Shown: positions 1 to 64,000 of the stretch, piece by piece
How the letters are laid out: every line of letters begins with the position of its first letter
How positions within the stretch are numbered: the stretch's first letter is position 1
Virus record (IMG/VR): IMGVR_UViG_3300042521_002634
Span: 1 to 64,000 of that record
DNA length: 64,000 nt
Source of the DNA: a virus
Reading direction: 5' to 3' (one strand)
Position numbers and translations under genes: made by a program
The notes under the pieces: model-generated
The model's input: only the letters and a program-made list of their open reading frames with translations
The model's database searches: none
Told to the model about the DNA's origin: nothing

Positions 1-477
1 CTCTGGGTACAAACATGTCTTCCAGTTGTCGTTCAACAAATAGTCAACAGCTGAAAGAAGCTTATTTTTAACTCCAGGACGCGCTGCTTCGAAGTACTCT
101 TTACGTGATGAGTAGAACTGTTTGACAATATTCTCTGGAGCTGTGCTAATTGCGCGCAGACTAGAAAAAATCTGATGCGGAGCCGGAGCGTCGATGAACA
201 TAATCAACTTATCACTGTCTTTAAGCGCGTCTATTACGCTGAGGCCGCCATACGCGTAGTTAGCTGACACGCTTGTGATTGGAGATACACCAGCAACTAC
301 AGCGTCATACTCGTCTAAAAACGCAGCGTCCCATTCAACAGAAGGCGGTTCATGGGTGACGTCGTAGCCTGCTTTCTCAAGGATATCGACAAGAACTCCT
401 GAAAACTGCAGGGTTCTAAGATTAGCGCGAATAGACGACTGCGATGACGTCATTCCCGTAACTAGTACTTTTTTCAT
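1..477 (-). CDS. GT-B (T4 beta-glucosyltransferase-like) glycosyltransferase paralogue, runs off the left edge
   Basis: Not in the ORF track. ATG at 477 overlaps the TGA of the upstream gene (ATGA) and the frame is open to base 1. MKKVLVTGMTSSQ...LEKAGYDV...YDAVVAGVSPITSVSANYAYGGL...MFIDAP aligns by eye with the 474..1679 protein. Confidence 0.6.
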   Translation of the reverse strand, partial: MKKVLVTGMTSSQSSIRANLRTLQFSGVLVDILEKAGYDVTHEPPSVEWDAAFLDEYDAVVAGVSPITSVSANYAYGGLSVIDALKDSDKLIMFIDAPAPHQIFSSLRAISTAPENIVKQFYSSRKEYFEAARPGVKNKLLSAVDYLLNDNWKTCLYPE

Positions 478-1679
478 GCGACTGTGCCGTCTGGGTTGAG
501 TTTAAGTCCTCTATCTTCAGTAGCTGCTCGTGTAACAATTCTGTTGCAGTGCTCGACGAACGATTGGTACGTTGGCATGTGCGGACGAAGCGCCGCCGAC
601 TGTGCGTCGGCTGCTTCTTTGAGTTCGGCGTCGTTCATAGCCTCAACCTGGCGGATAGTTAGTTTATATGGAGCGCCAAGTGGGTCGCCTTCTCCTTTAT
701 CAGTCACAAGAATTGAACCGACGCGAGCGGCGTACATGAATCGGCTACGCCACCAGCCTGACCCAGCGTGCGGGTATGGCGGCGACAAGATTCCCCAGTG
801 ATCATTGTAGAAGCCGAGAACATCAGCTTCAGTCTGAAAGCGCTGACCGCCGTATTTGCGAATAAGTTTTCTACTGCCTACGATTTCAACTGGCCACGCA
901 GGGCTCTTTCTTTCCAACCATGTGTCGTGAGGCATCAACGCGCCAAGAACCCACGAACGCTTTTTTGTAGCCGCGTCAGCAGGTGTGACTGCTTCAAGGG
1001 TGTCATATATCGTTGAGCTCGGATCAAGGGCCTCGATTGGTCCCATAACGCTAGGCATGCGCTTACGAACTAACGTTCTGTTTCCAAATCCATACATTGG
1101 GCACGCTGGCACCATGCCTGCTGCCCATCGCTTTTCTAAGAAGTTTTTTGCAGACTCGACGATCATATTTTCATAAGGTTTTACAGCATCATCAGTGTCA
1201 AGCGAGTAGTACCTGTCGATGTAGATCTTGCCTACTGCGTTTGGATTAAGAGCAATTGCGCGTGCATATGCGGCTTCAGCGTCAGCTCTGCTGAAATAGG
1301 TTGCGCTTTCATCACCGCGTTCTCCAGTAAGAAGATATTTGTAAATCATTTCTGGGTGACGACCCAAAGCTCTGGCACCGTTAAACACCGCGCTGAACTG
1401 CCAGTCATCAAAAAATCCAACGCATGGGCGACCAGAACCAAGCGCGTACAACGAGCCCATAGCGCCTTGACGGCCATTTAACGAGTTTAAAGGAGCAAGA
1501 TTGACCCACACGACGTCATAAATAGAAAGATCTTCTCCTGGTGTAATTTTACGCCAGTCAACTTCGTGGCCAGATTCTCGTAGTGCTTTAACTATTGAGC
1601 CAGGGACGTCAATTTTTTGAATTGTTCGTCGTTCTGTGTTGATCTGTAGCGCGGTAAAACCTGACATTAGGATTTTCAT
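474..1679 (-). CDS. GT-B fold DNA glycosyltransferase, T4 BGT-like
   Basis: MKILMSG N-terminal strand. YDVVWVNLAPLNSLNG...VGFFDDW resembles BGT YDRLIVVNSSINFFGG...YLFTD. WWRSRFMYAARVGSILVTD resembles BGT ITLRVWETMASDAVMLID. Confidence 0.62.
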   Translation of the reverse strand: MKILMSGFTALQINTERRTIQKIDVPGSIVKALRESGHEVDWRKITPGEDLSIYDVVWVNLAPLNSLNGRQGAMGSLYALGSGRPCVGFFDDWQFSAVFNGARALGRHPEMIYKYLLTGERGDESATYFSRADAEAAYARAIALNPNAVGKIYIDRYYSLDTDDAVKPYENMIVESAKNFLEKRWAAGMVPACPMYGFGNRTLVRKRMPSVMGPIEALDPSSTIYDTLEAVTPADAATKKRSWVLGALMPHDTWLERKSPAWPVEIVGSRKLIRKYGGQRFQTEADVLGFYNDHWGILSPPYPHAGSGWWRSRFMYAARVGSILVTDKGEGDPLGAPYKLTIRQVEAMNDAELKEAADAQSAALRPHMPTYQSFVEHCNRIVTRAATEDRGLKLNPDGTVA

Positions 1680-1696
1680 ATGTGATTCCTTTTCTT

Positions 1697-1795
1697 CTAG
1701 TCGTCGTCTTCTACGCCTCTGTCACCGCAGAACGGGTCGACAGGAGCTGGTGACTTACAAGCACACGGATTGTTGCGTTTTCCAATAATTGTCAT
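1697..1795 (-). CDS. 32-aa Cys-containing peptide MTIIGKRNNPCACKSPAPVDPFCGDRGVEDDD
   Basis: ATG at 1795 with an AAGGA SD. Fills the gap between the SSB terminator and the glycosyltransferase. Confidence 0.45.
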   Translation of the reverse strand: MTIIGKRNNPCACKSPAPVDPFCGDRGVEDDD

Positions 1796-1815
1796 AAGTT
1801 CCTTAAGTAGATTAG

Positions 1816-1855
1816 TGTAAGACGCCGCTCCACCGAAGCAGAGCGACGTCTTACG
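1816..1855 (-). terminator. hairpin after the SSB gene
   Basis: GTAAGACG(C)CGCTC...GAGCG(A)CGTCTTAC inverted repeat. Confidence 0.55.
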
Positions 1856-1871
1856 GGCGTTCCAAGTAAAC

Positions 1872-2417
1872 TTAGAACGGTGCGGTTGGCGCTGGCGCCG
1901 GAGCAGCTGCGGCCGCAGCAGCAGGCGCTGCGGCTGGCGCCGGAGCTGGTGCTGGTGCTGGTGCTGGAGCAGGCGCTGGTGCTGGTGCAGCAGCTGCTGC
2001 GGTTGCAGCAGCCTGAACAGCGTAGTACGCCTTAATTTCGTTCTTTTTCTGACCTTGCCATGTTCGTGATCCAATCTGCGCGCGGAACGATCGACCTTTG
2101 AGGATCTGTTCAATCTGAGCGTTTGTAGGACTCTGAGCAAAGTACTCCCGGTTAAGACCAAGAGAATTCATCTTGCGAAAGAAGATTCCAAGTGCTGTCG
2201 GGTTATCGGTTGAAACAACGAGGTTGTCCCAAACAAGGCGCTTTGCGTGCGCTCCAGTCTGGACTTGCGCCTTTACGGCGAACATCGTCTTTCCTGTTTG
2301 TGTTACTTTTGCTACAGCTTCCACGATCTGAAGATCGTAGTCACCGTCCGGAAGCGGGTCGTAATTTCCGGTGTCTGCTGCCTCTTTGACGAGGTCTCCC
2401 CAGTTTAGGGTATTCAT
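1872..2417 (-). CDS. single-stranded DNA-binding protein (DUF669-like)
   Basis: YDPLPDGDYDLQIVEA N-terminus, (AP)n linker, C-terminal PF tip; follows Sak4. Confidence 0.75.
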   Translation of the reverse strand: MNTLNWGDLVKEAADTGNYDPLPDGDYDLQIVEAVAKVTQTGKTMFAVKAQVQTGAHAKRLVWDNLVVSTDNPTALGIFFRKMNSLGLNREYFAQSPTNAQIEQILKGRSFRAQIGSRTWQGQKKNEIKAYYAVQAAATAAAAAPAPAPAPAPAPAPAPAPAAAPAAAAAAAPAPAPTAPF

Positions 2418-2447
2418 TGTCTGTTACCTATCTTTCTGTCTCGTGGT

Positions 2448-3206
2448 TTATTTTTTTGCTTTTGGTTTTTCACCAAACACAATATCAAGCATTCGCTCAA
2501 TACCGAGGTTTTCCTGCTCGACAATTTTGCCGAGTCTACCTTGAACGCGTTCTCCAGCTTCAAACTGGTTAGTTCGCTCAACGTACATACGACGCGCCTT
2601 GTATGGAGGCTGCGTAGGGTCGCCTGTTGAGAATTCTTCAACAGTAATCGCTCCTAAGATGTCGTAGAAATACGGCGCCTGAATTGCAAGTTGACCTTGC
2701 AAGTACGGACGATAACGACCGTCCTGGCTTTGACGTGCCATTGCGGTGAGGACTACAGCCTCGAGCGGAGCAGTCGGGTGCATCGTCAAGTCACGAAGGT
2801 CACGCAATAGCGCTCCCATGTGACGAAGAAGTTCGCCCCATTGCTGCATCTGCATTTGATTTGTACCGGCAATGTTATCCATGCACTTAACTTGTAGTTC
2901 AGACACGGAGTCAATAATCAGTGACTTAAACTGGTGCTTACCCAGCTGCAGCCACTGATACGCCTTAAGCACTGTGTCATACTCTGTCACGTTTACAACG
3001 CATGTATCCCAAGTTCCGTCTGCTACTGGTGGTTCTTCCCGTAGCGGATCCCAGTACTTAACATTGATTGGCAAGAATCTATGTCCGCCTTCAACGTCAA
3101 GCATGAGACGAGGATACGGTGCTGTCACCGCAAATGTTGATTTACCTACCTTAGACTCTCCATAGACCATCATGGTCAAGGAGCGTTGTACTTCACCCAT
3201 TGTCAC
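2448..3206 (-). CDS. sak4: Sak4-like AAA ATPase / ssDNA annealing protein
   Basis: YGESKVGKST Walker A, LDVEGG, IIDSVSE Walker B; Cas4-Sak4-SSB synteny. Confidence 0.8.
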   Translation of the reverse strand: MTMGEVQRSLTMMVYGESKVGKSTFAVTAPYPRLMLDVEGGHRFLPINVKYWDPLREEPPVADGTWDTCVVNVTEYDTVLKAYQWLQLGKHQFKSLIIDSVSELQVKCMDNIAGTNQMQMQQWGELLRHMGALLRDLRDLTMHPTAPLEAVVLTAMARQSQDGRYRPYLQGQLAIQAPYFYDILGAITVEEFSTGDPTQPPYKARRMYVERTNQFEAGERVQGRLGKIVEQENLGIERMLDIVFGEKPKAKK

Positions 3207-4153
3207 TCACTTCCTTTTATGTCTCTTGATTTGTAGTATTCATACGGGTCGGCGACCTCGTACATCTCAGTGATTGCGTTCTCGGCGGCGCTTCCGTCGT
3301 CGATAAGCGGACAAACACTAAAGAACTGACACTTCCATTTGCAGTCACGACTAGGCCGTGGGTATGCAACGAAGTGATGATCGTGGCCTTCATCAAGCGA
3401 CTTTTTTGTCTCCATCAAGTCTTTGATTGTTCCATGAATTCTTGCCCAAAATGATCGCAATGCGAACACATTATGGCGAACTTCCATTTGTTCGTAGAAC
3501 GGTGGCCTTGCGTTTGCTGAACGCTTGACCTTTTTTAGCATTGTAAAGATGCCACCTTCACTTCGTTCTCCTTCCTTATTTTGCGCTGTCTCCAGCATCA
3601 TATAAGTAAGGATCTGCTCATTCATGTGAGCCATTGAGGTGAAGTCTGTGAATGATCCGCCGACTGTCTTAAAGTCACGGAACATACGCACACCGTCACC
3701 GCGACGACGAACACGCATGTCAAGTTTACCTTGAAGTTCGACTGCACCGTCAAACAAAGGCATGCTGATTATTTCTTCAGTTGAGATCATTTCAAGCTCG
3801 GCATCAATACCGTTCTCTTCTACCCATTGAAGATATCCTTCAAGCATGATGCGCCCAAGTTCGGCTTCACTGTCAAGGTCTACAGTGTCACGGTAACTGT
3901 CGATAAGAGCCTGCTTGTCACGGTCTACGAACATCGAGTGCGCCTCAAGCAGCGGAATACCTTGGCCGTAGTACGCGTCAAGCGCGTTGTGAATTCTAGA
4001 ACCAAGCGCCAGCGCGCCGGTCATGTTTTGAGTCTTTGGTTGAAGACGTCGGTAATACGCCAACCACCACTTGCGTCTGCAGTCTTTGTATGTCTGCAGC
4101 TCGCTGTTAGAGAGCTTGTACGGCATGTTTACTTGTGTGACTGTATCTGTCAT
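3203..4153 (-). CDS. Cas4/RecB-like PD-(D/E)XK exonuclease
   Basis: LSNSELQTYKDCRRKW, GSRIH, GKLD...DFKT, and C-terminal C-x3-C-x5-C Fe-S cysteines. Confidence 0.85.
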   Translation of the reverse strand: MTDTVTQVNMPYKLSNSELQTYKDCRRKWWLAYYRRLQPKTQNMTGALALGSRIHNALDAYYGQGIPLLEAHSMFVDRDKQALIDSYRDTVDLDSEAELGRIMLEGYLQWVEENGIDAELEMISTEEIISMPLFDGAVELQGKLDMRVRRRGDGVRMFRDFKTVGGSFTDFTSMAHMNEQILTYMMLETAQNKEGERSEGGIFTMLKKVKRSANARPPFYEQMEVRHNVFALRSFWARIHGTIKDLMETKKSLDEGHDHHFVAYPRPSRDCKWKCQFFSVCPLIDDGSAAENAITEMYEVADPYEYYKSRDIKGSE

Positions 4154-5943
4154 TACGCTTTCTCCGATCGCAACATATCTAGAAGTTGCGCCTTATCTCG
4201 AACGATTTGTTCGAAGTTGTCTGCTTTTGTATCTAGCACTTGAATTACACGCTCTTCAATGGTGTCCTCTGTTACGTAGTCCATAATGACGATGCTGTCA
4301 TGAATTTCACTACCAATGCGGTGTACTCTGTCCATTGCTTGTTTATGATCAATAAGTGACCATGGACGTTGAAGCATGACAAGTCGTCTAGCCGCGGTAA
4401 GAGTGATGCCAACGCCTCCAGCCTGAGCAGTGAACAATATCCATTTAATTTTTCCAGACTGGAAGTCATCAACGGCTTGCTGGCGTTCGTCCTCATTTTG
4501 CGCGCCTGTAATTAACCCGTGAGGTATCTTTTTAGCAGTCATCTGAGCACTTAGTAGTTCAATAAGTTGGCGAGATACTGCGCATACAGCGACAGAATCA
4601 TCACCAAAGTCTCCATTTGATATGTCGTCCATAAGCGCGTCTACCTTGCACGATGGCTCTGCAAGAAGCGCTTTTATTTCACCAGTGTCTTCGTCAATAT
4701 CTAACTGCGCGTACGAGCTGGCAAACTGCAGAAGACGTATAGTCTGAGTTAGCGGACTTGGCGCTGTAAGAGCGTCTCCACCTTCAAGTTCAGCAATCAT
4801 AAGATCACGCATTTGCTGATACGCTTTCTTTTGCTTAGTAGACATCTCAACATCACGACGCTCTGTGACTACTGGCGGAAGCCACTGCAACACCTTAGCT
4901 TTGAGCATTCGACGCATTCTTGGATTTATCGCCGCGTAAAATTCTTCTTCCATATGAGGTTTTACGCCAAGAACCATCATTCCGCCAAACGCATTCAACA
5001 TGGTGTTAATCATGCGATCAACCCAGCGAGTCTTGCTTGGCCATTCTTCAGGCGATAGCCAATGAAGAATCGGCCAAAGATCTAAAACGTTATTGGCGAT
5101 AGGTGTACCTGTAAGAGCAAATCTAAATTTTGCGCTGCCTGTTGCCGCCCAAAGTGCACGCGTCTGTTTTGATTTAGGCTCTTTGGAGCGGTGAATTTCG
5201 TCGGCAATGACTGAGTTAAAGTCAATTTTATTAAGTTCACGAATATGAACTTCACAGCGGTTTTCTGTGACCTTTTCATCATGGCCGCCGCAGTCACGGC
5301 AGCGTGCTAACGATACCGAGCCATAAGAAGCCAGCCGTGAGTGACCTCGAAGAGATTCCCAGTTAATGACAAATACGTCAACATCTTCCTCAAACTGTTT
5401 CCGTCGTTGCATTGCTGAACCTTTGACTACCTGCACTTTTACATCTGGCCACCATCTGGCGAATTCTCTTTCCCAGTTCTTTTTAAGCGTGTTTGGGCAA
5501 ACAACAAGCGCGGGGAACACTTTTTCACCGCGGCTGCGAAGTTCTTTAAGCGCCGTTATTGCTTGTGCTGTTTTCCCAAGACCAGGCTCATCAGCAAGAA
5601 GTGCCCTGTGTGCCGTAGCAAGAAACTGAACACCAGCGCGTTGGTGAGGAAACAGCGTGTCTTCACCGTCAATTGCTTCAACAGAACGAAGAGCGTTAGC
5701 AGGCGCAACGCGTGTCAATAGCTCATTTGTCGCCCAGTCAGTTAACCGCTGGCCAATGACAAGTTCTGACTTAAAAGTTGATCGCAACGCTAGACACGTT
5801 GCCCAGCCGACAGGTGTTTTCCACGTTTGCTCGCTAGACGACCACGTAGCGCCTGGGATACTCTTGCACAGCTCTTTGTAACGCCATTCAGCGTTAATAA
5901 TTATGTATCTACCCGTGCTATCGAGTTCTGCTTGTACTGTCAC
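4153..5943 (-). CDS. SNF2-family helicase
   Basis: LADEPGLGKT, DEIH, TGTP, QAMDRVHRIG; CxxC insertion. Confidence 0.9.
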   Translation of the reverse strand: MTVQAELDSTGRYIIINAEWRYKELCKSIPGATWSSSEQTWKTPVGWATCLALRSTFKSELVIGQRLTDWATNELLTRVAPANALRSVEAIDGEDTLFPHQRAGVQFLATAHRALLADEPGLGKTAQAITALKELRSRGEKVFPALVVCPNTLKKNWEREFARWWPDVKVQVVKGSAMQRRKQFEEDVDVFVINWESLRGHSRLASYGSVSLARCRDCGGHDEKVTENRCEVHIRELNKIDFNSVIADEIHRSKEPKSKQTRALWAATGSAKFRFALTGTPIANNVLDLWPILHWLSPEEWPSKTRWVDRMINTMLNAFGGMMVLGVKPHMEEEFYAAINPRMRRMLKAKVLQWLPPVVTERRDVEMSTKQKKAYQQMRDLMIAELEGGDALTAPSPLTQTIRLLQFASSYAQLDIDEDTGEIKALLAEPSCKVDALMDDISNGDFGDDSVAVCAVSRQLIELLSAQMTAKKIPHGLITGAQNEDERQQAVDDFQSGKIKWILFTAQAGGVGITLTAARRLVMLQRPWSLIDHKQAMDRVHRIGSEIHDSIVIMDYVTEDTIEERVIQVLDTKADNFEQIVRDKAQLLDMLRSEKA

Positions 5944-6033
5944 CTACACAATCCTTCCGTCATTTCGTATGTCTATATTACCATATACTAAGACACTTTA
6001 CTGCAAGTTTGCAGATATTTTCTTAGTATATGG

Positions 6034-6504
6034 CTATCTAAGCAATTTCATTGGTTTCCAACCAGTCTTTACTAAGCGAAGAAGCCCGTGTCTTATTGCG
6101 TCAAGAGCGTGACCTTCTCCACCTCTATGCCAGTACTCTAGCTTTTTAAGAGCGTCGTTAGAGAACATCTTCTTCGCGTCTGATGGAGATTGAAAAATCA
6201 ATTCATCAGGGTCAATTCCGTTGTCAAGCATAATGTACTTCAAAATACCAATCTGCTCCAAACTATACGGAGCTTGCGAGTTCCTTACTGTCTGCGCATT
6301 TATAATAAACCTCTCGCATACGATCTCTACTTTAGAGTCTGTTGCTTTAGCATATTTAAGCGTTTCGTAGATAGGCAAGTGGTACTCTTTCATTTGGTAC
6401 TCACCAGACTTCTCAAGCACAGGCTCTCCGCCTGGCGTAATTGAGAAAGTGCAGATACCGCTTGCTTTACCCGGATCTACTGAAAGAATAATTCTGTCGC
6501 CCAT
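6034..6504 (-). CDS. RuvC-like Holliday junction resolvase
   Basis: ILSVDPGKASG, VCERF, HALDAIRH; start overlaps the pol stop (TAATG). Confidence 0.75.
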   Translation of the reverse strand: MGDRIILSVDPGKASGICTFSITPGGEPVLEKSGEYQMKEYHLPIYETLKYAKATDSKVEIVCERFIINAQTVRNSQAPYSLEQIGILKYIMLDNGIDPDELIFQSPSDAKKMFSNDALKKLEYWHRGGEGHALDAIRHGLLRLVKTGWKPMKLLR

Positions 6505-8327
6505 TAGTACTTTTCTCCCCATGTTTCAAGTGGACCATCAATACCTGCAGTTAGCGGAACTGCCCAGCCGTCTGAAGTTGTCATGCACTGCTTTACAATT
6601 CTTTTTATTTCTTCAGCGTCTTTTCGCGGCGCGTTTAGCACGATTTCGTCGTGCACTGGAACGATCAACAGTTCTGTCAAGTCTGCTTGGTCGAGTTTCA
6701 CAAGATTTGATTTGAACACTTCAGCAGCTCCACCTTGAATAAGGTAATTGACAAGAGTGTATACACGATCTTCGTCGCACGGCAGTCGACGGCCTGTCCA
6801 TGTGTAGACATAACCTTGACCTTCGTCGCGGAGCCGACGCATTCCGGCGTCTTCAACTTGCTTTTGAAAGTACGACATTCCAGGAAAACGCAGGTCAAAA
6901 GCGTCAGATACAGCGCGCATTTGCGGTTCTGCAACGCCTGCTGTAATCGCCTGTTTTGCAACTCCAGCGCCATAGAGTCTTCCGTAGACCGTGCCTTTTA
7001 TCAGTCCACGACGCTTGTCTGAGCGTTCCATTGTCGGGTCTGCATATATTTCACGACCAATCTCAGTAAAGGGGTCAGACCCGATTGAGTCAGCGCGGTT
7101 AAACAGATCAATCAAATTGTTGTCATTTGAAAGACTTGCGAACATTCTAAATTCGACTTGGTCTAAGTCTGATGTAACAATTACGTGATTTTCATCTTTT
7201 GGAAGAAACGCCCTGCGCACTACATCGTCGCCTTTTGGCAGTGTCTGCAGCGCCGGGTTTTGTATTGACATGCGTGAAGTTCTAGCACCTAGAGTCTTCA
7301 CAGACGGGTGAACAAACCCATTGACATTTTCGCTTAAAAAGTTAGAAAAATAGGTATTGGCAAGTTTGTCGGCCTTGCGCTGTTTTAGAACTATGTCAGC
7401 AAGTTGCTTGACTTCATCGTTGCCGTTGATTTTAAGAATCTTCAATTGGTCTTTAGTGCACGATTTCTGCCCTGTTGGCGTAAACTCTGTGATCTCTGCT
7501 CCGATACTCTCGAACAAGCGAACTAGTTGTTGATTGCTAGTGATTGACGCGCCACCGTACGTCTGCTTGGCCCAGGTTTTTACTGACTCGGTGTACGTCG
7601 TAAGTTCTTCGTATTTCTTTTTTGAGTACTCAAGATCTACTCGTGCGCCATTCAGCTCCATACGAGTGACGATGCGACGAGTCTGCATTTCAAGTTCATA
7701 AGGCTTGTGGTACGGCCCATCTGGACCACACTGCTTATAGAACATTTCCCACAGCCGTGTAGTTAGCACGCAGTCTAGCGCGCCGTACGACCAGTAAGGT
7801 TTGAAGTCTACTGGAACTGTTCCCCAAGTCCAGCCGTTCTTAGCAAGTTCTTCATCAAGTGTGTTTTGTAGAGTTACAGCGCGGCCATCGACGTGCAAAG
7901 CTGCAAGTCGTTTAAGCGCTCCTGAGCCTAGTGGATCGATGATGTGCGCCATAATCATCGTGTCGTGTGCGCGGTGCCACGGCATCTTCCAACGCGATTG
8001 AACATCAAACCAACGAGCTTCAAACGCAATGTTGTGACAGATCAGCGGTCCGTCAAATTTATCCATTGCTTCATAGAAAACACCTGCCCATTCTCCCCAT
8101 GGAATTGACCAACCTTGTTCTCCATCACCAACCTGCACTAAGCGCAGTCGACCATGCCATGGCGAGAACGCGTGCTCTCTAGGATTGCCAGGCAGTTCGC
8201 CAGTTTCTGTGTCTACAGACAGCGCGTCGTATGGGCGACGCTGGCTAAGCCAGTGTATGAAATCACTTGCCTTTTGTGAGCTATCAACCAAATGAAGCTG
8301 CACGTTTGCAAGATTATCAGTCGACAT
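6504..8327 (-). CDS. polA: family A DNA polymerase with 3'-5' exonuclease
   Basis: Exo motifs DTET, HNIAFE, YGALD; motif A DLDQVEFR; motif B RRGLIKGTVYGRLYG; motif C VHDE. Confidence 0.95.
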   Translation of the reverse strand: MSTDNLANVQLHLVDSSQKASDFIHWLSQRRPYDALSVDTETGELPGNPREHAFSPWHGRLRLVQVGDGEQGWSIPWGEWAGVFYEAMDKFDGPLICHNIAFEARWFDVQSRWKMPWHRAHDTMIMAHIIDPLGSGALKRLAALHVDGRAVTLQNTLDEELAKNGWTWGTVPVDFKPYWSYGALDCVLTTRLWEMFYKQCGPDGPYHKPYELEMQTRRIVTRMELNGARVDLEYSKKKYEELTTYTESVKTWAKQTYGGASITSNQQLVRLFESIGAEITEFTPTGQKSCTKDQLKILKINGNDEVKQLADIVLKQRKADKLANTYFSNFLSENVNGFVHPSVKTLGARTSRMSIQNPALQTLPKGDDVVRRAFLPKDENHVIVTSDLDQVEFRMFASLSNDNNLIDLFNRADSIGSDPFTEIGREIYADPTMERSDKRRGLIKGTVYGRLYGAGVAKQAITAGVAEPQMRAVSDAFDLRFPGMSYFQKQVEDAGMRRLRDEGQGYVYTWTGRRLPCDEDRVYTLVNYLIQGGAAEVFKSNLVKLDQADLTELLIVPVHDEIVLNAPRKDAEEIKRIVKQCMTTSDGWAVPLTAGIDGPLETWGEKY

Positions 8328-8799
8328 CTTTATCCTTGACTAGCGTGACAACTAAACTGCACTTTTCCATAAACGCGACGACATCATATGGTCTACGATG
8401 CATGTCAGCCTTGCGCAGTCTAGACACTACTCTGCGTATTCCTGAGTTTGAAATAAGCTTAGCGCACTGCATGCACGGCACACTTGTTATGTAGATAGTT
8501 CCATTCTCGCTTCGTGATCTATCAACGTACAGAAGCGCGTTTGCCTCTGCGTGAACAGCAGGGCAAGCATCATATAAGTTGTCAAGTGGGCTTAAACCTT
8601 TAGCGCGATCGCACCAGTTGATGCAGTCGCCTGACTCTGGCCAACTAGCGGCTGGTCCATTGTACCCAGTGGCAACAATGTGTTGATCATGAGAAACGAT
8701 CACTGCGCCCATCTGCGCCCGCGTGCATCGAGATCGCGCAGACACGATGTCAGCGACGGACAACCATGTATCGTCCCAAGACAACCTTTTAAGCGTCAT
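8317..8799 (-). CDS. dCMP deaminase
   Basis: ATGYNG, HAEANA, PCMQC zinc-deaminase motifs. Confidence 0.92.
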   Translation of the reverse strand: MTLKRLSWDDTWLSVADIVSARSRCTRAQMGAVIVSHDQHIVATGYNGPAASWPESGDCINWCDRAKGLSPLDNLYDACPAVHAEANALLYVDRSRSENGTIYITSVPCMQCAKLISNSGIRRVVSRLRKADMHRRPYDVVAFMEKCSLVVTLVKDKDVD

Positions 8800-8979
8800 T
8801 TACTCTTCTTCCTTGTTGTTTTCTTCGATTATAGAGCCAACTGTGCCGGTCAGTATTTTTGCAACAAGTTCTAACGCCTCTTTGCGACTGAATCCTGCAC
8901 GTCTAAACTCTGAAAACACTTCATGCATCTGTACAGCAACGCTTCTAAGTGGGCTTGGATAGTCGTCGTCTTCTTTCAC
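8800..8979 (-). CDS. 59-aa hypothetical protein (..EFRRAGFSRKEALELV..)
   Basis: Not in the ORF track. GTG start overlaps the upstream TGA and the ORF exactly fills the gap. Confidence 0.6.
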   Translation of the reverse strand: MKEDDDYPSPLRSVAVQMHEVFSEFRRAGFSRKEALELVAKILTGTVGSIIEENNKEEE

Positions 8980-9839
8980 TTGCTCTCCTTTTTGAAGTTC
9001 TTCTCTATAGCCGAAATCATCGCGTCAGTGTACCACTTTTGATCTGGAGTTAGCCGTTGACGGATGTACTCATCAAACACCGCGTCAAGCGCATGACGGG
9101 CTTTTGCCTCTACTTGCGTCCATGAAGACCCAGTTATTGGCGGTATCGATTCAATAGAGCTTCGCTCTACATGATGTAGATCTTCAGCTACTTCGTAGTG
9201 CTGCTCGTACAAATGCAACGAGCCGACATGATGTCCGTACGTCCCTGGCTCAATTCCAAGTATAGACGCCATGGCGATTTGTACTCTAGTAAACTGAAAA
9301 AAGTCATATGCAGCGCCAAGCCAGACGTCATTGGATCTCATGTAGACGCTCATGTTAAGTCTGTTATTGCGAATTCTAAACTGATGAAGAATAGTGCAAG
9401 GGTAGTCGCGTTTGTTTGATTGCAAGTCTAATTCTGGGTCCCAGATAGTTACAACTGCTTGCCGCGTACTAGGATCGTTTTTAAGTCTGTCTAGCGCCTT
9501 AGCGTACTGTGTGTGCGTGCGTAGACCGTACGCGCCGTGAAACAGTCCGTTGTCTTCTGCAAAATTTTTGAACTGCGGACCGACGGCTATGACTGTCTTT
9601 GGATAGCTTACGCCAGCAATTAGCTGACAAGCTTCGACTGCGCCAATGCCAGGCACCGCGCCGCGGCTGACGCCAACAGGCAGAGTATTATAGACGTTAT
9701 CAATGAAGACAGTGGCATCTTCAATTTCTTTAGTTTGCTGCCCGCGCGGAGCAACTTCTTTGCCATACTTAAGAACCCAGTTAACAAGATCGACGTAGCC
9801 GTTCACTCCGTCTTCAACACGAATTACCGTAGTGTCCAT
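8976..9839 (-). CDS. thymidylate synthase-family enzyme of dCMP type (dCMP hydroxymethylase-like)
   Basis: RQAV, YPC catalytic Cys, MRSNDVWLGAAYD with Asp at the ThyA Asn177 position, GSLHLYE. Confidence 0.8.
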   Translation of the reverse strand: MDTTVIRVEDGVNGYVDLVNWVLKYGKEVAPRGQQTKEIEDATVFIDNVYNTLPVGVSRGAVPGIGAVEACQLIAGVSYPKTVIAVGPQFKNFAEDNGLFHGAYGLRTHTQYAKALDRLKNDPSTRQAVVTIWDPELDLQSNKRDYPCTILHQFRIRNNRLNMSVYMRSNDVWLGAAYDFFQFTRVQIAMASILGIEPGTYGHHVGSLHLYEQHYEVAEDLHHVERSSIESIPPITGSSWTQVEAKARHALDAVFDEYIRQRLTPDQKWYTDAMISAIEKNFKKESK

Positions 9840-10834
9840 GACTCTTCTGCTCTCCCTTCAGCCGCTGCTGCTATAGCAGCGCCATACGCTTTTTTGTCGT
9901 AGTGATGAAATCTTTTGACATACTGCGGATGCGGCATGACTGTCATGTTTCTGGATTCAATTCCAGACAGCAGCAGTCCTTTTTCTGCCATGCGCCCTAG
10001 AGCTACTATTCTCGGGCGGCCTAAGGCTTCCCATAAACTGAACAGACGTGAGCCGTAGAACTCGTTCGCGTTTACTATGCCGTATTGTTTCCAAACTGTA
10101 TGCGGAATGCTACTAAGTAAAAAGTCACCAGAGTTACTGTTCACTGGCATAAAAGGAAGAATAGTCTCATTTCCATACTTTAAAGTTACGTTGCGCTGAT
10201 CACCTACTATAAGCGCAGTAGGGTTTGGAGCTCCTATATATTCCGGGTACTCAGCAAGTTTTGCTGAAGCCTCAGCGATGCGTTCAGCCTTGTTGATTAT
10301 CTCCGTAGCAATCTCACCTACGTCATTAAAATTATATGGATGCGGTTGAATTTTACCAGCAAGGCGCGCGGTAGCGCCAGCTCCAAACGAATAGTATTCA
10401 AGAACTTGTGCCAGCTCATCTGTGTTGACAAAATCATCGCCGCGAGAATTGATTCTTTCAATTAGCACTTCTAGTGGCTGATACAGCCAAAATTGTGCAA
10501 CTCCACGTGACATAAGAAATAGCTCTACCCAGCGCCAACCAGATCGACCGAGAAGCCCGTACGAGTCGTTGCACGTATGAGGGCGCTTGATAGGTGCGTA
10601 GGTAACTTCTCCCCAGTGCCATCGGTCTGCAATCGCAAGACGGGACGTCCAGTCTTGCTTTTCAATTGAAATCGCGTATTCATTTAGCACCCAACGGAGC
10701 GTCTCTTCTTCTGGCTTACCTTTATGAAATTCCGTGACGCTTCTCTCAGGGAATCTTGCCTGAATCTGCGACTTAATTTCAGCAATAAGTGACGACTTAC
10801 CAGAGCCGTCAGCGCCTTCAATCACTATAAACAT
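9824..10834 (-). CDS. dNMP kinase fused to a C-terminal uracil-DNA-glycosylase-superfamily domain
   Basis: N-term IEGADGSGKS, DRW, RINSRGD. C-term G-x-P-N-P-x-ALIVGDQ...PF...SGDFL...VNA...PRIVALGRMAE...PHPQY. Confidence 0.72.
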   Translation of the reverse strand: MFIVIEGADGSGKSSLIAEIKSQIQARFPERSVTEFHKGKPEEETLRWVLNEYAISIEKQDWTSRLAIADRWHWGEVTYAPIKRPHTCNDSYGLLGRSGWRWVELFLMSRGVAQFWLYQPLEVLIERINSRGDDFVNTDELAQVLEYYSFGAGATARLAGKIQPHPYNFNDVGEIATEIINKAERIAEASAKLAEYPEYIGAPNPTALIVGDQRNVTLKYGNETILPFMPVNSNSGDFLLSSIPHTVWKQYGIVNANEFYGSRLFSLWEALGRPRIVALGRMAEKGLLLSGIESRNMTVMPHPQYVKRFHHYDKKAYGAAIAAAAEGRAEESWTLR

Positions 10835-10880
10835 TTTTTATCTTTCGTCTTGTGTCATTAGATAGTATCAAATAAAGTGT

Positions 10881-11351
10881 CTAAGGAATGACTTCTACCT
10901 TATAAATCTTTTCTATTCCTTTGTCTAGAGAGGCTGCGTCATCCAATAGACGCTGAGCAACGTTTGTTAAATAGCGAGCACCGCCGTTATCGTATTTGTA
11001 CAATGCTTCAAGAACAGCGTTAGGATCTTCGCTAACTTGAGCCCAGTATCTGTCTTTTTCTGGAAATATAAGGCCTGCTTCAAATGATGGACGACAGTCT
11101 TCACAGGGTATCATTCCGTCTTTAGCGTGCTCAGGTTTTAGCTCCTGTAAACCGTATCGTTTGACTAAATGACAAGCAGCGCCGTGGTACACAACGGATA
11201 CTCCAATTCGAGAAAGAACATAAGAGCCGTTCTCAGTTTTGTAAAGCGCGAACTCAATCCAACGTGTTGAACCGCTTCTCCACGAGGAAGATTTGCCTAA
11301 GAGCGTACCACTAAACTGAAGTGTTCTTGAGCCGTCTTTTACTTGAATCAT
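10881..11351 (-). CDS. hypothetical protein with a putative Zn-binding H/C motif
   Basis: 156-aa ORF with its own -10-like element upstream; H..C...CEDC. Confidence 0.7.
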   Translation of the reverse strand: MIQVKDGSRTLQFSGTLLGKSSSWRSGSTRWIEFALYKTENGSYVLSRIGVSVVYHGAACHLVKRYGLQELKPEHAKDGMIPCEDCRPSFEAGLIFPEKDRYWAQVSEDPNAVLEALYKYDNGGARYLTNVAQRLLDDAASLDKGIEKIYKVEVIP

Positions 11352-11457
11352 TTAAGGTCTTTTCTTTATCACTATGTGCTTGTGTAAATAATATCAAATG
11401 GATTAGCTGCTGTTGACGCTTATCAAGCAGTTTGACTGCTATATCTTACAGATGCTG

Positions 11458-12828
11458 CTATGTTCCGTTTTTTGTGCCGCCTAGGTGGTTGTACCACTTT
11501 ACGGCGGCGTATCGCATTCCGCTCGCTACCGGCTCGACACAGTGCATGTTCTCAAAGCCCGAGCTAAACACGACAATCTTGCCAGCGCCGCGAGTAATCC
11601 TGACGTTTTTATGAGTAAACACTAAATCTCCACCAGTGTAGCCGTCATTTAGAAAAGCAGAGACAGAGACAACTCTAGGAAACTCTAAGCAGTCATCAAC
11701 GTGATTATGGAAAGAGCCACCGCGCTCGTATCTTGTAAGCTGCCAGTTTGTCGACTGCAGCTCTCGTATGCTGTACATTTTTCTAAAGTCTTTGATGATT
11801 GGAGCCATGCCAGCTTCAAGACTTTCGTATAGTCTACGTATTGGGTCATGAACATGACACGACAGCTGGGTACTATTGATAAACTTAACGTAGCAGGTTC
11901 TAGCTTGGTAGTTAACAGTCGGATCTCGCTCCTCACTAAGCACCTGGGCAGGCTTCCAAAGCTTGTAGCACGAATTCTGCGCAAGACCCTTAAGAGTTTG
12001 AGCAGACTGTTTTGATATTTGGTATTGCACTATTCCTGGAGCAATCACAGTCTTTTCTTCAACAGACATGTCAACAAGTTCTGGCTCGTCGTCTGTGTAC
12101 TCTCCAAGAATTTTGTCGTAAAGTGACAAAACGCCAGAGTAGTCATGACACGAGCAGACAGGTTGATTGATCGGTGCGTCGGGCATTGGAATGTACCGGT
12201 TTCTGTTAAAAAACCTAATGTCGCCGTCACTTCCATACCGCCCTATGTCATTTCCTCGAGTTTTCTTTTGAATCCAATGATCAGGCCGAGTAAAATGCAT
12301 AAACACCACAGTAGTGTGCACATCAGAGCGCCTAGAAGGATATGCAGGACGCGCGTGCGTATGCTGCTGCCCTGCAAAGATTATTCCTTCATTTTCATTT
12401 TGCTCGTATTCTTTTTCTTCTACAATTAGGTTCCACTTTGCGGTATTTTCAATTGTTAAATCAACTGTTGTCTGTGTTCCATTTTGATCTACGTGCTCCC
12501 ATAAGTGCGGAATACAGCCATTGATTGACTGATACCTGACAACAAAGAAATACGCTTTAAGCAAGGTGTCATCATTGAATACTTCTCTAGCTTTTTTCAA
12601 AGAAAATTCTTCAATGTCCTTAGAAAAACTGATTGGAGATTCCCATCGTCCCAGCATCGTATGGTAGTAGCTAGGGCCGTCTGGTCCGAGATTGAGGTCG
12701 TTTACGCTTTTCTTAACACGAGAAAACATTTCGTCTGGGAAGAATGATTTAATTACTACAGGTTCGCTGATTAGCGGATTTGGAAGCTCAAATTCAATTT
12801 TTCCATTTCGCATATCACCACTTGCCAA
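11458..12828 (-). CDS. tandem 2OG-Fe(II) oxygenase (C-terminal prolyl-4-hydroxylase-like domain)
   Basis: Domain 1: LWEHVD...IIFAGQQHTHAR. Domain 2: RYERGGSFHNHVD..RVVSVSAFLNDGYTGGDLVF..MHCVEPVASGMRY. Confidence 0.85.
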   Translation of the reverse strand: MASGDMRNGKIEFELPNPLISEPVVIKSFFPDEMFSRVKKSVNDLNLGPDGPSYYHTMLGRWESPISFSKDIEEFSLKKAREVFNDDTLLKAYFFVVRYQSINGCIPHLWEHVDQNGTQTTVDLTIENTAKWNLIVEEKEYEQNENEGIIFAGQQHTHARPAYPSRRSDVHTTVVFMHFTRPDHWIQKKTRGNDIGRYGSDGDIRFFNRNRYIPMPDAPINQPVCSCHDYSGVLSLYDKILGEYTDDEPELVDMSVEEKTVIAPGIVQYQISKQSAQTLKGLAQNSCYKLWKPAQVLSEERDPTVNYQARTCYVKFINSTQLSCHVHDPIRRLYESLEAGMAPIIKDFRKMYSIRELQSTNWQLTRYERGGSFHNHVDDCLEFPRVVSVSAFLNDGYTGGDLVFTHKNVRITRGAGKIVVFSSGFENMHCVEPVASGMRYAAVKWYNHLGGTKNGT

Positions 12829-13051
12829 GCGGGCACTTTGCGTTTAGTAGTCGTGTTTTTAGATTCATAAAACAACCGCACTCAAGACACTGCTTAGTGA
12901 CGCTTAAAAAGCGCTCGCAGCCTTGACACGTAGTGTATCGTGCTGCTGCAAGCTCTTCGCTAGATCTGGGAGCGTTTCGATTGATTAAATCTAGTGGAGT
13001 AACTCCGCCATTTTTTTCTTTAAACAGTTGCCAAGGAGTTTTTTCAGACAT
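12815..13051 (-). CDS. small Cys-rich protein (DUF6171-like)
   Basis: R...CxxC...QCLECGCF..KT....KCPLGKW. Confidence 0.7.
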   Translation of the reverse strand: MSEKTPWQLFKEKNGGVTPLDLINRNAPRSSEELAAARYTTCQGCERFLSVTKQCLECGCFMNLKTRLLNAKCPLGKW

Positions 13052-13436
13052 ATTGTCCACTTCCTGCGTATCTAACTGTTTCTCCGTTGCGAATTGTGGT
13101 TACGTAAAATCCGTATTCGTCGTGGCGCCAGCCAGCACCAACGTGTTTTCCATTTTCAAGCGTAAGTTTAATGATTAACGGACTGCTCAGTAGTATTGCC
13201 GCAAGCATCTCACTTACAGTAGCCTCAACTGCACCAGCAGAAGAAGTAATTACAACAGCGCCAGGCTGGTCAACTGACGCTACGATGCTGGGCGAGTTTA
13301 GCAAATAGTTTTCGGCAAAAGACGGCTGAAAAGACTTTGTATACACAACTTCATTGTCAATCACAAATGCAATTGCAATGCCAGGATAGCCATCTCTTTC
13401 GGGGCTAAATGTAATGTCTGTTTCGGTTAAAATCAT
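13044..13436 (-). CDS. hypothetical tail-fibre-associated protein
   Basis: 130-aa ORF coupled to its neighbours; C-terminal VGAGWRHD..GF. Confidence 0.65.
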   Translation of the reverse strand: MILTETDITFSPERDGYPGIAIAFVIDNEVVYTKSFQPSFAENYLLNSPSIVASVDQPGAVVITSSAGAVEATVSEMLAAILLSSPLIIKLTLENGKHVGAGWRHDEYGFYVTTIRNGETVRYAGSGQYV

Positions 13437-13438
13437 AT

Positions 13439-13912
13439 TTATGCTCCGCCCGAACCGCTTATCAACTTAGATTTTGCGTATTTATTTGCAAATCCTGCAC
13501 TTGCTGGAGTCATTTCAATATTGGTCCAAGCATCTTGATATGGGAAGCCTTGTCCAATCTCTTCTTCTCGTTGACTTGTAATAAAATCTGCCAACCTTGT
13601 CGCATATCCTTGACGTTGATAATTTGGGTGAGTAATAATAAACCACGGACGCTGTACGCCATTTTCATCCACGTAGCCTGCGTGTAAACAAATTAAATAG
13701 CCATTGTCATCTCTGAACAATGTGTATCTAACTGATTTGATGGTTTCTGAATTGCCCCACTTAGGCGACCTTACTTCTTTAATCCGCTGCGAATAACCCT
13801 TGTTGTTGAGGTCGATTTCGCCAAATAAATTGACCATATCATCCCATAGTGTTGTAACCAATTCTTCGCTGACAATTGGGGCTATATCTGACCACGCATC
13901 ATTTGTTGTCAT
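13439..13912 (-). CDS. GNAT-family acetyltransferase
   Basis: FIITHPNYQRQGYATRL acetyl-CoA motif A; AGGAG SD before the ATG at 13912. Confidence 0.7.
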   Translation of the reverse strand: MTTNDAWSDIAPIVSEELVTTLWDDMVNLFGEIDLNNKGYSQRIKEVRSPKWGNSETIKSVRYTLFRDDNGYLICLHAGYVDENGVQRPWFIITHPNYQRQGYATRLADFITSQREEEIGQGFPYQDAWTNIEMTPASAGFANKYAKSKLISGSGGA

Positions 13913-13999
13913 CGTAAGCACTCCTTTTTTCTTCAACTAATTCAAGGCTTACCCAATTATAACTAAACAACCACTCATCCAAGGCAATTATCGATGGTT

Positions 14000-15286
14000 C
14001 TACTGACACGAGTACACACCCTTCACGCCAACGCAAACGCCACAACATGGACCAATGTCGCCACAATCTGGACAAGGAGGTGTAACTGGTGGAGTAACAG
14101 GAGGTGTGACTGGAGGTGTGACTGGAGGTGTAACTGGTGGAGTAACAGGAGGTGTGACTGGAGGTGTGACTGGAGGTGTGACTGGAGGTGTGCATATCGC
14201 GCCCCAACCTGGTTCAATACATTGACCTGTTGTTACACAGCCATCTTCACCAAGTGAAACTTGTAGTTCCGAGCAATATCTGTACTCGCCGGGAATATCC
14301 GGTGGAACCACAGGTGGTGTCACAGGTGGTGTCACAGGTGGTGTCACAGGTGGTGTCACAGGTGGTGTCACAGGTGGTGTGCTAGATCCGCAGCCGGCGA
14401 TGCAGTACTTTATCGTCTCAGACTCACCGTACATATAAGCGAATAAGGTGCCGTCATCCGATCCAGTCGTGTCAGTCGGGTCAAAGTAAAATGAGATAGC
14501 GTACGGAGTGCCGGTCTGGCTTTCTTCAACGATAAACGGACGAAAATAGTATATGCCCTTTGAGTCAGTGCTGGCGTTGTCGGCGGGATCGCGTACTTCT
14601 ATGTTCTGCGCAACTACTTCGCCGTTTCCAATATTAACTCCTGCCGCAGATATTGCGCCGGTCCCGTCATTTCCTGACGGGTCTAAGATCATCGCTTGGT
14701 CGCCAGGATTGGTAGGAACAGTTCGAAGACTGCCGTCACCGTACACCGGGTCGAACACCCAGTCGCCAATCTGACCGGTAGTGGCGATCACTTCAATGCC
14801 GTTAAGTATACCTACGGTAATGTTGCCCGCGTCAAGGTTAGACACTGTGATCACACTTGCATCAATTGTTCCGGCTGTTATCTTGTTAGCGCTAATGCTA
14901 GCAAGTGCGTTGTCTCCTAGTTCAAATCCACCCCACGCGCTGCCTGTCCATCGATAAAACCTATTGTCATCATCAGTATCAAACCACAGGTCGCCGGTAG
15001 TGTGACTTGATCCCGATGGAGCTGTTGTTTGACGATATACCTTATTTTTTCCGTCGGCTGTAGTCTGCGCCGCGTCGGCCGCGTCCTGTGCGTCCTCAAT
15101 TGATCCTGAAACCTCAGTGCTGAGAATTGAAACTGTTACAGCGCCTTCTTCTAGTTTAGGTTCTCCTACGCTTCTGTCAGCGACTTTTCTAACAGACGGG
15201 CGTCGCGCCATACCGCGAACTCGACGATCAAGCCGGCTAACGTAGTTGCCAAGTCTGCGAAGACTTCTACGACGGTTACTCGCCAC
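14000..15286 (-). CDS. tail fibre / receptor-binding protein with TPPV repeats and Cys-rich tip
   Basis: AQTTADGKNKVY, GDLWFDTDD, ISANKITAGTIDA tail-fibre motifs; GTG at 15286 with a GGAGG SD. Confidence 0.75.
   Translation of the reverse strand: MASNRRRSLRRLGNYVSRLDRRVRGMARRPSVRKVADRSVGEPKLEEGAVTVSILSTEVSGSIEDAQDAADAAQTTADGKNKVYRQTTAPSGSSHTTGDLWFDTDDDNRFYRWTGSAWGGFELGDNALASISANKITAGTIDASVITVSNLDAGNITVGILNGIEVIATTGQIGDWVFDPVYGDGSLRTVPTNPGDQAMILDPSGNDGTGAISAAGVNIGNGEVVAQNIEVRDPADNASTDSKGIYYFRPFIVEESQTGTPYAISFYFDPTDTTGSDDGTLFAYMYGESETIKYCIAGCGSSTPPVTPPVTPPVTPPVTPPVTPPVVPPDIPGEYRYCSELQVSLGEDGCVTTGQCIEPGWGAICTPPVTPPVTPPVTPPVTPPVTPPVTPPVTPPVTPPVTPPCPDCGDIGPCCGVCVGVKGVYSCQ
14075..14191. repeat. 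degenerate 12-bp tandem array encoding (TPPV)9-TPP
   Basis: Units aactggtggagt / aacaggaggtgt / gactggaggtgt arranged ABCC-ABCCC. Confidence 0.95.
14309..14380. repeat. six perfect 12-bp repeats cacaggtggtgt encoding (TPPV)6
   Basis: Read directly from the sequence. Confidence 0.95.
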
Positions 15287-17261
15287 GACGATCAACCTCC
15301 CACTCTGTGACAAGCTCTAGGCTAACTTGCTCTGGAAAAGAAGGGGTATCTGGCACGCTTACCTTGATTGAATCGATTTTTCTAACAAGAACAGTGTCGC
15401 GCACCTCAAGGTCACTTGATAAGCGTTGACGAATAAACTCGTCGTTGGCGATGATCGAGCACCAGTCACCTGGAAAGTACGTTCCGACGACAGGGTTAAG
15501 CGAGCCGTTCACAGATATAGTTATATCTGCAACAGGCGGACGAAACTCGTTTAAGTAACGCGCAGCATGATCGTACAAAATCTGCTCGTCGCTTATGTCT
15601 TGTTTTTCTTCTTCTTGATCTAATAGCGGCCAGCCTGCTGCAAGAAGATCCGTAGCTGATGCCGCAGCGTACGGCTGGCTAATATCATCACCAAGATCCG
15701 GAATATTGCCGACTACAAAAAATCTTGTGGCTGCATTTTCTGAAGACTCTTTGACGTCTATGTCGTTTATATTTCCTGGAAACTCAAATACAAGTTGGTC
15801 AGCGCCAAATCTGCTAATCGGCGAGACCTCGCCTGGCGCAGGAGGATTTGGAAAGTTGATTGGAATAAACACAAGTGTGCGTGTAAAAGATCCGGTAGTC
15901 GGGTCGTAGTCGCAGTCAACACGGTACTCAAAACCGTCAATTGAGTCGGAATATTCGTCTAGTTCTTCACCAACTGACTTAAGCAAATACCCACGGTACG
16001 TCGCGTTTTCTAGGTTTTTGTCGGCGTACCCTAAATCTGAGTAGTCAAGCCCAATATCAGCATTTGCTGGAAATTCTCCATAAGTACTTGACACAGCTGC
16101 TCTAACAATAGTTGCAGTTCCACTTGCCGCTACAGACGCAATTTTGTTAAGAGCGTACGTACTATATGTAAACGTAGTAGCGGTCGGAACTGAAGCAACG
16201 CTATACATGCCGTTAAAAGTAATTTCATTCGCGCTAGTGCTGTCAACTCCAGCTACTGTGACGACGTTACCGACAGCTAGCCCGTGCGACGCAGAAGTTG
16301 TAAGAGTGGCTATTCCGGCAGTGTATGCTTTGTTAGTCACAGATAGAGTCACGTTAGACACTGCTGTTGAAGCAATGTTTGTTCCAGTAAGATCGTACGT
16401 AAACGACGTTGACGTAGGTATTGAAGATACTTCGTATGTGCCGTCTAACGTCGAGTCGACGTTTTCTACTTGAACTGTCTGGCCTATGATTAAATTATGC
16501 GCCGTAGACGTGGTTAACGTCACTACGTTGGACGACAATTGCTTGTTTGTGACAGTGTACCTGGTCGCAGTTGCAGGTTCAATTTCATCATTAGGGAACT
16601 CTATGTTTGTAAAATCAACAAGTGCGCTGTCGATTAGCTGTCGCATGTAGTCGTACGCATCGCTGCGCACGTACAGTGTGGTAAGAGTGTACGTTCCGTT
16701 TGGTATAGACGGAGCTGATACGTAAAAAACAGTGTCAGTAGGCGCTGGACTTGCTGCTACAACATAATAGCCATTGTACACAAAGTTGCCGACTTCATAA
16801 AATATAAGCCGAATGCTTGAGCCAACTGGGACTTCGTAGTTTCCATTTTCAATAGTTACCTGCGCAACTCCGCTCGTAACTACAACTGTCACTTCAAAGT
16901 CATGGGTGTACGTTTTCCAAATATTGCGATGGTAGAAGTAACTCGTCCACTCTGATCCATTTATTGTCATCACACGCTGTTTTGCGTTGTACGACCGACT
17001 CCAGATGATTCCACCCCAGACGCACACATTGTTTCTAACGACGTATATTGCAGTCTTGCCTGGCATCGTGCTCTCGTAAAGATTCAACGCCGCGTTGCCG
17101 TCAATTACTGGAATCTTGCCACTAAAATCTCCAGCGCCTTTGATGGCTCGTTCGTAGCTTACGCTTTTAAGAGGTATTTCAGCAATTACCGAATTACTTA
17201 AGATGTCAGCGGTGAAGTATCGGTATACCGCTACGTTCTCATCGTAAAGTGGAGTTGCCAT
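15276..17261 (-). CDS. minor tail protein (Tal/hub-like) with inserted beta-repeat domains
   Basis: VWGGIIWSR hub motif; position after Dit; TLTT.AH.L..G..V.V repeats. Confidence 0.75.
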   Translation of the reverse strand: MATPLYDENVAVYRYFTADILSNSVIAEIPLKSVSYERAIKGAGDFSGKIPVIDGNAALNLYESTMPGKTAIYVVRNNVCVWGGIIWSRSYNAKQRVMTINGSEWTSYFYHRNIWKTYTHDFEVTVVVTSGVAQVTIENGNYEVPVGSSIRLIFYEVGNFVYNGYYVVAASPAPTDTVFYVSAPSIPNGTYTLTTLYVRSDAYDYMRQLIDSALVDFTNIEFPNDEIEPATATRYTVTNKQLSSNVVTLTTSTAHNLIIGQTVQVENVDSTLDGTYEVSSIPTSTSFTYDLTGTNIASTAVSNVTLSVTNKAYTAGIATLTTSASHGLAVGNVVTVAGVDSTSANEITFNGMYSVASVPTATTFTYSTYALNKIASVAASGTATIVRAAVSSTYGEFPANADIGLDYSDLGYADKNLENATYRGYLLKSVGEELDEYSDSIDGFEYRVDCDYDPTTGSFTRTLVFIPINFPNPPAPGEVSPISRFGADQLVFEFPGNINDIDVKESSENAATRFFVVGNIPDLGDDISQPYAAASATDLLAAGWPLLDQEEEKQDISDEQILYDHAARYLNEFRPPVADITISVNGSLNPVVGTYFPGDWCSIIANDEFIRQRLSSDLEVRDTVLVRKIDSIKVSVPDTPSFPEQVSLELVTEWEVDRRGE

Positions 17262-17282
17262 ACGTCGCCCATCGCATTGTCA

Positions 17283-18920
17283 TTAACCTATCCAGCCTGA
17301 TCGATAATAAACTACCATAGAGGCCGTGCCATTCGCTGCACCAGCGTCTTCAAACGTAATTTCATTTTGACCTGGTGCAAGAACAATCCAATCGACTAAA
17401 GTATCAATCATTGACCGTGTGCTATCGGTGCTTCCGTTAAACGCGACTTCTTGATTGTAAGTGTCGATTTCAAGAACATCAACGGGTATTGAAGCCGTGC
17501 CACTTTCTGCTGAAGAGCCAACGTTGGCGTTCGTCTTAGCATAGGTAAACGTTGTAGTTGTAGGAACGGTCAAGATAGTGTGCGTGCCGTCGTACACAGC
17601 GTCGCTGATGCTGACGGTCACGATATCGCCGGATAAGAAGCCGTGCGCAGCGCTGGTAGTAAGAGTTGCGACGTTGCCAGTCAGAGACGAGTTAGTTACG
17701 GAGCGAGAAGTTGCTGCACGAAGCGGTTGAACAATTGTAAGAAGCTCATCTGTAGCAGCGTTGTATATTTCACCAGGACCAGTCAGTGGTCCTGTTATCT
17801 CAAAGACGACAGTTACGTTAGTATTTCCATTGTTCGTGATCGTACGCGTTCCTGTCTCGACGGTTGAAGCATTTGATGCGGGAATAGTCGTCGTTGTATA
17901 TCCGTCCTCCTGCTCCCAGTTCCACTCATACTTGATTGGGTCCGCCGCACGAAGCCCGATGCTAAACTCAGTGCGTCCACGAGCGTTAGTAGTTTCAATA
18001 TTTGGTTTTCCGCTTAAGCGAACTCGAGAAGCTTTAGTTGGGTTCTCATTGACATACAGCCACGCGTTGCTGTATACGAGGCTCGTAGCTCTAATCAACT
18101 TGTCTCGAGCTGCTGGCACTAGCGAAGGATCAGGAGTCAAGAACACTCCGTCGAGCTCAATTTGCCTAGCCTTCCAACGCCCACGAACATCGTATGAACC
18201 GTCTCCCCAACCGCGCTCGATGTCAGAAACTTCTGGGTCCGGGTGTTCCCACCAGCCTTTTAGATCTGTAAGAACCCAAACAACATTGTTTTCATCTATC
18301 GTGCTAAGAATTAAGCCGTTTAGTTGAACGTCTGCGTTGAGTTTCATTCCCGTGATCCACGGGCGTGGCAGCGCTGTCAACGAGCGATTGACTACTGTTG
18401 TTTCGGTGGCCTGTGTCGGCTCGTCGATGTATAAATTGATGCTTGATGCTTGTTCAAACAGAACTGCGTCAACTAAGAACCTGTCTCCAGCAGTTCCAGC
18501 AGTTGGCTGAATGATGCTGATCATTACACCTGCTGCGGTTGCTGGCGCAGTCGCTAACTTAGCAAGACGGACCCACGAAGACCCAGCAGTCACCGCAGTT
18601 AAGGTGCTTGTAGTAGACGAGATAGAAGTTCCACCTGTAGTTGCGGTAAACCACTCGAGTTTAATCTGAAGGCTTCCGTCGTTGTACGCTTGAGGAATTT
18701 TTACGTACGCTGCTACGGCGTAGCTTAGGTTTTGAGTAACGGCGATACGGCTTGCTAACGCGACACCAGAATTTGACGCTGCAGCCTTAGTGACTTCAAG
18801 AGATGAACTACCAAAGTAGTAATCTGATGTTATGCGTGCAATTGTCGCGCTGCCAGCTGCAGACCAGCCAGTCGTGTTGGTTACGAATGACGGATTAGTT
18901 ACTAAGTTTACTCGACTCAT
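17283..18920 (-). CDS. distal tail protein (Dit) with an N-terminal carbohydrate-binding-like domain
   Basis: NLVTNPSF...GW CBM-like start; AADPIKY, NNGN, LAPGQNEI, YRSGW Dit motifs; directly after the TMP. Confidence 0.78.
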   Translation of the reverse strand: MSRVNLVTNPSFVTNTTGWSAAGSATIARITSDYYFGSSSLEVTKAAASNSGVALASRIAVTQNLSYAVAAYVKIPQAYNDGSLQIKLEWFTATTGGTSISSTTSTLTAVTAGSSWVRLAKLATAPATAAGVMISIIQPTAGTAGDRFLVDAVLFEQASSINLYIDEPTQATETTVVNRSLTALPRPWITGMKLNADVQLNGLILSTIDENNVVWVLTDLKGWWEHPDPEVSDIERGWGDGSYDVRGRWKARQIELDGVFLTPDPSLVPAARDKLIRATSLVYSNAWLYVNENPTKASRVRLSGKPNIETTNARGRTEFSIGLRAADPIKYEWNWEQEDGYTTTTIPASNASTVETGTRTITNNGNTNVTVVFEITGPLTGPGEIYNAATDELLTIVQPLRAATSRSVTNSSLTGNVATLTTSAAHGFLSGDIVTVSISDAVYDGTHTILTVPTTTTFTYAKTNANVGSSAESGTASIPVDVLEIDTYNQEVAFNGSTDSTRSMIDTLVDWIVLAPGQNEITFEDAGAANGTASMVVYYRSGWIG

Positions 18921-21900
18921 ATTGAACCTGCTCTAAGTTGAAACGCCAGTTGACGTGAAACCAACGCGGCAAGTTCGGCTTCGTCCATCTTCGGCGCTGG
19001 ATAGATGTTGAACGTCTGACCGCCAGCACTTCCGCCTGACATTAACTTTATCATCGCAATGTCACGCTTTGAGAGACCAGCATCGTTCAATGGCTCAATT
19101 CTTTCAGGCCGCCCTGCTTCGGCAACACGAACAAGCGAGCCTCCAGACGAAGGATAGACTGTTCCACCTAAGGCCATTCTGCGTACATTGCCAGCTGCAA
19201 CATCTGGAGCAACATACGCGTCGTTCTGACCCCAAAGTTTGATCTTTGGTATTCCAAATGTTTTTCCACCAATCCCATAAACCCAATCTGGGACTTTAAA
19301 TTGCATCTCGCCAACAGTGGCGTTCCATATTCGCGCGACCATGTTAAACGCTTGCTTAAACGGCGAGACGATAAGGTCAAAAACTCCACCAAAAATTTTC
19401 TTTATGCCGTTGAACATCGCTATAAACGCGTCACCAAAGTGTTTTTTAACGCCGTCTATGTCTCCACGAAGCAAGGCAAATATACCTTTAATAAAGCTCC
19501 AGACTGCCTTGAAGATGTCGATGATGCCGGCGACGATCTTAATAAATCCAACAATGGTGTCAGCGACTCGCTCAATCGCGCCAACAAGAACAATTTGAAG
19601 AATTGGAATAAAGTACGCGGCTAAGAAGTCACCAATATCTTTGAACACATCGCCAAATGACTGAACACCTGGCATTACCGTTTGGATTGCGCTAAGTATC
19701 TGGTCAAATGCCTGCTTAAGTTCGCCCATCAAAACTTGCCCCATACGAGCTATTGCGTCTCGAAGCTTTTCGCTTTTTAGATACGCGAGAACAAAGACTG
19801 CAACGAGCGCAGCGATGATGAGGACTGTAGGCGTAAGGGCCGCCGTCAGCGGAAGTAAAGCAGCTTTAAATCCAGCAAGTCCGCCGCCAGCTGTTGTGAA
19901 TGCGCTACCCATTGCTTTAGTAAGAGTGCTTACACCTGGTAGTAGGCTTACAATCTTCCCAAGCTTTACAAAATATCCACCAAAAATTAGAGCGGTAGTT
20001 TGGACAATGTTACCAATTAGAGTGAAACCTTTAAGAACTCCAAGAAATACTGCAATCTTCATTGTAAAGTCTTGAACTCTTGGATCTGAAAAGATTACGA
20101 TAAGACGATCAAGACCATCGATTAGAACGCCAAAAAACGCCTGTATTGATCCGCTTTCAGCGAAGAGACCTAAGAACTGAGTGAACTTCTCGAGGAAAGT
20201 TCCAAATGCCGGTAGCGCTCCGCTAGACGCTGACAGCGCAGTTCCGATGTTTCGTACTGCTATCGTCAAAGAGTCGATGAACTTAGCAGTTCCTTCTCCC
20301 TTGCCTATAGCAAAGATTTGTTTAAAGACCTCTACGATAAGACGCCCGGTTGCTTCAACACCAGGCACTGCCTTCATAAAGTAGTCTCCAAGTGCGCCGC
20401 TCTTTTCAGCTTCACCTGTAAATTCTTTGAATTTTTCAGTAGCGTTCTTAAACGAATTTAGAAGAGCTTCACCTGCACTACCAGGACCAGCCGCGGCTTT
20501 TCCTATGTTTCTAAGAGCGCCAAAGATGTTGCCAAGTATATCACCCAGCGTTGCAGCGACATCTCCCGCGTAGCTGAACGTTTCGCCGAGTTCTCCTGTG
20601 GCTTCTTTGGCCTTTGCAGTTTCTTTCCAACTGCCGGTGATGACTGCGAGCCAGTCAGCAAATCTAGTGATCAATGGACCTGCTGCATCCAGCAGAATAA
20701 TGAATATTTCTGCTAAGTTTTCAGCTGCTTTTCCAAGACTTTTTACGACGTCGCTGTTTCTACCAAAGATAGAAGTTATTCGATCTAGATTTTCTGGAGT
20801 AGTGAGCATCTCCGAGAAGCTAAGAGCCACTGCTCCGATTGAGGCACCCATCTCTGTAAGCAGCGGCTTAAGCCTTGGCACCAACTTATCTACAAGATTT
20901 TGAATGGCAGACTCTAGAGGACCAAATAGCTCTTTCCCAGCTGCAGCCCTTAGATCTAGCAACACTGGCTTTAGACCAGCGATATACTCAGCAAATTTTC
21001 GAGCTTCTGGTGACAGATCCTTCATCGCGTCAGCAATGGCGTTTACTCCACCAGCACCTTCTTTAGCTTCTTTTTTAGCTTCTCTTAGCGCTTCTTTGGC
21101 GTCTTCTAGCGCGCGGTTAGCGTCGCGTTCGTCTCGCTGCAGTTGGGTTGCAGCGTCGCTCCTCGCGCGAGTCGCGTCGAGAACTTGCTCAGAGCCTTCA
21201 ACTCCAGCTTTGTTTTGTTTTTCTGTTTCCTTAGTTAGATCAGCGTTCGCGTCTCTTGCTCGACGCAAATTAAGATCTGCTTCAGCAAACGCCAGTTCAG
21301 CTTCTCTTCGCGCACGGCTGTTCGGTGGCAAATCTTGAACACGGGCTAGTGTTTCACGAGCTTTTTCTAGCTCAATTGCAGCTTTCTTTTCATTGATCGC
21401 AGCGTCTTCAGCGTCAAAGTTAAGCTGCTGAAGACTTTCAGCCGCTTCGTCGCGCGCCTTTGTTAGAGCATTTTCTGCGTCAACAAGATTTCGTGCAGAA
21501 CGCTCGAGTCTCTCTTGATTATCCTCAACAGTTAGTGCAAGACGCTTTTCAGCATCAGTGATTCTTTTTAGCGCGTCTTCAGCACTTTTGCCGCCGCCTT
21601 TTGATCCTTTGACGAGCGCACTTATAGCTTTGCCAACTCCGCCAAATGCTAGTTTCGCGGTAAGCGCGGCCTGACCGATCGCCGCAAGAATTCCAGGAAG
21701 AACGATCAGTGACGGAAGCGCTGCGCCAATCTGAAACGCCATAGCGCCAAGCCCAGCCGCCAGCTGGGCGATAGCGCCGATAACTCCAGTAATCGCTGGT
21801 GTAACAAAATAGCTAGTAGTGACTAGTCGTCTAAACGCTTCATTAGCGTTAATAGCATCACGCTTAAACTTACTAAAAGCTTTTGAAGATCCGCCTAGTT

Positions 21901-22051
21901 GTCTAGTAAACCCAGTGCTAAATTGCTGTCCTGCACGTTGCCCTGCCTGAGCGGTATTGACCTGACTGAGCGCTCTATTGACTTGTCCTTGAAAGCCTGT
22001 AGTGACAGCTCTAACGACGATATACGCATCACCTACAACAGCCAATGTCAC
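18917..22051 (-). CDS. tape measure protein
   Basis: 1044 aa, Ala/Gly-rich helical protein with hydrophobic segments; VVGDAYIVVRA start, VAEAGRPE end; follows the tail assembly chaperones. Confidence 0.9.
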   Translation of the reverse strand: MTLAVVGDAYIVVRAVTTGFQGQVNRALSQVNTAQAGQRAGQQFSTGFTRQLGGSSKAFSKFKRDAINANEAFRRLVTTSYFVTPAITGVIGAIAQLAAGLGAMAFQIGAALPSLIVLPGILAAIGQAALTAKLAFGGVGKAISALVKGSKGGGKSAEDALKRITDAEKRLALTVEDNQERLERSARNLVDAENALTKARDEAAESLQQLNFDAEDAAINEKKAAIELEKARETLARVQDLPPNSRARREAELAFAEADLNLRRARDANADLTKETEKQNKAGVEGSEQVLDATRARSDAATQLQRDERDANRALEDAKEALREAKKEAKEGAGGVNAIADAMKDLSPEARKFAEYIAGLKPVLLDLRAAAGKELFGPLESAIQNLVDKLVPRLKPLLTEMGASIGAVALSFSEMLTTPENLDRITSIFGRNSDVVKSLGKAAENLAEIFIILLDAAGPLITRFADWLAVITGSWKETAKAKEATGELGETFSYAGDVAATLGDILGNIFGALRNIGKAAAGPGSAGEALLNSFKNATEKFKEFTGEAEKSGALGDYFMKAVPGVEATGRLIVEVFKQIFAIGKGEGTAKFIDSLTIAVRNIGTALSASSGALPAFGTFLEKFTQFLGLFAESGSIQAFFGVLIDGLDRLIVIFSDPRVQDFTMKIAVFLGVLKGFTLIGNIVQTTALIFGGYFVKLGKIVSLLPGVSTLTKAMGSAFTTAGGGLAGFKAALLPLTAALTPTVLIIAALVAVFVLAYLKSEKLRDAIARMGQVLMGELKQAFDQILSAIQTVMPGVQSFGDVFKDIGDFLAAYFIPILQIVLVGAIERVADTIVGFIKIVAGIIDIFKAVWSFIKGIFALLRGDIDGVKKHFGDAFIAMFNGIKKIFGGVFDLIVSPFKQAFNMVARIWNATVGEMQFKVPDWVYGIGGKTFGIPKIKLWGQNDAYVAPDVAAGNVRRMALGGTVYPSSGGSLVRVAEAGRPERIEPLNDAGLSKRDIAMIKLMSGGSAGGQTFNIYPAPKMDEAELAALVSRQLAFQLRAGSI

Positions 22052-22083
22052 TCACCTCCTTCAGACAATTATTTATTACTATT

Positions 22084-22512
22084 TTAATGGCTCAAAGGAG
22101 CGTCGATAATGCTCCCAAAGGGCATGCTTGAATCTGCATCAACCTTAGTTGGTTGCACAAACGGCTTAATCGGCGCGTCAAAAGCTTGAACCTTAGACGC
22201 TCGCTCCGTGTCAGCGGAGGCAGGGTCGTCAAAGTCCTTGTAGGTTCTGTAGCTCTTTTCTTCGAATACTGCGTACTTGTAGTCGATATCGTACAGTTCT
22301 TTGTACATCGAGAATCGAACTTTATCCCTTGACTCTCCTTGTTCTTTAGTTGAATGATAAAGATCTTCTTCAAAAAAGTAATGAAGAACGTCTACCATGT
22401 CTCCAACGAGCAAGGTTGGCAGTTCAATGTGATTTACAATCGCCTTGCCATTAATGTACGGCCAGAGATCTACGCACCAGGTGGCGAGACTTCTGGCCGC
22501 TGCGTAGGGCGG
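22084..22512 (-). CDS. tail assembly chaperone, frameshifted C-terminal part (gpGT-like)
   Basis: The -1 frame is open from 22512 (PYAAARSLATWCVDLWPYINGKA...) into ORF 22084..22413; no convincing start of its own. Confidence 0.6.
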   Translation of the reverse strand, partial: PPYAAARSLATWCVDLWPYINGKAIVNHIELPTLLVGDMVDVLHYFFEEDLYHSTKEQGESRDKVRFSMYKELYDIDYKYAVFEEKSYRTYKDFDDPASADTERASKVQAFDAPIKPFVQPTKVDADSSMPFGSIIDAPLSH

Positions 22513-22820
22513 TCAGAGTACGCCTCCACTAGCCAACCGGTGATCTCGCCGAGTGTCTCCATTGAGACGATTCGGTCTGGATCCTGAGTCAACGCGTCGA
22601 AACGTGCGTAGCTTTCTGGCATTAGAACAGTCTTGAAGAACTCATCAATTACTTGAGCAGATTCTGCTGGATTTTCTCCGCCAGACTTTGCTATTAAGTT
22701 TAGAAGAACCTTGCCTTGCATTTCTTGACGGCAATTGAACTCTTCTTCGTGAATCTTAAAGGATATGTTCTCTTTTCCTTCTGTCTTGCTACCAGCGCCA
22801 AAGTCCTTGAACTTGGTCAT
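22470..22820 (-). CDS. tail assembly chaperone (gpG-like)
   Basis: Position before the TMP; ends WLVEAYSDRPT...; GGAGG SD. Confidence 0.75.
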   Translation of the reverse strand: MTKFKDFGAGSKTEGKENISFKIHEEEFNCRQEMQGKVLLNLIAKSGGENPAESAQVIDEFFKTVLMPESYARFDALTQDPDRIVSMETLGEITGWLVEAYSDRPTQRPEVSPPGA

Positions 22821-22876
22821 TTTTCTTCCTCCGTTTATGTCTGTGTTGTCGTTGAAAGCAGTTGCTTTCGCTATCT

Positions 22877-23272
22877 CTACAATATCATGTATAAGTTGTC
22901 CGCTAGATATTTATTCGGACGTGTTCCCGGGTGAAGTACTGTTCGTGCGTACACTACTCTACCTTTTGAGGTAAACCTAAGCATCTTCGCGTTCTTAGGG
23001 GTTATGACATGTGGTCGGCTGCCTTCATGATGAACAAGAGCGTAGCTCAGAGGCGAGCCAATCGTTAGCATCTGGCCAAACACCGTTCTTTCATGAATTA
23101 GCTTAATAGAAGCTTTAAGTGCACCTGTTTGTATACCAGCCTGCGCTTTAGCGGCAGACTGAATCATAGTTCCGCGCTTGCGCAGCCATCTGCCAACTTC
23201 TCCTTGAGGTTGCTTGAGCATTACATCAAGCGGAATCTGCCGCCATACAATATGCGCTTTTACAGAAGCCAT
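22877..23272 (-). CDS. HK97 gp10-like tail completion/neck protein
   Basis: TGALKASI, YALVHHEG, HPGTRPNKYL. Confidence 0.75.
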   Translation of the reverse strand: MASVKAHIVWRQIPLDVMLKQPQGEVGRWLRKRGTMIQSAAKAQAGIQTGALKASIKLIHERTVFGQMLTIGSPLSYALVHHEGSRPHVITPKNAKMLRFTSKGRVVYARTVLHPGTRPNKYLADNLYMIL

Positions 23273-23775
23273 TATGGCACTGCCATAGTAATTTGCATAT
23301 TCACAACTTGAAATCCACCTTCTGATGAAGGAGCGTCAACTGTTGCAATTACACCAACGCCGTATCCGCCTTCTTCCCACATGTCAAAAAGATTTACTGA
23401 CTCCATGAGAACCCAAGCATCTACAGCCGAGATCTCAGCAGCTTGTTGAATCTTGCTGGGCTCAGGCGGACGTCCGTTTTGCCCGACGACTGGCACTTCT
23501 CTTGCAAGTGATATCGTCATCACCGCAGTGCGTGGCATGTTGCACCGTTGAGGAGTTGACGCCTGATCTCCTGGAGGACCTAGATACATTTGAATGAACG
23601 AAACAACCAACTGTTCGCAGTCTATCGCAGGCTGGCCCATCGACCAATACTGCCTATTTGGAAGAGGCACGTTGTACGACGCAAAGATCGTAGCAACTCT
23701 TGCTAGAACTCCCTCAAGTAGTTCTTTAAGATTTAGCCCGTCTTCTGATACGTTTGTAACGTCGATAATTGGCAT
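23272..23775 (-). CDS. putative tail terminator / neck protein
   Basis: Synteny; DCEQLVV and EGG motifs seen in actinophage neck proteins. Confidence 0.55.
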   Translation of the reverse strand: MPIIDVTNVSEDGLNLKELLEGVLARVATIFASYNVPLPNRQYWSMGQPAIDCEQLVVSFIQMYLGPPGDQASTPQRCNMPRTAVMTISLAREVPVVGQNGRPPEPSKIQQAAEISAVDAWVLMESVNLFDMWEEGGYGVGVIATVDAPSSEGGFQVVNMQITMAVP

Positions 23776-23891
23776 GGTCTAGAGTCACTCTCCCGTTTGT
23801 GGTGGTTTTACAACGACTAGAGCTACCGGTGCCTTAGAAGTGATCTGAGTGCCTAATAAGACGGAATTACGCATAGTATGTCTCTAGTTTC

Positions 23892-25031
23892 CTAAGAACC
23901 TATTGTATACACTGGAATTGCAGAAGCGCCTAGGTTCATTGAAAGATTAAAGGCACCAATGAAAACGGTCTCAGTCTGCCCGGCAACCAGCGTGCTCGGC
24001 CGATTCGCGTACAGTTCAAAAGTCCCTGGGTCGTACATTCCAAGAACACCAAGCGCTTCTTGATAAGAAACTTCAATGCGCATTACGGTGTCAAGTTCTG
24101 TAAACGTAACAGCATTAGTGTTTAGCACGAGTGACTTTGAGTTAGAAGTATTGTAGATCGTCACCTCTGGCACCCAGCCAGAGTTGTCCGTCAAGAACTC
24201 TGCGTTGAGCCACTGAAGTGTAGCGGAGGCAGCACCGCCAGCAGAGCTATTGACATTTATGTCAAAGTCTGTCGCGGCGTACTTACCCGATTTTGGCGTA
24301 TAGCGTCTTGCACGTGCCACATCAGGGCTAAAGACTCGTGCTCGAGAACGAGCCTTATCTGGATTGACTGACTTAAGAAACAAGTCTATTGAGTAGATGC
24401 CTGTTCGCATGTCGTCAAGGAAGTCTTGACTGTCAAGAATAGTGTAAGACACTCCTTGACGACTAACTGAAGTTACTCGTTGCGGCAGTGCGCAGTCCTC
24501 ACCAGACCAAAGTTTAATAAACTCAAGTGCAAGAATTCGTGCAGCTTGTTTTCCCATAGCTGGTGGCTCAACTCCATAAGAGTAGGTAACCTCAACATCG
24601 CACGGTGTCCATGGCGCTCCACGCACTGACTGTATTGTTGAATGATCAACAAGATAATAAAAGCTTGGATCAATAATTTGACCGTCCCTGTTTCGCATTT
24701 GCTGCACTAGATGCACTGGACGCCCACGAAGACGAAGTCTTGCAGCTGGAGACAGACCGTCAGTAGTCATGTCTTCAAAATAGTCAAATGTCGCTGATGG
24801 AATGTTGTAGACCTGGCCGCTAATTAGCTCTGCGCTATAGGTTGTAGTGGCAGCGCCATATCTGTACGTACGTGAAGCGCAGATGTAGCGCTCTGTTACT
24901 GTTGTTAGCCCGGTGTACTTGCGACCAGACAACGCCCAAAGAATATTTGAAGCCGATTTTGCCGCGTCGTACGCGTAGTCGGAGTCAGAGTATACCCCCA
25001 GTTCACTTGTCTGTATCCAAAGGCTTGACAT
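23892..25031 (-). CDS. head-to-tail adaptor protein
   Basis: AS.ILWALSGRKY, VTYSYG..PP, CALPQRVTSVSRQGVS, TGI..IDLFL..VNP. Confidence 0.75.
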   Translation of the reverse strand: MSSLWIQTSELGVYSDSDYAYDAAKSASNILWALSGRKYTGLTTVTERYICASRTYRYGAATTTYSAELISGQVYNIPSATFDYFEDMTTDGLSPAARLRLRGRPVHLVQQMRNRDGQIIDPSFYYLVDHSTIQSVRGAPWTPCDVEVTYSYGVEPPAMGKQAARILALEFIKLWSGEDCALPQRVTSVSRQGVSYTILDSQDFLDDMRTGIYSIDLFLKSVNPDKARSRARVFSPDVARARRYTPKSGKYAATDFDINVNSSAGGAASATLQWLNAEFLTDNSGWVPEVTIYNTSNSKSLVLNTNAVTFTELDTVMRIEVSYQEALGVLGMYDPGTFELYANRPSTLVAGQTETVFIGAFNLSMNLGASAIPVYTIGS

Positions 25032-25066
25032 CTATTGTTCCTCACGTCTCTTATATGAAAAGCGCA

Positions 25067-25111
25067 AAAGCGGCGCGCTTGTATAAATTGTATACTGAGC
25101 GCGCCGCCTTT
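25067..25111 (-). terminator. terminator after the major tail gene
   Basis: GCGGCGCGCT-GTATA...TATAC-AGCGCGCCGC inverted repeat followed by a U-run on the minus strand. Confidence 0.7.
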
Positions 25112-25121
25112 ACAATTGCGA

Positions 25122-26171
25122 CTACGACGTTGGGTCCTCCGTTGAAGCGATGATGAAGTCAATTGAGTCATCTTCGTTGTAGTCAACGTTACCAGGCACG
25201 TTGTACGACGTTGTTGAGCCCTGCGACGTAAAGTCTGTAACATCCCAGCTATTTGCCAAGCATACAACTGTGCCGGTATCGGCTGCAGATGTAATTGTAC
25301 CGCTTGTTGACGTAGTATAGGTGAGTGTTGTTGTTGTAGGAACTGTGGCAATTGTATATGTACCATGAAGAGCTGAGTTGCCGTTTGTTCCCGCAACTGT
25401 GATTTCGTCACCTACGCGGAGACTGTGAGCTGCTGACGTTGTGAGCGTAGCTGTTGAACCAGTACGTGCACTGTTTGTGATTGTCGAAGTGAGGTCACCG
25501 TGCCATTCGTAGAAGCCCTTGCGACCTGTCGGTGCCCAAGAATCACGAGCGTACGAGTACGGACGCTCTGTTGCTGTTGCGAACTCCCAACGATCGTCAA
25601 GGCCATTGCCGAACAACGAGTTGCCGATGCTGTAGCCTTCGAATGTGCTTGCAAGCATTCCGTTTTCAATCACACGGTCACCCGACTGGCGCATGCGACA
25701 GTATGGGAACACCCAGTGGAAGTACGGAAGTGTTGCTGCTCGCTTACCGTCCTTGACGGCGAACGACCAGCACTCGATAGCGACACCGTTACCGGCTGGA
25801 TCATCGCCGACGTTCGGTGACGACCAACCAATGCTTGAGCGGTTAGGCGCTGCGAATGTGCCGAGGTTTTTGCGAAGCAAAAGACCGCCGGACATTAAGT
25901 TTGTTAATTCAGGATCTGGCTCGCAGATAGCGAGCTCAAGCGTCACGCGCTTGAGCGTGTCTGGCGCTTTGTACGACACACAGATCGTACCGTTTGCTGA
26001 CTTTTCTACGACTTCATCGCCTTCTTCGTATTCAGGCGTGAATGACAAACGCATAAAAGCGCTCGTTGTGTAGCTGTCTCCTGGGTTGTTAAGCAAGTTG
26101 CCAGCTGCGTCGAGACGTGTTACACGGACCGATACACCTTGAATGCTTGCTGCGTAATCTTGTGTTGACAT
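25122..26171 (-). CDS. major tail protein with an inserted decoration domain
   Basis: RVTRLDAAG, PEYEEGDE..EKSANGTICV, YFHWVFP; highly expressed codon usage; downstream terminator. Confidence 0.8.
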   Translation of the reverse strand: MSTQDYAASIQGVSVRVTRLDAAGNLLNNPGDSYTTSAFMRLSFTPEYEEGDEVVEKSANGTICVSYKAPDTLKRVTLELAICEPDPELTNLMSGGLLLRKNLGTFAAPNRSSIGWSSPNVGDDPAGNGVAIECWSFAVKDGKRAATLPYFHWVFPYCRMRQSGDRVIENGMLASTFEGYSIGNSLFGNGLDDRWEFATATERPYSYARDSWAPTGRKGFYEWHGDLTSTITNSARTGSTATLTTSAAHSLRVGDEITVAGTNGNSALHGTYTIATVPTTTTLTYTTSTSGTITSAADTGTVVCLANSWDVTDFTSQGSTTSYNVPGNVDYNEDDSIDFIIASTEDPTS

Positions 26172-26192
26172 TGCTGTTGTTCTCCTTAGTGA

Positions 26193-27068
26193 TTAGGTTG
26201 TCAGGTCTACTCTGACTGCTAGATGAATTGTTCTATCAAAGTAAACCGCCGCTGGGCGAATTGCCTTGAGCTTCATGTCATTTTGGTTTCCGCTGACATC
26301 ATACGCCTGGCCGTTGTTGTCGTTTACAACATCAACGTTTCCGACGTATACCTGCACTGATCCAGTGCCATATATCCATTTGTTTCCGTCGGTTGCGGTT
26401 GCGCCAGTGACACCAGTCGGCCCAGTGCCCGAATATCCAGATCCAATGATTATTGGCGTTCCAGATATTGTCTCAAGACGGCCATCAGCAGTGTGATAGA
26501 GCACGTCGTTGTTAGCTAAAAGCGAGGCGATGTCGCGTGTCATGTGAATAACGCCCTGTTCTCCACAAGGAGATGTTGATCCAATCTTAAAGTCAAGAAG
26601 CGCAAGTGCTCTAGCCACGTTAAGTGCTGTCCCACTGTTTAAGACTGTTGCTGTGGCGGCGGATAGCGCGAGATTGTCGTGTGACGCTCCTTCACGGACT
26701 GCTCCGTCCCAAAGTTCTTGCTCAATTGCCTTTTGTGTAATTCCTTCAATTTGTCGTGAAATTCTTTCAAAGCGATCAAGCGCTGTGTAACCAAATGTTG
26801 AGATCTGTTCTTCTACTTCAATAAAAAATGGCTTGATCTGTGTGTGGCGTATTGGCGTACCGTTTGACGCGATAGACGCTGAAGTTGTGTCAGTGTCGTC
26901 CCAGTTCTTCGCTGAGTAGATGCTTGTGTTCCATTCTTGGGCAAAGGTGCGGATCCACCGGTCCTCATCGGCCAAGGCAGTCGCTTCAGGCTTGGCTACT
27001 GAAAATAGACCAAAGTCTGCTGGCTCAATTGCAGGTGCGACTACAACTCCATCTTTTGGAAATGCCAT
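26193..27068 (-). CDS. second capsid protein (probable pentamer-type, as in cluster-B-like actinophages)
   Basis: Directly after the MCP; AIEQELWDG, GVIHM, GTPIIIGSGY, WIYGTG. Confidence 0.55.
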   Translation of the reverse strand: MAFPKDGVVVAPAIEPADFGLFSVAKPEATALADEDRWIRTFAQEWNTSIYSAKNWDDTDTTSASIASNGTPIRHTQIKPFFIEVEEQISTFGYTALDRFERISRQIEGITQKAIEQELWDGAVREGASHDNLALSAATATVLNSGTALNVARALALLDFKIGSTSPCGEQGVIHMTRDIASLLANNDVLYHTADGRLETISGTPIIIGSGYSGTGPTGVTGATATDGNKWIYGTGSVQVYVGNVDVVNDNNGQAYDVSGNQNDMKLKAIRPAAVYFDRTIHLAVRVDLTT

Positions 27069-27114
27069 TTTCTCTTCCTAACGTAAGTTTCGCGTGCTTT
27101 ACTTCTAATTCGTC

Positions 27115-27145
27115 TAGGGGGACGCTCATTTCTGAGCGCCCCCTC
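27115..27145 (-). terminator. hairpin after the major capsid gene
   Basis: AGGGGG(A)CGCTCA-tttc-TGAGCGCCCCCT. Confidence 0.6.
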
Positions 27146-27170
27146 AAACGATATCAGCTTACAAGTTTAT

Positions 27171-29057
27171 TTAGAACTCGATTGCTGCTGCTGTTGCACC
27201 ACCAGTTGTGTCACGGAGAGCTGCTGCTGTACCGTTGACTGCAATTGTTGATGTAACTGCGAGTGACTCAACTCCGACAAACGCGATTCCTTCGAAGGTT
27301 TCAACGAACATCTTGTAGTCGTTGGTTCCTACGAGTGTGGAGTCACGGATGATGCCGAGGTCCAAGGTGCCACCGTCAAGGAAGAGGAACGAACCCTCTG
27401 CGAAGATGTACCATGTGAATGAATCTGTGAATTCAACAAGTGCTGCTGATCCGCCTTGTGCACCAATTACGTTCTGGTCAGGTGTGAACGTAATGTTTAC
27501 ATTACGAGACGCCATCCAACCATCAATTTCACCGGCTGCTGCAAGATTGCTGTCACCAGGCATGTTCATCGCGAGGTCAGCGACCATTGCGTCTTTTACC
27601 CACGATGGAGCAATTACGCGAAGTGGTGCGTCTGACGCCATACGATGACGGCTACGGTAACCCATCGAAGCGCGACCAAGTTGCACCAAGAAGTCACGTG
27701 CGAAGCCCAAGAGCGACGATGTTGTGACTGCTGTTGATGCAGAGCTGATCTTGCCAAGCAAGTACTGTTCTGCCTCGCGAGCGTGCTGAATCAGACCCAA
27801 CTCGTTGTGACGAGCGATGAGTTCTGGGTAAGCACGTGTCATGAGGTTACCGAACTGCAATTGCAGAGTGACTGCGTCAGTGGCAACTGTGTTTTCTGTT
27901 GCTGCTGATACTGTCAGGCTGGTCTTGGTGTCGGTGCCAGGATTTGTGTCTGTTGCGTTAGTCCACGTGCCAACTGCGTTTGCATAGCTCGAGAGCACCG
28001 GAGGCGTGATGAAGCGGATACCGCCACGGTCAGCCTGGAACTTCGGCAATGAATCGCGTACTGGACGCTCTGTTGTGCCTACGCCAAAGATGTCATACTT
28101 GATGGCGAAAGGTGTTGAATGACCACCCGATGCAACGAGTGCTTCTGGACCGCTAACGGCCTGCACTTTTGCCCAGTTGGCTTCAGCATCTTGCGTCAGT
28201 TGACGTGACTCAGGGTAGCCTGTTGAGAAAGAAGCGACGATGTGTTGTTCTCCATCGCCACCGTTGACTCGGCGAAGACCATGCAAACGCTTGGCCATTG
28301 CTTCAGCAACTTCTTTCATGTCCTTAATTTCGCTGCCTGCAGTGTAACCAGGGATATCTGCGCCGGCAGTAATTGCTACTGGTGCGAACTCCTCAGTTGT
28401 TGCTGTCAGACTGCGGTCTGCTGGAGCTTGGAATTCTACTTCCACGCTCTCATTTGATGCGGCGGCGCTCATTGATGCCTCCTGCTCTTTCTGCTCTTCT
28501 TGAGCTGGTTCTTGAATTGTTGTTGTTGTTGCTGCTTCTGCTTCAACGATTACTTCTGCAACAGCTTCTGTTGCGACAACAGCGGCTTCTGCTTGCGCAG
28601 GCACCTCTGCTACCACTTCAGCAACTGCAGCTTCAGCTACGTGAGCTTCTGCATTTTCTGCTGTCTCAATCGAAAGTGTAGTCTGTGCTTCCTCAGTAAT
28701 TGATGCTTCTTCCATTGGTTTCATTTCTTCCTCTTCTTCGACTGCTTTAGGAGCTTCAGGAGCTTCTTCTGCTTCGATTTCTGGGGTTTCCATGTCACCT
28801 TCTGCTTCACCCTTAACACGCATGGCGGCTTCAGCAGCGCGTGCAGCAAGCTCTTGTGCTTGTGCTTCACGACGCTTAGCTTCACCACGCACTGTGTCGA
28901 GCATGTCGGCAAGTGTGGTCATAGCTTCAACTGTCTGAGGAGTTGGATCTTCTTTTTCGACCGATTCAAACTCGCTGACGATAGCACCTTGCAGATCGAC
29001 GATTTGATCGTCGGTCAGCTCAGTGATAGTGTCAAGCATTTGTTTAATTTGGTCCAC
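27171..29057 (-). CDS. major capsid protein with a fused N-terminal scaffold
   Basis: GTG at 29057 after GGAGGAGG; acidic coiled-coil N-terminus; ALVASGG, RPVRDSLPKFQADRGG, GGTLDLGIIRDS..NDYKMFVETFEG. Confidence 0.85.
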   Translation of the reverse strand: MDQIKQMLDTITELTDDQIVDLQGAIVSEFESVEKEDPTPQTVEAMTTLADMLDTVRGEAKRREAQAQELAARAAEAAMRVKGEAEGDMETPEIEAEEAPEAPKAVEEEEEMKPMEEASITEEAQTTLSIETAENAEAHVAEAAVAEVVAEVPAQAEAAVVATEAVAEVIVEAEAATTTTIQEPAQEEQKEQEASMSAAASNESVEVEFQAPADRSLTATTEEFAPVAITAGADIPGYTAGSEIKDMKEVAEAMAKRLHGLRRVNGGDGEQHIVASFSTGYPESRQLTQDAEANWAKVQAVSGPEALVASGGHSTPFAIKYDIFGVGTTERPVRDSLPKFQADRGGIRFITPPVLSSYANAVGTWTNATDTNPGTDTKTSLTVSAATENTVATDAVTLQLQFGNLMTRAYPELIARHNELGLIQHAREAEQYLLGKISSASTAVTTSSLLGFARDFLVQLGRASMGYRSRHRMASDAPLRVIAPSWVKDAMVADLAMNMPGDSNLAAAGEIDGWMASRNVNITFTPDQNVIGAQGGSAALVEFTDSFTWYIFAEGSFLFLDGGTLDLGIIRDSTLVGTNDYKMFVETFEGIAFVGVESLAVTSTIAVNGTAAALRDTTGGATAAAIEF

Positions 29058-29174
29058 TGTCCCTCCTCCGGGCCAGTCATGATGGTTGCTCGGATTGCTT
29101 CCATCTCGGTTTTCTGTCCAAGGCGGGGGACTCAGCGCAACAAGCGAAGAGGCACTCACCTACGATAGATATTA

Positions 29175-29987
29175 CTACGTCAATAACCTTAAGAGTTTAC
29201 TCATCTCAGAGGATACCTCTCCTTGAGAGTAAACGTCTCCACCGGACTTATACGATCGTAGACTTTTTGTGGCAACATTAGCGTCGTCTTTTCCAATCTT
29301 CTTTTCTACCTTTGCCATCATGTCTTCGATAAGATCTCGAAGAGCCGGAGGTAGATCACTAAATCTGACTTTCTGTGCGTCCTTGCCAAATGGCAATGGA
29401 AGATTGGCTATAACAAGCCCTAACTGTTTAGACGAAGACCTAATGTTTTCAAGGGCTTCAGCATTGAGTGCCCCTGAGTCAAGACGATCAATAATGCCGA
29501 TTAGATCATCAGCAGATTCAACCGCTTTTCCATAGTTTCCAGCATCGTCAAAGTTTTCGGCTTCCTCTACTTTTTGAATAACGTTATCAAGACCAGACTT
29601 ACCAGCGTCAAGTTTAATACGTGCAAGAACTTGACGAAATTGCCCAGACGCGTCTCTAGGCTGGTTAATGCCTGAAATGTATTTATCACTAGAGTTATCT
29701 GCAAAAACTGCTTCTACACCTGCCGTTTCTACCGTAACAACACCGTCTGGGATCACTGCAAACCTGCATTTGCCCATTGGTTCAACCTCTAATGAAATAA
29801 TTTTGCATGAAGATCCGCCTTCGTACAGAAGGCAGTTAGCGCAGGTTACTCCAATATCAGCCACGTCGTTTTCAGCCGCAGGAGTGTACCCTGCCCAAAT
29901 GCCTGTCTTATCTTCGTTAAACTTGCCATACTTTTCAGCAAGTTGAATAAGGGCTTCCGCTAGATCTCTCTCTTCAGGTACGATCAT
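29175..29987 (-). CDS. head-module protein with a HiPIP-like Cys4 motif and an RDxxGxF motif
   Basis: CANC..Y....C......P.GKC; QPRDASGQF. Confidence 0.6.
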   Translation of the reverse strand: MIVPEERDLAEALIQLAEKYGKFNEDKTGIWAGYTPAAENDVADIGVTCANCLLYEGGSSCKIISLEVEPMGKCRFAVIPDGVVTVETAGVEAVFADNSSDKYISGINQPRDASGQFRQVLARIKLDAGKSGLDNVIQKVEEAENFDDAGNYGKAVESADDLIGIIDRLDSGALNAEALENIRSSSKQLGLVIANLPLPFGKDAQKVRFSDLPPALRDLIEDMMAKVEKKIGKDDANVATKSLRSYKSGGDVYSQGEVSSEMSKLLRLLT

Positions 29988-29996
29988 TAGCGGCTA

Positions 29997-32900
29997 TTAC
30001 TTCTGCGTTTCTTCGTCAGTAGCCTTGAGTGAAGCGACGCGGGCTTGAATGTCGTTGATAACGTCATCATCAGTCAGGCTGGCTGCTTTCCATTTTTCTG
30101 GAACTACGTCGCTCTTCTTGAGGCGACGAGCGCTCTTGATGATGTGACGGCGAACGGCTGCTCGCTTGCTTGGCTTAGCACGACCGTACGCTTGAATGGC
30201 GTTCTTAAGCTCCTCAACGCTACGAATAGGGAACGATCCGTCTGGAAGAGCTTTGCCTTCTCCAGCCAGTTTTTCACGAACTTGTCGTGATATGTACCCA
30301 AGAGTGTCGTACTCAAATGAAGACCTAACTTTGTCTGACAGTTCTTCAGCTTTAGCCGCCAATTCTGCTTTCTTCTCTGCTCGAACTTGATTTACGATTG
30401 TCGAAGCAGCTTGAATTTTTGCAAGAAGTTCTGCTTTTTCAAGCGTCTCAATTCTCTCAACGCGGGCGTTAAGTTCTGCTATTGGATCAGACTTAAGTCT
30501 TGCAAGAGTAGCTGCGCCTGCAGCAACAAGAGCGTAAACTTGACCGCCAGCGACACGTGCACGGGCGATTGGGAAGCCAGGAACGTTCACCTGACAAACA
30601 GCGACGAGCTCAAGGTGACCCTTGATTGGGCGCCAGTCTCCAGATGGAGCAGAAGCACGAAGCGCGCGGATCTGCTCTGGCCTAGCGTCTGGACGCAGAG
30701 AACCTGCTACCCAGATGCCATGAGCGTCTTCACCAGCGTGTACGTCAGCAATTGCTGATGCAGTGTCGTCGTAGTGACGTACCGCTTCGGCGGCACTGGC
30801 CTCAAGCGAGGCATGACCGCCGGCTAGTGTTAGTTGCCCTACTGGCGCATCACTGCCGTCATCTGTGCGAACTACTCCTGTGTGGAAGTACGAGTACTTA
30901 CTGCGTGAACGAGGAGGCTTTGTGCCAAATGACATTCCGATGTGGTCTACGTGCCATGCGGCAATGTGACCAAACACGCGCCCTTCGTCGGTAACTGTCA
31001 AAGGAGTTGCCTCTTTTAACTTAGGATCTGCGAACCACGTCGCCGGTGGGACAACTGGGATTGAACTTGCGATCATGCCGCAGGCGACAAGCGCCGCTGC
31101 GTCTAGTTCATTTGCATCATCCGTGTAGATTCCGTCTGAAACCACTTCTGCCTCCTGATTTTGACTTTCGTCAGTATTTTCTTCTATGTAGATCTTGCAT
31201 TGTTGAAACGCAGGCTTAGGGACCATTGTAACTGCCATTACTCTAGCCTTAGTTATCTTAATCTTGCTTCCACCGATCTTTTTATCGGTAGAATCTCCTG
31301 CTTCATCGTTAATTTCTTCGCTTGCTTCAAACATGTCAAGGTCTGCAGACACTCCACTAATGAATCCTTCACTAACCATTCTTTCTGCTTCACGTCCGTA
31401 TGGGCTTGAATCAAAGACACCGCGGCAGTTGCCGATACCGCCATCTACTCGCTCCATTTGATCGATACGACCGACAACAACTGAGCCATCGTGCCCTGCG
31501 CCTGTCTTTATCTGCCACAGCAAAGGCAAAGGCAGCTCACGCATAGAAATTGCTTCTTTTTCAAACATTCTGCCGTCGCCAGATTCTTTTTCTTCTGGAA
31601 TTACAAGAGGAATGTAGAACGTTGCGCCACTGTGCATGTCGCCACCTGCTGTCAAGACACGTAAACGAGCGTCATCAGCCTGCGCTGAAAGAATCGCCGC
31701 GTTGACGTATTCTTCGCTCGAGACGATATCGTCTGCGGCAAGTGCTCCACGATTTTTTCTTCCGTACAGTTGACGGTGAAGCTTGTCACCAGTCCATAGT
31801 CCGGTTACTTCCTTATGACGCAATGCGCAGTATCCTTTTGCACGAGGACCCATATACTTAGCAAGTTGACGATAGCAACGAGTCCAGTCGCCAGGAGTTC
31901 CCCAGCGAATTTTTAGAGCGCCTTTGCCGACAGTCCAGTAGCGGCGAAGTCGTTCTGCGTTTCCACGGTTACGGTCCAGACCACCTTGCGCAAACTCAAG
32001 GCCTGCAGTCATCGCGCCGTCTACTTGCTGCAGCACGTCTTTGTACACGTCAGTGTCGAGCGGAACTACTGGAGGCGGTGTTGGCGAATTGAGATCTGCA
32101 AGAATCTGCGCGTCTTCAACCCACTGGCCATTGACTCGCTTAAAGGTCATCGGCGAGGTTGACGTCGTGCTTGCAGGAATCACGGCCACAAGGTCGAGCA
32201 CAGCGCGAGGATCATCTGGTGAAACGATAGCAACGTACATTGGATCTACGTCTGAGGTTTCTGGCGTTAGTTGTTTTCCAGGCTTGTTAGGAGTAACTTT
32301 GACTTCTTCTTTTTCAGCCTCGGCTGCAGAAATTAGCGGTTGGTACCAAAGATTGTTTTTCTTTTTCTTAAAGAAATCTTGAAGCAGCGGATGATTCTTC
32401 GCGCTGCCAGTGTAGAGTTCGACACCTGTCTGCTTTTCTAGTTCTTTTAGATACTCAGACTTTTCGTAGACGCGTGGACGAGGTCCAGTCTGTGGCGTCT
32501 CTATCTTCGCCGGTTGCTGCTTGTCTCGCTGCTCTTTAACCCAAGCAGGGAAATCTGCAATTATAGTTTTAAGATCACGAGATGTTAGTCCAGGCAGTCC
32601 GCCGGGAATAACTGCGTTCGGACGATCGATTGGAGCTCGTGGTTGAGCAAGAATTCCGGAAGTGTCGATAGGCGAAGGCGCGATTCCATCAGCCTCGGCG
32701 GCTTCTTGTTTAATTATTGCGCCTTCTTTTTCAGTTTGAGTAGCTGGAACTGTGACGCTTTCACCAGAGTCAAGTTTAACTACAACGTTTTTAGATGCGC
32801 CGTCAATGCCTGTAATGTACCCACGACCATTGACTGCGTCTCCACCGACAATTACTCTTGAGCCTGCAGAAGCAAATCTTCCAGTTCTGTCACGAACTTG

Positions 32901-33983
32901 TGAACGAGCTTTTTGCGAGCGCTCTTCTGGAGTGTATTGCCCTGGTGTTATGTCAGTAGAACTTGGAGTTTCGCCAGCAGCGACAACTGCACGGTCTACT
33001 AATTCCCAGTCAATTTCATCAGCCGCAAGAAGAACCATCTGTGCTTCTTCTGAGTTCAGACTGCGAACTGAGACAGGAGTGTAAGGCGACTGCTGCAGAT
33101 GAGCAGAAATAATCAACGCTGAGTCTACGTCAAGAAGAATATGTTGCTTTTCAACGTCATCACTTTCTTCATCTAGCTCCGCGTCATAAATTAAAAAGTC
33201 ACCATCGATTTCTCCAAGATCGTCCCAACGTCCGCCGTCCCACACCGACACAGTGCCGTCGATGTCAACTCTGTACAAGCGATCGATGCCACTGCCGTCC
33301 ATACGAGTTCTTCCTACAAACTCTGGGCCATTTCCTTCTCCAAGTTCGTACGCTTGCTTAAACGCGTCGATATCTCCATCGTAGTCTGCTACAGCACTGT
33401 ACAGCGCAAAGTCATCGCTGCCAGCCGCACGCATTGCTTTCTTATTTTCACGTTCTACGATCGCACGAGCCCAGCGCCATGCAGAGTCTCCACCCCAAAG
33501 AGCCCACGCTATTCTTCCGTTAGATGGAAAGCCGTCTTGACCTGGCTTGTAGCCTTTGGCTTTTTTGTCAACTTCATGACGTGGAAAGTACTTTGCGATA
33601 TGACGAACTTTTTTAATTCCAATTTGACCGCCTGCAGCAAGTCTGCGAGCAGTATTCATTCCAACTGGAGTCCCTGCGCGATCGTATTCTTTTCTCCAGT
33701 TAAGGCCGCGTTTGGCTTCTTCTTGAACTGCCTTGGGTATCGTGTACATTCTGCTTGAGGCTACGAGCACCTCAACGCGAAGATCTGCTAGAGAACCGTG
33801 TGCTAGATCTACCACGGAGTTTGAAGCGGTTTCTGTGGAAGCACTCCAGTCCATCGCTGAAGAAAGCAGTTGAAATGACCCGACTTCAACAACTAAGTTC
33901 GCGTCTTGGTCAATAATGACTGCGTTGCTGTCATCGTCGCTAAACAAAAGGTAGTTGCCATTTTGGCCGTGAAGTGTGGTCAT
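29997..33983 (-). CDS. multidomain capsid maturation protease polyprotein
   Basis: SGDGRMF...LPLPLLWQ...HDGSVVVGRI...GVSADLD protease domain; second GRVFGHIA...SGDWR...VNVPGF domain; C-terminal DGSFPI...AIQAYGRA module. Confidence 0.8.
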   Translation of the reverse strand: MTTLHGQNGNYLLFSDDDSNAVIIDQDANLVVEVGSFQLLSSAMDWSASTETASNSVVDLAHGSLADLRVEVLVASSRMYTIPKAVQEEAKRGLNWRKEYDRAGTPVGMNTARRLAAGGQIGIKKVRHIAKYFPRHEVDKKAKGYKPGQDGFPSNGRIAWALWGGDSAWRWARAIVERENKKAMRAAGSDDFALYSAVADYDGDIDAFKQAYELGEGNGPEFVGRTRMDGSGIDRLYRVDIDGTVSVWDGGRWDDLGEIDGDFLIYDAELDEESDDVEKQHILLDVDSALIISAHLQQSPYTPVSVRSLNSEEAQMVLLAADEIDWELVDRAVVAAGETPSSTDITPGQYTPEERSQKARSQVRDRTGRFASAGSRVIVGGDAVNGRGYITGIDGASKNVVVKLDSGESVTVPATQTEKEGAIIKQEAAEADGIAPSPIDTSGILAQPRAPIDRPNAVIPGGLPGLTSRDLKTIIADFPAWVKEQRDKQQPAKIETPQTGPRPRVYEKSEYLKELEKQTGVELYTGSAKNHPLLQDFFKKKKNNLWYQPLISAAEAEKEEVKVTPNKPGKQLTPETSDVDPMYVAIVSPDDPRAVLDLVAVIPASTTSTSPMTFKRVNGQWVEDAQILADLNSPTPPPVVPLDTDVYKDVLQQVDGAMTAGLEFAQGGLDRNRGNAERLRRYWTVGKGALKIRWGTPGDWTRCYRQLAKYMGPRAKGYCALRHKEVTGLWTGDKLHRQLYGRKNRGALAADDIVSSEEYVNAAILSAQADDARLRVLTAGGDMHSGATFYIPLVIPEEKESGDGRMFEKEAISMRELPLPLLWQIKTGAGHDGSVVVGRIDQMERVDGGIGNCRGVFDSSPYGREAERMVSEGFISGVSADLDMFEASEEINDEAGDSTDKKIGGSKIKITKARVMAVTMVPKPAFQQCKIYIEENTDESQNQEAEVVSDGIYTDDANELDAAALVACGMIASSIPVVPPATWFADPKLKEATPLTVTDEGRVFGHIAAWHVDHIGMSFGTKPPRSRSKYSYFHTGVVRTDDGSDAPVGQLTLAGGHASLEASAAEAVRHYDDTASAIADVHAGEDAHGIWVAGSLRPDARPEQIRALRASAPSGDWRPIKGHLELVAVCQVNVPGFPIARARVAGGQVYALVAAGAATLARLKSDPIAELNARVERIETLEKAELLAKIQAASTIVNQVRAEKKAELAAKAEELSDKVRSSFEYDTLGYISRQVREKLAGEGKALPDGSFPIRSVEELKNAIQAYGRAKPSKRAAVRRHIIKSARRLKKSDVVPEKWKAASLTDDDVINDIQARVASLKATDEETQK

Positions 33984-34705
33984 CGATATTCGCTTTCTTC
34001 TTTAACAGTATCAGCAACTGGACCACCGGCAATCCACGCATCGCACGTACGAGAGGCGGCGCATTTGAAGTCAAGAGCCTCGCAATAGCCAAGTTCAGCA
34101 GCTTCGTCGATCGCGTCCCAGTTGCTGTAGTTGTAGGCGACGTTACTTTGCCCACTCTCAAGACCTTGTTGTATGCATTCTTTCATCTGTGTTGTTACGA
34201 TAAACACGGCGCAGTTGCCGCATCTTGACGTTTGTGCCTCTTCGATGGTGACGTTCCAGCGGTCAGCTTTTTTCTGCCAAAATTCTTCGTTCGGCTCGGC
34301 TGGGTTAAGTGGCCCGTAGCCGACGTTGTCGATCGCGTTCTGACGGTTAGTAAGATTCAACGAGATATCTTGAGTTGCTGGCGGGCAGTCGCCGGCAGCA
34401 GCCGTCATTGGGCGCTTAGTCGCGTAGGCGTCAGCGTCTGCGGAAGTTAAGGTCGTGCCAGCTGCCTCTGCTTTATCGTACACTGGAATAAATTCTAAAG
34501 TTACTTGATATACCTCAAGATCATTGAGGATGTCGGAGTCGTCGATCATAATCGGCAGCCAAGTACCGTCTGCACGCACGTACATTTTCTTTTTTTCTTG
34601 GCTTGAAAACACGAGGTAGGTGATATTTGCGCTCTCAGCGTCGACACCAGCGAAGAGAATCTCATTCTCTTTAATCTCTGTTGGCCATTGTTTAGCAACG
34701 TTCAT
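33980..34705 (-). CDS. head-module protein with a Cys-rich C-terminal domain
   Basis: CPPATQD..LNLTNR..YGPLNP..CGNC..GYC...FKCAASRTCDAW. Confidence 0.7.
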   Translation of the reverse strand: MNVAKQWPTEIKENEILFAGVDAESANITYLVFSSQEKKKMYVRADGTWLPIMIDDSDILNDLEVYQVTLEFIPVYDKAEAAGTTLTSADADAYATKRPMTAAAGDCPPATQDISLNLTNRQNAIDNVGYGPLNPAEPNEEFWQKKADRWNVTIEEAQTSRCGNCAVFIVTTQMKECIQQGLESGQSNVAYNYSNWDAIDEAAELGYCEALDFKCAASRTCDAWIAGGPVADTVKEESEYR

Positions 34706-35086
34706 TTAGTACCTGCCGTCTATTGATTCTTTAAACATTTTTTCCATTTGTTCAGCTGACGCCGTTTTCTTCTTAGAACCTGACAAAAACCAAGACCTGT
34801 CAGAATCTTGAAAAGCGCGGATAGTATACTGAGCACCGCGCGATGTAAACTTTATTATTCCTTCTTTTTCGTTTATATCAAGATCCTCATCAGATTGTAA
34901 CGGGTACTCGGATGTACGAGAGTACATAGGGCACATAACTGCAGTTCCTCTAAGACGCACTGAGAACACAGGGCGCGATCCAGCAGGCTTGCCATCTATA
35001 GACGTATCTAAAACTGCAACACCTTCCACAAGAAGATACATAGTTTCTGACGACTTATAGTCTGCTATTTTTAGTTTTCTGGCCAT
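34706..35086 (-). CDS. hypothetical protein
   Basis: 126-aa ORF tightly packed in the operon. Confidence 0.7.
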   Translation of the reverse strand: MARKLKIADYKSSETMYLLVEGVAVLDTSIDGKPAGSRPVFSVRLRGTAVMCPMYSRTSEYPLQSDEDLDINEKEGIIKFTSRGAQYTIRAFQDSDRSWFLSGSKKKTASAEQMEKMFKESIDGRY

Positions 35087-35089
35087 AAG

Positions 35090-38000
35090 TTAGTTAGATC
35101 CTTTGCTTTGTTCATCTGAAGTAAGATACGTCCACCCTGGGAAATCGTTTTCAATTTCTTGATACTCATAGGTAAACGGTGCGCCAATAGCTCCCGTGTA
35201 CCTGGTGTACGAAAGATACGCGCCGTTAGTAAGACGAACGATGACTCTTTCTTGTTTTTCATTGTTCAGGTCTTTGACTGCAACAATGACCGCGTTTTCA
35301 TCTACTGGCGGAGCGTATTCTTTTGCCCGTCCTGATGGATCTTCATTTAGCCAGTCTTTGTACTTTTTCGCGCCACCAAAATCTTCTCCAAACCTGGTTT
35401 TAAGATTTTCATCTAGTTTTGTTTGGAACTTCTTAACTGCGCCTTCTTTTTCCATAACTACACCTTGACCGCCAACTGTCACAACTTCGTCAACAGACCT
35501 TCCGTTTATTTCAGTTATTCCGCGGTTCTTGAGTTCTTCAATCAAAAATGGAACTACTCTTGTGTGAACAACGATGTCTTTTAGCATATCAGTGCTAACT
35601 CTGTCCTTGAACATCAGCTCATAGCCGCCAGGAGCAGCGTTCTTAAGATTGTCGTTTTCTTCAGATCTAGCGCCATAAGTATCGACGTAGTTGGCATAGA
35701 AATCAAGTCGCGTGAACAGATCAACCGCGTCAAATGTCACTGTAGCGTCACTGGCGTCACTGACGCCGTAGCCGATACTTGAGGTTACAGTCATGTCTTT
35801 AGGCGAGAAGAATACGTAGTCTGCACCGCCCGTGGCCATGTCAGTTTCTGAAGACTGACCCGAGCCGCCGACGCCTTCGGTCCATCTTGCCAACGTCGAC
35901 ATAAGTGCTCTGTTTGGCCCAACGATAATGTCTGCTATCTTTTTGGCCGCAAGTTCTGGGTCAGGGCGGTACCCAGCAGACACAGTTAAATTATGCTCTG
36001 CAATTTCAATTTTAGCTTCTTTTGCCAAAGCTGCTGCTTTTTCTTTAGAAACTCGCATCTCGATACGGCCATTGGCGCCAACACCAACGTAGACGTCTTC
36101 AACTCCAATACCGTATTTAGTTTTTACTTCAGAGAGAATCTCTTGTCTGACTTCTGGTCTAGCTTCATTTCTTGACGCATTTGTTTTTCCACCAAGCACG
36201 CTCATAAGCCGATTTTCAATAAGAACGCGAAAATCTTGCTCTACCGATGGGCGTGGGTCAACAACGCCAGCAATATTAAATGCTGAGCGCACGCTGTCTG
36301 GCGACACGCCGTCTGGGACATCTATGATTACATAGTTGTTTAAGGCATTAACTACTTCATCGTAGTCCTCAACGCTTCGTGAAAAGACATGGTCTGTGTA
36401 AGAGCCTTGCGCTCCACGGAAAAATTGAATTTTTACGCCGTTAGGTAGTGTTGCTTCATATGTTGTTCCGTGGCGCCAATTGTTATAAACATTTGTATCT
36501 GGCTTTAAAGCTGGGACTGCAGCATCTTTTCGACTAATCTCTTTGAGTGCTACTCCATTAGTTATTGTGTACTCGTTGCGTTTAAGATCTTGTACATCTT
36601 TATACAATTGTTCACCAGCCCAAGCTGTGAGCTTGTATCTCATTCGAGTTATTTGCTCAGACGTCTCAAGAGAGCGTAGTCTAGTTACACGAACTGACAT
36701 GTCTTCTATGTCAGTCGAGTCTATCGCCGCGTAAGAACCAATAATTGCTGCATTCGGCTCGTCTGAAGCTACAAACGCAAACGCATCTGCAAGAGACGGC
36801 GTGCCAGGTATTCCTGAAGAAGTGTATGGTAACGCTTCTTCAATAATTACTGGCTCAACGCCTGGTCCAACTACTCCCTGCTGTTTATCTTTTTTACTTT
36901 TTGGAGGTTCAGGCGCTCTAGGAGCTAGAGGCATGTTGTCTGGAAACGGAACTTCAGGAGCTTTGGGAGCCCCTTTCGGGGCTTCAGCTTTTGGGAGTTC
37001 AGGTCCAGACGGTTCCGGTGCTGTAGGCGTGCCACCGCCGCCACCTTCTCCACCAACAATTTCAAGAGTCTTAGTTGACTTAATTTTTTCCTTGCTACCG
37101 TCTGTTGGCTTGACGTAGACGTAGTTCCAGTTAGATGGATCATAGCGATGAACAACGTACGTCACACCGTCTTTAGACTTAACTGTCATTCCTGGTTTTA
37201 CCAGTGTGACTTTGTCTTTTGAAAGTCCTAGTCCGCTACCAGGCGGTGGAAGATCTTTGTCGATGACGACAACAGGATCGTAGATCGTGCCATCTAAGTT
37301 CTTGATTATATGATCAATCGCTTCAGCTGTGGCTTCTTTTGCAACTGGCTCACCGCCGCTTGCTGAAATTTCATCACGAAGAGCGGCGAGTTCAGCTGCT
37401 GCCTCTTCACGAGTTATTTCACCGGCGTCGTAGCGCTCGCGAATATCTTCAATCTTTGCACGAGTCTTCTTGTACTTAGACTTATCACTGCCTTCAAGAC
37501 CCCAGTCGCTAGAAAGATACGTTTCAATATCGTCAAAGATGACGTCAAACGCATTGCTAACTTCTTCATCGCTTGGTAGTTGCCGTACTTTTGGCTCAGC
37601 AAGTTCAGCGTCTGTCGGTGTTGCTTCTGCGATTAGCTCGTTTACAGAAGGCAGATCGCATGGATTAGTTGCTGCAGACGTTAGTCCGCCTTCGCAATTC
37701 CAACCTTTAGCGATTGCTTTGTCCATCGCAAAACGAGCAAGTTCATCTTTAAATGCTTCGATAGACTCAGGACTCTTGTCTGCTGGAGCTGTCGGCCGCT
37801 GAGCAACTTCTGGCATATTTAGTACAGAGTCTTCAATGTCAAATCTGTCTAGAACGTCAGCACGACGCTTCTTTAACCGATCTTTGAGACCTTCAGCCAT
37901 GCCAGGATCTGTGACGATTGAATCAACTATTTGATCAATTCTTTGAGGAGTGATGTCCAGCAGTTTTTGAGCTGACGCTTTGCGCTGTTCTTCAGTCATT

Positions 38001-41000
38001 CCACCAAAGACTCTAGATGCTGATGGGTTGATGTCCGGATCTGTAAGAGTATCAATCTCGCCTACGCTGTCGCCAAACATGTCGCCTTTTTCAGCGCCAC
38101 GAGCACGGAACAGCAGTGCGCCACCCGGATCTACACGAAGAGGATTTCCATCGTTATCTACAACTATGTTGTCGTACACGAGGCCAGCGACATCGTAGTT
38201 ACCGAGCCACGCGTCAATTGCAAAATCTTCGCGGATCTTATCAATGAACTCACCGTCATTTAGTCGATCAGCAAGAGTTTCACCAGTTGTTGAAACAATA
38301 GGTGACACTGTACGTGGTGCGCCGTCTGCTTCACCTACGCGAACGTCTACAGCGTTTACGCCTAGTTCTTTGTAGAATGCAGACGCAAGAGCTTCGTTCT
38401 CTGCGTGCTTGAGAGACTTAGATTCTTTTACGTAGTAGATGTCACCATCTGGGTCTTCGTACGTTCCGCCGAGGTTTGAACCGAGTTGCGGTCCAACTTT
38501 GTCCCAGCTTGCGACGTTTGGCTTGGCTGGTGTGTCAACTGCTGCGTCGTCACCTGGTCCAAAAATATCTGAGTCAGCTGCACCACCGTCAGCGTCAACG
38601 CCAGAAGCTGAAACTTGGCGCAAACTCACGACAGTCAAGTCTGTTCGTCCACCCATTTCAACTCTGCGAGTGCTGTCTACTTCGTAATTACCCCAAGCAA
38701 TATGCTCTGCTTCTCCTGAAAACCAAGACACAGACGCGAACGAGATTGAAGTACCCTCATTTGGCTGTATCTCAAACACAATATGCGTTGTCTCGCTGTT
38801 TGGAGGATACTTCAGCAGCGACACGATATCCTCAGCTGCTTCATCTTTAGTTGTAAATGAGCGAGCGTCAATAGGCAGAACTACGCCAGGAGTTAGGTAC
38901 TGCTGAAGTGCCGGGTCATCTTTTCTCACGTCGATGTAACGATGAAGGCGAACATCATTCTTTTCAGCGGACGCGGCCATCAAACGGAAAAACGCTCCAG
39001 CTGAAGATTGATCTGAGAATATGTCAGCATCTCCGTCAGAGATAGCTTCTTTTCCTGTAGTCCACTCCGGGTACCCGCCGTACTCACTAATCAGCCTGTC
39101 GTACTCTGCTAGCGCGACTTCTTCATCTCCGCCGCTTTGACGTTTAACAGACTCATAGACTGCGCGACGGAAGCCGCTAGTGCTTTGTACTGGTCGCTTG
39201 TCGTCCATATCGTTTGTTGATCCACCGTCGATACTCATCAGCATTCCCCAGAAACCTCTAAAAGCTTCTCGTTCATCAGCTGAGTCACTAAACGACCACG
39301 GCATATAGCTGTCTAATACATTTCCAAGATTTTCAGCGCTGTACTCGTTTAAGTTTGGATCATTTTGACGGTTAATAAGATCGTCTGCAACTTCTTTAAT
39401 GCTTGGATTCTTTTCTTCATTCTTCGCAGCGTCTGTCATCTGCGCCACAGCAAGCGCTGCGCGTTGCGGAGTTGCTAGCTCGCCATTACGCTTGATCGCT
39501 TGCTTGATTTCCCAATCGCGTGCAGTATTGATGTCAGCCGGGTTAAAGTCTTCTCCACCGATCTTGTCAAGGTCGTCTCGCTGCATAGTGATGCGCTCAA
39601 CGTTTGTTTCACTGCCTTCAGGTAACGCGGAGTCGTAGATGCCAGCGACAACAATGTCGGAGTCGATTCCAGCAAAATCAAGTGATTCATACAAAGCTTC
39701 TGCTGGAACTGCTTCATCGCCACCGTCAAATGGCAAATAGCCAAGTCCGATCGCAACGTCACCATCGCTAGACGGTACCAACGCTTGACGAAGAGCTTTC
39801 TGTAGATTTTCTGCAGTAAAACTATTCGCTAAAATCTGAGGATCATCAGTGTAGTCTGTGCTGTCTTGGTCTACACGTCCGCGTGGGTTGTATTGCTCGA
39901 ACACATTTAGTTTGTACGAATCGTCAGAAGTGATAAACGTTTCATCGAACAATGATTGATCTACTGGATCGTTAGTCTCAGGCGTACTAGGAGCTTTTTC
40001 TGCAGTAAGGTACGGCACTGCTCCTTCTTCACTGGCTAACTTTCTAATAGATTTCTCGGCGTTGGACTTAGCTTTTTCTATAGAGAAACCACGAAGCTCG
40101 ACGTTTTCTATTTGCTTTTTCAGACTGTTATAGATTTGATCGTTGTTTGGCACGTCGTCAATAGCTACGCCAAGTAGATCTAAAACTTCGCTTGCATCGA
40201 CAGCTCCACTGTTATAAGAGTCGAATAACGCTTTTACTTCGCTAACTACACCGTCTAGCGCCGAAGGCTCAGCAGCGACTTCAAGTTCTGCACGCCTACC
40301 ACTAAAATCAATAGTTGGAAGAGAGAGATACTCATCAACTGCTTCCTTGAGCACAGAACCGGCGTCTTGCATGTCTGCATTAGTCGCGTTAGAGAGAAGT
40401 TCTGCCATTTCTCCAAGGTCAGCGCGAGCTTGATCGAAGTAAATATCGTTAAGCTGCGAGCCCTCTGGGTCTATGTTGTCTAGCGCGTCTCTAGCAGAGT
40501 CCGACAGCTTATTGATTTTTTCAAGAATGTTCGCATCGTCGTCGTCTAAGTCATCGAGATCTGCATCATCAATGTCTGTAAGAATTCCTTCCGCTGTAAG
40601 TGCGCCTTCGTCAAGAATGTCTCGAGCAGCTTCTGGTGATGTAAACGGTGGCTCGCCTGGGCCGGCAGTTGGCAGATCAAGCTCGTCTCCCCATCTATCT
40701 ACAAATGCATTAACAGCATCTTCTACAGACGTTTCGCCATTTTCTATTTGCGAAGCTTGATCGTTTAGATAATCAAGCACATCGTCTGTTAGACTATCAA
40801 CGTCTACGCCTTTTTCTTCTAACGCTTCTGTTAGCTTGCTTACAATCTCTTGAGATTTGCCGTAGTCGTCTGGCTCGTCTGGACCGCCTGTAGGTGGCTT
40901 GCCTGGGGCGCCGGCTGGTGGCTCGCCCGGGCCTTCGGTTGTTCCGCCAAACGCACGCGCAATTTCTTCGTCGTCGTAGCCGAGTATGTCAGCGATTTTT

Positions 41001-42850
41001 GCAAAATAGTCATTTGCAATTTTTTCCATCGCCTCGTCTTGATCATCAGAATCTTCAATTTCTTTAGCCGCGTCCATTTTGTCTTGCCGCTCTTCAAAAG
41101 CGTTGACAATAGCTTTCTTTTCAGAACGATTAAACGAATCATTATCATCAATGTTTCTAATGAGGTCTTCGTACTCGTCGCCATCAATGTTGCCAATGTT
41201 GTATCCACTTGTGTTTCTTAGGAACTCGTCACGCTCGGGGCTACCAGGACCTCCGCCTGTGGGTGGCTCGCCTGGGGCGCCAGTTGGTGGCTCGCCTGGA
41301 GCGCCTTTAGTGAGTTCGTCAAACAGCTCTTCACGCTCGGAGCCTTCGCTGTCGTCTTCAAACCTAGCGTCGAATGCTCCGTCGCGCCCTGGGCCGCCAA
41401 GGAACGCATTAGCCTCTGCTGGTGTAAGACGCGGCTTATTGAACGTGACAACTATTGCATCTGCGCCTTCTAGAGTTGGTGTTGTGTCAATTTCTACGAA
41501 TCCGCCAAGATCATTAGCTCTCTTAACTTGATCAGCAAAAGTCTCTAAATCATATTCGTACTCAGCAAGTGGGAACGAGATACTTACTCCGTTACCCTTT
41601 GGAATTGTGTTCGGTACAGCGAATGGTGGCTCGTCTGCTGGTGTTGACAGAGCTTCAAGATCTTGCTTGTAGTCGTCTTGATCAGCAAGAACAGCTTTTT
41701 GAACCTCGCTCCATGAGCGCATTACTTTTTTATCTTTTGCAAACGGATCAGTGTCAGTCGCTTCCATTCGTCGCACTGAGTAGCCGTAGTCAACGCCTGT
41801 GCCAGCCGCGTTAGGTCGTGCTTCGCGCTTTACTGTATAGCCGTCATCGCTTGTGTATTCAGAATAAGACGTGCGGCCCACTTGTCGCGTTTTGCCTAAT
41901 TGCTTCCAACCGCTAGGAGCATCCTTGCGCGTGAGAGTTGCTGAGTCTACATAGACATCGTCCATAGCATCATCACGGTCTGGAAGTTCTTCTACAGCTT
42001 TTGTAGGAAGAACAGCTTTAACTGACTCACCCTTTGCAGATGGCATAGTGTAGACGCCGTCGTCAAGATCTTTGCTTCCAGTTACCTCGATCTCAATTGC
42101 GTCAGTACCTGAAGCGCCAACAACACGACCCGACACCGTCTTGAACAGTCCGTCAGGCAGACGTAACTTGAACGACCAGCCGCCGCCCATTTCAGCAAAA
42201 CGGCCTTTGCGGTCGCGACGTTGAAGCTTGGCACGAAGACTTCTAGCAGCGTCTGAGTTTCCACCGAGACCAAGAACTGCAATGATAGGTGTCAACTGTA
42301 AATCAGCGTCGATTCTAATGTCGCGTGGAATAGCGCCTACTGGAAGTACTGATATTCGTGTAAACGCATGGCGATGTTCGACAGAACCTGGAGTCTGCGA
42401 GTACGCTGCTGCGACAAGATTTCGTAAGTTATCGTCAATTCGTGGATCAGCGGCAAGCCACTGTGCACGCGCAGCGCGTAGTGACGCTTCATTCATCGTG
42501 TGTGAACGAGTAGAAAGCGGATGCGCGACTGGCAAAAGATCTGTGTTAGACAGACGCTCTACACCAGGCTTTCCAGTTCGTGAAAGGTTTATAAATGAAT
42601 TTACAGCTCGTATAGCCGCAAAAACTCGTGCAGCAGGCTTAGCACTTGAAGACGATGTTTGAAGAGATCGTGAAGCTGCTATTACAGCAGAGTACGGTGA
42701 AATCTGACGATGTGTTTGCAGCTCTGAGTTTGCACTGACGACCATATCCATGATCGCACCCTTTAGAGCTTTTTGATATGTCAATGGCAGGTCAGCAAAC
42801 GCGTGACTATACTGATAGCTGCGTTTCTTTTGTTTATTGTGCTTAGTCAC
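35090..42850 (-). CDS. 2586-aa polyvalent head-associated protein: R-S-E ADP-ribosyltransferase + HipA/PI3K-like kinase + second ART-like domain
   Basis: LHR...SFTT...EAE (about 38.63-39.03 kb). GSN.GG.Y...YYVK...ENEALA...DAWLGNYD...DNI...RVDPGG (about 37.85-38.51 kb). H...LMST..R...GGADYVF...ELMFK (about 35.5-36.0 kb). Confidence 0.72.
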   Translation of the reverse strand: MTKHNKQKKRSYQYSHAFADLPLTYQKALKGAIMDMVVSANSELQTHRQISPYSAVIAASRSLQTSSSSAKPAARVFAAIRAVNSFINLSRTGKPGVERLSNTDLLPVAHPLSTRSHTMNEASLRAARAQWLAADPRIDDNLRNLVAAAYSQTPGSVEHRHAFTRISVLPVGAIPRDIRIDADLQLTPIIAVLGLGGNSDAARSLRAKLQRRDRKGRFAEMGGGWSFKLRLPDGLFKTVSGRVVGASGTDAIEIEVTGSKDLDDGVYTMPSAKGESVKAVLPTKAVEELPDRDDAMDDVYVDSATLTRKDAPSGWKQLGKTRQVGRTSYSEYTSDDGYTVKREARPNAAGTGVDYGYSVRRMEATDTDPFAKDKKVMRSWSEVQKAVLADQDDYKQDLEALSTPADEPPFAVPNTIPKGNGVSISFPLAEYEYDLETFADQVKRANDLGGFVEIDTTPTLEGADAIVVTFNKPRLTPAEANAFLGGPGRDGAFDARFEDDSEGSEREELFDELTKGAPGEPPTGAPGEPPTGGGPGSPERDEFLRNTSGYNIGNIDGDEYEDLIRNIDDNDSFNRSEKKAIVNAFEERQDKMDAAKEIEDSDDQDEAMEKIANDYFAKIADILGYDDEEIARAFGGTTEGPGEPPAGAPGKPPTGGPDEPDDYGKSQEIVSKLTEALEEKGVDVDSLTDDVLDYLNDQASQIENGETSVEDAVNAFVDRWGDELDLPTAGPGEPPFTSPEAARDILDEGALTAEGILTDIDDADLDDLDDDDANILEKINKLSDSARDALDNIDPEGSQLNDIYFDQARADLGEMAELLSNATNADMQDAGSVLKEAVDEYLSLPTIDFSGRRAELEVAAEPSALDGVVSEVKALFDSYNSGAVDASEVLDLLGVAIDDVPNNDQIYNSLKKQIENVELRGFSIEKAKSNAEKSIRKLASEEGAVPYLTAEKAPSTPETNDPVDQSLFDETFITSDDSYKLNVFEQYNPRGRVDQDSTDYTDDPQILANSFTAENLQKALRQALVPSSDGDVAIGLGYLPFDGGDEAVPAEALYESLDFAGIDSDIVVAGIYDSALPEGSETNVERITMQRDDLDKIGGEDFNPADINTARDWEIKQAIKRNGELATPQRAALAVAQMTDAAKNEEKNPSIKEVADDLINRQNDPNLNEYSAENLGNVLDSYMPWSFSDSADEREAFRGFWGMLMSIDGGSTNDMDDKRPVQSTSGFRRAVYESVKRQSGGDEEVALAEYDRLISEYGGYPEWTTGKEAISDGDADIFSDQSSAGAFFRLMAASAEKNDVRLHRYIDVRKDDPALQQYLTPGVVLPIDARSFTTKDEAAEDIVSLLKYPPNSETTHIVFEIQPNEGTSISFASVSWFSGEAEHIAWGNYEVDSTRRVEMGGRTDLTVVSLRQVSASGVDADGGAADSDIFGPGDDAAVDTPAKPNVASWDKVGPQLGSNLGGTYEDPDGDIYYVKESKSLKHAENEALASAFYKELGVNAVDVRVGEADGAPRTVSPIVSTTGETLADRLNDGEFIDKIREDFAIDAWLGNYDVAGLVYDNIVVDNDGNPLRVDPGGALLFRARGAEKGDMFGDSVGEIDTLTDPDINPSASRVFGGMTEEQRKASAQKLLDITPQRIDQIVDSIVTDPGMAEGLKDRLKKRRADVLDRFDIEDSVLNMPEVAQRPTAPADKSPESIEAFKDELARFAMDKAIAKGWNCEGGLTSAATNPCDLPSVNELIAEATPTDAELAEPKVRQLPSDEEVSNAFDVIFDDIETYLSSDWGLEGSDKSKYKKTRAKIEDIRERYDAGEITREEAAAELAALRDEISASGGEPVAKEATAEAIDHIIKNLDGTIYDPVVVIDKDLPPPGSGLGLSKDKVTLVKPGMTVKSKDGVTYVVHRYDPSNWNYVYVKPTDGSKEKIKSTKTLEIVGGEGGGGGTPTAPEPSGPELPKAEAPKGAPKAPEVPFPDNMPLAPRAPEPPKSKKDKQQGVVGPGVEPVIIEEALPYTSSGIPGTPSLADAFAFVASDEPNAAIIGSYAAIDSTDIEDMSVRVTRLRSLETSEQITRMRYKLTAWAGEQLYKDVQDLKRNEYTITNGVALKEISRKDAAVPALKPDTNVYNNWRHGTTYEATLPNGVKIQFFRGAQGSYTDHVFSRSVEDYDEVVNALNNYVIIDVPDGVSPDSVRSAFNIAGVVDPRPSVEQDFRVLIENRLMSVLGGKTNASRNEARPEVRQEILSEVKTKYGIGVEDVYVGVGANGRIEMRVSKEKAAALAKEAKIEIAEHNLTVSAGYRPDPELAAKKIADIIVGPNRALMSTLARWTEGVGGSGQSSETDMATGGADYVFFSPKDMTVTSSIGYGVSDASDATVTFDAVDLFTRLDFYANYVDTYGARSEENDNLKNAAPGGYELMFKDRVSTDMLKDIVVHTRVVPFLIEELKNRGITEINGRSVDEVVTVGGQGVVMEKEGAVKKFQTKLDENLKTRFGEDFGGAKKYKDWLNEDPSGRAKEYAPPVDENAVIVAVKDLNNEKQERVIVRLTNGAYLSYTRYTGAIGAPFTYEYQEIENDFPGWTYLTSDEQSKGSN

Positions 42851-42861
42851 GTTTACCTACT

Positions 42862-43644
42862 TTATCTCTTCTTTGGTAACAGGTCTGAGTCAATACTGCT
42901 GTACAAGTCAACAGCAAGTCTTTTAGCTCTTATGTACGGACTTTCGTCTGCTCGCACAGCACGAACCCACGCGGCGCGAAGCGCCGGGATAATTTCGTAG
43001 CCTTGACCAGAAAATTCAGCAAAAGCTAATATCGCATCTTCTGGTGTAGCGTAATCTGCTTCATCTTTGATCTCGACGTCAAGAAGTCCAGAAGCCGTGA
43101 TTGATGTCTTACTTCGTGATGATTTAGGGTGACCGCTTGGCAGAATATCGTTGTCTTGCTTGTAGTTTGGATTAGCTGGTCGTCCAGATCTTAAAAGTCG
43201 AAGATACGCGTTTACACGAGCCATTGCCCAGCGGTCTCTTGTCATGCCTGGACGATGCGAACTTGAAAATGCTCCAGCGCCGCGACGATAGACTGCCTTA
43301 AGTTGCGCCATCGTTGCTCTTCGGCCATTTGGAGCTTTTTCATTGTGCTCTTTGACTTTGTTGCGTAGCGCCGTTTCTGTCTTAGCAGAGAACGTAATCT
43401 TTTTGCCACCTGCTGCCGAGCCTGGCTTGTTCTTCTTAGAACCGTAGATACGATCTTTCTTAGGAGCTCGACGAGACTTTGCAAATTCTTGAGATGTAGC
43501 TGCGTCTTTAGGCACACAGTTTGGGACCATCTTGCCATTTTTCTTTTTCATTCCAACTTGAACATAGCCGTCCCAACAAGGACCGCGCCCTGCGGCGGTA
43601 ACTGGTTGATACGAATCTAAAAGATCAATTGGCTCAGTTGACAT
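42862..43644 (-). CDS. basic head-module protein
   Basis: PCWDGYVQVGMKKKNGKMVPNCVP and LKAVYRRGAGAF..SHRP..WAMARVN modules, common in phage head proteins. Confidence 0.7.
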   Translation of the reverse strand: MSTEPIDLLDSYQPVTAAGRGPCWDGYVQVGMKKKNGKMVPNCVPKDAATSQEFAKSRRAPKKDRIYGSKKNKPGSAAGGKKITFSAKTETALRNKVKEHNEKAPNGRRATMAQLKAVYRRGAGAFSSSHRPGMTRDRWAMARVNAYLRLLRSGRPANPNYKQDNDILPSGHPKSSRSKTSITASGLLDVEIKDEADYATPEDAILAFAEFSGQGYEIIPALRAAWVRAVRADESPYIRAKRLAVDLYSSIDSDLLPKKR

Positions 43645-43646
43645 TG

Positions 43647-45374
43647 TTACACCTCTGTTGTTGGCGTCGGCTCTGTCGTCTTTTCTGGTGTCGGCGTCTC
43701 TACTGGCGATTCGGCAGCACTCGGCTGCGCTGTCTCTGTCTCTGGCGCGCCCTGCAAAATCTGCTGTAGTGCAGACGGCACAGGCGCGACGCTCGTAGCT
43801 TGCTGTGCGCTTCTTGCAGCGTCCATGACGTCAGGCGCGATCGCCGTCAGCACAGCTTGAGTAAGTTCAGGAGAGATTACGCCCTTGTCGATTATCATAC
43901 GAAGAGCGACTTCCTTAGCTGTTGGTGCGTCGGCCTCGCTAAATCCATGAGCACGGCGCCAAGTATCGTATGAAACTGCACCACGGTCAAATCCACTGTC
44001 AGCGTCTGCAGCGCGGTCATTACGAGTTGATACCTGCGATGGGTCGTACCAAGCGACAATTCGTGAAACTTCCGTTGGATCAAATCCATTAGCAATCAAG
44101 TATGGACGCAGATAGACAACTGTCAGCGCGTCGGCGATAAGCAGCATCAACGGTTCGATGTGAGCCTTATACAACGACTCATCAATTTGAAGTGCGTTGC
44201 TATACTTTACGTTTGCCATTCCGGTAACAACATCTTTTGGAATGTCGATGCCTTGAAGAATACGCTCAAGAACACGGTCAGCTCGCTGAGCAAGTGACGG
44301 GTCGAACGAACGCTCGAACTTGAACTGCTTAATCTTGTCACCAAGCTCTGCTGGGCCGCGAATGATCAACGGTACAACAGCGCTTGCTGAGTCCTCGTCG
44401 CGGATCGGCGTCGTCATAGCATCGATCAGCGCGTCTTCAAATTCGTCTTGTTGCTCTTCAGGCGTCGGCATTGACTCAAAATCTGAGCCCGTGTCGTAAG
44501 GATAGTCAGGATCTGGATTAGCAGCGACGCTAAGTCCGTCTGGCAAATACAAAGCTCCTGCGTTTAATCGTGACCGCGCAGTTGCACGGAACGTGCGATT
44601 CAAAAGCATAAGTTCAGCGCAGAGATCTAACAGTCCACGAAGCGATGAATCTGCTTCGTCGCTGTAGCGAGGATGCGCGCGCCAGATGCGGCCAACAAAC
44701 GCACTTCCTGGAACTTTAATTCCGCCTTTGCGTGTAGCGTCCTGACCAGACAACTCTCGTCGAGGCGAGATGACGTAGTTACCGCGCGTGTCAAGCGACA
44801 CTTCGTCTACTGAGCGAATGTCCCATGACTCTGGAATACTGTGCCCGGGACGCGCTGGCATCTGCACGAGATAGCACTCGCCTGCAACGCTAAGATTCAA
44901 CGCTGCGTCTCGAAGCATTCCAGCTTGGCCGCCGTAAGCAGAGTCAAGACGCGATAGCGCGCGTTCTGCTGCCGCGGCTAGTGCAGCGTCCACCTTAGTG
45001 GCTGAACGAACGTTGACAGGCATCTCTGCTGGGTTCTCAACAACTGCTGCGTGCAAACGAATTCGTGACACGACTGAGCCAACTAAGTTAAAAGCGTATT
45101 TAATTTCTCCAATAGCGTCGTAGTACTCCCAGGCTTCAGACTGCCATTGGCTAGAACCAGCAGAGCGACGTTGCCTGAACATCTCTGCTTCATTCTTATT
45201 GTTTACGCTTACCTGTGCGGCAGCCGCTGTAAGACCGCGCGGCGCGTTATATGGAACTGAAATAGCTGGTGAGTATCCAGAAGGCACGATAAGCGAAGAT
45301 GACAATACCTGCGGATTAGTAGCGTTTGTGCGACGTGTTCGTGCTATTGATTGATTGCGCCTGAAGACGCCCAT
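43647..45374 (-). CDS. portal protein
   Basis: WQSEAWEYYDAIGE, LSVAGECY, RIWRAHPR..EADS, SRLNAG, SASAVVPLII. Confidence 0.85.
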   Translation of the reverse strand: MGVFRRNQSIARTRRTNATNPQVLSSSLIVPSGYSPAISVPYNAPRGLTAAAAQVSVNNKNEAEMFRQRRSAGSSQWQSEAWEYYDAIGEIKYAFNLVGSVVSRIRLHAAVVENPAEMPVNVRSATKVDAALAAAAERALSRLDSAYGGQAGMLRDAALNLSVAGECYLVQMPARPGHSIPESWDIRSVDEVSLDTRGNYVISPRRELSGQDATRKGGIKVPGSAFVGRIWRAHPRYSDEADSSLRGLLDLCAELMLLNRTFRATARSRLNAGALYLPDGLSVAANPDPDYPYDTGSDFESMPTPEEQQDEFEDALIDAMTTPIRDEDSASAVVPLIIRGPAELGDKIKQFKFERSFDPSLAQRADRVLERILQGIDIPKDVVTGMANVKYSNALQIDESLYKAHIEPLMLLIADALTVVYLRPYLIANGFDPTEVSRIVAWYDPSQVSTRNDRAADADSGFDRGAVSYDTWRRAHGFSEADAPTAKEVALRMIIDKGVISPELTQAVLTAIAPDVMDAARSAQQATSVAPVPSALQQILQGAPETETAQPSAAESPVETPTPEKTTEPTPTTEV

Positions 45375-45410
45375 CAGTTTCTCCTCGTCATCAACGGAGC
45401 GTGTTTACGA

Positions 45411-45701
45411 TCAAACACGCGCGGCTACTAGTCCTGTGATCGCGGACAGCGCTAAAACACACGCTACCGCAAACACTATGTTAGGTATCATAATATACAT
45501 AACTACAGTCATTGATGATGTCCAAACACTAGTGCACCAGTCACAGGTAATCAGGTAGCCGATGCCGCCTTGTTCGGGCGGATACTTTTTCCAGAGTCTT
45601 GTCCGTGCGCGATCAAGCAGTACATCGGTAGTAACAAGCCTAGTCAGGCGGTAAACGCCAAGAGCAAGCACGACGAAGTGAAATACTGAGATATCGGTCA
45701 T
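45411..45701 (-). CDS. DUF1360-like membrane protein
   Basis: YRLTRLVTTD, LITCDWCTSVW, transmembrane helices. Confidence 0.75.
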   Translation of the reverse strand: MTDISVFHFVVLALGVYRLTRLVTTDVLLDRARTRLWKKYPPEQGGIGYLITCDWCTSVWTSSMTVVMYIMIPNIVFAVACVLALSAITGLVAARV

Positions 45702-46072
45702 TCAGTTGGGTCCTTACTCGAGTGTAGTGTATTATACGGATTCCAGCTTCGTAATCTGCTTCCGCAACCGCAGCTATCGTCACGAACGAAGATAATCGTC
45801 TTACCCGTAGAGGTAGTTAGTGATGATTCGGTACGGGCGCTTCCGCTCCAGTTCAACTGTTCAATCGGCTCGGAGAAGATCGTCACAGGTCCTTTGTGTG
45901 AGTCCGCCGCGATCAAAACCCGAGAATCCGTAATCAGCACGCGAACCGCCTCAACAAGCCTCGTCGGTGGTTGCGGCTGGCTGGTCTTCGTCGTCAACTG
46001 CTCAAGCGAGATGCCGTGATTCTGCGGAGCAACAAGAACTCGAGCCGGAAAGATATCGTGAAGAACCTTCAT
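45698..46072 (-). CDS. hypothetical protein (C-terminal CGCGSRL)
   Basis: ORF coupled to its neighbours. Confidence 0.65.
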   Translation of the reverse strand: MKVLHDIFPARVLVAPQNHGISLEQLTTKTSQPQPPTRLVEAVRVLITDSRVLIAADSHKGPVTIFSEPIEQLNWSGSARTESSLTTSTGKTIIFVRDDSCGCGSRLRSWNPYNTLHSSKDPTE

Positions 46073-46602
46073 CTTGTAATTCTCCTATTTATCGCGCGAT
46101 AGGTAACTTCTGCAGCCGCGGCGATCTCTCTAACCGTAACGCCTCTCGAGTACAGCGTGTTCACTAACTGCGTGAAATCCGCGTTCGCTTTTCCATAGGC
46201 GGAGGAGGTAGAAGAGGTAGATCTATATCTACTTGCGAGTTGCGCTAAAGCCTTGATACTACTCTTGTCAACTTCAGTGAGCCCCGGTGAAGCGTGCGGC
46301 ATAACGTTCTTGCGCTTCGGCGCGTATCTATCCTTCTTGGCGGGGGCGGTAGGAACGGGGTGAACTGAGTGAACTAAATTAAAGCTTGAGTTTTTCACCG
46401 CGGATATTGTTGAATCGGAAGAAGAAGAGGGAGAGATCCAAGATCTTATTGTAGATCGGGAGCGGGGCGGCGCACAGGCCTTGCCCACGGCTGACATCGA
46501 CCAACCTGCGGCGACGAGCTCGCGAACACGGGCCTTTAACTCGTTACCCGACAATGCGCCGAGGAGGCGGTGCTCACTCTCAGGTAACTGCGCTCTCTCC
46601 AT
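46069..46602 (-). CDS. DNA-binding protein with two HTH-like segments
   Basis: GWSMSAVG..SRSTIRSW and GVTVREIAAAAEVTYRAI. Confidence 0.6.
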   Translation of the reverse strand: MERAQLPESEHRLLGALSGNELKARVRELVAAGWSMSAVGKACAPPRSRSTIRSWISPSSSSDSTISAVKNSSFNLVHSVHPVPTAPAKKDRYAPKRKNVMPHASPGLTEVDKSSIKALAQLASRYRSTSSTSSAYGKANADFTQLVNTLYSRGVTVREIAAAAEVTYRAINRRITR

Positions 46603-46954
46603 TGCACTATTGTATCATACTTAATTGTGTACATCGCTGCCTTGTTTGACGAACACGACAATACCTGCGGCGGAAAAATCACACCCTGCTTGCGCTGCTC
46701 TGCGTGCGTGCCGAAGGCACGCCGCGTCTTCTGCTAGTGTCATTCACCGCGGCGGAAGACTATGTACAAGGGGAAGTATAGTACCTTGCCATAATTGCCT
46801 TGGACGTGAGAGAGGGATATGGATAGAAATACAGAAAGTGTAAAGTGTCTCCAACTTTTTTAGAAAAATATTTTTTTCTTTGCGAAAAGTTGAGCGCGAG
46901 CGAAGAAAAAAGTTGCTCTACTTTTTTAGATTCCAAAGTTTTTATAATGATGAC

Positions 46955-47314
46955 ATGATGAAAAGAAAAAACATTGTGAGTGTGCTACAAAGTTTGAGTG
47001 AGAAAAGCGCGCGTGCAAAGAGCTTGCCTCCTCTCACTCGAGCAGAGATGAGCAAGTGGCGAGATCCATTTGGCAGAGAGATGTTGACTAGCGCCTCTGC
47101 GTTCGCTCAACAGAAAGAGAAAGCAGAAAAGAAAAAGCGATTTGTTGTTGTTCGACACAGCGATGGAAAAGCTTGGTCAGGTCCATGGCTTAACGATGGA
47201 AAGCGATTCTCCTCAGTAGAAAGCAAGTGGCACTACTTCTTGCGAGAAGAAGACGCGGAGCAAGCTGTAGAGCGCGAAGGCTTCGACTATAGAGTTGATG
47301 TGTTTGAAATGTAG
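46955..47314 (+). CDS. hypothetical basic protein, leaderless, inverted relative to its neighbours
   Basis: TCCAAAG-N4-TATAAT-N6-ATG. Confidence 0.6.
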   Translation: MMKRKNIVSVLQSLSEKSARAKSLPPLTRAEMSKWRDPFGREMLTSASAFAQQKEKAEKKKRFVVVRHSDGKAWSGPWLNDGKRFSSVESKWHYFLREEDAEQAVEREGFDYRVDVFEM

Positions 47315-47327
47315 AGCGTGACTATGC

Positions 47328-47771
47328 TTAGACGATGACGTTGATGAATGGTTCATCAGCGAACAAAGCTACAAGCATGTCCGCATCGACAGTGCCGGTT
47401 ACCGCACGGTTGTTGGCCGCTTGATATTGCTCTACCGCACGCTTAGTTGCGTCTGCATACCAGCCGTCTTTGTCAGTGCCTGCTTCATTGAACCCGCATT
47501 CGACTAAACGACGTTGAAGGTGATGTACTGACAACGACTTGCGTGTTGCTGGGTTTTTGTAGATGCACATGTCAAGCCGCACGTCATCGCTGTCCGCACC
47601 GCTTGCGACAATTCCTACGCCAGACTTGACCGCACGCTTACGCGGCGCAGGTTCAGGTGTTGGTTCAGGTGTTGGTTCAGGAGCAGGCGCTACTGGCTGC
47701 TCTTCGACAACTACCGCAGCCTCTGCCACGACTGGAGTCTCTTCAACTGCTGGGGTTTCTTCGTTGCTCAT
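47328..47771 (-). CDS. peptidoglycan-binding domain protein
   Basis: LQRRL..GF..DGWY...T..AVEQYQ.....VTG.VD; PEPT linker. Confidence 0.8.
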   Translation of the reverse strand: MSNEETPAVEETPVVAEAAVVVEEQPVAPAPEPTPEPTPEPAPRKRAVKSGVGIVASGADSDDVRLDMCIYKNPATRKSLSVHHLQRRLVECGFNEAGTDKDGWYADATKRAVEQYQAANNRAVTGTVDADMLVALFADEPFINVIV

Positions 47772-47821
47772 TTGTTTACCGTACTTTCTTTAAAGACTTG
47801 ATGTGTAATTGTATACCCGCA

Positions 47822-49237
47822 CTAGCGAGGCGAGAACACACGGCCACCGCCGCGGCCATTGCCGTTCCTAAAGCTTGGCAAGCGTCTGTGCGCCAACGAC
47901 TTGGCTGTGATAGTTCCTCCGAGGAAGCCCGCAGGTGGCTTGATTAGCAAAGCAGTAAGTGCGTGAACTAAGGCGTCAACTCTGTCTGGTGACTTGCCTT
48001 CACCTGGAATCCATGCGCACATCTGCGACTCGAGGTCCGCAAGATAATTGACGTGATGCACGCGGTTTTGCTCGTAGGCAAGTGTGATTGGTTCAGCACG
48101 CAAGGCTTTGCCGACCTTTGAATGAACCTCAAATACTTTGATCGTTGGGTCGATTGTGTTGATGGCATTCCGCACTAGTGCGCCGCCTTGGTTTACTTCT
48201 GCTACAACAGGGCACGACCACTTGCGCGCCATTTGAACTACCGTATTGGCCCAGCGGTCTGGCGCGCCAAGAAGTGACGCGTCCTCGAGAACCCATGAAT
48301 GACGCTTGTACAAGTCACGTTCGCCTGTGGAAGCAACAACAACAATCCCGCATTCGTCGCGCGGATTCTCGGCTACGGACGGGTCGACGCCGATGCAGCG
48401 CAATGGCGCGCCAAGCGGCAGTTGTTTTTCCCGGGCGCGTTCAATCAGCTCGATAGTCCACAGCGCGCCTTCGATGTCACTAAGCATTTCACCGTAGAGC
48501 TCTTGAGCTGCCAACCGAGTGCCCTCGTAAACGCCTGTGATTGCGTCAAGATAGGTGCTTGAAAGGTTGCCCGCATTGTCAAGTGTCGAACCTCGTGACA
48601 CGACAACGCGCCCAGTTTTTTCTGCCTCGTTCAGCAAGCCGTACAGCATTGGCACACGCTTTGGCGTTGTAGTGCAGATGATTTGTGGATTGGCGCCAAG
48701 ACGAGTTGCAACTCGAACGTTGTCCCACGACGTCATGCCCGCAGCGTCTGGCGACTGACGCCACGCCGCAATCTCGTCGCACCAGGCGTAGTGAAACTGA
48801 GGACCGCGAAGGCCGTCGGGTTCGTCAGCAGTAAAGCAAGTAGCCGTATTTCCGTTGGGCCAAGTCAGACGGCGCTTCGATGGCTCGTATAGTGGGCGCT
48901 CGCTTGGCGGCGAAACAGAAATGATACCAGATTCGCCTTCAACAATTACGTCACGAACGTCGGCTGCAGTACGAGCGACAAGGGCAAAGCGAAGTTGGCC
49001 CATGTTTGTGACCTTAGCTCTATCACGAACCCACTCCGCAGCTGACCGCGTCTTACCAGCACCGCGGCCAGCGAGGTACATCCATATTGACCAGTCATCT
49101 CCCGGCGGTGGCACTTGTTCCGGCCTTGCCCAGAGTTTCCAGTCCCACACAAGAAGCTCTGGGTCGATTCCGTCGAGAACTTTGTCACGCTCTTCGCGCG
49201 GCAACTTAGCAAGCTCTTCCATGATGCTCTTGGCCAT
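47822..49237 (-). CDS. terL: terminase large subunit
   Basis: AGRGAGKT, LRGPQF, WCDE, TTTPK, GVDP, EVNQGG, SPDRVDALV. Confidence 0.95.
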   Translation of the reverse strand: MAKSIMEELAKLPREERDKVLDGIDPELLVWDWKLWARPEQVPPPGDDWSIWMYLAGRGAGKTRSAAEWVRDRAKVTNMGQLRFALVARTAADVRDVIVEGESGIISVSPPSERPLYEPSKRRLTWPNGNTATCFTADEPDGLRGPQFHYAWCDEIAAWRQSPDAAGMTSWDNVRVATRLGANPQIICTTTPKRVPMLYGLLNEAEKTGRVVVSRGSTLDNAGNLSSTYLDAITGVYEGTRLAAQELYGEMLSDIEGALWTIELIERAREKQLPLGAPLRCIGVDPSVAENPRDECGIVVVASTGERDLYKRHSWVLEDASLLGAPDRWANTVVQMARKWSCPVVAEVNQGGALVRNAINTIDPTIKVFEVHSKVGKALRAEPITLAYEQNRVHHVNYLADLESQMCAWIPGEGKSPDRVDALVHALTALLIKPPAGFLGGTITAKSLAHRRLPSFRNGNGRGGGRVFSPR

Positions 49238-49249
49238 GGAGCTATTGTA

Positions 49250-49477
49250 CTACGAAGCAGCAGCCTTGTAGCCGCAAGGGCAGTGTTTTGAAAGCATTGG
49301 CATCATCCTTGCGCCACACCTCGGGCAGGGCTCTTCAACTGCCCTGCGCGAGTGATCACGGTCGTCGTAGTGTTTGTACGAAGTTACGTCCGCATGCTTT
49401 TTGACAACATGAATCATCGCATCGTTCGCGCTGTCGTGTCTGGCATCGCAGAACTTGCACTTATGTTTGCCTGCCAC
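49250..49477 (-). CDS. small zinc-finger protein (C2H2 + ribbon)
   Basis: CKFC...H....H and CPRC...CPC; GTG start overlaps the upstream stop. Confidence 0.55.
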   Translation of the reverse strand: MAGKHKCKFCDARHDSANDAMIHVVKKHADVTSYKHYDDRDHSRRAVEEPCPRCGARMMPMLSKHCPCGYKAAAS

Positions 49478-50004
49478 TAAAGACTCCAGTGACCAAGACC
49501 ACCGTTGTTGTACAGATACTTTGCAACAGCGATGTTGCACTCGACAGCGAACAGAACGTCCAAGTGCCCAAACGGCTGTCCGCAGATCTGCATAGTCACT
49601 GTTTTCCAAGTTGAGTTGATCTGCAGCAGCCCGTAGTCTCTTGACTTGTCTCTGTTGAGAGTGCTGTTGTACGCAGTTGGAGTGCATCTTGACTCGCGCC
49701 AAGCGATGAATGAAAACTGTTCAACTGGCAAACCTGCCTCAGCAAACAGCGGCTCAAATTCCGGGCAGCGTCTACTTGACTCTACTGACAGCGCCTTTAT
49801 CGAGCTTTCTGCAACTGAAGTGCTAGTAACTGGCGCCGCATCAATCTCGACAGCAGGCGCCACGCTTGAAGGCGTAGTTTCTGTTGCGATTTCTACACGA
49901 ACTGGCTGCAGATCCGCAGGCTCACCAAATGTCACGCTTAAACTAAAAGAAGTCAAAGAGTAGCAAACGGCAGCACCAATTGTCACCTTGGTAGACGTCC
50001 GCAT
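49477..50004 (-). CDS. secreted lytic transglycosylase (SLT / lysozyme-like)
   Basis: N-terminal hydrophobic segment; RESRC, DYGLLQIN, NIAVAKYLY..GLGHW. Confidence 0.8.
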   Translation of the reverse strand: MRTSTKVTIGAAVCYSLTSFSLSVTFGEPADLQPVRVEIATETTPSSVAPAVEIDAAPVTSTSVAESSIKALSVESSRRCPEFEPLFAEAGLPVEQFSFIAWRESRCTPTAYNSTLNRDKSRDYGLLQINSTWKTVTMQICGQPFGHLDVLFAVECNIAVAKYLYNNGGLGHWSL

Positions 50005-50005
50005 G

Positions 50006-50347
50006 TTAGCGTCTCGAGTTTACGTCAAGGTCTTCTGTTCTAAGCATTACTGACCACACGCTGGACAGCGCGTTGCAGAATCTGTCATCACGCAGATGAT
50101 GCATTCTGTTTTTGTAGTTGTCGTAGTCAAGTTCTTCAACCGCATTGAGCAAGAACTTTTGCCAAGACTCGTCTTTGATGAAGACACGATACGGGTAGTC
50201 TGAACCTGCATGCGTGATGATGTCAGCTTCTGCAAAGTCTGCAATTGCCTGAATCGACTCGAGATCTCGAGCACGCACTACGAGCGCGTCTGCATCTTCG
50301 CGGTGGCGAACCGCACTTAAAAAGCCTGTCTGTGTAAATACCCACAT
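50006..50347 (-). CDS. conserved phage hypothetical protein
   Basis: MWVFTQTGFLSAV..LVVRAR..DYPYR..LDYDNYK; AGGAG SD. Confidence 0.7.
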   Translation of the reverse strand: MWVFTQTGFLSAVRHREDADALVVRARDLESIQAIADFAEADIITHAGSDYPYRVFIKDESWQKFLLNAVEELDYDNYKNRMHHLRDDRFCNALSSVWSVMLRTEDLDVNSRR

Positions 50348-50414
50348 TATTATTTCTCCTTGTCATTTTGTCTTTTTGCGTAGCGGGATTGCTACGACTT
50401 TATTCAGCGCGATG

Positions 50415-50600
50415 CTAGATGTTGGTTTCTTCCATCGCTTGAATTTCTTCAAGTGACGCAGACTCTACCGTAACCGAGCTGCCGTACTCTTCTCTCATTG
50501 AACGAGCGTATGAAACGCGACGCTCAGGAGTGACATACGCGACGATGGACTTACCATCACGCGTGATTGTCGTAACCTTGTACATTTCTGGTTCTTTCAT
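50415..50600 (-). CDS. small hypothetical protein
   Basis: AAGGAG SD; upstream promoter variant. Confidence 0.6.
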   Translation of the reverse strand: MKEPEMYKVTTITRDGKSIVAYVTPERRVSYARSMREEYGSSVTVESASLEEIQAMEETNI

Positions 50601-50634
50601 TTCTGTCTCCTTTGTTAGTTCATTATACACTGCT

Positions 50635-51201
50635 TTAGAATCCAAACTTTTTTCGACACTCAGGTCCAAGTTGCAACTCACGAGAGCGAACATCTGTGAG
50701 CTCAGCTCCACATGAACCGCAGCACGAGTAGTGCTTGCCGAAGAGTTGCGTGTACTTGTACGGATCAACCGAGAGAATTGCGACGACTTCTTTAGTCTGC
50801 TCCGCTGTAAGCTTGCCGCGGTTAAACGCGCCCGGAGCTCCATGGAGCGTGCGAATGTAGAGAGTGTTCATGTACTCTTTGATCTCAACAAAAAGCAAGT
50901 CATTTGCTACTTTGACTGACGACAGCTCGAGTTCGTCCGCAGGGATTGCGTACTTTGATTTCGGCACGCTTGCGAGAAGTGTCTGCATTCCGCCGGTCGC
51001 TTTCACGCGCTTAGGCAGCGCCAGAAACGAGCTGATGTCCGAGCTTGCGTGCGACTTTGTGTAGTGGCCAGCAGAGATCGTGTCTTCAATGTGCTCCGCA
51101 GTATCCGCGTCAACCTCTCGGGTTGCGAGCAAGTCGCGGACAAAGCTGATCTGCTTTGGAGTCGCCATGTGGCGAAGTGTGTCTACGGCAGTAATTGTCA
51201 T
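50635..51201 (-). CDS. DUF6011-like zinc-ribbon protein
   Basis: ATPKQI N-terminus; CGSCGAELTD..S....LGPEC. Confidence 0.75.
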   Translation of the reverse strand: MTITAVDTLRHMATPKQISFVRDLLATREVDADTAEHIEDTISAGHYTKSHASSDISSFLALPKRVKATGGMQTLLASVPKSKYAIPADELELSSVKVANDLLFVEIKEYMNTLYIRTLHGAPGAFNRGKLTAEQTKEVVAILSVDPYKYTQLFGKHYSCCGSCGAELTDVRSRELQLGPECRKKFGF

Positions 51202-51299
51202 AACGTCCTTCAGTCGGGCCAAGCGGGTTTGCTTGACAATTAAATTATATAAACTCTGGAAAATGCTCAACTAAACTCGAGTTGAGAAGACTGCTTGAA

Positions 51300-51325
51300 G
51301 AGCCGGGCCCCAACCGGCCCGGCTC
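51300..51325. terminator. GC-rich hairpin
   Basis: GAGCCGGGCC-ccaacc-GGCCCGGCTC. Confidence 0.65.
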
Positions 51326-51336
51326 CTCGAATTCAA

Positions 51337-51642
51337 TTAGAATTCGTAGCAGTAGTATTCGTGGCGCTCGCCGACGTAGAGCTTGAGGCCGCCTCTCATC
51401 GAGGATCCTTGCAGTACGTACTGGCCATTCGCGCGAAGCGTGAACGTCATTGTTTCGCCTTGTGGATTTGGTGTGATAATCCACTGATTGCTCATTGGCG
51501 CACCGGTTGCAACAGCGTTGTCGCGTTGGGCGACCACTGTTTTGTTGTTTTCACTGACCGCGATAACAGTCATCGCAATCGTGTCGGCGCAGAATGAGAC
51601 GGATGCTCCCATTCCAATTTCTGGTTTAATCATGGTTTTCAT
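51337..51642 (-). CDS. hypothetical early protein
   Basis: AAAGGA SD and promoter repeat; PEIGMGAS...YYCYEF. Confidence 0.7.
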   Translation of the reverse strand: MKTMIKPEIGMGASVSFCADTIAMTVIAVSENNKTVVAQRDNAVATGAPMSNQWIITPNPQGETMTFTLRANGQYVLQGSSMRGGLKLYVGERHEYYCYEF

Positions 51643-51710
51643 TTTTGTCCTTTCGTCGTTGTCAGGCTTGTTTGCTTGACAAGATAAATATATCATCTCT
51701 GGAACTCGAG

Positions 51711-51735
51711 TGGCCGGCCAGTTTGTGGCCGGCCG
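51711..51735. terminator. hairpin bracketed by two CTCGAG sites
   Basis: TGGCCGGCCA-gtttg-TGGCCGGCCG between CTCGAG at 51705 and 51743. Confidence 0.65.
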
Positions 51736-51749
51736 GCCGAACCTCGAGT

Positions 51750-52118
51750 TTAGCGGTTTGGGTAGAAGGGAATGTTAAGCAGTTTGCAGTGAGCGTCGAT
51801 GAAGTCGATGATTGGTTTGCCGAATGCCGATATGCAGTCGTCGAAGTCGTCGCAGAAGTCTGAACCGGCGTAGTCGTAGCGTACGCCGTAGTTAAGTGTT
51901 TCGTCGGCTGAAAAGCCGATATTGACGAAGTCGAAGACGTTGCCGTTGTAGTCGTGGCTGAAGTTGTTGAAAAACTCAGTGGTTTCGGTTGGGTCGTCGA
52001 TGCCGGACTTAGTTGTAAGTAAGTAGGCGAGTGACAGTTTTGCGTCGAAGCTGACAGTTTCGTTGTCGATGTCGGTAAGCGTGATTTCGTAGGTGTCAGT
52101 TTTGAGTTGCGTTTTCAT
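51750..52118 (-). CDS. acidic hypothetical early protein
   Basis: Promoter repeat and SD; strong NNC codon bias. Confidence 0.75.
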   Translation of the reverse strand: MKTQLKTDTYEITLTDIDNETVSFDAKLSLAYLLTTKSGIDDPTETTEFFNNFSHDYNGNVFDFVNIGFSADETLNYGVRYDYAGSDFCDDFDDCISAFGKPIIDFIDAHCKLLNIPFYPNR

Positions 52119-52173
52119 TTTTGTCCTTTTGTCGTTGTTGGTATATACATTATACAAACTCTGGAACTCGAGT

Positions 52174-52335
52174 CTACTGATCGTTCAACCGTACAGCAAT
52201 CAGTCCAGCCAACCCAAAGGCTATCGGCACAGGTGTGTTGGCGCCGGCAATGGCAGAAACGACTGAGACTACTCCGCAGCCTGCTGCCACTACCGACGTC
52301 CAAATAACGTCACGAAAACGTGAACGCCAGTTCAT
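52174..52335 (-). CDS. 53-aa membrane protein
   Basis: Not in the ORF track. MNWRSRFRDVIWTSVVAAGCGVVSVVSAIAG...; TAATG coupling to the HTH gene; its TAG abuts the repeat. Confidence 0.6.
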   Translation of the reverse strand: MNWRSRFRDVIWTSVVAAGCGVVSVVSAIAGANTPVPIAFGLAGLIAVRLNDQ

Positions 52336-52514
52336 TAGGCCTTGCGGCGAGTGCGACCCTTGAGACGCGACGAAGCATCGCGAACTGGAGTGCCTGCTTC
52401 ATTGATAAGTTTACGGGCCTTGCCGTAGGTTACGCCCAAAGCTTGAGCTACTTCTACAATTGGCTTTCCTTCTGCGTAAAGCTGCGCTGCAGCTTGTGGA
52501 GTTGGAGTTGACAT
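52335..52514 (-). CDS. small HTH DNA-binding protein
   Basis: LYAEGKPIVEVAQALGVTYGKARKLINEAG..R; GAGG SD at the ATG 52514. Confidence 0.75.
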   Translation of the reverse strand: MSTPTPQAAAQLYAEGKPIVEVAQALGVTYGKARKLINEAGTPVRDASSRLKGRTRRKA

Positions 52515-52771
52515 TATTCCTCGTTTCGTTGTTTGTTGTTTGTGCCGCACTGGCTCGTCAGTTGGCGTCATTGCCAACTGAGCTCGGGAGCGTGCGATAA
52601 GCTCCTCCGCCTCGACGAGTAGCATTTCGCTACTCACGATCAAACTCATTAGTTCGCTCGATAAGGCTGAAGTCATTTAGTTTCTTTCTCAGCAACGCGT
52701 TCTCTATTTCTAGCTCCGCGTTTCGTCTTTGTAAGTAACTCATTGACCATTCTTCTTCCTTTGTCATAGCG

Positions 52772-53053
52772 TCAGATCGATGGTATATCATTTTCGTCAT
52801 AAAGTACACCTTGATCCGCATCTTTTTTAGGAGCTACTACTCCAAGTAAGGTTTTTGAATCTTTTTGCGCAAAACGCTTGACAGACCACACAGTTGCGAA
52901 GTGCACCGCTGGCAGCAGCAGCCCAAGGCTCGTGATGAAGACGATGCCGGCTGCGAGACTTGTTTCTCCAACAAACGGAATAACAATCAGTGGAATAGCA
53001 ATTGCTAAACTTAAAAAGATAGCCGCAAACGTTCCTGGTTGATTTTTTGTCAC
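52772..53053 (-). CDS. two-TM membrane protein
   Basis: Two hydrophobic helices; GAGG SD before the GTG. Confidence 0.6.
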   Translation of the reverse strand: MTKNQPGTFAAIFLSLAIAIPLIVIPFVGETSLAAGIVFITSLGLLLPAVHFATVWSVKRFAQKDSKTLLGVVAPKKDADQGVLYDENDIPSI

Positions 53054-53185
53054 TTGTTCCTCACTTTCAATTTTAATATACCACAATTGCAACCGCTCAG
53101 ATCATTTACACGACCTCAGCCAGCCACTTTTCAATTCCAGCCGGCGAAGTGACTCACAAACGCAGTGCGTGCCTGTGCAGACAGT

Positions 53186-53443
53186 CTAGCCCTGGGTTGG
53201 CAGCTGAATTTCTTGCCCAGGGTAGATTGTAGACGTGCCAAGGTTTAGAACTAAGTCGTCCATGGCATTTACAACGTTGCCTGAGCAATTTGCCTGAGCG
53301 ATGCCGTGTAGCGTCTGGCCTTCCTGCACTGTCACGGCCGGCGAGTTGCAAGTGTACTTGCCACTCTCTTGCGCGACCTTGACTAAGCCTACAGCCGCAA
53401 CTGCTGCCAGGGCAACAAAAAACATTTTACGTGCTTTCGTCAT
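53186..53443 (-). CDS. membrane-anchored LysM protein
   Basis: N-terminal TM; VTVQEGQTLHGIA...IYPGQEIQLP. Confidence 0.8.
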   Translation of the reverse strand: MTKARKMFFVALAAVAAVGLVKVAQESGKYTCNSPAVTVQEGQTLHGIAQANCSGNVVNAMDDLVLNLGTSTIYPGQEIQLPTQG

Positions 53444-53552
53444 TTAAGTCTCCTTCGTCATTGTAGTTGATAGTACTATTTTAACTTCTTTGGAACTGAG
53501 TTCCCTAAAGCTTAGCAGCCCGGGCGACGATTCCCGGGCGCCAGCGATCTAA

Positions 53553-53777
53553 CTAATAAGCGTACGAGTTTGAGTGACCCCAGACACGTTGATGTACCGC
53601 CGCGATGTCCGCAGCCTGCTCGTTGCTTTCGCATTCCATCTTTAAAATGACGGAATCGCTCGAGTCACCAGTCGGGCTTGCGAACCAAAGTTCAAGGGTT
53701 TTGCCGTAGAGCATGTAACCTCTGAACGCGCCTTTGCTCTCTCGAACAGTCGAGAGTGCTTCGTCTGTCATTGCCAT
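53553..53777 (-). CDS. hypothetical early protein
   Basis: SD and promoter repeat. Confidence 0.65.
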   Translation of the reverse strand: MAMTDEALSTVRESKGAFRGYMLYGKTLELWFASPTGDSSDSVILKMECESNEQAADIAAVHQRVWGHSNSYAY

Positions 53778-53842
53778 TTCATTTCGTCCTTTCGTAAGTG
53801 CCAACCATTTTGGCTGACAGAATTATATTAACTTCTCTGGAA

Positions 53843-54013
53843 TCAATGCCCGTAGCGTCGAAGCAGCTCGCACGCGATTGTCATCGGATACGATGACGCG
53901 ACATTGCGAACTACCTCCGCAACGATGTCGTCTTCGCCCAGATCCGGGTAATCGGCTTTCGCGTCTTGGATACCGATCTGTACCTCGACGAGAGCGTCAT
54001 TTAACGTTCTCAT
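53843..54013 (-). CDS. 56-aa acidic hypothetical protein
   Basis: Not in the ORF track. MRTLNDALVEVQIGIQDAKADYPDLGEDD...; SD present; its TGA abuts the next repeat. Confidence 0.65.
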   Translation of the reverse strand: MRTLNDALVEVQIGIQDAKADYPDLGEDDIVAEVVRNVASSYPMTIACELLRRYGH

Positions 54014-54155
54014 GCTCATCCTTTCGTCGTTGATAGATACAATGTATCATCTCCGGAACTGAAGTCGTAGGCCGGCTTAGTCAGAGTCCGCTCTAGTTCC
54101 GGAGATGATATATTTATCTCATCAGCACAACGCTGGTAACGACGAAAGGACGAAA

Positions 54156-54404
54156 ATGAAAAAATGGTGCTTGCTTAAAGGAAGCGACATCGGCCCAATG
54201 GGACGAGGTCAGAATGGCAAGAAGAAAGTCTACGAGGTAATCGCAGATGGTTCAGTGTTGCGTTGCTCGTGGGGCATGGCAGAGAAGATCAACCGCCAGT
54301 CAAGCGTGCAAGTGTATCACTCAGGCCAAGCAGCAATGTCAGCCGCGTACGAAAAAGTGTACGCAAAGCGAGACAAGGGATACGCTCTAGCTTACGAAGT
54401 TTAA
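54156..54404 (+). CDS. stand-alone WGR-like domain protein
   Basis: KKVYEV...LRCSWG...Q......A....K....K..KGY. Confidence 0.65.
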   Translation: MKKWCLLKGSDIGPMGRGQNGKKKVYEVIADGSVLRCSWGMAEKINRQSSVQVYHSGQAAMSAAYEKVYAKRDKGYALAYEV

Positions 54405-54424
54405 TCTTCGTAAATGGTAAGTCA

Positions 54425-54449
54425 GCCAGCCGGCCAAACCGGCTGGCTA
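54425..54449. terminator. hairpin preceding a promoter repeat
   Basis: AGCCAGCCGG-ccaaa-CCGGCTGGCT; a related hairpin lies at about 54748-54772. Confidence 0.65.
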
Positions 54450-54481
54450 ACTCCAGTTTCCAGAGTTGTTATATTGATTAC

Positions 54482-54733
54482 ATGACAAACATACAAACAC
54501 ACCAAATAATCAACATCCATCACGAACCTGAATACTTGACTACTGTCACGTTTAACTACTACGGCGACCCGTACGCCATATCGCACATCGGCAACCTAAA
54601 CGGCATCGACAGCTACTGCGTAAACAGCGTCAACAGCAACGAGTACTACGAATACCTCGCTGCCAACTGCGACTTCATCGTCGACTTGCTCAAAAATAAT
54701 CCGCGCATCGACGCCGCGCTTCACAGCAAATAA
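54482..54733 (+). CDS. leaderless Asn/Tyr/Ile-rich hypothetical protein
   Basis: TCCAGAG-N4-TATATT-N6-ATG; flanked by two similar hairpins. Confidence 0.7.
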   Translation: MTNIQTHQIINIHHEPEYLTTVTFNYYGDPYAISHIGNLNGIDSYCVNSVNSNEYYEYLAANCDFIVDLLKNNPRIDAALHSK

Positions 54734-54779
54734 CAAATAAATAATCGGCCAGCCGACTAAAAACCGGCTGGCTATTTAT

Positions 54780-54965
54780 TTACACCGCGCCAAAGTTGCG
54801 TTCAGTCCGCACGCGCTCGAGTTCTTGATTTAGGCTTTCAACTTTAGTCCGCAGCATTTGTATCTCTTCAGCTGCGTTTCTCATCACAGGCGCGGACGGA
54901 CCAAGTCCATTGCGTTCTGCCAGCGCAAGAAGACGCCATACAACATCGATTGAACCATCGATCAC
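54780..54965 (-). CDS. small coiled-coil hypothetical protein
   Basis: DVVWRL..AAEEIQMLR. Confidence 0.55.
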   Translation of the reverse strand: MIDGSIDVVWRLLALAERNGLGPSAPVMRNAAEEIQMLRTKVESLNQELERVRTERNFGAV

Positions 54966-55162
54966 TTAACTAGTTCCATGGCCACTCCAGTTGACGTGTG
55001 CTCTTTCGGATTGTGGCACACTGGCGGCTCAGATACTTTCACATGAAGAATGACAGTCTCGCCACACTTTGGGCATTTCCATTTATCTTTTCGTTTTGGC
55101 AAGCGCTCGTTGCGATCTGTAGCGCCACCGCTTTCCTCTTCTTCTGCGGCTGCTTCGTTCAT
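54962..55162 (-). CDS. small Zn-ribbon protein
   Basis: WKCPKCG...PVC....H; AGGAG SD. Confidence 0.6.
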   Translation of the reverse strand: MNEAAAEEEESGGATDRNERLPKRKDKWKCPKCGETVILHVKVSEPPVCHNPKEHTSTGVAMELVK

Positions 55163-55230
55163 TGGTACTCCTTTTAGACAATAGTAGTTGTTAAGTATAC
55201 CACGTTCTCCAGATAGATTCTGCGACTGAC

Positions 55231-55470
55231 TTAACGAGTTCGGCGTGCAGTGCGCCGCAGCCTACGCCGCTCATTACCAGTAAGTCCGCCCCAGACGCCG
55301 ATCTGTTCGTTGTCTAGCGCGTAGTCCAAACACTCCTGCCTGACTAAGCACCCAGCGCAGACGACCTTGGCCTGCCGCGTGACTATACGCGATTTCTCGT
55401 TATGGAACAAATCTCCTTTGCCGGCGCACGCCGCATGCTGCATCCAATGCTGCTGCTTAGCGATGCGCAT
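55231..55470 (-). CDS. whiB: WhiB-family transcription factor
   Basis: W...AAC..DLF..AKVVCAGC.VRQECL.YAL..GVWGGLT..ER. Confidence 0.95.
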   Translation of the reverse strand: MRIAKQQHWMQHAACAGKGDLFHNEKSRIVTRQAKVVCAGCLVRQECLDYALDNEQIGVWGGLTGNERRRLRRTARRTR

Positions 55471-55874
55471 TACTTCACCCCTACTGGGGTGAAGTAACGC
55501 TTGACTGATTCTTGGAAGAATGAATGCTTCCCAGTCGCAACCTCACGTACGTAAATTGGGTACTTCGACCGCGAAGCCGCGATACCCGCAAACGCATACT
55601 CTTTTCCATTGACTGAGAAAGTCTTTCCAAGAAGACCTTCCGGCAAGTCGTACATCGAACCAAAACGAATGTAATCTGTCGCTTCTACTGAAGCGAGATT
55701 GACTCCATTTGGTCCAGTCTCGACTGGCTGAGCTTCAATCTTGAGTGAGTAAAGTTGTCCGTACTTTATGGAGACTTTGCCTCGCTCGAGACCATGTTTT
55801 GCGAAGATTGCCACTGCAGCTTTTTCAAGCTCGTTAGTAATTTCCTGCGCAAGTGATCTGCTTACTGCTGTCAT
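55470..55874 (-). CDS. hypothetical early protein
   Basis: Promoter repeat and SD; LGKTF..G...SRSKYPI. Confidence 0.7.
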   Translation of the reverse strand: MTAVSRSLAQEITNELEKAAVAIFAKHGLERGKVSIKYGQLYSLKIEAQPVETGPNGVNLASVEATDYIRFGSMYDLPEGLLGKTFSVNGKEYAFAGIAASRSKYPIYVREVATGKHSFFQESVKRYFTPVGVK

Positions 55875-56043
55875 TTGTTTGTCCTTTCGTAGTTGACAAG
55901 TTAATTATAACAAACTCTGGAAACTTAAACAAGTGATTACTTTATGTAAAACCACCACAGATCTTCTTCTTTTTCTTCTTCTAGCCTCGCTCGAGGCGCC
56001 GGCTGCCACAGCCACAGCATTGCGCGTTTGACAGCCGCGAGCA

Positions 56044-57288
56044 CTATCCAACTGCAATCGAGCTGTACGGCGCTCCACCTACAAGTACGATTACATTATA
56101 CCCACTTAGGTTTCTAGTCGTCGTGAACTTTACCGCACCGCTGGCTGAAGAAGTCTTCGTCCAAGTAAAGGATGACTTAGCTTTTGCTAGTGCGCTAATT
56201 TGCATCTTTGTTCCGGGGAGCGAAGATTCAACTGCGATCTCGTAGCCTTCTGAAGTTTTCGTCACCGCAACTGTTACAGAAGTAGACGACGGCACTTCAG
56301 TCCCATTGTCGATCTCTTTGACAATTGTTGTTGAAGTTGTTGTTGTCACCGCAGGCGCAGAACTAGACCCAGACAATGGAGCGTACAGCAACTTGTTTGG
56401 AGAACCCACGCCAGCGTCAGTAATCGCATCGCTGGTGGCAGAACTCACAATCAACGAAGTAACGTCAGTTACAGACAGCGCTGGACTATTCTGTAGCGCT
56501 AACGCCGCGACGCCGGTGACGTGTGGCGCCGCGTGTGACGTACCTTTAAGAGTTTTAGACGCTGTTGGCGACGTAGCCCACGCTGACAGCACGTTTGCGC
56601 CTGGAGCAAATATGTCAACACACTTGCCGTAGTTAGCCCATGACCACCTAGCGTCGTTTTCATCACTCGCCGCAACGTTGATCGCGCTTGGAGTAGACCC
56701 CGGCGAGTAACTGCACGCGTCCTTATTGTTGTTGCCGGCTGCAGTAACTACTACAATTCCATCTGCAATCGCGCGATCGACCGCAGCATTTACTTTTGAT
56801 GACAAGTTTCCACTCATGCTGATATTCATGACTGCAGGCTCGCCAGTCTTGTGATCTGCTACTGCCCAGTCGATGCCCGCGATCATGTCAGACGTCCAAC
56901 CATTACCACTACAGTCTGTGACCCGCACAGGGACAAGAGTCACCTTTGGCGCTACGCCGTAGGTTGACCCGCCGACTACGCCGGCGACATGAGTGCCATG
57001 TCCGTAGCAGTCCTCAGTTCCTCGCCCATCAAGAATTTTAGTGAAACCCGCACGAATTCTGCCTGTAAACTCTTCATGCGACGAGAGTATGCCACTGTCA
57101 ACTACGTAGACAGTGACGCCTTGACCATTAAGCGCCAGCGAAACGTCTTTGTTCAACGGCAGTGAGCGTTGATCAATGCGATCAATATTCCACTGAGCTG
57201 TAGCAACGGCTTCCGCATTTCCATAGATTAAGGCGATTACGACGGCAACTATCGCCGCCACAATTGCAAACTTATTTTTTACTTTCAT
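56044..57288 (-). CDS. exported subtilisin-like S8 serine protease (aqualysin/proteinase K type)
   Basis: Signal/TM segment; WNIDRIDQR, VVDSGI, HGTHVAG, AAGN, GTSHAAPHV. Confidence 0.92.
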   Translation of the reverse strand: MKVKNKFAIVAAIVAVVIALIYGNAEAVATAQWNIDRIDQRSLPLNKDVSLALNGQGVTVYVVDSGILSSHEEFTGRIRAGFTKILDGRGTEDCYGHGTHVAGVVGGSTYGVAPKVTLVPVRVTDCSGNGWTSDMIAGIDWAVADHKTGEPAVMNISMSGNLSSKVNAAVDRAIADGIVVVTAAGNNNKDACSYSPGSTPSAINVAASDENDARWSWANYGKCVDIFAPGANVLSAWATSPTASKTLKGTSHAAPHVTGVAALALQNSPALSVTDVTSLIVSSATSDAITDAGVGSPNKLLYAPLSGSSSAPAVTTTTSTTIVKEIDNGTEVPSSTSVTVAVTKTSEGYEIAVESSLPGTKMQISALAKAKSSFTWTKTSSASGAVKFTTTRNLSGYNVIVLVGGAPYSSIAVG

Positions 57289-57494
57289 CGTGAGCTCCTG
57301 TATGATTCGTCAGTTGCACGCATGATACTTTCCCATGATGCTTTTCTGTCGTCAGCCTCTGAGCTTCTGACTATTACGCGATCGCCGTACTTAGCACGAC
57401 GATTTAGTTCACCGCGTTCTTTCCACAGAGACCAGCCAGCTACCGCGAAGAAGCTCGCAATGATAGCTTGAAACATAGCTTGAACAACTCTCAT
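57285..57494 (-). CDS. small membrane protein
   Basis: One hydrophobic helix; start position uncertain. Confidence 0.45.
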   Translation of the reverse strand: MRVVQAMFQAIIASFFAVAGWSLWKERGELNRRAKYGDRVIVRSSEADDRKASWESIMRATDESYRSSR

Positions 57495-57664
57495 TATCGA
57501 CCACGCTTGCGCGATATCGACATACCGGCGATTAAGAACACCGCGACTGCCCAAGCAACCGCAGCGGCAGTATTGTAGAACTCTATATCTATTCTCATCA
57601 TTTTCTCCTTTGTAGTTTGTATTGTGTCTTACTTTTCTTATTTTATATATTACATTCTCTGGAA

Positions 57665-58255
57665 CTAAACCGGCCCGCTCTGAACTTGTATGTTGAACGG
57701 CGCGCTCGTGTTTGCGTCCAACCTTGCCGCAACAGTAAGCGCAGTCTTGACCGCAGCCTTAGCTTTATCTATGTTGTCCGCACCTTCTGGAAGAAGAGCG
57801 TACAGCACACCGAGCGCGTATGGACTTCCAGTGCCAAGGCCGTAGATGCCACTTGTGTCTTTAACCCACGAGTAGTCTTCTCCGATGACGTACACCGCAC
57901 CATTGACTGCAGCCAGTATTATTGATCCAGACTCATCTGAATGATCTTTGTTGGGTGAAGGCGCTGTGTAACCTTGCTCGTTAAAGCACGCACGCAGTGA
58001 CGGAACAAAGTCGCTCGTTATGAATTTGTCAAGTCGGGTGCCGACAAAATTCTTAGCGTCAGGCGGACGGAATGCGTATTGCAAGATGTTGATCGCGCGC
58101 ACGTCGCCTGCAGCGCCAAGCAGATACGCACGATTCCGCGCGACCTTGGCTGAACCTTTAGGTAGAACGTAGACGCGCCCATCTTCTTCAGTGACACGCG
58201 AATCAGACCCAACTACAGTCCAGCCACTGCCAGTTACTGCAACTATCGTTGTCAT
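57665..58255 (-). CDS. proteasome beta-subunit / HslV-like threonine protease
   Basis: N-terminal (M)TTIVAV nucleophile, GSDSRVT, K, GAAGD, GTGSPYALG. Confidence 0.85.
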   Translation of the reverse strand: MTTIVAVTGSGWTVVGSDSRVTEEDGRVYVLPKGSAKVARNRAYLLGAAGDVRAINILQYAFRPPDAKNFVGTRLDKFITSDFVPSLRACFNEQGYTAPSPNKDHSDESGSIILAAVNGAVYVIGEDYSWVKDTSGIYGLGTGSPYALGVLYALLPEGADNIDKAKAAVKTALTVAARLDANTSAPFNIQVQSGPV

Positions 58256-58263
58256 GCAGTCAA

Positions 58264-58566
58264 CTATACCTTTTTGTCGAGTACGACAGGTGACATCGCA
58301 TAACGGAACTCTTTTCCATCAAGCTTGCCTTCGACTATCAATGATCTAGGCCACTTAGCCGCAACAACGCACTCGGCGCCGCGCAGGGCTTCGTACCCGC
58401 ATAGGTCATTTACAACAACTAGGTCTCCAGTCTCGTAGTCGGCGACTGAGCGCTTAGCGCGGATCTTCTGCGCATGGCGCGTCACCGCAGTCTCTATCGA
58501 GAACGCGACGTCGTCGTAGACTCCACTTTGCAGATCTGACAAAAACCTCTCAGCTTTTACCTTCAT
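58264..58566 (-). CDS. hypothetical protein (SH3-like C-terminus)
   Basis: ORF overlapping the upstream gene. Confidence 0.55.
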   Translation of the reverse strand: MKVKAERFLSDLQSGVYDDVAFSIETAVTRHAQKIRAKRSVADYETGDLVVVNDLCGYEALRGAECVVAAKWPRSLIVEGKLDGKEFRYAMSPVVLDKKV

Positions 58567-58759
58567 TGCTTAACTCCTCTACCGCACGCTTAATTTTCAG
58601 AATATCGGAGTTCTTCGACGTTGTCGGGTCAGTGACAAAGCGATTAACTTTCCTCGCTGTAGTGCCAGCCGACTCTGCAATTTTCTCAATGCCAATTTTC
58701 TTTACGGCATGCGCCAACTCGAGCATTTTCTCGATGTGACTTTCTAGTATGACTCCCAT
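58550..58759 (-). CDS. small HTH-like protein
   Basis: GIEKIAESAGTTARKVNRFV; SD and promoter repeat. Confidence 0.55.
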   Translation of the reverse strand: MGVILESHIEKMLELAHAVKKIGIEKIAESAGTTARKVNRFVTDPTTSKNSDILKIKRAVEELSNEGKS

Positions 58760-58888
58760 GTCTTCTCCTTTGTCGTTTCTTATACCTGATTGTAGATACC
58801 ATTATACATTCTCTGGATAGCAAGAAGTAGAGCCGATCAAAGTCTCAGCGATTGATTATCGGCGCTACTCTACTCGCTATGGCAGCGA

Positions 58889-59161
58889 CTATACAGCTAG
58901 AGTGACCTCACCCTTAGCGACCTGTGACATCAGCCGGCACGCTTGTTTCGTGTCGTCTACTTTGACTGACGTGCCTGTCATGATGTCGAATACGAGATAG
59001 TGAGTACGATCATCCGCTCGCAACACCGCAAGCTTCTTTCGGCGACGAAAGTACGCTGCTGAGTACCCAGCCGGCAAACTTATGCCCGCTGCAAGTTCTG
59101 GGAGCTCTTCAGTCCGCGAACCTGGCTTAGCTCTATTTTTTGTTTCTGTTTCTGTTGTCAT
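58889..59161 (-). CDS. hypothetical protein
   Basis: AAGGAG SD. Confidence 0.65.
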   Translation of the reverse strand: MTTETETKNRAKPGSRTEELPELAAGISLPAGYSAAYFRRRKKLAVLRADDRTHYLVFDIMTGTSVKVDDTKQACRLMSQVAKGEVTLAV

Positions 59162-59191
59162 TATGTCTCCTTTTGTTTTTGTTGTTATTAC

Positions 59192-59668
59192 TTAATAAAT
59201 GCTGAATCCGCCGGACTCAACTAAGAAGTCTGCGAACTCGCGAATATCGTCTACGTCAAGACTGTAGTGCGCTTCCCAAGGGCGAACCTTGCCTTTGCTA
59301 TCGCATGCATTGCACGTCTTCTTTTTGTCCATGCCCATGCTGACGCCGACCGTATCCGTTCGGATACCTGTTGCGTCACAGTACTTGCATGGCTCGTCCG
59401 GCAACGCAGCAATAGCCGCATCACGTTCTGAGACGTAGCGAGCAGCGATACCATCTGCAATGTCGTTGTAGAGCTTCAGACCGAGCGCGTAAGCGTCATC
59501 TTCGTTCAGCCCATCACCATCGTTAGTCTGAGCATTCTTCACCTTTGATGCGGTGTCTACGTGCATATCTTCTACGTAGATCCACAGCGGGCGCCAGCCC
59601 CAAACGTTGCGTCGGAAGTATTCGCCCATTTCACTTTTGGCGTTTCTTCCCATTACGTCCATTCCCAT
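59192..59668 (-). CDS. conserved phage protein with a DnaJ-like CxxCxxxG zinc finger
   Basis: YFRRNVWGWRPLW, CKYCDATG, CNACDSKG, FL.ESGGF.I. Confidence 0.7.
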   Translation of the reverse strand: MGMDVMGRNAKSEMGEYFRRNVWGWRPLWIYVEDMHVDTASKVKNAQTNDGDGLNEDDAYALGLKLYNDIADGIAARYVSERDAAIAALPDEPCKYCDATGIRTDTVGVSMGMDKKKTCNACDSKGKVRPWEAHYSLDVDDIREFADFLVESGGFSIY

Positions 59669-59719
59669 TATTGTTCTCCTTTTGTAGTGTGTCGTTTTAG
59701 TTTTGAAAGAAGCAGAACT

Positions 59720-59857
59720 TTAGAAGTCCCACTTCTTTACGCGGCAAGCCTGACGATTCGCAAGCTTGCGCTTGTTAGGAATCTGCTGAGCTCTGAGGAT
59801 ATTTCTATCCGCAAAGGCTTGGCGACTTTCCGCGTTCCATTTGGTTGATGTTTTCAT
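59720..59857 (-). CDS. 45-aa basic leaderless protein
   Basis: TATAAT-GAATAT-ATG; MKTSTKWNAESRQAFADRNILRAQQIPNKRKLANRQACR... Confidence 0.65.
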   Translation of the reverse strand: MKTSTKWNAESRQAFADRNILRAQQIPNKRKLANRQACRVKKWDF

Positions 59858-59888
59858 ATATTCATTATACAATCTCTGGAAACTCGAG

Positions 59889-60137
59889 TTAAAGACTGAA
59901 GATCGAAGTTTGTGAATCAAAGAACTCCATGTCGTCCTCTTGACCCAACCACTCAGCGAGAGTTTCCGAGTCGGATTCGTTGAAAACGATGTCGATATTT
60001 GGCCAGCCGGTGGATTCGGTGGCAATGTCGACGACGCGGACAAACGAGTCCGGAATAGTGTTTTTTAGGTCGATAATGGCGTCGAGAAGGTTTTCGGTGG
60101 CCAAGTCGACGTTGATGATTTTTGTGTGGTTGTTCAT
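59889..60137 (-). CDS. 82-aa acidic leaderless protein
   Basis: Same promoter repeat; its stop overlaps the next repeat. Confidence 0.7.
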   Translation of the reverse strand: MNNHTKIINVDLATENLLDAIIDLKNTIPDSFVRVVDIATESTGWPNIDIVFNESDSETLAEWLGQEDDMEFFDSQTSIFSL

Positions 60138-60169
60138 ATATTCATTATACAATCTCTGGAAACTCAAGT

Positions 60170-60472
60170 TTAGTAGGGACTTTGGCCGTTGTCGAAGCGG
60201 CTGTCAGTCGCGATGAGGGCCAGAAGGACATCGTAGTTGAAAACTTGTTCGATTTCAGATTCGTCGAAGAGTGGGGCCTCGAACGAGAACGTGGCGGCGT
60301 CGTTGCCGAGATTAATGAATGGCTGATTGTCGACGAAGTGAATTGTGAATATCGGGTCGAGGCCAAGTTCGTTGAAGTCGATTGTTGCGTTGTTGCAGTT
60401 AGCGTAGAAGTAGTCGATGTCGAAGTCGATTGTAACTGCGTTGTCTGTTTTTGTGATCGTGTAGGTTTTCAT
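60170..60472 (-). CDS. 100-aa acidic protein
   Basis: Promoter repeat and AAAGGA SD. Confidence 0.7.
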   Translation of the reverse strand: MKTYTITKTDNAVTIDFDIDYFYANCNNATIDFNELGLDPIFTIHFVDNQPFINLGNDAATFSFEAPLFDESEIEQVFNYDVLLALIATDSRFDNGQSPY

Positions 60473-60532
60473 GATTTTTCCTTTGTCGTTGTGTATATAA
60501 ACATTATACAAACTCTGGAAACTCGAGTTGCT

Positions 60533-60739
60533 CTATCCGAACATCTCGGCCCAGCACTCTGGGTGCGTGCCTGAAACAAGCTGCTCACGAAGACCTCTGC
60601 TTAGATCAGGGAACGCGTTCTGTATCAACGCGCCCGCACTGCGTCGTGCAAGGCCTGAGTTCGGTACTTCTACCTCACCCTTGTATCCGCAATGAACGCA
60701 CCGCGGCGTCTCGACTACTGAGTAAAACTCTGTCCGCAT
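60533..60739 (-). CDS. small Zn-binding protein
   Basis: CVHCG...IQNAFPDLS...REQLVSGTHPECW. Confidence 0.7.
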   Translation of the reverse strand: MRTEFYSVVETPRCVHCGYKGEVEVPNSGLARRSAGALIQNAFPDLSRGLREQLVSGTHPECWAEMFG

Positions 60740-60749
60740 GCTCTGCTCC

Positions 60750-60917
60750 TTAATCCCACAGAGGTTCGCGCGGTGTGAGTGCCGCAATGATGAGACATAC
60801 GCCCGAGATGCCGAGCTTGAACTGTGTCGACGTTCTCACGCCGAGGTGCTCTACACCAAGCAACCGCTCGAGTTCATTGATTGCGAGTTCGAATTCATTC
60901 TCTGTGTTTACTGCCAT
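60750..60917 (-). CDS. small hypothetical protein
   Basis: AGGAG SD. Confidence 0.5.
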   Translation of the reverse strand: MAVNTENEFELAINELERLLGVEHLGVRTSTQFKLGISGVCLIIAALTPREPLWD

Positions 60918-60964
60918 GTTGTTCTCCTGTGTCATGTTGATAGTTTAATTATATAAACTCTGGA

Positions 60965-61258
60965 CTAGTACTCTGACATCATTCTGTCGTAGCGAATCTC
61001 TTCCGCAACCGCGTCGTCGTCGTACTTCTCGAGAGCGACCATCGCCTCATCGACGTTGGTGAACTCTTGTTCGTGAATGCAATCTACGTCTGCCGGCTCC
61101 CAGTACGTCGCTGGAATTGTCTTCCAAACTGTCCCGACGATGAGTCCGCTAGTCTGCACTTGCACTTCAAGCCCGAACAAGTCGCCTATCGCGAAGTACT
61201 CCGCAATGACGCCTTCAAACGGCTCTCTTGTTCCCCATTGTTTCTTCGTGTATTTCAT
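60965..61258 (-). CDS. acidic hypothetical protein
   Basis: Promoter repeat and SD; PATYWEPA. Confidence 0.7.
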   Translation of the reverse strand: MKYTKKQWGTREPFEGVIAEYFAIGDLFGLEVQVQTSGLIVGTVWKTIPATYWEPADVDCIHEQEFTNVDEAMVALEKYDDDAVAEEIRYDRMMSEY

Positions 61259-61310
61259 ATTGCGTCCTTTCGTTGTTATATATGCATTATATAAACTCTG
61301 GAACTCGAGT

Positions 61311-61457
61311 TTACTTCTTATTTTGCTTTTCGATGCACCTGACTAAGTCTTCAGCTATTTCTTTCTTTCTGAAGTACCTAACTCCAGACGGAGTTATTAC
61401 GTTCCAAGTGTGAATGCTTCTCTCAATACGTACCTGTTGTTTCGTCGTTGTAGTCAT
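61311..61457 (-). CDS. 48-aa leaderless protein
   Basis: Not in the ORF track. TATAAT-GGTTGC-ATG; MTTTTKQQVRIERSIHTWNVITPSGVRYFRKKE...; its stop abuts a repeat. Confidence 0.6.
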   Translation of the reverse strand: MTTTTKQQVRIERSIHTWNVITPSGVRYFRKKEIAEDLVRCIEKQNKK

Positions 61458-61488
61458 GCAACCATTATATAAACTCTGGAACTCGAGT

Positions 61489-61659
61489 CTATATCGAGAT
61501 CGGGCAACTCAGGTTCGCATCGTTTGAGTGGAATCGAAGTTCCTGCTTGCAAACTGCGCAGATTTCGTCTAAGTCTAGACCAACAACGCTGTCGTTGTAG
61601 TCACGCATAGCTCGTCGTTTACCTGCTCGATAAGCGATGTACAGTCCTAAGATTCCCAT
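61489..61659 (-). CDS. 56-aa leaderless protein with a CxxC..H..C motif
   Basis: TATAAT-GTAGTT-ATG. Confidence 0.6.
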   Translation of the reverse strand: MGILGLYIAYRAGKRRAMRDYNDSVVGLDLDEICAVCKQELRFHSNDANLSCPISI

Positions 61660-61691
61660 AACTACATTATAACAGCTCTGGATGTCCAAAG

Positions 61692-61780
61692 TGGCAGCGG
61701 TCTTGCCTTGCAGCCTCCCGCCAGGCCGATGCTTGAAATTGGCAGCGGTCTTGCCTCTGCAGCCTTCCACCAGGCCGATG
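61692..61780. repeat. intergenic tandem duplication of a ~40-bp GC-rich unit (48-bp period)
   Basis: tggcagcggtcttgcct-tgcagcctcccgccaggccgatg versus tggcagcggtcttgcctctgcagccttccaccaggccgatg. Confidence 0.9.
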
Positions 61781-61782
61781 TC

Positions 61783-61986
61783 TCAATCGCGTTTAGGGAA
61801 CGCAATGATCTTAGCATCAGGCGGTTCAGGCAGCACCTCGATGTCGAGGATGTCAACCATCTCTGCGTCTTCTATTCCCTGCGAGACAGCTGCGAATACC
61901 TCACCGTCTATCTCTGTGTATGCGTCAGGCCCGCGCCTCACGCACAGCCGGACCACTACTGAGTAGAGGACCGTGCCTTCACTCAT
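61783..61986 (-). CDS. small acidic hypothetical protein
   Basis: ATGA coupling to the upstream gene. Confidence 0.55.
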   Translation of the reverse strand: MSEGTVLYSVVVRLCVRRGPDAYTEIDGEVFAAVSQGIEDAEMVDILDIEVLPEPPDAKIIAFPKRD

Positions 61987-62201
61987 GATTGTGCGGCGTC
62001 AGGGAACACCAACGGCAGCGCTAACTGCGCCGTCGGTTTCATCTTGCCGCCTGACAACTGCAGCGCGATACTTCCACGCTCGCCTTCAGGCGCGTTGTCG
62101 ACGTCTTCCCACTCGTCCTCGGTCCAGTCTGATGTGTCGACGACGACTAATTGACGAGCATTGCCGTAGTTTCCATCGGCAGCGAAATAGTGAATTGTCA
62201 T
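61983..62201 (-). CDS. small acidic hypothetical protein
   Basis: YFAADGNYG..DTSDWTEDEW; promoter repeat and SD. Confidence 0.65.
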   Translation of the reverse strand: MTIHYFAADGNYGNARQLVVVDTSDWTEDEWEDVDNAPEGERGSIALQLSGGKMKPTAQLALPLVFPDAAQS

Positions 62202-62314
62202 TAGGTTATCCTTTCGTTGTTGTTACGTACATTATATAAACTCTGGAAGAATGAACCAACCCGGGAGGAACACTAAAGGACAAGTAAAGTGTGTCCACCC
62301 CGGGCCGGCGATCT

Positions 62315-64000
62315 TTAGCGTTGAACTGACTCCAGCGCTCTTGCTGCTGCAGATCCTATCTGCGTCGCTACGTCTGCGGCACTTGTAATCTTCTCGACGA
62401 GCTGCACTGACTTGGTGCTCGAGCTATTGAGAAGTCGACGAGCGTCGTCACTCGCTAACGGAGACACAACCATGACTCCGACACCAAGTCTTTCGCACTC
62501 ATCTAACCAGCGTCGTGCGTTCTTCGTCTCTTCGTGAGTGTAACACAGATCGCTAACGATGACGAGCAATCGCGCGCCTACGCCATTGAGCAAGTTCAAC
62601 GAACCATCAAGCGCTTTGAATGCTTTCTCAAAGCGTTCAGTTCCATCTGGCGCCGAGTACACTGTCACCTCTGACAAGTGCTGCCCGGGCTTCAATGTTG
62701 GGAACACCCCAGTGCCGTAGTAAACCATCGCCGCACGGCCTTGAACTCTCCGCACCGCTTCGCTCATGACCCACGCTGTCACTGCCATCGGCTCCATCGC
62801 CGAGGACATTGAACCGCTGATGTCGACCATTACGCCGACAGTGAGAGTTGGGTCGTCAGTGTGCGTGCGCTTAGTCCGGCGCCATGGCTCTACTTGCGTC
62901 ATGATGCCCTTCGACTTAAACGCTGCTCCCTGCACCATAGCGCGCGTGCGCAACCGGCCAGGAGGAACGATCGACTTAATCTCAGTCTCGTCACGCTCAC
63001 GATACTTAGCTTTCTCAAGCATCTGCGCTACCTTGACTGCTGCTGCTCGTTCATCACCACGTGGAGCGCGCTTTTCAACTAGACGACTGTTTGTCTCAGA
63101 AGAAGATTCTGGCCCAGTGCCTCTACCGAATACTTTGTCCGCAGCGTCCTTGTGTTCTTTCTGCTGCTTCGCTGCACCGCTTCGACTTTTAACTTCACGC
63201 TCCCATTCTTCTTGCGTCTGTTGATCTGCTGCATCGGCTGAACCACCGACAGCTGCGTTGCCAGCTGCTTCCTCGAGTGCTTCCTCGAGTGCTTCCCCGA
63301 ACTCGCCAAGCTCGCCTAGCCCTGATTCACCTTGACCAGGCTCTGGCTCACCAGCTTCAGCTGCTGCCTCTTTAACTAATCTTGCCCACTCACGGGCGAC
63401 AGGGTAGAGACCTTCAATTGAACTGTGTGAAGTGTAGTCCTGAGCTTGCAGCCATAGGTTGCGAAGCTTAGTGAAGAGCTCTACACCAAGCTTATTGATT
63501 AGAACTTCCTCTACAGTCTCGATGTCTGACAGCTCGAGTGAACCCGCATCTACGCGTGCTGACGTGAGTGCCGCCATGTGCGCTGCTGTCCACATGCTGC
63601 TGGTGTCTACACCGGTGACATTGAGGTCAGCCATCACTATCTCGAGCGCGCAAGCGCGGAGAAACCCGGAGTTACCTGGCATCAAGGTGACGCCTAAGTT
63701 CTCGATACGACCTTCTTCAAGAAGCACGAGTGCTTTGAACTCAAGAGACTCGAGGTCCTTCTGCGCTTTAATGAGATCCCAGCGAGAGAACCGAGCGTGG
63801 AGAGCTTCATGGAATATGACACCAGAAGCTTTAGGCCAGTCGAACTGAACGCTGCGTTGCGTCATGTCGCCGATCGACGCCGGCGTTATTGACTTGCCAA
63901 ACGCTCTCGTCACATCTACTTCGATCTCTGCAAGCATTGGGTTGTAGCACGCTGGTGCCACGCCGCCACCGGCGCCTGGGCCGACGTACGCGATAACATC
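62315..64000 (-). CDS. HExxH metallopeptidase-like + VWA domain protein, 5' end beyond the window
   Basis: FHEALH..S, LLEEGRIE; MIDAS DISGS, IVSD; frame open to the window end. Confidence 0.8.
   Translation of the reverse strand, partial: DVIAYVGPGAGGGVAPACYNPMLAEIEVDVTRAFGKSITPASIGDMTQRSVQFDWPKASGVIFHEALHARFSRWDLIKAQKDLESLEFKALVLLEEGRIENLGVTLMPGNSGFLRACALEIVMADLNVTGVDTSSMWTAAHMAALTSARVDAGSLELSDIETVEEVLINKLGVELFTKLRNLWLQAQDYTSHSSIEGLYPVAREWARLVKEAAAEAGEPEPGQGESGLGELGEFGEALEEALEEAAGNAAVGGSADAADQQTQEEWEREVKSRSGAAKQQKEHKDAADKVFGRGTGPESSSETNSRLVEKRAPRGDERAAAVKVAQMLEKAKYRERDETEIKSIVPPGRLRTRAMVQGAAFKSKGIMTQVEPWRRTKRTHTDDPTLTVGVMVDISGSMSSAMEPMAVTAWVMSEAVRRVQGRAAMVYYGTGVFPTLKPGQHLSEVTVYSAPDGTERFEKAFKALDGSLNLLNGVGARLLVIVSDLCYTHEETKNARRWLDECERLGVGVMVVSPLASDDARRLLNSSSTKSVQLVEKITSAADVATQIGSAAARALESVQR

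Follow-up and report, generated by a model that had tools for sequence, protein, structure and literature searches.

The T-even phages make glucosyl-5-hydroxymethylcytosine (glucosyl-5hmC) through a pathway comprising the gp56 dCTPase/dUTPase, the gp42 dCMP hydroxymethylase, the gp1 dNMP kinase, the cd deaminase, and the alpha- and beta-glucosyltransferases (AGT and BGT). The glycosyl-5-hydroxycytosine pathways of phages RB69, DLP3, and RL38J1 (PMC13326640) also possess a cytosine-type thymidylate synthase (TS) homologue beside a YorR-like “nucleotide kinase”, as well as GT-B transferases. Related to these TS-type enzymes is MilA, the CMP 5-hydroxymethylase of mildiomycin (PDB ID: 5jnh and 5b6d). 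The functional meaning of the diagnostic positions of this family has been documented (PMC13326640, PMC5175136). D169N is observed in all tested 5-hydroxy-dCMP synthases, and a bulky hydrophobic residue at position 143 is tied to methyl products, T4 gp42 and MilA having an Asp there; these signature rules are recent and were built on a limited set of tested enzymes (PMC13326640).

Gene Content and Conservation of the Locus

The window is a stretch of 64,000 nucleotides (IMG/VR record IMGVR_UViG_3300042521_002634), which begins right at one end of an incomplete contig of 98,426 bp, 74% complete according to CheckV. Its minus-strand genes follow the order kinase-UDG fusion (P0002), TS homologue, 59-aa ORF, dCMP deaminase, family A polymerase (PolA), RuvC-like gene, SNF2 helicase, PD-(D/E)XK nuclease, AAA_24 ATPase, DUF669 gene, glycosyltransferase (GT) GT1, and a GT2 fragment (Table 1). 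The TS homologue, kinase, deaminase, PolA, and two minus-strand GT genes announced by the original prediction are thus all found. Adjacent genes overlap or are separated by 0-192 nt, a spacing compatible with one or few transcripts; a promoter and terminator scan of the window returned no more sites than shuffled sequence.

Table 1. Features of the minus-strand gene run, in window positions.
Feature	Position	Strand	Basis
GT2, first 159 of 341 residues, diverged GT1 paralogue cut by the contig end	1..477	-	BLASTP vs GT1, E 7e-9
GT1, GT-B glycosyltransferase of an unnamed family; candidate DNA 5hmC glycosyltransferase	474..1679	-	structure model
DUF669 gene	1872-2417	-	Pfam
AAA_24 ATPase	2448-3206	-	Pfam
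PD-(D/E)XK nuclease	3203-4153	-	Pfam
SNF2 helicase	4153-5943	-	Pfam
RuvC-like gene	6034-6522	-	Pfam
Replication/recombination genes separating the polymerase from the GTs, as a block	1872..6522	-	Pfam
PolA, family A DNA polymerase with 3'-5' exonuclease domain	6504..8327	-	Pfam DNA_pol_A, E 7e-53
dCMP deaminase	8317..8799	-	Pfam dCMP_cyt_deam_1, E 1e-18
Small conserved ORF, 59 aa, between TS homologue and deaminase	8800..8979	-	tblastn
TS-family enzyme, predicted 5-hydroxymethyl-dCMP synthase (dCMP hydroxymethylase type)	8976..9839	-	Pfam Thymidylat_synt, 84 bits
P0002, kinase-UDG fusion, whole gene	9824-10834	-	kinase + UDG fold
P0002 C-terminal domain, residues 192-336, small UDG-superfamily fold	9827..10261	-	VIA-align on model
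P0002 N-terminal domain, residues 1-190, P-loop nucleotide kinase, YorR/thymidylate-kinase type; candidate 5hm-dCMP kinase	10265..10834	-	P-loop GADGSGKS

Over the extent that each locus covers, 80 of 80 related IMG/VR loci keep the order kinase-UDG, TS homologue, deaminase, PolA ... GT1, GT2, NTPase, as does the metagenome-assembled phage DSL-LC01, in which a UDP-galactopyranose mutase gene sits between GT1 and GT2. The DSL-LC01 orthologues of the replication/recombination genes share 57-90% identity with those of the window, and its DNA polymerase I is 84% identical to PolA. The zinc motifs of the deaminase (HaE and C.qC) are kept in 18 relatives. The 59-aa ORF was found by tblastn in 27 related loci, with 36-62% identity, and had no match in family searches.

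The original prediction had the pathway continuing beyond the left edge, and this is borne out by IMG/VR contigs that are identical to the left end and run past it, revealing the full GT2, an NTP pyrophosphatase, and a C5-cytosine-methylase-like gene. The pyrophosphatase, which comes after GT2, resembles T4 gp56 (BLASTP E 2e-7; Pfam dUTPase_2) and is a candidate gp56-like dCTPase/dUTPase, although it may be a dUTPase only. Of the two kinds of genes to be looked for there, a dCTPase candidate is therefore present, but an NDP-sugar synthesis gene was found in none of the 80 related loci of this lineage. The methylase-like gene, atypical and conserved, is part of the same block, which would be odd if all cytosines were replaced.

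An actinobacterial host is supported for this uncultured freshwater phage, as had been proposed, because of its close relative DSL-LC01, its WhiB genes, and its Gordonia-phage homologues. The virus looks like a siphovirus from its tail genes (tape measure and major tail protein); no sheath protein was detected among ten large ORFs scanned.

The TS Homologue

The segment RSNDVWLGAAYD (residues 168-179; window 9303-9338, minus strand) carries the announced cytosine-type Asp: in MAFFT alignments, its last Asp falls on Asn177 of E. coli ThyA. The whole signature, E58, Y94, R126, D143, C146, S167, D169, and D177 (E. coli numbering), is invariant among 16 unique orthologues and identical in T4-like gp42, whereas ThyA differs by L143 and N177. 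The 5-hydroxy-type enzymes of KARL-1 and Rgz1 carry N169 in place of D169, and the dUMP hydroxymethylase of the ViI-like phage GG32 carries N177 in place of D177. The closest PDB match is MilA (E 6e-19), and none of the NCBIfam thymidylate synthase equivalogs comes near its cut-off (e.g., 65.8 vs 108 bits).

The combination of D143 with the retained D169 and D177 points to a hydroxymethyl product, not a methyl or hydroxy one, and predicts a 5-hydroxymethyl-dCMP synthase. Among the three C5 groups initially envisaged, hydroxymethyl is therefore retained, and methyl and hydroxy disagree with the published signature. It is quite improbable that the enzyme yields 5-hydroxy-dCMP, in a flavin-dependent manner as in RB69 and DLP3, or 5-methyl-dCMP as in XP12. 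Asp177 sets cytosine specificity only and the signature rules derive from few enzymes, but Asp169, kept in all 16 orthologues, differs from the D169N of the tested 5-hydroxy-dCMP synthases, and Asp143 is the residue of T4 gp42 and MilA, not a bulky hydrophobic one.

In public annotation, “thymidylate synthase” is the label given to the orthologues of DSL-LC01 and of Gordonia phages, and one could accordingly take the region for a plain nucleotide-metabolism and replication module with an ordinary TS. The N177D and L143D changes, the low equivalog scores, and MilA as top PDB match make this extremely improbable. Three candidate activities, dTMP synthase, 5-hydroxy-dCMP synthase, and CMP enzyme, were rejected because they do not fit the active-site signature.

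The Kinase-UDG Fusion

The fold of the P0002 model (pLDDT 91.3, pTM 0.92) bears out the proposed kinase-UDG fusion. The kinase domain shows a weak Pfam match to Thymidylate_kin, and a profile of 32 P0002 homologues matches YorR (PDB ID: 2axp, E 7e-8), on which the domain superimposes with VIA-align (Z 18.2, rmsd 2.5, 170 aligned residues). This YorR structural type is common to the kinases beside the cytosine-type TS genes of DLP3, RB69, and RL38J1. By hhalign, the domain matches the TS-adjacent kinase of Gordonia phage Mareelih with a probability of 99%, and KARL-1 gp207, which we take to correspond to the DLP3 gp78-type kinase, with 90.7%.

The UDG domain resembles UdgX (6ail; Z 11.5, 128 aligned, rmsd 3.0), the T. 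maritima (1l9g; Z 11.4, 131 aligned) and T. thermophilus (2d3y; Z 11.0) UDGs, and the UDG domain of phiLo PolA (9qhs; Z 10.1), all by VIA-align. A Pfam sequence search gave no match for it, and its nearest ESM Atlas clusters are viral proteins of 122-137 aa, 18-36% of which carry PF03167. Residues D212, R214, P227, F228, N255, H302, P303, and Q304 are invariant across the 32 homologues. We read by eye GDQRN as a putative motif A and HPQY as a putative motif B, and the acidic motif-A residue, Phe, Asn, and His as a pyrimidine pocket. Its most likely role is to bind or excise uracil-type bases in phage DNA, and this is the least certain part of our account.

Could the fusion act on DNA instead, its UDG domain flipping a 5-hydroxymethylpyrimidine and its kinase phosphorylating the hydroxyl, as a 5-HMUDK would, to prepare further substitution? 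A kinase joined to a base-flipping fold, in a domain arrangement that the pTM over the full chain suggests to be fixed, has a precedent in thymidine hypermodification pathways, where a kinase is paired with a glycosylase-like protein. We nevertheless hold this very unlikely. With M6 gp54, a 5-HMUDK, hhalign gives a probability of only 58% (31 columns), whereas the TS-adjacent kinases give 99% and 91% and YorR is matched with E 7e-8; the conserved DRWHWGE and RGDD read by eye as putative thymidylate-kinase NMP-site and LID motifs; in Gordonia phages, the same kinase adjoins the TS homologue without a UDG domain; and no aGPT-Pplase, PLP, or radical-SAM genes were seen in the block.

The conserved Asn of UDGs reads the uracil face. 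The invariant N255 of the UDG-like pocket, along with a deaminase gene lying two genes from the TS homologue, would suit a conversion of 5hm-dCMP to 5hm-dUMP, the glycosylated base then being 5hmU in place of thymine. This is highly unlikely: T4 has a dCMP deaminase yet makes no hmU, the GG32 dUMP hydroxymethylase has Asn177, and the gp56-like dCTPase candidate suits cytosine replacement.

The Glycosyltransferases

Position 1 being the contig end, the window holds only residues 1-159 of GT2. A contig sharing 100% identity with window 1-1483 encodes the complete protein (341 aa; L006:1007-2032). Full-length GT2 matches the GT1 family by hhalign (99.7%, 320 columns), lacks the GT1-family residues D92, W93, R311, and R313, and is more variable among relatives (29-98% identity vs 70-99% for GT1).

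GT1 belongs to a family of 605 clusters at 50% identity and has no match in Pfam or NCBIfam. Its model (pLDDT 96.9) has T4 BGT as the top solved match in two independent searches: VIA-align (1c3j; Z 18.3, 292 aligned, rmsd 3.8), T4 AGT reaching Z 16.9, and Foldseek, in which BGT has the highest TM-score (0.50/0.56). The proposed pair of tandem paralogous BGT-like GTs thus stands for the paralogy and, in GT1, for the fold, but not at the sequence-profile level: hhalign of GT1 with BGT yields a non-significant probability of 10%. Since, in addition, generic GT-B enzymes lie just ~1.3 Z under BGT, DNA as the acceptor is inferred from context.

GT1-family genes co-occur with a D177-type TS homologue in seven of the eight phage genomes tested (DSL-LC01, Mareelih, GodonK, GMA2, Aeromonas 60AhydR15PP, Manatee Spring siphovirus, and Morganella Rgz1), the eighth, cyanophage C48C1, having a GT pair without TS homologue. 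In Rgz1, the family member lies among arabinose-nucleotide genes, adjoining the DNA polymerase, in a cluster that we read from its gene content as RB69-type.

Some actinobacteriophage GTs modify virion proteins or host envelope polymers. GT1 and GT2 might do likewise in a phage that makes 5hm-dC, as the acceptor does not follow from the GT-B fold alone, the GT1 model also matches many lipid and protein GTs with Z 15-17, C48C1 dispenses with the TS homologue, and no sequence-level tie links GT1 to BGT. We consider this unlikely: in all 80 relatives, the GT genes are embedded in the replication module, with the DUF669 gene on one side and the gp56-like NTPase on the other, no solved structure matches GT1 better than BGT, and both the pairing with cytosine-type TS and the polymerase-proximal Rgz1 member argue for DNA.

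Proposed Pathway

We favour, with moderate confidence, a T4-analogous replacement of cytosine by 5hmC followed by glycosylation in this phage, known from metagenomes alone; the minus-strand run would then probably be a replication module holding the cytosine-replacement pathway. Judging from its active-site residues, the TS homologue would convert dCMP and methylene-tetrahydrofolate to 5hm-dCMP. By analogy with T4 gp1, the YorR-like kinase domain would phosphorylate this product, a host NDP kinase giving the triphosphate. The gp56-like all-alpha NTP pyrophosphatase past the contig end may lower dCTP and dUTP and feed dCMP to the pathway, and the deaminase, like T4 cd, may provide the dUMP from which the host enzyme makes dTMP. 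PolA would incorporate 5hm-dC, and the BGT-like GT1 would transfer the sugar of a host NDP-sugar to the hydroxymethyl group after replication. GT2 might add a second sugar, form a different linkage, or act as a partner subunit of GT1. If true, the T4 anti-restriction trick would have been built here from different, mostly unnamed proteins, including a kinase-UDG fusion.

Comparison with Known Systems

The T-even pathway shares this set of steps, and the resemblance extends to the gp42 active-site signature, the gp56-like NTPase, the deaminase, and GT1, which is closest to BGT. In contrast to T4, the present virus is an actinophage whose polymerase is of family A and whose tail genes are of siphovirus type; its kinase is YorR/thymidylate-kinase-like and UDG-fused, unlike gp1; its GTs form an unnamed family of their own, which lacks significant similarity to BGT in sequence; and its conserved block includes the atypical C5-methylase-like gene.

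The RB69, DLP3, and RL38J1 pathways share the TS-kinase neighbourhood and the GT-B transferases. The Rgz1 cluster, read as of this type, holds a GT1-family member, and RL38J1 has a mutase (PMC13326640), as does DSL-LC01 between its two GTs. However, the TS homologue retains Asp169 and is therefore predicted to be folate-dependent and hydroxymethylating rather than hydroxylating, GT1 has no sequence relation to KARL-1 gp206 (in the position of the first transferase of DLP3), and arabinose genes are missing from this phage. MilA shares Asp143, Asp169, and Asp177 with the TS homologue, but has Ala176 and Lys133 for ribose, where the TS homologue displays the deoxy-type Ser and Arg.

The P0002 UDG domain shares its fold (Z 10-11.5) with family 4 UDGs, UdgX, and the polymerase-fused UDG domain of phiLo (PMC13697223). 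It differs from them by its size of ~140 residues only, the lack of a Pfam UDG match, its fusion to a kinase rather than a polymerase, and a motif A that reads by eye as GDQRN instead of GE(A/G)PG. It also has a theme in common with phiLo (PMC13697223): in a phage whose pyrimidines are modified, as is predicted for the present one, an enzyme of replication or nucleotide metabolism carries a fused UDG module.

The contig and its relatives

The window covers the initial 64 kb of one IMG/VR viral contig of 98,426 bp (CheckV completeness 74%, GC ~48%). This contig is considered a fragment, and not a permuted circle, because it possesses no terminal repeat and because joining its ends lengthens GT2, the glycosyltransferase gene interrupted at position 1, by 5 codons only. 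The window encodes a terminase, a portal, a major head protein, a major tail protein, a 1044-residue tape measure, and Dit-like tail proteins. This gene set, with no sheath protein among the ten large ORFs scanned, fits a siphovirus.

A megablast of positions 1-10834 against 50,697 phage records returns zero matches. Only one annotated genome is closely related, that of the 129-kb Actinomycetia phage DSL-LC01, which was obtained by metagenomic assembly from a lake and whose predicted host is Actinomycetia (PMC10611076). The replication proteins of the two phages share 77-90% identity in a conserved order, whereas identities fall to 28% (GT1), 40% (GT2), 52% (kinase), and 60% (thymidylate synthase (TS) homologue) for the modification proteins, a much stronger divergence than in the replication genes surrounding them. 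Large Gordonia phages harbor more distant homologues of these modification genes. Labeling the virus a probable actinophage is reasonable, since DSL-LC01 is predicted to infect Actinomycetia and Gordonia phages carry homologues.

Gene order within and beyond the window

The genes of interest belong to a minus-strand run in which neighbors overlap or leave gaps of no more than 192 nt; scanning it for promoters and terminators yields no informative signal.

Table. Features of the modification block, of its continuation on the overlapping contig L006 (100% identical to the left end of the window), and of related loci (L001, DSL-LC01; L002, Aeromonas phage 60AhydR15PP; L097, cyanophage C48C1)
Feature	Position	Strand	Remarks
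Oxygenase, 456 aa	11458-12828	-	2OG-Fe(II) domain at the C-terminal end
156-aa ORF	10881-11351	-	directly upstream of the kinase-UDG gene; no family match
Kinase-UDG (kinase + extra domain), 336 aa	9824-10834	-
TS homologue	8976-9839	-
Conserved 59-aa ORF	between TS homologue and dCMP deaminase	-
dCMP deaminase	8317-8799	-
Family A polymerase (PolA)	6504-8327	-
RuvC-like protein, SNF2 helicase, PD-(D/E)XK nuclease, AAA_24 ATPase, DUF669 protein, in this order	between polymerase and GT1	-
DUF669 protein	1872-2417	-
GT1, 401 aa	474-1679	-	no family match
GT2, window part	1-477	-	ORF running off position 1
GT2, complete, 341 aa	L006:1007-2032
All-alpha NTP pyrophosphatase, 155 aa	L006:2039-2506		outside the window
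C5-cytosine-methylase-like protein, 421 aa	L006:3452-4717		just past window position 1; in all relatives reaching so far
UDP-galactopyranose mutase of DSL-LC01	L001:10031-11128		between GT1 and GT2
GT1-family member of 60AhydR15PP	6001-7077		within a gene run at L002:4897-10195
Tandem GT1-family pair of C48C1	L097:4001-6033

Three IMG/VR contigs overlap the window end (100%, 100%, and 97% identity), and two of them extend well past it. On L006, GT1 is followed by the complete GT2, the pyrophosphatase, a 139-aa protein, a 65-aa ORF, DUF6378, the methylase-like protein, a pyrimidine-dimer glycosylase, a 112-aa ORF, and WhiB. As far as contigs reach, the order kinase-UDG, TS homologue, deaminase, PolA, and then DUF669, GT1, GT2, and NTPase is kept in 80 of 80 related IMG/VR loci, and continues with the 139-aa gene, DUF6378, the methylase-like gene, the glycosylase, and WhiB.

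The original prediction anticipated that the pathway might continue beyond the left edge, with a dCTPase or NDP-sugar enzymes. The first has a candidate: the pyrophosphatase resembles gp56, the dCTPase/dUTPase of T4 (BLASTP E 2e-7, 29% identity over 108 aa), and matches Pfam dUTPase_2 (E 2.5e-11). Judging from these similarities, this putative dCTPase/dUTPase would supply the missing T4-like step; the 98-kb contig itself harbors no member of the ThyX, MazG, or dUTPase_2 families. The second does not, as sugar-nucleotide genes are found in 0 of the 80 related loci.

In the methylase-like protein, the catalytic Pro-Cys is retained together with the Glu of motif VI and the RxR of motif VIII, and the cofactor motifs appear non-canonical by eye (CNGLAG versus FxGxG for motif I, GKAV versus GNxV for motif X). 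The conservation of such a gene is odd, because the phage would be expected to hold little unmodified cytosine. At the other end of the block, the 156-aa ORF shares 67-74% identity with its counterparts in 23 related loci and may be part of the module. The C-terminal end of the DUF669 protein is a long low-complexity stretch rich in Ala and Pro (APAPAP...AAAAAAAPAPAP).

The thymidylate synthase homologue

The TS homologue displays a thymidylate synthase fold (Pfam PF00303, 84 bits) and bears the motif RSNDVWLGAAYD at residues 168-179. Its closest solved relative is MilA, a CMP 5-hydroxymethylase (E 6e-19). It was aligned with E. coli ThyA, the numbering of which is used here, with a T4-like gp42 (dCMP hydroxymethylase), and with the TS homologues of Acinetobacter phage KARL-1 and of the ViI-like phage GG32. 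The catalytic Cys146 is kept, as are Glu58, Tyr94, Arg166, His207, and Tyr209.

Substrate and product specificities of this family have been assigned to a few positions. The N177D replacement confers specificity for dCMP (PMC13326640, 2026). L143D/E accompanies non-methyl products, Asp or Glu at this position giving access to water and hence a hydroxymethyl instead of a methyl group, and D169N is the mark of flavin-dependent 5-hydroxy-dCMP synthases (PMC13326640). Ser167 and Arg126 are marks of a deoxyribose substrate, MilA having Ala and Lys there (PMC5175136). The TS homologue possesses E58, Y94, R126, D143, C146, S167, D169, and D177, all identical to the T4-like gp42. The Asp noticed originally at the Asn177 position is borne out, since residue D179 of the protein aligns to N177 of ThyA and the signature motif, including D177 and Asp169, is invariant in 16 distinct orthologues sharing 64-70% overall identity. 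Position 169 is Asn in Morganella phage Rgz1 and in KARL-1, a Lazarusvirus and thus among the groups listed as 5-hydroxy-dC makers (PMC13326640), while position 177 is Asn in the ViI-like enzyme.

These residues discriminate between the possible activities. D177 and D143 argue strongly against a canonical ThyA; furthermore, the protein scores 65.8 bits against TIGR03284, with a cut-off at 108.35 bits, and falls far below the cut-offs of the other NCBIfam equivalogs. A 5-hydroxy-dCMP synthase of the RB69 gp48 or DLP3 gp80 type, which would also act on cytosine, is made unlikely by the lack of D169N, Asp169 being kept here and in the 16 orthologues. No second TS or ThyX is found on the contig, and DSL-LC01 possesses a single TS-family gene. 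Because its signature is that of gp42, its equivalog scores are low, and no second TS or ThyX accompanies it, the TS homologue is read as a predicted 5-hydroxymethyl-dCMP synthase of the T4 gp42 type. The original proposal of a C5-modified dC, either hydroxymethyl, methyl, or hydroxy, therefore stands as to the dCMP-type signature, and D143 with Asp169 narrow the probable product to hydroxymethyl.

Methylation of cytosine followed by TET oxidation would be another route to 5hmC, for which an oxygenase is encoded nearby (see Table). Its domain is, however, of the PKHD/prolyl-hydroxylase type and shows no TET/JBP likeness, hence the oxidative route gains no support.

The kinase-UDG fusion

The protein encoded upstream of the TS homologue was predicted to fuse a kinase and a UDG, and the folds of its AlphaFold model (32 homologues, pLDDT 91, pTM 0.92) agree. 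Among 386 metagenome matches, the best 120 are all full length (~335 aa), bar one truncated copy. Residues 1-190 form a P-loop nucleotide kinase that most resembles YorR (2axp, Z 18.2), with thymidylate kinases next, scoring about Z 14. The best structural match reported for the DLP3 "nucleotide kinase" located beside a cytosine-type TS gene is likewise YorR, and kinases similar to that of DLP3 occur in the RB69 and RL38J1 clusters (PMC13326640). Profile comparison relates the window kinase to KARL-1 gp207 (90.7%), taken as the counterpart of the DLP3 kinase, and to the kinase adjoining the TS homologue of Gordonia phage Mareelih (99%). A kinase acting on DNA, such as the 5-hmdU DNA kinase M6 gp54, would be an alternative; the hhalign match to it is weak, with 58% probability across just 31 columns, and falls well short of the matches with YorR and with the nucleotide kinases adjoining TS genes. 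Given this difference, a role at the nucleotide level, as a candidate 5hm-dCMP kinase, is the better guess.

Residues 192-328 adopt the UDG alpha/beta fold, with UdgX (6ail, Z 11.5), the Thermotoga maritima family 4 UDG (1l9g, Z 11.4), and the T. thermophilus UDG (2d3y, Z 11.0) as closest structures, each aligned over 128-131 residues. The phage phiLo polymerase carries a UDG domain that follows at Z 10.1. Searches of Pfam (E up to 1), NCBIfam, and PDB sequences return no match for this domain, PF03167 included. A language-model search places it among short viral proteins, some of which carry PF03167. By eye, GDQRN and HPQY sit where UDG motifs A (GE(A/G)PG or GQDPY) and B (HPS) would be. The invariant residues D212, R214, F228, N255, H302, P303, and Q304 presumably include, by reference to family 4 UDGs, the motif-A acidic residue, the stacking Phe, the base-reading Asn, and the motif-B His. 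Cultured phages carry the kinase half alone, which makes the fusion a trait of the DSL-LC01-like lineage. Gene 178 of Mareelih, which lies upstream of the kinase gene, does not encode a separated UDG domain, and a word-based search finds one free-standing copy, a 140-aa protein on a 1-kb contig.

The glycosyltransferases

Neither GT1 nor GT2 has a Pfam, NCBIfam, or PDB sequence match. The GT1 family comprises 605 clusters at 50% identity, and a model based on 66 diverse members (pLDDT 96.9) identifies GT1 as a GT-B enzyme. VIA-align returns the T4 beta-glucosyltransferase BGT as its top match (1c3j, Z 18.3, 292 of 333 residues aligned, rmsd 3.8), with generic GT-B enzymes close behind at Z 17 and the T4 alpha-glucosyltransferase AGT at Z 16.9. 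With Foldseek, BGT gives the highest TM-score (0.50/0.56) and the second-best E-value. The GT1-family and BGT profiles show no significant similarity by hhalign (10.5% probability), although 51 columns near the N-terminus align in register. "BGT-like", as the two enzymes were originally called, therefore describes a fold and not a sequence similarity. Their tandem paralogy is confirmed (hhalign 99.7%, 320 columns). Using hhalign, no relation is seen between the GT1 family and KARL-1 gp206, the positional counterpart of the first DLP3 transferase.

GT2 lacks four of the most conserved residues of the GT1 family (D92, W93, R311, and R313). Among 46 relatives, identities range from 29 to 98% for GT2 (median 40%) and from 70 to 99% for GT1, and GT2, hypervariable even among close relatives, evolves much faster. 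It may use another donor or form another linkage, or be a non-catalytic partner. In DSL-LC01, a UDP-galactopyranose mutase is inserted between GT1 and GT2, recalling that of Rhizobium phage RL38J1, the DNA of which contains hexosylated cytosine (PMC13326640). The absence of this mutase from the lineage of the window (80 of 80 loci) suggests that the two lineages use different sugars.

GT1-family genes co-occur with cytosine-type TS homologues in seven of the eight public phage genomes tested. The TS is of the hydroxymethyl type in six (DSL-LC01, Gordonia phages Mareelih, GodonK, and GMA2, Aeromonas phage 60AhydR15PP, and a Manatee Spring siphovirus) and of the hydroxy type in Rgz1. The GT of Rgz1 adjoins the DNA polymerase and lies among genes for an arabinose-5-phosphate isomerase and nucleotidyl-sugar enzymes. 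Only the Kyanoviridae cyanophage C48C1 departs from this pattern, with a tandem pair and no TS match found. From this context, the GT acceptor would be a modified cytosine in DNA, the co-occurrence being the main argument. The T4-like phage 60AhydR15PP possesses a gp42-type enzyme, and its GT1-family member belongs to a run of four 320-360-aa hypothetical genes, between motA and asiA.

Proposed mechanism and significance

In the likeliest mechanism, which we consider reasonably probable, 5hm-dC takes the place of dC, as in T4, and is glycosylated once the DNA has been replicated. The active-site signature, folds, synteny, and co-occurrence are computed here, whereas the enzymatic activities, the DNA acceptor, the sugar, and the completeness of cytosine replacement are inferred. 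In a rather unlikely extension of this scheme, the pathway would go further than that of T4, and the kinase-UDG and the C5-methylase-like protein would act on DNA itself, for instance in a base-flipping surveillance or "mop-up" of unmodified C, U, or hmU, correcting or converting these bases and leading, with GT2, to a chemically undescribed cytosine adduct.

If the T4-style mechanism is correct, glycosylated hydroxymethylcytosine would extend beyond the T4-like myoviruses of proteobacteria and would be a feature of a large, abundant actinophage lineage from freshwater and soil, with hundreds of metagenomic relatives. Cultured Gordonia phages of the genera Forzavirus, Godonkavirus, and Gimaduovirus would be included, making it directly testable. 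Such a modification would bear on the evasion of restriction and CRISPR by these phages, and could account for poor amplification or sequencing of phage DNA. Orthologues now labeled "thymidylate synthase", "thymidylate kinase", or "hypothetical protein" would have their annotation corrected, and the members of a GT-B family without a name, which comprises about 600 clusters, would become candidate DNA glycosyltransferases. Two unexplained conserved partners, the kinase-UDG fusion and the atypical C5-methylase-like protein, are also flagged.

A full-text literature search joining actinobacteriophage, hydroxymethylcytosine, and glycosyltransferase returns no paper describing such a system. This kind of system is well known from other phages; the novelty resides in the lineage, in the non-orthologous kinase and GT families, and in the fusion.

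Follow-up and report, generated by a model that had tools for sequence, protein, structure and literature searches.

Uracil-DNA glycosylases (UDGs) rank with the most thoroughly studied DNA repair enzymes, and their motifs A and B divide them into a small number of families. In the family-4 UDGs (1l9g and 1vk2 from T. maritima, 1ui0 from T. thermophilus) and in UdgX (6ail from M. smegmatis), the elements follow a common order: strand β-1, a motif A of glycine and an acid, PF with [S/A]G..L, an Asn after β-2, LG..A on β-3, and HP-x after β-4. Family-4 enzymes have the motif A GE[A/G]PG and hold a 4Fe-4S cluster with four cysteines. SMUG1 (family-3 UDG; motif GMNPG) removes 5-hydroxymethyluracil from DNA, and DNPH1, which has an unrelated fold, hydrolyses hm-dUMP; neither is fused to a kinase. 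The T4 hydroxymethylcytosine pathway comprises the dCMP hydroxymethylase gp42, the dNMP kinase gp1, the dCTPase gp56, the deaminase Cd, and glucosyltransferases, and YorR of the SPβ prophage (2axp, 3kb2) and the thymidylate kinases (TMPKs) are single-domain proteins. A UDG fold joined to a replication enzyme has been described in SP15-like phages (phiLo, 9qhs; YerA41), which modify thymidine and fuse an active UDG to PolA; there its proposed role is the removal of dU, which would keep the modified genome uniform, and the phiLo paper also mentions a "5-hydroxymethyl-uridine DNA kinase" (PMC13697223).

The gene described here likewise places a UDG fold on an enzyme of replication or nucleotide metabolism, but a nucleotide kinase takes the place of the polymerase, the pathway is of the cytosine type rather than the thymidine type, and the activity is predicted. 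It lies in a window of 64,000 nucleotides (positions 1 to 64,000 of IMG/VR virus record IMGVR_UViG_3300042521_002634) and, like all features located below, is on the minus strand. The ORF (9824 to 10834) encodes 336 residues plus a stop codon, and its 3′ end overlaps the start of the gene for a thymidylate synthase (TS) homologue by 16 nt. An initial annotation, made from the sequence and its translations, had read this ORF as a dNMP kinase followed by a UDG-type C-terminal domain. Both domains are there, as are all the motifs it quoted (IGAPNPTALIVGDQRN, LPFMPVNSNSGDFLL, GIVNAN, RPRIVALGRMA, and MPHPQYVKRF); the positions of GDQRN, Asn255, HPQ, and the P-loop GADGSGKS were verified by translating their coordinates. 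The AF2 model of the full-length protein has a pLDDT of 93 and a pTM of 0.92, with a long helix (residues 169 through 195) joining the kinase domain to the C-domain. The fusion has 386 homologous proteins, mostly of 330 to 340 residues among the matches listed, and the C-domain has homologues in 586 cluster representatives at 50% identity. Because of this conservation the pattern is far beyond chance, and we regard it as very probable that this is a real fusion of a kinase with a UDG-superfamily domain within a cytosine-modification cassette. In agreement with the initial annotation, to whose author no characterized fusion of this kind was known, our literature search found no paper describing one, and the kinase-UDG fusion appears to be undescribed.

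The N-terminal domain (residues 1 to ~189; 10268 to 10834) is a P-loop dNMP kinase of the YorR/thymidylate-kinase-like type. The kinase half matches PHROG 761 (E = 8.7e-17), the family profile matches YorR (2axp; E = 3.9e-21), and Foldseek places the kinase half on 2axp with a TM score of 0.77 on the target, with further matches to TMPKs, dNKs, and PPK2; these matches support the kinase assignment. A single-sequence search of solved structures returned only a weak match to YorR, and the kinase scores under the cut-offs of the TMPK models of Pfam and NCBIfam. The features of TMPK/YorR-type enzymes, namely the P-loop, a DRx-type motif, the arginines, and a TMPK-like fold, are present. Within the Walker A motif GADGSGKS (residues 7 through 14; 10793 to 10816), G7, D9, S11, G12, and K13 are invariant in alignment A1. 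DRW (residues 70 through 72; 10619 to 10627, calculated from the ORF frame) begins the conserved block DRWHWGE, in which D70 is nearly invariant and R71 to E76 are invariant in the same alignment, and we take it to be the counterpart of the TMPK DR[YHF] motif. R127 and R131-G-D are likewise invariant or nearly so, the RGDD residues being invariant (alignment A1); R127 and R131 may correspond to the kinase lid. The domain is homologous to YorR and the TMPKs, whereas its predicted substrate is a 5-modified dCMP rather than dTMP.

The C-terminal domain (residues 190 through 336, 147 residues; 9827 to 10267) has a minimal UDG fold. Its AF2 model (pLDDT = 94) is an α/β fold around a four-stranded parallel sheet (predicted strands 207 to 211, 251 to 255, 275 to 279, and 297 to 300), and the 40 highest-ranking Foldseek hits all belong to the UDG superfamily or are fusions with a UDG domain (best E = 1.7e-5). 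The family-4 UDGs and UdgX share the fold, with 131 residues aligned. VIA gives Z scores of 11.8 with 1l9g (family-4 UDG), 11.6 with 6ail (UdgX), and 11.4 with 2d3y (family-5 UDG), followed by 9.9 with the UDG domain of phiLo PolA (9qhs; rmsd 2.8) and 8.7 with SMUG1, unrelated chains or folds scoring ~6; families 4 and 5 thus resemble the domain more closely than SMUG1 does. The structural predictions therefore agree with the UDG fold that had been proposed from sequence patterns. The domain in the window has no match in Pfam (E up to 0.1), PHROG, or NCBIfam. Among its homologues, 16 of 43 C-domains match the Pfam UDG family PF03167 (best E = 2.2e-5), one of them with 18.4 bits against a gathering cut-off of 24.3, and the nearest neighbours in the ESM Atlas are viral clusters of 122 to 137 residues, partly PF03167-positive. 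The top PDB matches of the C-domain profile are again family-4 UDGs and UdgX, at E values of 0.3 to 0.8 that are not significant alone and serve for residue mapping.

Several features set the domain apart from these relatives. Residues 190 through 336 contain no cysteine, and the ligands of the family-4 Fe-S cluster are therefore absent, as the initial annotation had noted. The domain is ~45 residues shorter than family-4 UDGs, the region between β-2 and β-3 is short in the model, and a helix follows directly after His302. Many UDGs have a DNA-intercalating loop at the position after the motif B His; because the domain is short and, in the model, a helix takes the place of this loop, DNA binding is a prediction. 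Within the UDG superfamily the C-domain is an offshoot of the family-4/UdgX branch, in a minimal form that lacks the Fe-S cluster. The proposal of a new UDG clade holds in that the C-domains form a virus-specific clade of their own with a distinct motif A.

All pocket features of the UDG superfamily, that is, motif A, a stacking aromatic, a base-reading Asn, and the motif B His, are present. The equivalent of motif A is GDQRN (residues 211 through 215; 10190 to 10204), located just after β-1. In alignment A2 it reads G-[D/E]-x-R across the family (G in 68/68, D in 50/68 and E in 18/68, R in 59/68), which differs from the GE[A/G]PG of family-4 UDGs and lies outside the motifs listed for the described families, as first claimed; a few distant members come near a canonical motif A, for example GERPG in L148. 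An HMM alignment with family-4 UDG and UdgX sets the GD of the C-domain on the GE of GEGPG in 1ui0, PF on PF, and Asn on Asn. The predicted base-stacking aromatic is Phe228 in LPFMP (10151 to 10153; 68/68 in A2), aligned to the PF of both groups. Asn255, at the end of β-2 (GIVN; 10070 to 10072; 66/68), is the predicted uracil-type reader of O4/N3-H; it aligns to the Asn of ITN in 1ui0, and Asp occupies this position in only 1 of 68 members. The equivalent of motif B is HPQ (residues 302 through 304; 9923 to 9931), continuing as Y-V-K-R-F, with H and P each conserved in 67/68, Q in 65/68, and R308 in 67/68 members (A2).

The acid, Phe, Asn, and His of family-4 UDG and UdgX are thus all conserved in the C-domain, which differs from both in motif B (HPQ, then [YFW]-x-R-R-F), in its attachment to a kinase, and in being virus-specific. 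Of 142 fused homologues, 124 have every residue of the tetrad [D/E]-F-N-H (here D212, F228, N255, and H302). In the other ~18 the pocket is degenerate or shortened; these include the close relatives L119 and L124, with PolA ~82% identical, and in L119 (82%) GN, T, and D stand in place of the acid, Asn, and His.

Directly downstream of the fusion gene is a TS-fold enzyme (8976 to 9839; Pfam Thymidylat_synt, E = 1.2e-23) with Asp at the position of ThyA Asn177 (RSNDVWLGAAYD). Its best PDB match is MilA, a CMP 5-hydroxymethylase, and it is predicted to be a dCMP hydroxymethylase or methylase. The order kinase-UDG then TS is kept in 81 of 81 close loci, and in distant lineages every TS-fold gene that was detected next to the fusion follows it directly. 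Of 156 neighbouring TS homologues, 155 have Asp as the specificity residue, even at PolA identities of ~25 to 35%. This association upholds the suggested coupling to modified-nucleotide genes as far as the Asp-type TS is concerned. Co-occurrence with BGT-like genes does not hold up as well, since a homologue of the 401-residue candidate glycosyltransferase is encoded at 39 of 54 sufficiently long close loci, in none of the distant lineages, and not in AXL3 (see below). This candidate has no Pfam match and no PDB sequence match, so that "BGT-like" is a provisional label for it. A complex prediction of two copies of the TS homologue with the kinase-UDG protein gave a score of 0.00 and a mark of 0.32, which counts neither for nor against binding.

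The module further contains a dCMP deaminase (8317 to 8799; Pfam dCMP_cyt_deam_1, E = 9.9e-19), present in 77 of 81 close loci, and, as the next gene, a family-A DNA polymerase identified by ORF and synteny (6504 to 8327). In this phage PolA has 607 residues and no UDG domain; its orthologue in DSL-LC01 is annotated as DNA polymerase I. The gene immediately upstream of the fusion (10881 to 11351) encodes a conserved 156-residue protein of no known family, found in all 81 close loci and several distant ones; it has no Pfam or PHROG match, and the ESM Atlas gives only viral clusters without a name.

As in T4, an Asp-type TS-fold enzyme, a dNMP kinase, and a dCMP deaminase are combined in the cassette, and relatives have NTP pyrophosphohydrolases of the MazG/PRA-PH type along with the candidate glycosyltransferases: a MazG-like enzyme is annotated in DSL-LC01 and in PW916, and AXL3 gp30, annotated "hydrolase", matches Pfam PRA-PH. 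Unlike the kinase here, T4 gp1 lacks a UDG domain. In the phages with this fusion a modified cytosine is predicted from the genes, the restriction resistance of AXL3 being indirect evidence. The 98-kb record of this phage (CheckV, 74% complete) has no match for Pfam UDG, dUTPase, MazG, ThyX, or endonuclease V. The T4 BGT model had no match in the record either, a model that also missed all control genomes. Outside the window the phage encodes a protein of the Fpg/Nei family (H2TH, E = 4.4e-23), which is known for AP-lyase activity.

The family is essentially virus-only. The genome collection yielded only two substantial kinase-UDG matches, both on short MAG contigs and one ending at the contig end, and two weaker partial matches (Streptococcus and Acinetobacter MAGs) that cover mainly or only the kinase part. 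Two cultured phages, newly recognized here as carriers, have the fusion: Stenotrophomonas phage AXL3 (gp29), whose host is Stenotrophomonas maltophilia D1585, and Pseudoxanthomonas phage PW916. AXL3 gp29 has the motifs and aligns with the family at an hhalign probability of 98.6% (E = 1e-15). The DNA of AXL3, the cultured phage with the cassette, is reported to resist 35 of 37 restriction enzymes, all 35 with G/C in their sites, and to be cut only by TasI and Tru1I, both of which have A/T-only sites (PMC7504290). Our analysis suggests that the annotations "thymidylate synthase" and "thymidylate kinase" in the AXL3 and PW916 genomes need revision. Distant or apparently stand-alone homologues of the C-domain family were also recovered (P0168, P0171, P0179, and P0145); a search for related loci with P0168 returned none, and one with P0171 returned fused genes only, at ≤44% identity.

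About 15 phages have a kinase-only gene beside the same Asp-type TS, and they retain the deaminase. A split gene, with the UDG part as a separate ORF, was considered for these phages and rejected, as no UDG-like gene or ORF was found in the examined flanks (up to 10 kb) of the kinase-only loci. Because kinase-only genes adjoin the same Asp-type TS, the C-domain is dispensable in some lineages; as the kinase-only and degenerate forms show, it is an accessory to the pathway and not an obligatory part of it.

We favour a reading in which a modified-dCMP kinase is fused to an active uracil-type DNA glycosylase, and we put the probability of this entire mechanistic statement at roughly 0.45. The two folds, the conserved motifs, the synteny, the restriction of the family to viruses, and the occurrence of the cassette in AXL3 are observations, whereas the substrate of the kinase, a glycosylase activity with its base specificity, and the reason for the fusion are inferred. 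The YorR/TMPK-like kinase would phosphorylate the 5-modified dCMP made by the downstream Asp-type TS-fold enzyme, thus filling the role of gp1 in the T4 pathway, although gp1 belongs to a different kinase lineage; we infer this acceptor because the gene adjoins an Asp-type TS homologue. In the C-domain, D212 would provide the acid, F228 would stack on the base, N255 would read O4/N3-H, and H302 would act as the motif B residue. The domain would flip out and excise uracil-type bases from phage DNA, the candidates being U from dUTP misincorporation or from deamination of C and, possibly, 5-hydroxymethyl-U from deaminated modified C. A cytosine-modified genome would in this way be kept clear of unmodified or miscoding pyrimidines, and through the fusion the glycosylase would work next to the enzymes of nucleotide supply, within the replication module; the PolA-UDG of modified-thymidine phages offers a precedent, and the Fpg/Nei-family protein of this phage a repair context. 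Weighing against this reading are the degenerate pockets, the kinase-only forms, the lack of dUTPase and MazG in the 74%-complete record, the absence of a Pfam UDG match for the window protein, and the shortness of the domain, and it gives no account of why a DNA repair activity should be joined to a nucleotide kinase specifically.

A bolder and rather doubtful proposal is that the C-domain represents a new virus-only UDG family tied to nucleotide supply and not to ordinary repair, a 5-hydroxymethyl-uracil-specific glycosylase or hydrolase, acting on DNA or on hm-dUMP, that proofreads the modified-pyrimidine pool. If so, the coupling to the kinase would let only modified cytosine, and no deaminated by-product, into phage DNA, and no UDG-fold enzyme before it would have been part of a nucleotide-biosynthetic machine. 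SMUG1 and DNPH1 are functional analogies only, yet between them they cover the two clean-up tasks that may face a phage that hydroxymethylates cytosine and also has a deaminase.

The loss or degradation of the domain in some lineages makes a nucleotide-level or a purely structural role possible. At the nucleotide level, the pocket would bind free dUMP or 5hm-dUMP, either hydrolysing it in the manner of DNPH1 or acting as a specificity or allosteric filter that stops the kinase from pushing uracil-type nucleotides, arising from the adjacent dCMP deaminase, into the triphosphate pool. Such a role would explain most simply, through a common pool of small-molecule substrates, why the partner is a kinase and not a polymerase or nuclease, and the pTM of the full-length model suggests a fixed arrangement of the two domains. 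A UDG-type pocket can hold dUMP (one of the structural matches, 6ajp, is a complex of UdgX with dUMP), and the domain is small with a short motif B region. Arg214 in motif A, as well as R307/R308 following motif B, could serve to bind a 5′-phosphate, but the conserved arginines suit contacts with the DNA backbone equally. The presence of the dCMP deaminase in the same cassette fits, too, yet this enzyme is retained in kinase-only phages that have no C-domain. No member of the UDG superfamily is known to us to act on free nucleotides, and overall we consider the nucleotide-level role unlikely.

The C-domain might instead be a non-catalytic module derived from an ancestral UDG, which would either bind bases or DNA and so tether the kinase to the replication fork, or serve the kinase as a structural or oligomerization domain. 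This would agree with the ~18 of 142 fused homologues that retain the domain without the acid, Asn, or His, such as L119, and with two relatives: vaccinia D4, whose structure is among the VIA matches of the C-domain, is a UDG with the function of a processivity subunit for the polymerase (PMC10253040), and UdgX, a UDG relative, binds uracil-DNA tightly rather than turning it over (PMC4787834). The retention of all four pocket residues in 124 of 142 fused homologues, at PolA identities down to ~25 to 35%, points to selection for base binding or catalysis and would be difficult to account for otherwise, however, and the kinase-only forms imply that the kinase needs no C-domain. A role of this type therefore seems improbable to us.

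The active-glycosylase reading also has to be set against an attack on host DNA, in which a cytosine-DNA glycosylase would mark or attack DNA with unmodified C. The initial annotation had raised such discrimination of host from phage DNA; C is predicted to give way to modified C through the action of the cassette, so that activity on unmodified C would spare the phage, and motif A is unusual. In UNG engineering, cytosine excision needs an Asn-to-Asp change at the base-reading position. As 66 of 68 members retain the uracil-type Asn and a single one has Asp, host-cytosine discrimination is disfavoured, and with some lineages having lost the domain yet kept the pathway we hold it to be very unlikely. 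Finally, the kinase might act on DNA in the manner of the 5-hydroxymethyluridine DNA kinase of thymidine-hypermodifying phages: phages have P-loop kinases that phosphorylate 5hmU in DNA, and a DNA-base-binding fold would suit a DNA-level kinase of this sort as its module for DNA binding and base flipping. This is highly improbable here: all the best matches are nucleotide kinases (YorR, TMPK, dNK), DRW is read as of the DR[YHF] type, kinase-only versions occupy the same place beside TS, the TS partner is of the cytosine type and not a dUMP hydroxymethylase, and the kinase site would be out of reach for a base that had been flipped into the pocket of the UDG domain.

What is new is a large UDG-superfamily clade with a new motif A, no Fe-S cluster, and a fixed, apparently undescribed fusion partner, located inside a cytosine-replacement cassette. 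The clade may be a source of small glycosylases whose specificity, e.g., for 5hmU, would be of use in epigenetic sequencing chemistry. As the cultured phage AXL3 has both the fusion and a known resistance to restriction at G/C-containing sites, the role of the fusion is directly testable, and the activity of the C-domain would show how modified-cytosine phages handle the uracil-type by-products of their own nucleotide metabolism.

The fusion gene under study (kinase-UDG; 9824-10834, minus strand in the ORF list) encodes 336 amino acids, and all of the motifs that the initial annotation had quoted are found in this product. Translation places GDQRN at 10190-10204, HPQ at 9923-9931 and the P-loop GADGSGKS at 10793-10816, all on the minus strand, and likewise confirms the position of the stretch from Phe228 to Asn255. 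Residues 1-183 match PHROG 761 ("thymidylate kinase"; 8.7e-17), and a family profile searched against the Protein Data Bank (PDB) finds YorR of the SPbeta prophage (2axp, 3kb2; 3.9e-21), with thymidylate kinases and PPK2 next. For the full-length model (pLDDT 93, pTM 0.92), Foldseek ranks 2axp first (TM 0.77 on the target), then thymidylate kinases, deoxynucleoside kinases and PPK2. The P-loop, DRWHWGE and RGDD show little or no variation across 46 homologues. On these profile and model matches, the N-terminal half is a predicted nucleotide kinase; because it scores under the cut-offs of the curated TMPK models of Pfam and NCBIfam, we regard it as a relative of thymidylate kinase and not an orthologue.

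The C-terminal domain (C-domain; residues 190-336) has no match in Pfam, PHROG or NCBIfam. Modeled alone with a 68-sequence alignment, it has a β-α-β layout (pLDDT 94), and the Foldseek comparison that the initial annotation had proposed bears out its assignment of a uracil-DNA glycosylase (UDG) fold. Ranks 1 through 40 against the PDB are exclusively UDG-superfamily proteins or UDG-domain fusions (best E = 1.7e-5), including UdgX, family 4 (Thermotoga, Thermus, Sulfolobus), family 5, BdiUNG, TDG and the UDG-fused PolA of phiLo; MUG lies a few ranks lower. VIA, a structure search independent of Foldseek and covering 48,161 chains, gives Z scores of 11.8 for 1l9g (family 4), 11.6 for 6ail (UdgX), 11.4 for 2d3y (family 5), 9.9 for the phiLo PolA UDG domain, 8.7 for SMUG1 and 8.5 for SMUG2, with unrelated folds from ∼6 down. 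By sequence, Pfam UDG is reached by 16 of 43 homologous C-domains (best E = 2.2e-5); the family profile places family-4 UDG and UdgX on top among PDB entries, with non-significant E-values of 0.3 to 0.8, and aligns GD with the GE of GEGPG, PF with PF, SG with AG and Asn255 with the Asn of ITN. Distant members have a near-canonical motif A, for example GERPG. The C-domain spans 147 residues, ∼45 fewer than family-4 enzymes, and contains no cysteine, as had been noted for the Fe-S ligands, so it cannot hold the family-4 cluster. As the C-domain lacks two features that define family 4, we place it, on sequence and model comparison, in a putative clade of its own within the superfamily, nearest to the branch that holds family 4, UdgX and family 5.

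The predicted pocket is strongly conserved. Among 68 diverse homologues, G211, F228, P230 and G280 are present in all, N255 in 66, H302, P303 and R308 in 67, Q304 in 65 and R214 in 59; position 212 is Asp in 50 and Glu in 18. In the tetrad formed by D/E212, F228, N255 and H302, we take the acid to position or activate water, Phe to stack on the base, Asn to read uracil O4/N3-H and His to stabilize the O2 enolate. This tetrad is whole in 124 of 142 fused proteins from viral contigs. That Asn and not Asp is kept favors a base of the uracil or thymine type over cytosine.

A set of 5.8 billion proteins holds 386 homologues of the fusion, those listed being mostly 330 to 340 residues long. Searching with the C-domain alone yields 586 cluster representatives, in which the domain is nearly always C-terminal in a protein of 300 to 340 residues; of 68 members sampled, 54 match the kinase PHROG as well. 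The 185,579 prokaryotic species genomes searched yield just two substantial matches, both on short MAG contigs and one truncated at the contig end, and two weaker partial matches mainly or solely to the kinase part. The family is essentially confined to viruses.

The IMG/VR virus record is 98 kb long (completeness 74%, CheckV), and its first 64 kb make up the window. Kinase-UDG belongs to a minus-strand gene run. In transcription order this comprises a 456-residue protein with a 2OG-Fe(II) oxygenase domain, a 156-residue protein without known family (10881-11351), kinase-UDG, a thymidylate-synthase homologue (TS) whose first 16 nt overlap the fusion gene, a 59-residue ORF, a dCMP deaminase, PolA, a 162-residue ORF (its orthologue in the complete relative DSL-LC01 carries the annotation RuvC-like resolvase), an SNF2 helicase, a PD-(D/E)XK nuclease, an AAA_24 ATPase, a DUF669 protein and a 401-residue candidate glycosyltransferase (474-1679 and 1-477). 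The 156-residue protein lies directly upstream of kinase-UDG in 81 of 81 close loci (∼65 to 80% identity) and in several distant lineages, and has no Pfam, PHROG or named Atlas family; its H...C/C..C pattern (HGAAC, CEDC) could bind zinc. The oxygenase lies in a minus-strand block between the tail fiber and the replication module (11458-13936), together with an 81-residue DUF6171-like Cys protein, a 130-residue protein and a GNAT-like protein. This block is missing from most relatives (the oxygenase occurs in 12 of 81 close loci) and looks like a variable insertion, not part of the nucleotide cassette. Beyond it, a 437-residue protein (14000-15313, minus strand) ends in two long TPPV repeat runs with Cys-rich segments between and after them; at the corresponding position, the annotation of DSL-LC01 gives a minor structural protein.

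The order 156-residue protein, kinase-UDG, TS is found in all 81 close-relative loci, and the deaminase and PolA come next in 77. Most distant lineages, with only 22 to 35% identity in kinase-UDG and 25 to 40% in PolA, keep the order kinase-UDG, TS, deaminase, PolA, SNF2 helicase, nuclease and AAA_24. The anticipated co-occurrence with an Asp-type TS is borne out: the two genes adjoin in each of the close loci, and the ThyA Asn177 equivalent is Asp in 155 of 156 TS homologues beside kinase-UDG. The nearest PDB relative of the window TS is the CMP 5-hydroxymethylase MilA. Just past the module, DSL-LC01 encodes a glycosyltransferase and, after it, a UDP-galactopyranose mutase and a MazG-like pyrophosphohydrolase (L164, 1285-4906), which hints that galactofuranose could be the sugar on the modified base. 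Together, the synteny, the Asp-type TS, its likeness to MilA and the DSL-LC01 genes support a predicted modified-cytosine pathway similar to the hydroxymethylcytosine pathway of T4, in which the kinase half would take the role of gp1. The expected link to a "BGT-like" gene is loose: the 401-residue protein has a homologue in about three quarters of the close loci that reach its position but is absent from about a quarter of them and from all distant lineages, and it has no Pfam or PDB sequence match, its sole match being the unannotated PHROG 14998.

In a phage collection searched with distant members, two isolates have the fusion: Stenotrophomonas phage AXL3 and Pseudoxanthomonas phage PW916. 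In PW916 the gene carries no annotation. AXL3 gp29 (327 residues, annotated "thymidylate kinase") has the P-loop and a C-domain with GEDFG, PF, VNA, LG and HPQYWKRF (probability 98.6%, E = 1e-15 against the C-domain profile). Its neighbors are gp30, a PRA-PH/MazG-type pyrophosphohydrolase, gp28, an Asp-type TS homologue (VPYD) annotated "thymidylate synthase", and gp27, a dCMP deaminase (NC_071036, 6436-9636). According to the AXL3 paper (PMC7504290), the phage encodes a separate ThyX, and of 37 restriction enzymes just two cut its DNA, TasI and Tru1I, both with A/T-only sites; the fusion goes unremarked in that paper. This resistance fits replacement of cytosine by the predicted cassette, which probably explains why every G/C-site enzyme tried failed to cut.

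The C-domain is degenerate or truncated in ∼18 of the 142 fused proteins. In the close loci L119 and L124 (82% PolA identity to the window) and in L094, L100, L104, L122, L126, L129 and L130, the acid, Asn or His is gone or the protein is cut off before motif B; the domain is still joined to the kinase, in some phages within a near-identical replication module, and appears to be decaying in place. In a further ∼15 loci (L134, L138-L150, L153-L155) a kinase-only gene (138 to 166 residues) adjoins the Asp-type TS, and in their flanks, covered up to 10 kb, neither a UDG-like ORF nor a PolA was detected. The UDG domain may go together with the PolA-type replication module, though a mere lineage effect could give the same picture. 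From the degenerate and kinase-only forms, we regard the domain as an accessory to the kinase-TS pair which, judging by its sequences, is under purifying selection in most lineages and dispensable in some, a pattern typical of a repair or sanitizing activity.

Our preferred reading, to which we give a probability of about 0.45, is an enzyme that joins a predicted modified-dCMP kinase to an active uracil-type DNA glycosylase, which would clear U, and perhaps 5hmU, from a genome with modified cytosine. SP15-like phages with modified thymidine offer a precedent: there, an active UDG fused to PolA excises dU ahead of the fork (PMC13697223), and the UDG domain of phiLo PolA is a structural match to the C-domain. 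It is possible, though rather improbable, that the C-domain instead binds or hydrolyzes dUMP or hm-dUMP at the nucleotide level. We are similarly doubtful of a non-catalytic tether or structural module, the pocket being intact in most members, though eroded in a minority. A glycosylase acting on host cytosine, for which the conserved Asn is the wrong residue, and a DNA-level kinase using the UDG-fold part as a base-flipping module both seem very improbable. For an active glycosylase, abasic sites could be processed by the phage's own Fpg/Nei-family protein (266 residues, H2TH 4.4e-23; G000:C1:86915-87157, minus strand, at ∼86.9 kb of the same record and outside the window), as this family has AP-lyase activity. 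DSL-LC01 likewise has an Fpg/Nei-family protein, plus a pyrimidine-dimer glycosylase, so these lake phages carry several base-excision enzymes.

Our literature search found no description of a kinase-UDG fusion, and GenBank and RefSeq label it plainly "thymidylate kinase". What is new here is the occurrence of the fusion in cultured phages, tied to a published restriction-resistance phenotype; the tally of intact, degenerate and absent UDG domains; and the bridging members whose motif A is family-4-like. We rate the fusion as a new UDG clade and a new domain architecture within a known type of pathway.

Follow-up and report, generated by a model that had tools for sequence, protein, structure and literature searches.

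A putative promoter unit with a fixed heptamer and no −35 box precedes about 30 small early genes of a lake-water actinobacteria phage

In a lake-water actinobacteria phage, one unusual type of putative promoter precedes about 30 small early genes. The unit pairs a perfect −10 box with a fixed 7-base element that ends four bases before it, and it has no −35 box. We analyzed a window of 64,000 nucleotides, the first part of a 98-kb virus record with which it shares its coordinates, and extended the search to the whole record, to related phages, and to genomes of candidate host lineages.

The exact unit TCCAGAG-N4-TANNNT occurs 15 times in the window, always between 51244 and 62247 (14 on the minus strand, 1 on the plus strand), whereas 100 dinucleotide shuffles of the window averaged 0.07 matches and never exceeded one. 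The bare heptamer TCCAGAG is found 20 times versus 7.0 expected; 16 copies fall within 51254–62247 and the remaining four (133, 15330, 44829, and 45590) lack a −10 box. The array continues past the window with ten more copies at record positions 64142–69198, a one-mismatch site at 67292 included, and the whole record holds 24 exact matches, reaching 69198, and none to the reversed-pattern control. With one-mismatch and N5 variants included, there are approximately 31 sites at 46.9–69.2 kb of the record. The repeated promoter proposed in the earlier note is thus confirmed and larger than first described; its tally of about 21 copies (19 N4 and two N5) holds for the N5 copies but not in total, as we count 20 at 50620–62247: 15 exact, three one-mismatch N4 sites (TCCAAAG at 53494, TCCGGAG at 54057 and 54098), and two N5 sites (TCCAGAG at 55921 and TCTAAAG, with two mismatches, at 50639). 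The association with the array is also apparent from the boxes themselves. Outside 50–69.5 kb, 17 of 18 TATAAT hexamers lack the heptamer, in agreement with the earlier note, whereas 20 of the 24 inside have it; among the four exceptions, two repeat heptamer sites in a shifted register and another is the TCTAAAG-N5 site.

All sites point in the direction of the ORF that follows. At the lower end of the array, the minus-strand unit TCTAAAG-N5-TATAAT (50622–50639), which has the heptamer of relatives and includes the stop codon of the upstream gene within it, precedes a 61-aa ORF from 50599. Further minus-strand units precede a 188-aa gene (TCCAGAG-N4-TATAAT, 51244–51260; gene 50635–51201, DUF6011), a 101-aa gene (TCCAGAG-aTGa-TATATT with TG at −15/−14, 51687–51703, with a strong GC hairpin before the promoter), a 122-aa gene (ACTCGAGT then TCCAGAG-N4-TATAAT, 52149–52165), and a 74-aa gene (TCCAGAG-N4-TAATAT, 53825–53841). 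Four others, also on the minus strand, head longer units: TCCAAAG-N4-TAAAAT (53478–53494) a three-gene unit encoding proteins of 85 aa (LysM), 93 aa, and 113 aa (HTH-like); TCCAGAG-N5-TATAAT with TG at −15/−14 (55904–55921) a four-gene unit that includes WhiB (55231–55470); TCCAGAG-N4-TAATAT (57647–57663) a unit whose last gene is a subtilase (56044–57288); and TCCAGAG-N4-TATAAT (58801–58817) a unit whose last gene is an HslV-like peptidase (57665–58255). The TCCGGAG pair noted earlier is truly back-to-back, with heptamers at 54051–54057 (minus) and 54098–54104 (plus), 40 bp apart; the left arm (TCCGGAG-aTGa-TACATT, 54041–54057, minus) precedes a 56-aa gene and the right arm (TCCGGAG-aTGa-TATATT, 54098–54114, plus) a gene for an 82-aa protein, whose WGR match is weak and falls below the Pfam cut-off. 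The remaining minus-strand units with an intervening leader precede genes of 100 aa (AACTCGAGTT and TCCAGAG-N4-TATAAT, 60503–60519), 55 aa (TCCAGAG-N4-TATAAT, 60948–60964), 97 aa (ACTCGAGT and TCCAGAG-N4-TATAAT, 61286–61302), and 72 aa (TCCAGAG-N4-TATAAT, 62231–62247).

Seven sites are followed by a leaderless ATG exactly 6–7 nt after the box, opening ORFs of 45–135 aa. The spacing is 6 nt at two plus-strand sites, the outlying copy TCCAAAG-N4-TATAAT (46932–46948; ORF 46955–47314, 119 aa) and TCCAGAG-tTGt-TATATT (54459–54475; ORF 54482–54733, 83 aa), and at four minus-strand sites: AACTCGAGTT with TCCAGAG-N4-TATAAT (59864–59880; ORF 59720–59857, 45 aa), TCCAGAG-N4-TATAAT (60144–60160; 59889–60137, 82 aa), ACTCGAGT with TCCAGAG-N4-TATAAT (61464–61480; 48 aa), and TCCAGAG-cTGt-TATAAT (61666–61682; ORF 61489–61659, 56 aa). 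The first leaderless gene has an orthologue that is leaderless in four relatives too. At the non-leaderless sites a ribosome-binding site and then a start codon follow, the latter 27–53 nt after the box; for the N5 unit at 50639 this distance is 23 nt.

An alignment of 31 sites, one of which (64079, plus strand) is dubious, places the heptamer at −23 to −17, with C−22 at all 31 sites, T−23, A−18, and G−17 each missing from a single site (30/31), C−21 in 29/31, and G−19 in 28/31. The −10 box is close to TATAAT, with G−6 in 17/31, and the start-point pattern consists of a pyrimidine at −1 (29/31) and a purine at +1 (28/31), six bases after the box. As the earlier note held, there is no −35 signal across the aligned sites (at most 0.27 bit per position at −36 to −30, and 0.35 bit at −29), and a palindrome can precede the heptamer: ACT(C/T)GAGT directly adjoins it at 7 of 30 sites. 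Reading from the site sequences, TG is present at −15/−14 in 9/31; about two thirds of the sites lack it, and TT occupies these positions in 16/27. Given the near-consensus box, the −1/+1 pattern, the placement of the ATGs, the co-orientation, and the absence of a −35 signal, the repeats are very probably promoters of the sigma-A type. The four letters between heptamer and box vary, yet their number is fixed (N4 in 29/31, N5 in two). When the flanks of 30 sites are compared, leaving out the N5 site at 50639, they agree on average at only 13.7 of 40 positions, with neighbors no more alike than distant sites, and 28 of these 30 keep N4. Because the flanks have diverged and the spacing is kept though its letters vary, we conclude that selection acts on the heptamer itself.

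The same spacing with a variant heptamer is found in at least 12 related lake phages, including the GenBank phage DSL-LC01, with a family consensus of WCYNRRG. The variant is TCTAAAG in DSL-LC01 (18/24 sites), L049 (29/32), and L060 (25/27), ACTAAAG in L043 (15/15), TCTAAAA in L047 (16/16), and TCTAGGG and TCTAAGG in L029; L035, L039, and L032 mix variants within single genomes. TG at −15/−14 is common in relatives (18/24 sites in DSL-LC01, 20/23 in L037, and 14/19 in L034), and sister lineages have an extended −10, ACCTGA-TATAAT, at orthologous promoters. Upstream of orthologous genes (encoding an AAA ATPase and 597-aa, 148-aa, and 110-aa proteins), the box, start point, and leader are kept and the upstream element is changed. 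In contrast to the phages, candidate hosts are not enriched: the pattern TCYARRG-N4-TANAAT and its reversed-pattern control gave 2 and 2 matches in five candidate genomes, 27 and 28 across 301 genomes from the family to which a Rhodoluna genome belongs, and 6 and 17 in 81 genomes from another candidate order (the latter two controls counted from a table), so that matches do not exceed the control in 387 genomes from candidate lineages, which may not be those of the actual host.

We propose that the repeats are the −35-less, primary-sigma (sigma-A) promoters of an early-gene array, comprising about 30 promoters and 40 small genes at 50.6–69.2 kb of the record, from which transcription would start at the purine six bases downstream of the box; in seven cases a leaderless ATG begins at this predicted start. 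The heptamer would be a positive, position-dependent element that replaces the −35 hexamer and, here, largely the TG of an extended −10 as well, and it would most likely be read by a phage-encoded protein seated on the host RNA polymerase. The sequences show the motif and its spacing, the co-orientation with genes, the leaderless starts, the variants in relatives, and the lack of enrichment in candidate hosts. That the sites act as promoters, that the heptamer is a positive element, and most of all what reads it are inferred, and we hold the proposal as a whole tentatively, at somewhat less than an even chance. The same grade applies to the phage-encoded factor, which we nevertheless favor over direct reading by RNA polymerase. 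Early genes normally need to be read by unaided host polymerase, which counts against such a factor; if the reader is phage-encoded, the heptamer promoters would be "delayed-early" and would follow the activity of a first operon, which extends over record 73367 to 69199. That operon has an ordinary extended −10 promoter, cgTGaTACAAT, with three TGTACA palindromes and no heptamer, a pattern that recurs in relatives and constitutes a second promoter class.

The earlier suggestion of a regulon with a dedicated regulator is plausible on this account, given lineage-specific variants at constant spacing and no enrichment in candidate hosts, but the readers it named fare less well. WhiB and the HTH protein gain nothing, as homologues occur in relatives without the heptamer, and a Pfam scan of 124 proteins returned no match to sigma, MotA, or AsiA families or to an RNA polymerase; nor was a homologue of gp39 or AsiA seen in this phage. 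Most early proteins match no known family. A 125-aa protein with no recognizable fold is the only one that tracks the heptamer class (19/19 heptamer loci versus 0/19 extended −10 loci); it is also found in L106 and in five relatives whose repeat is another one (GGTAAAAA), and neither it nor five other families tested contain a residue that separates GGG-type from AAG-type phages.

The live rival is that the host holoenzyme reads the heptamer directly, through the beta-prime zipper and/or sigma domain 3, as a natural, strong "−10/Z" class that involves no phage factor, with differences between phages being drift in the loose consensus WCYNRRG. We consider this unlikely but a serious contender. 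Yuzenkova et al. 2011 (EMBO J, PMC3173786) mapped the Z-element at −22 to −18, "4 bp upstream of the −10 element", where via the beta-prime zipper it can replace the −35 box if the −10 is strong, and they predicted a −10/Z promoter class. The heptamer has this location, at −23 to −17 with N4 beside near-consensus boxes. The Z-elements quoted there (AACCT, AACAT, AATGT, and AAATT) are unlike CCAGA or CTAAA, and their consensus is described as "loose", with single-base effects below 2-fold (PMC3173786), whereas seven positions are nearly invariant here though the flanks have diverged. Consistent with direct reading, all variants keep C−22, Y−21, R−19, R−18, and G−17, lineage changes are transitions, sister lineages use at orthologous promoters an extended −10, which polymerase reads unaided, and the array genes look early. 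Given that several relatives mix variants, one tolerant WCYNRRG reader, possibly RNA polymerase, could serve all lineages. However, a single conserved reader does not predict the preference for C−21 and G−19 here where relatives keep T and A, and the lack of excess in the candidate-lineage host genomes also argues against a natural host class.

An improbable alternative is that the heptamer is an operator through which a phage-encoded repressor shuts off or times the early promoters together, and transcription would need no more than the −10 box, whether TG is present or not. The many asymmetric, lineage-specific heptamer sites, oriented with transcription, are reminiscent of the repressor sites of Cluster A mycobacteriophages, and the promoters of many relatives already have a full extended −10, such that an extra positive element seems needless. 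The phage also has a gene for a coiled-coil protein that may contain a winged helix (68218–68730; PadR match with E 0.0049, below the Pfam cut-off), but this protein is shared with 15/19 extended −10 loci, which lack the heptamer. The fixed spacing despite variable letters points to a joint geometry with polymerase rather than mere occlusion, and at the sites without TG something must replace it.

Promoters of phage-encoded polymerases or sigma factors join phage-specific upstream letters to a constant downstream box, as is the case here, and with so many early proteins outside known families the whole 17-bp unit might belong to such an enzyme beyond Pfam recognition. We regard this as very unlikely: the box, G−6, −1/+1 pattern, and start distance are of primary-sigma type and common to sister phages with a plain extended −10, the Pfam scan offers no candidate, and the 1309-aa protein that accompanies the heptamer class among the complete records compared is, judging by sequence, secreted and repeat-rich. 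That the repeat is mainly a recombination point for single-gene cassette swaps, its likeness arising by copying with no reader, is hardly credible: single array genes are reordered in relative G311, some blocks staying intact, stop codons adjoin or overlap the heptamer at some sites, and PeSL (promoter-early stem-loop) cassettes provide a precedent, but copying fails to explain an invariant heptamer between such divergent flanks, and a shuffling role would add to promoter function, as in PeSLs.

Among known systems, T4 middle promoters combine a sigma-70-type −10 with a MotA box centered near −30, and dozens of them precede delayed-early genes, while ordinary early promoters express the genes for the factors. 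The array is similar in having a phage-specific box instead of a −35, but its element is centered at −20 and no MotA or AsiA family accompanies it. WhiB proteins, which this phage encodes, bind region 4 of the primary sigma factor. Binding of the primary sigma factor by the WhiB family is documented (PMC13013590), and gp39 of Thermus phage P23-45 is an anti-sigma-region-4 factor associated with −35-independent phage promoters (PMC3950348). The extended −10 (TGn) is likewise −35-independent with a strong −10 and is used by the sister phages, but most sites here lack TG, and what is conserved lies farther upstream and is specific to the phage lineage. PeSL cassettes of T4-like phages resemble the array in repeating a strong, almost unchanged early promoter dozens of times, each copy ahead of a single small uncharacterized gene in a variable region, in the order of stop codon, often stem–loop, promoter, ribosome-binding site, and start codon, and in gene order shuffled between relatives (PMC2839356, PMC4122927). 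They differ in having a full sigma-70 consensus with a −35 box and AT-rich upstream region (PMC2839356, PMC4122927); here a heptamer at −20 stands without a −35, a strong hairpin lies just upstream at only 9/31 sites, and the phage is an actinophage with a siphovirus-type tail gene (Pfam: SPP1_Dit) rather than a T4-like myovirus. The Z-element shares the spacer position, the four bases before a strong −10, and the replaceable −35 (PMC3173786), whereas the element described here is 7 bp long, of other sequence, nearly invariant at about 30 sites, and different between related phages.

Set four nucleotides upstream of a −10 box (TCCAGAG-N4-TANNNT), the heptamer TCCAGAG has 15 matches in the window, where 0.07 would be expected. 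The whole record has 24 matches, all within 51244–69198 and 23 of them on the minus strand, and none to the reversed pattern, our control. Allowing one mismatch or a five-nucleotide spacing adds sites at 53494, 54057, 54098, 55921, and 67292 and a plus-strand outlier at 46932, and a further N5 site at 50639 carries the heptamer TCTAAAG. The total is about 31 sites, of which the plus-strand site at 64079 is probably a chance match. An earlier note had described about 21 copies in 50620..62247; the repeat itself stands, with 20 sites rather than 21 found there. It had also described a divergent pair of TCCGGAG copies and a palindrome preceding many heptamers, and both observations hold: the two copies lie back-to-back, 40 bp apart, and 7 of 30 promoters (window 51687–61480) have (A)ACT(C/T)GAGT(T), with its XhoI-type CTCGAG, immediately before the heptamer. 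This palindrome is free-standing except at 51703, where it is the base of a long terminator stem. The opposite strand, behind one arm of the divergent pair, encodes at window 54156–54404 an 82-aa protein that matches WGR weakly and below the cut-off (E 0.011).

The heptamer sites are very probably promoters, as predicted from an alignment of 31 sites (the dubious 64079 site included) anchored on the −10 box. The heptamer region is nearly uniform in this alignment (T−24 in 25, T−23 in 30, C−22 in 31, C−21 in 29, A−20 in 27, G−19 in 28, A−18 in 30, and G−17 in 30 of 31 sites), and over all sites its distance from the box is four nucleotides at 29 of 31 and five at the other two. The box resembles that of a primary-sigma promoter (TANNNT near TATAAT), with exact TATAAT at 21 of 31 sites; A−11 and T−7 are invariant by design of the search pattern, and the remaining letters are T−10 in 24, A−9 in 27, A−8 in 26, and G−6 in 17 sites. 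Within the spacer T−15 is frequent (26/31) and G−14 is found at only 11/31 sites; the TG of an extended −10 promoter is present at 7 of 27 sites and TT at 16; sister lineages do carry this TG (ACCTGA-TATAAT). No signal appears upstream of −24 in the alignment. No position from −36 to −30 carries more than 0.27 bit, and none from −36 to −29 more than 0.35 bit, which bears out the earlier note's statement that there is no −35 box, and TTGAC[AT]-N16-18-TANN[AT]T, a pattern for the −35 hexamer TTGACA 16–18 bp upstream, occurs three times in the record and never at a heptamer site. The predicted start region has a pyrimidine at −1 in 29 of the 31 aligned sites and a purine at +1 in 28. All sites face the next ORF, typically through a conserved leader (…CAACGACGAAAGGAC…) with the ATG 27–53 nt past the box, or 23 nt at the N5 site 50639. 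Seven sites (46932, 54459, 59880, 60160, 61480, 61682, and 69198) are instead followed by a leaderless ATG 6–7 nt after the box, opening ORFs of 45–135 aa, and in four relatives the orthologue of the first array gene likewise has no leader. These ATGs at the predicted +1 are the best evidence at hand that the start point lies where a sigma-A promoter would put it.

The array of heptamer promoters and small early genes extends over 50.6–69.2 kb, and its approximately 30 promoters serve approximately 40 genes, so that transcription units would mostly comprise one to four genes. The majority of these genes have no Pfam or PHROG name. Stop codons frequently abut the heptamer, and one lies inside it. 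The 56-nt stretches upstream of the sites fold with a mean energy of −14.8 kcal/mol, compared with −12.4 kcal/mol for stretches drawn at random from this region, and at 9 of 31 sites a strong hairpin (z below −2) lies just upstream. The hairpin that precedes the promoter of the 597-aa gene, in the region upstream of window 62315–64108, has a loop word, GTAGGTG, that is kept in many relatives of both promoter classes. The first array gene, at record 68767–69174, encodes a 135-aa Cys-rich, zinc-finger-like protein whose structure model is poor (pLDDT 64.5). Record 68218–68730 encodes a fast-evolving 170-aa protein (approximately 32% identity between relatives) that may contain a winged helix of PadR type (E 0.0049, short of the Pfam cut-off) and has a C-terminal coiled coil. 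Single array genes are placed in a different order in the related record G311.

The first operon, upstream of the array (record 73367 to 69199), has an extended −10 promoter, cgTGaTACAAT, and no heptamer, and three TGTACA palindromes lie between this promoter and the start codon. The corresponding leader contains TGTACA repeats in heptamer relatives, several of which have a TG-type −10 box there, and TGACnTGTCA in extended −10 relatives. Upstream of this operon, beyond the window, lies an AT-rich non-coding stretch of approximately 0.7 kb (record 73367–74100; 9367–10100 in locus L009) in which TATACG-type repeats occur together with three AACTGCGGCGAAAAA-like words; its appearance is that of an immediate-early promoter under operator control, and an origin may lie beside it. 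The early region opens with a gene (record 72861–73367, minus strand; L009:8861–9367) for a 168-aa Cys-rich protein that matches no Pfam family and is found in 44 related loci of every promoter class at 27–51% identity. The operon also contains a tRNA-Thr gene with anticodon TGT (record 71776–71850, minus strand; L009:7776–7850), adjoined by a 63-aa Lys/Ala/Pro-rich ORF of histone-H1-like composition (L009:7168–7359).

The window forms the opening 64 kb of the virus record, which comprises 98,426 bases from lake water and is estimated to be 74% complete. Annotation with Pfam and PHROGs yielded a terminase, a portal-like protein, a siphovirus-type tail protein, PolA, a primase-helicase, two WhiB proteins, and a DUF3039 protein; to judge from its genes, the source of the window is a tailed phage of actinobacteria. 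Among named phages the nearest to it is DSL-LC01, an Actinomycetia phage assembled from a metagenome, with 76% identity in the AAA ATPase. The DUF3039 protein most resembles (66–68%) those encoded by Rhodoluna and further Micrococcales, at best a weak pointer to a host of this kind. Microbacterium phage Pumpernickel was set aside as a comparison; its AAA ATPase is 55% identical, but its genes are tightly packed and the layout differs. A megablast of 50000–62500 against GenBank phages returned a single 113-base match, and 46000–64000 contains no Rfam family. The 24 sequencing runs listed as containing 52300–62290 are all lake-water DNA, with no RNA run among them. Our searches found no published work on promoters of these phages, and the main text of the DSL-LC01 paper contains neither the word "promoter" nor the word "motif".

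Through the AAA ATPase gene of the array we gathered 80 related loci, and these fall into several promoter classes. The heptamer class comprises at least 12 distinct phages in addition to DSL-LC01, with the same N4 spacing, sites always on the gene strand, and letters of their own: TCTAAAG in L049 (29/32 sites), L060 (25/27), and DSL-LC01 (18/24), ACTAAAG in L043 (15/15), TCTAAAA in L047 (16/16), TCTAGGG together with TCTAAGG in L029, and mixtures such as TCTAAGG, TCTCAGG, and ACTCGGG in L039 and L035. The core common to these variants is W-C-Y-N-R-R-G. A second class of 19 loci has ACCTGA-TATAAT in place of the heptamer, and the repeats of more distant relatives are CTTGACAAA, which includes a normal −35 box, or different words, GGTAAAAA among them. 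The words repeated before early genes in L029–L108 include heptamer plus box, ACCTGATATAAT, CTTGACAAA with its −35 box, GGTAAAAAA, TGCTACTAAG, ACGGCGAG, and others, and by this account one phage group holds a wide natural range of predicted promoter or regulatory solutions. At the orthologous ATPase, 597-aa, 148-aa, and 110-aa genes the box, start point, and leader are kept and the upstream element alone differs. The exact 17-mer TCCAGAGTTTATATAAT is found in 11 IMG/VR loci with a single match each, and five of those records, checked whole, have one or two matches; this is chance level, so the exact TCCAGAG version was not found in other IMG/VR records beyond chance. The related records G311 and G314, considered as a close pair with different heptamers, were set aside as too distant (74% identical over 28 kb). 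On the evidence of sequence, the heptamer promoters are a real and highly non-random promoter family, common, with lineage-specific letters, to a group of abundant lake actinophages.

With respect to the reader of the heptamer, we place first, tentatively, a phage-encoded protein acting on the polymerase. The heptamer letters are lineage-specific and change in concert at orthologous promoters, the first operon has an ordinary promoter of its own, and the host genomes searched gave no signal; all of this speaks for such a protein. Against it, a Pfam search of 124 proteins (E 0.001 or better) revealed no sigma, polymerase, MotA, or AsiA family, and two of the candidates proposed in the earlier note, WhiB and small HTH proteins, gain no support, given that phages of the extended −10 class also have WhiB and the HTH-like protein encoded at 52335–52676. 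A fuller version, which we hold still more loosely, is that this lake actinophage family may redirect the sigma-A polymerase of the host through a phage protein that reads a 7-bp element centered at −20, one helical turn upstream of the box, and that each lineage may have shifted the sequence of the element together with the reader. The first candidate for this role is a 125-aa protein (record 65855–66232, minus strand; L009:1855–2232) with the motif MGDR…HWGG…YATRI, which is present in 19 of 19 heptamer-class loci versus 0 of 19 extended −10 loci; it is likewise absent from two whole extended −10 records, G313 (estimated 100% complete) and G312 (terminal repeats, estimated 68% complete). It is also present in GGTAAAAA-type phages. 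Its predicted structure is confident (pLDDT 90.7) and has no recognizable fold (best Foldseek E against the PDB 0.11, best VIA Z 4.2, PDB-sequence profile search E 0.42). No residue of this protein tracks the heptamer variant, and across the six protein families present in all the phages compared, no alignment column separates the GGG/AGG-type (three) from the AAG-type (seven) phages.

That host RNA polymerase itself reads the heptamer is possible, though we consider it rather unlikely. PMC3173786 places the beta-prime-zipper element, or Z-element, at −22 to −18, four bases upstream of the −10 box, where it can replace the −35 box if the −10 box is strong, and the variants mixed within some genomes would suit a single tolerant reader. 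The Z-elements quoted in that paper differ in sequence, however, and their effects as described there are weak and loose; we would not expect a short loop to specify seven base pairs, and C−21 and G−19 are held in the studied phage where relatives hold T and A. The pattern TCYARRG-N4-TANAAT shows no excess over its reversed control in any set of host genomes: two matches versus two in five candidate genomes, 27 versus 28 in 301 genomes of the family of a Rhodoluna genome, and six versus 17 in 81 genomes of a second candidate order, where the totals 28 and 17 were counted by hand from result tables. This argues against common use of the element within the candidate lineages sampled, with the limitation that host promoters rarely combine two near-consensus elements.

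A role of the heptamer as a shut-off operator appears improbable. The 20-base flanks on either side of the motif agree between sites at 13.7 of 40 positions, and neighbors are no more alike than distant sites, which indicates that copying does not keep the heptamer constant. These diverged flanks and an N4 of constant length and variable letters indicate selection on the heptamer as well as on its spacing from the box, which fits an element acting together with polymerase at the box better than a mere operator. A hidden phage sigma factor or polymerase is very improbable, and the Pfam search recovered no family of either kind. The 1309-aa protein encoded at record 74365–78294 (plus strand) was considered as a polymerase and rejected. 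It has a signal-like N-terminus, Thr-rich linkers, Asn/Gly/Ser/Thr-rich repeats that are possibly beta-helix-like, and an acidic repeat tail; its best PDB sequence match is not significant (E 0.011), and the atlas gave no lead. Among relatives, only those of the heptamer class were seen to have it, in 6 of 19 loci (a count that the 20-kb size of the loci may limit), and among records it is present in the studied phage and its heptamer relative G311 and absent from both extended −10 records. A purely recombinational role for a repeat with such diverged flanks is the most improbable reading of all.

Actinobacterial promoters often have no −35 box, and the recruitment of polymerase to them is only partly understood. 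The array offers approximately 30 natural copies in a single genome, and hundreds across relatives, of promoters of this kind whose sole extra information lies at −23 to −17. If a phage protein reads this element, it would represent a new promoter-switching system in abundant uncultured freshwater phages, with a new position for, and a new kind of, promoter-specificity switch. If polymerase reads it, these sites would be, as far as we searched the literature, a large natural family of the −10/Z promoters predicted in 2011 and would supply an actinobacterial consensus. Either way the motif is a tool that marks early genes, fixes start codons (leaderless ones included), and sorts phages into promoter classes, and homologous early regions that have exchanged heptamer, extended −10, and TTGACA elements amount to a natural experiment in how promoters evolve.

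Among known systems, the middle promoters of phage T4 depend on MotA/AsiA and an activator box centered near −30, whereas the heptamer is centered at −20. The "stoperators" of Cluster A mycobacteriophages are 13-bp asymmetric repressor sites distributed genome-wide and not tied to a −10 box; the element described here is 7 bp long, lies four (twice five) nucleotides from a −10 box, and is confined to the early region. The −10/Z promoter class, as predicted in PMC3173786, agrees with the heptamer promoters in position (−23 to −17, mostly N4, no −35 box) but not in sequence, since the Z-elements given there are AACCT and AACAT and at −22 to −18 this phage has CCAGA, where relatives have CTAAA or CTAGG. 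In the PeSL cassettes of T4-like phages, small genes of unknown function are preceded by strong early promoters and stem-loops, and the cassettes are described as gene-shuffling points (PMC2839356; PMC4122927). As described in those accounts, PeSL promoters combine a full sigma-70 consensus, including the −35 box, with an AT-rich region upstream, unlike the heptamer promoters, but the gene-by-gene layout is alike, with a strong promoter repeated before small genes in a variable region.
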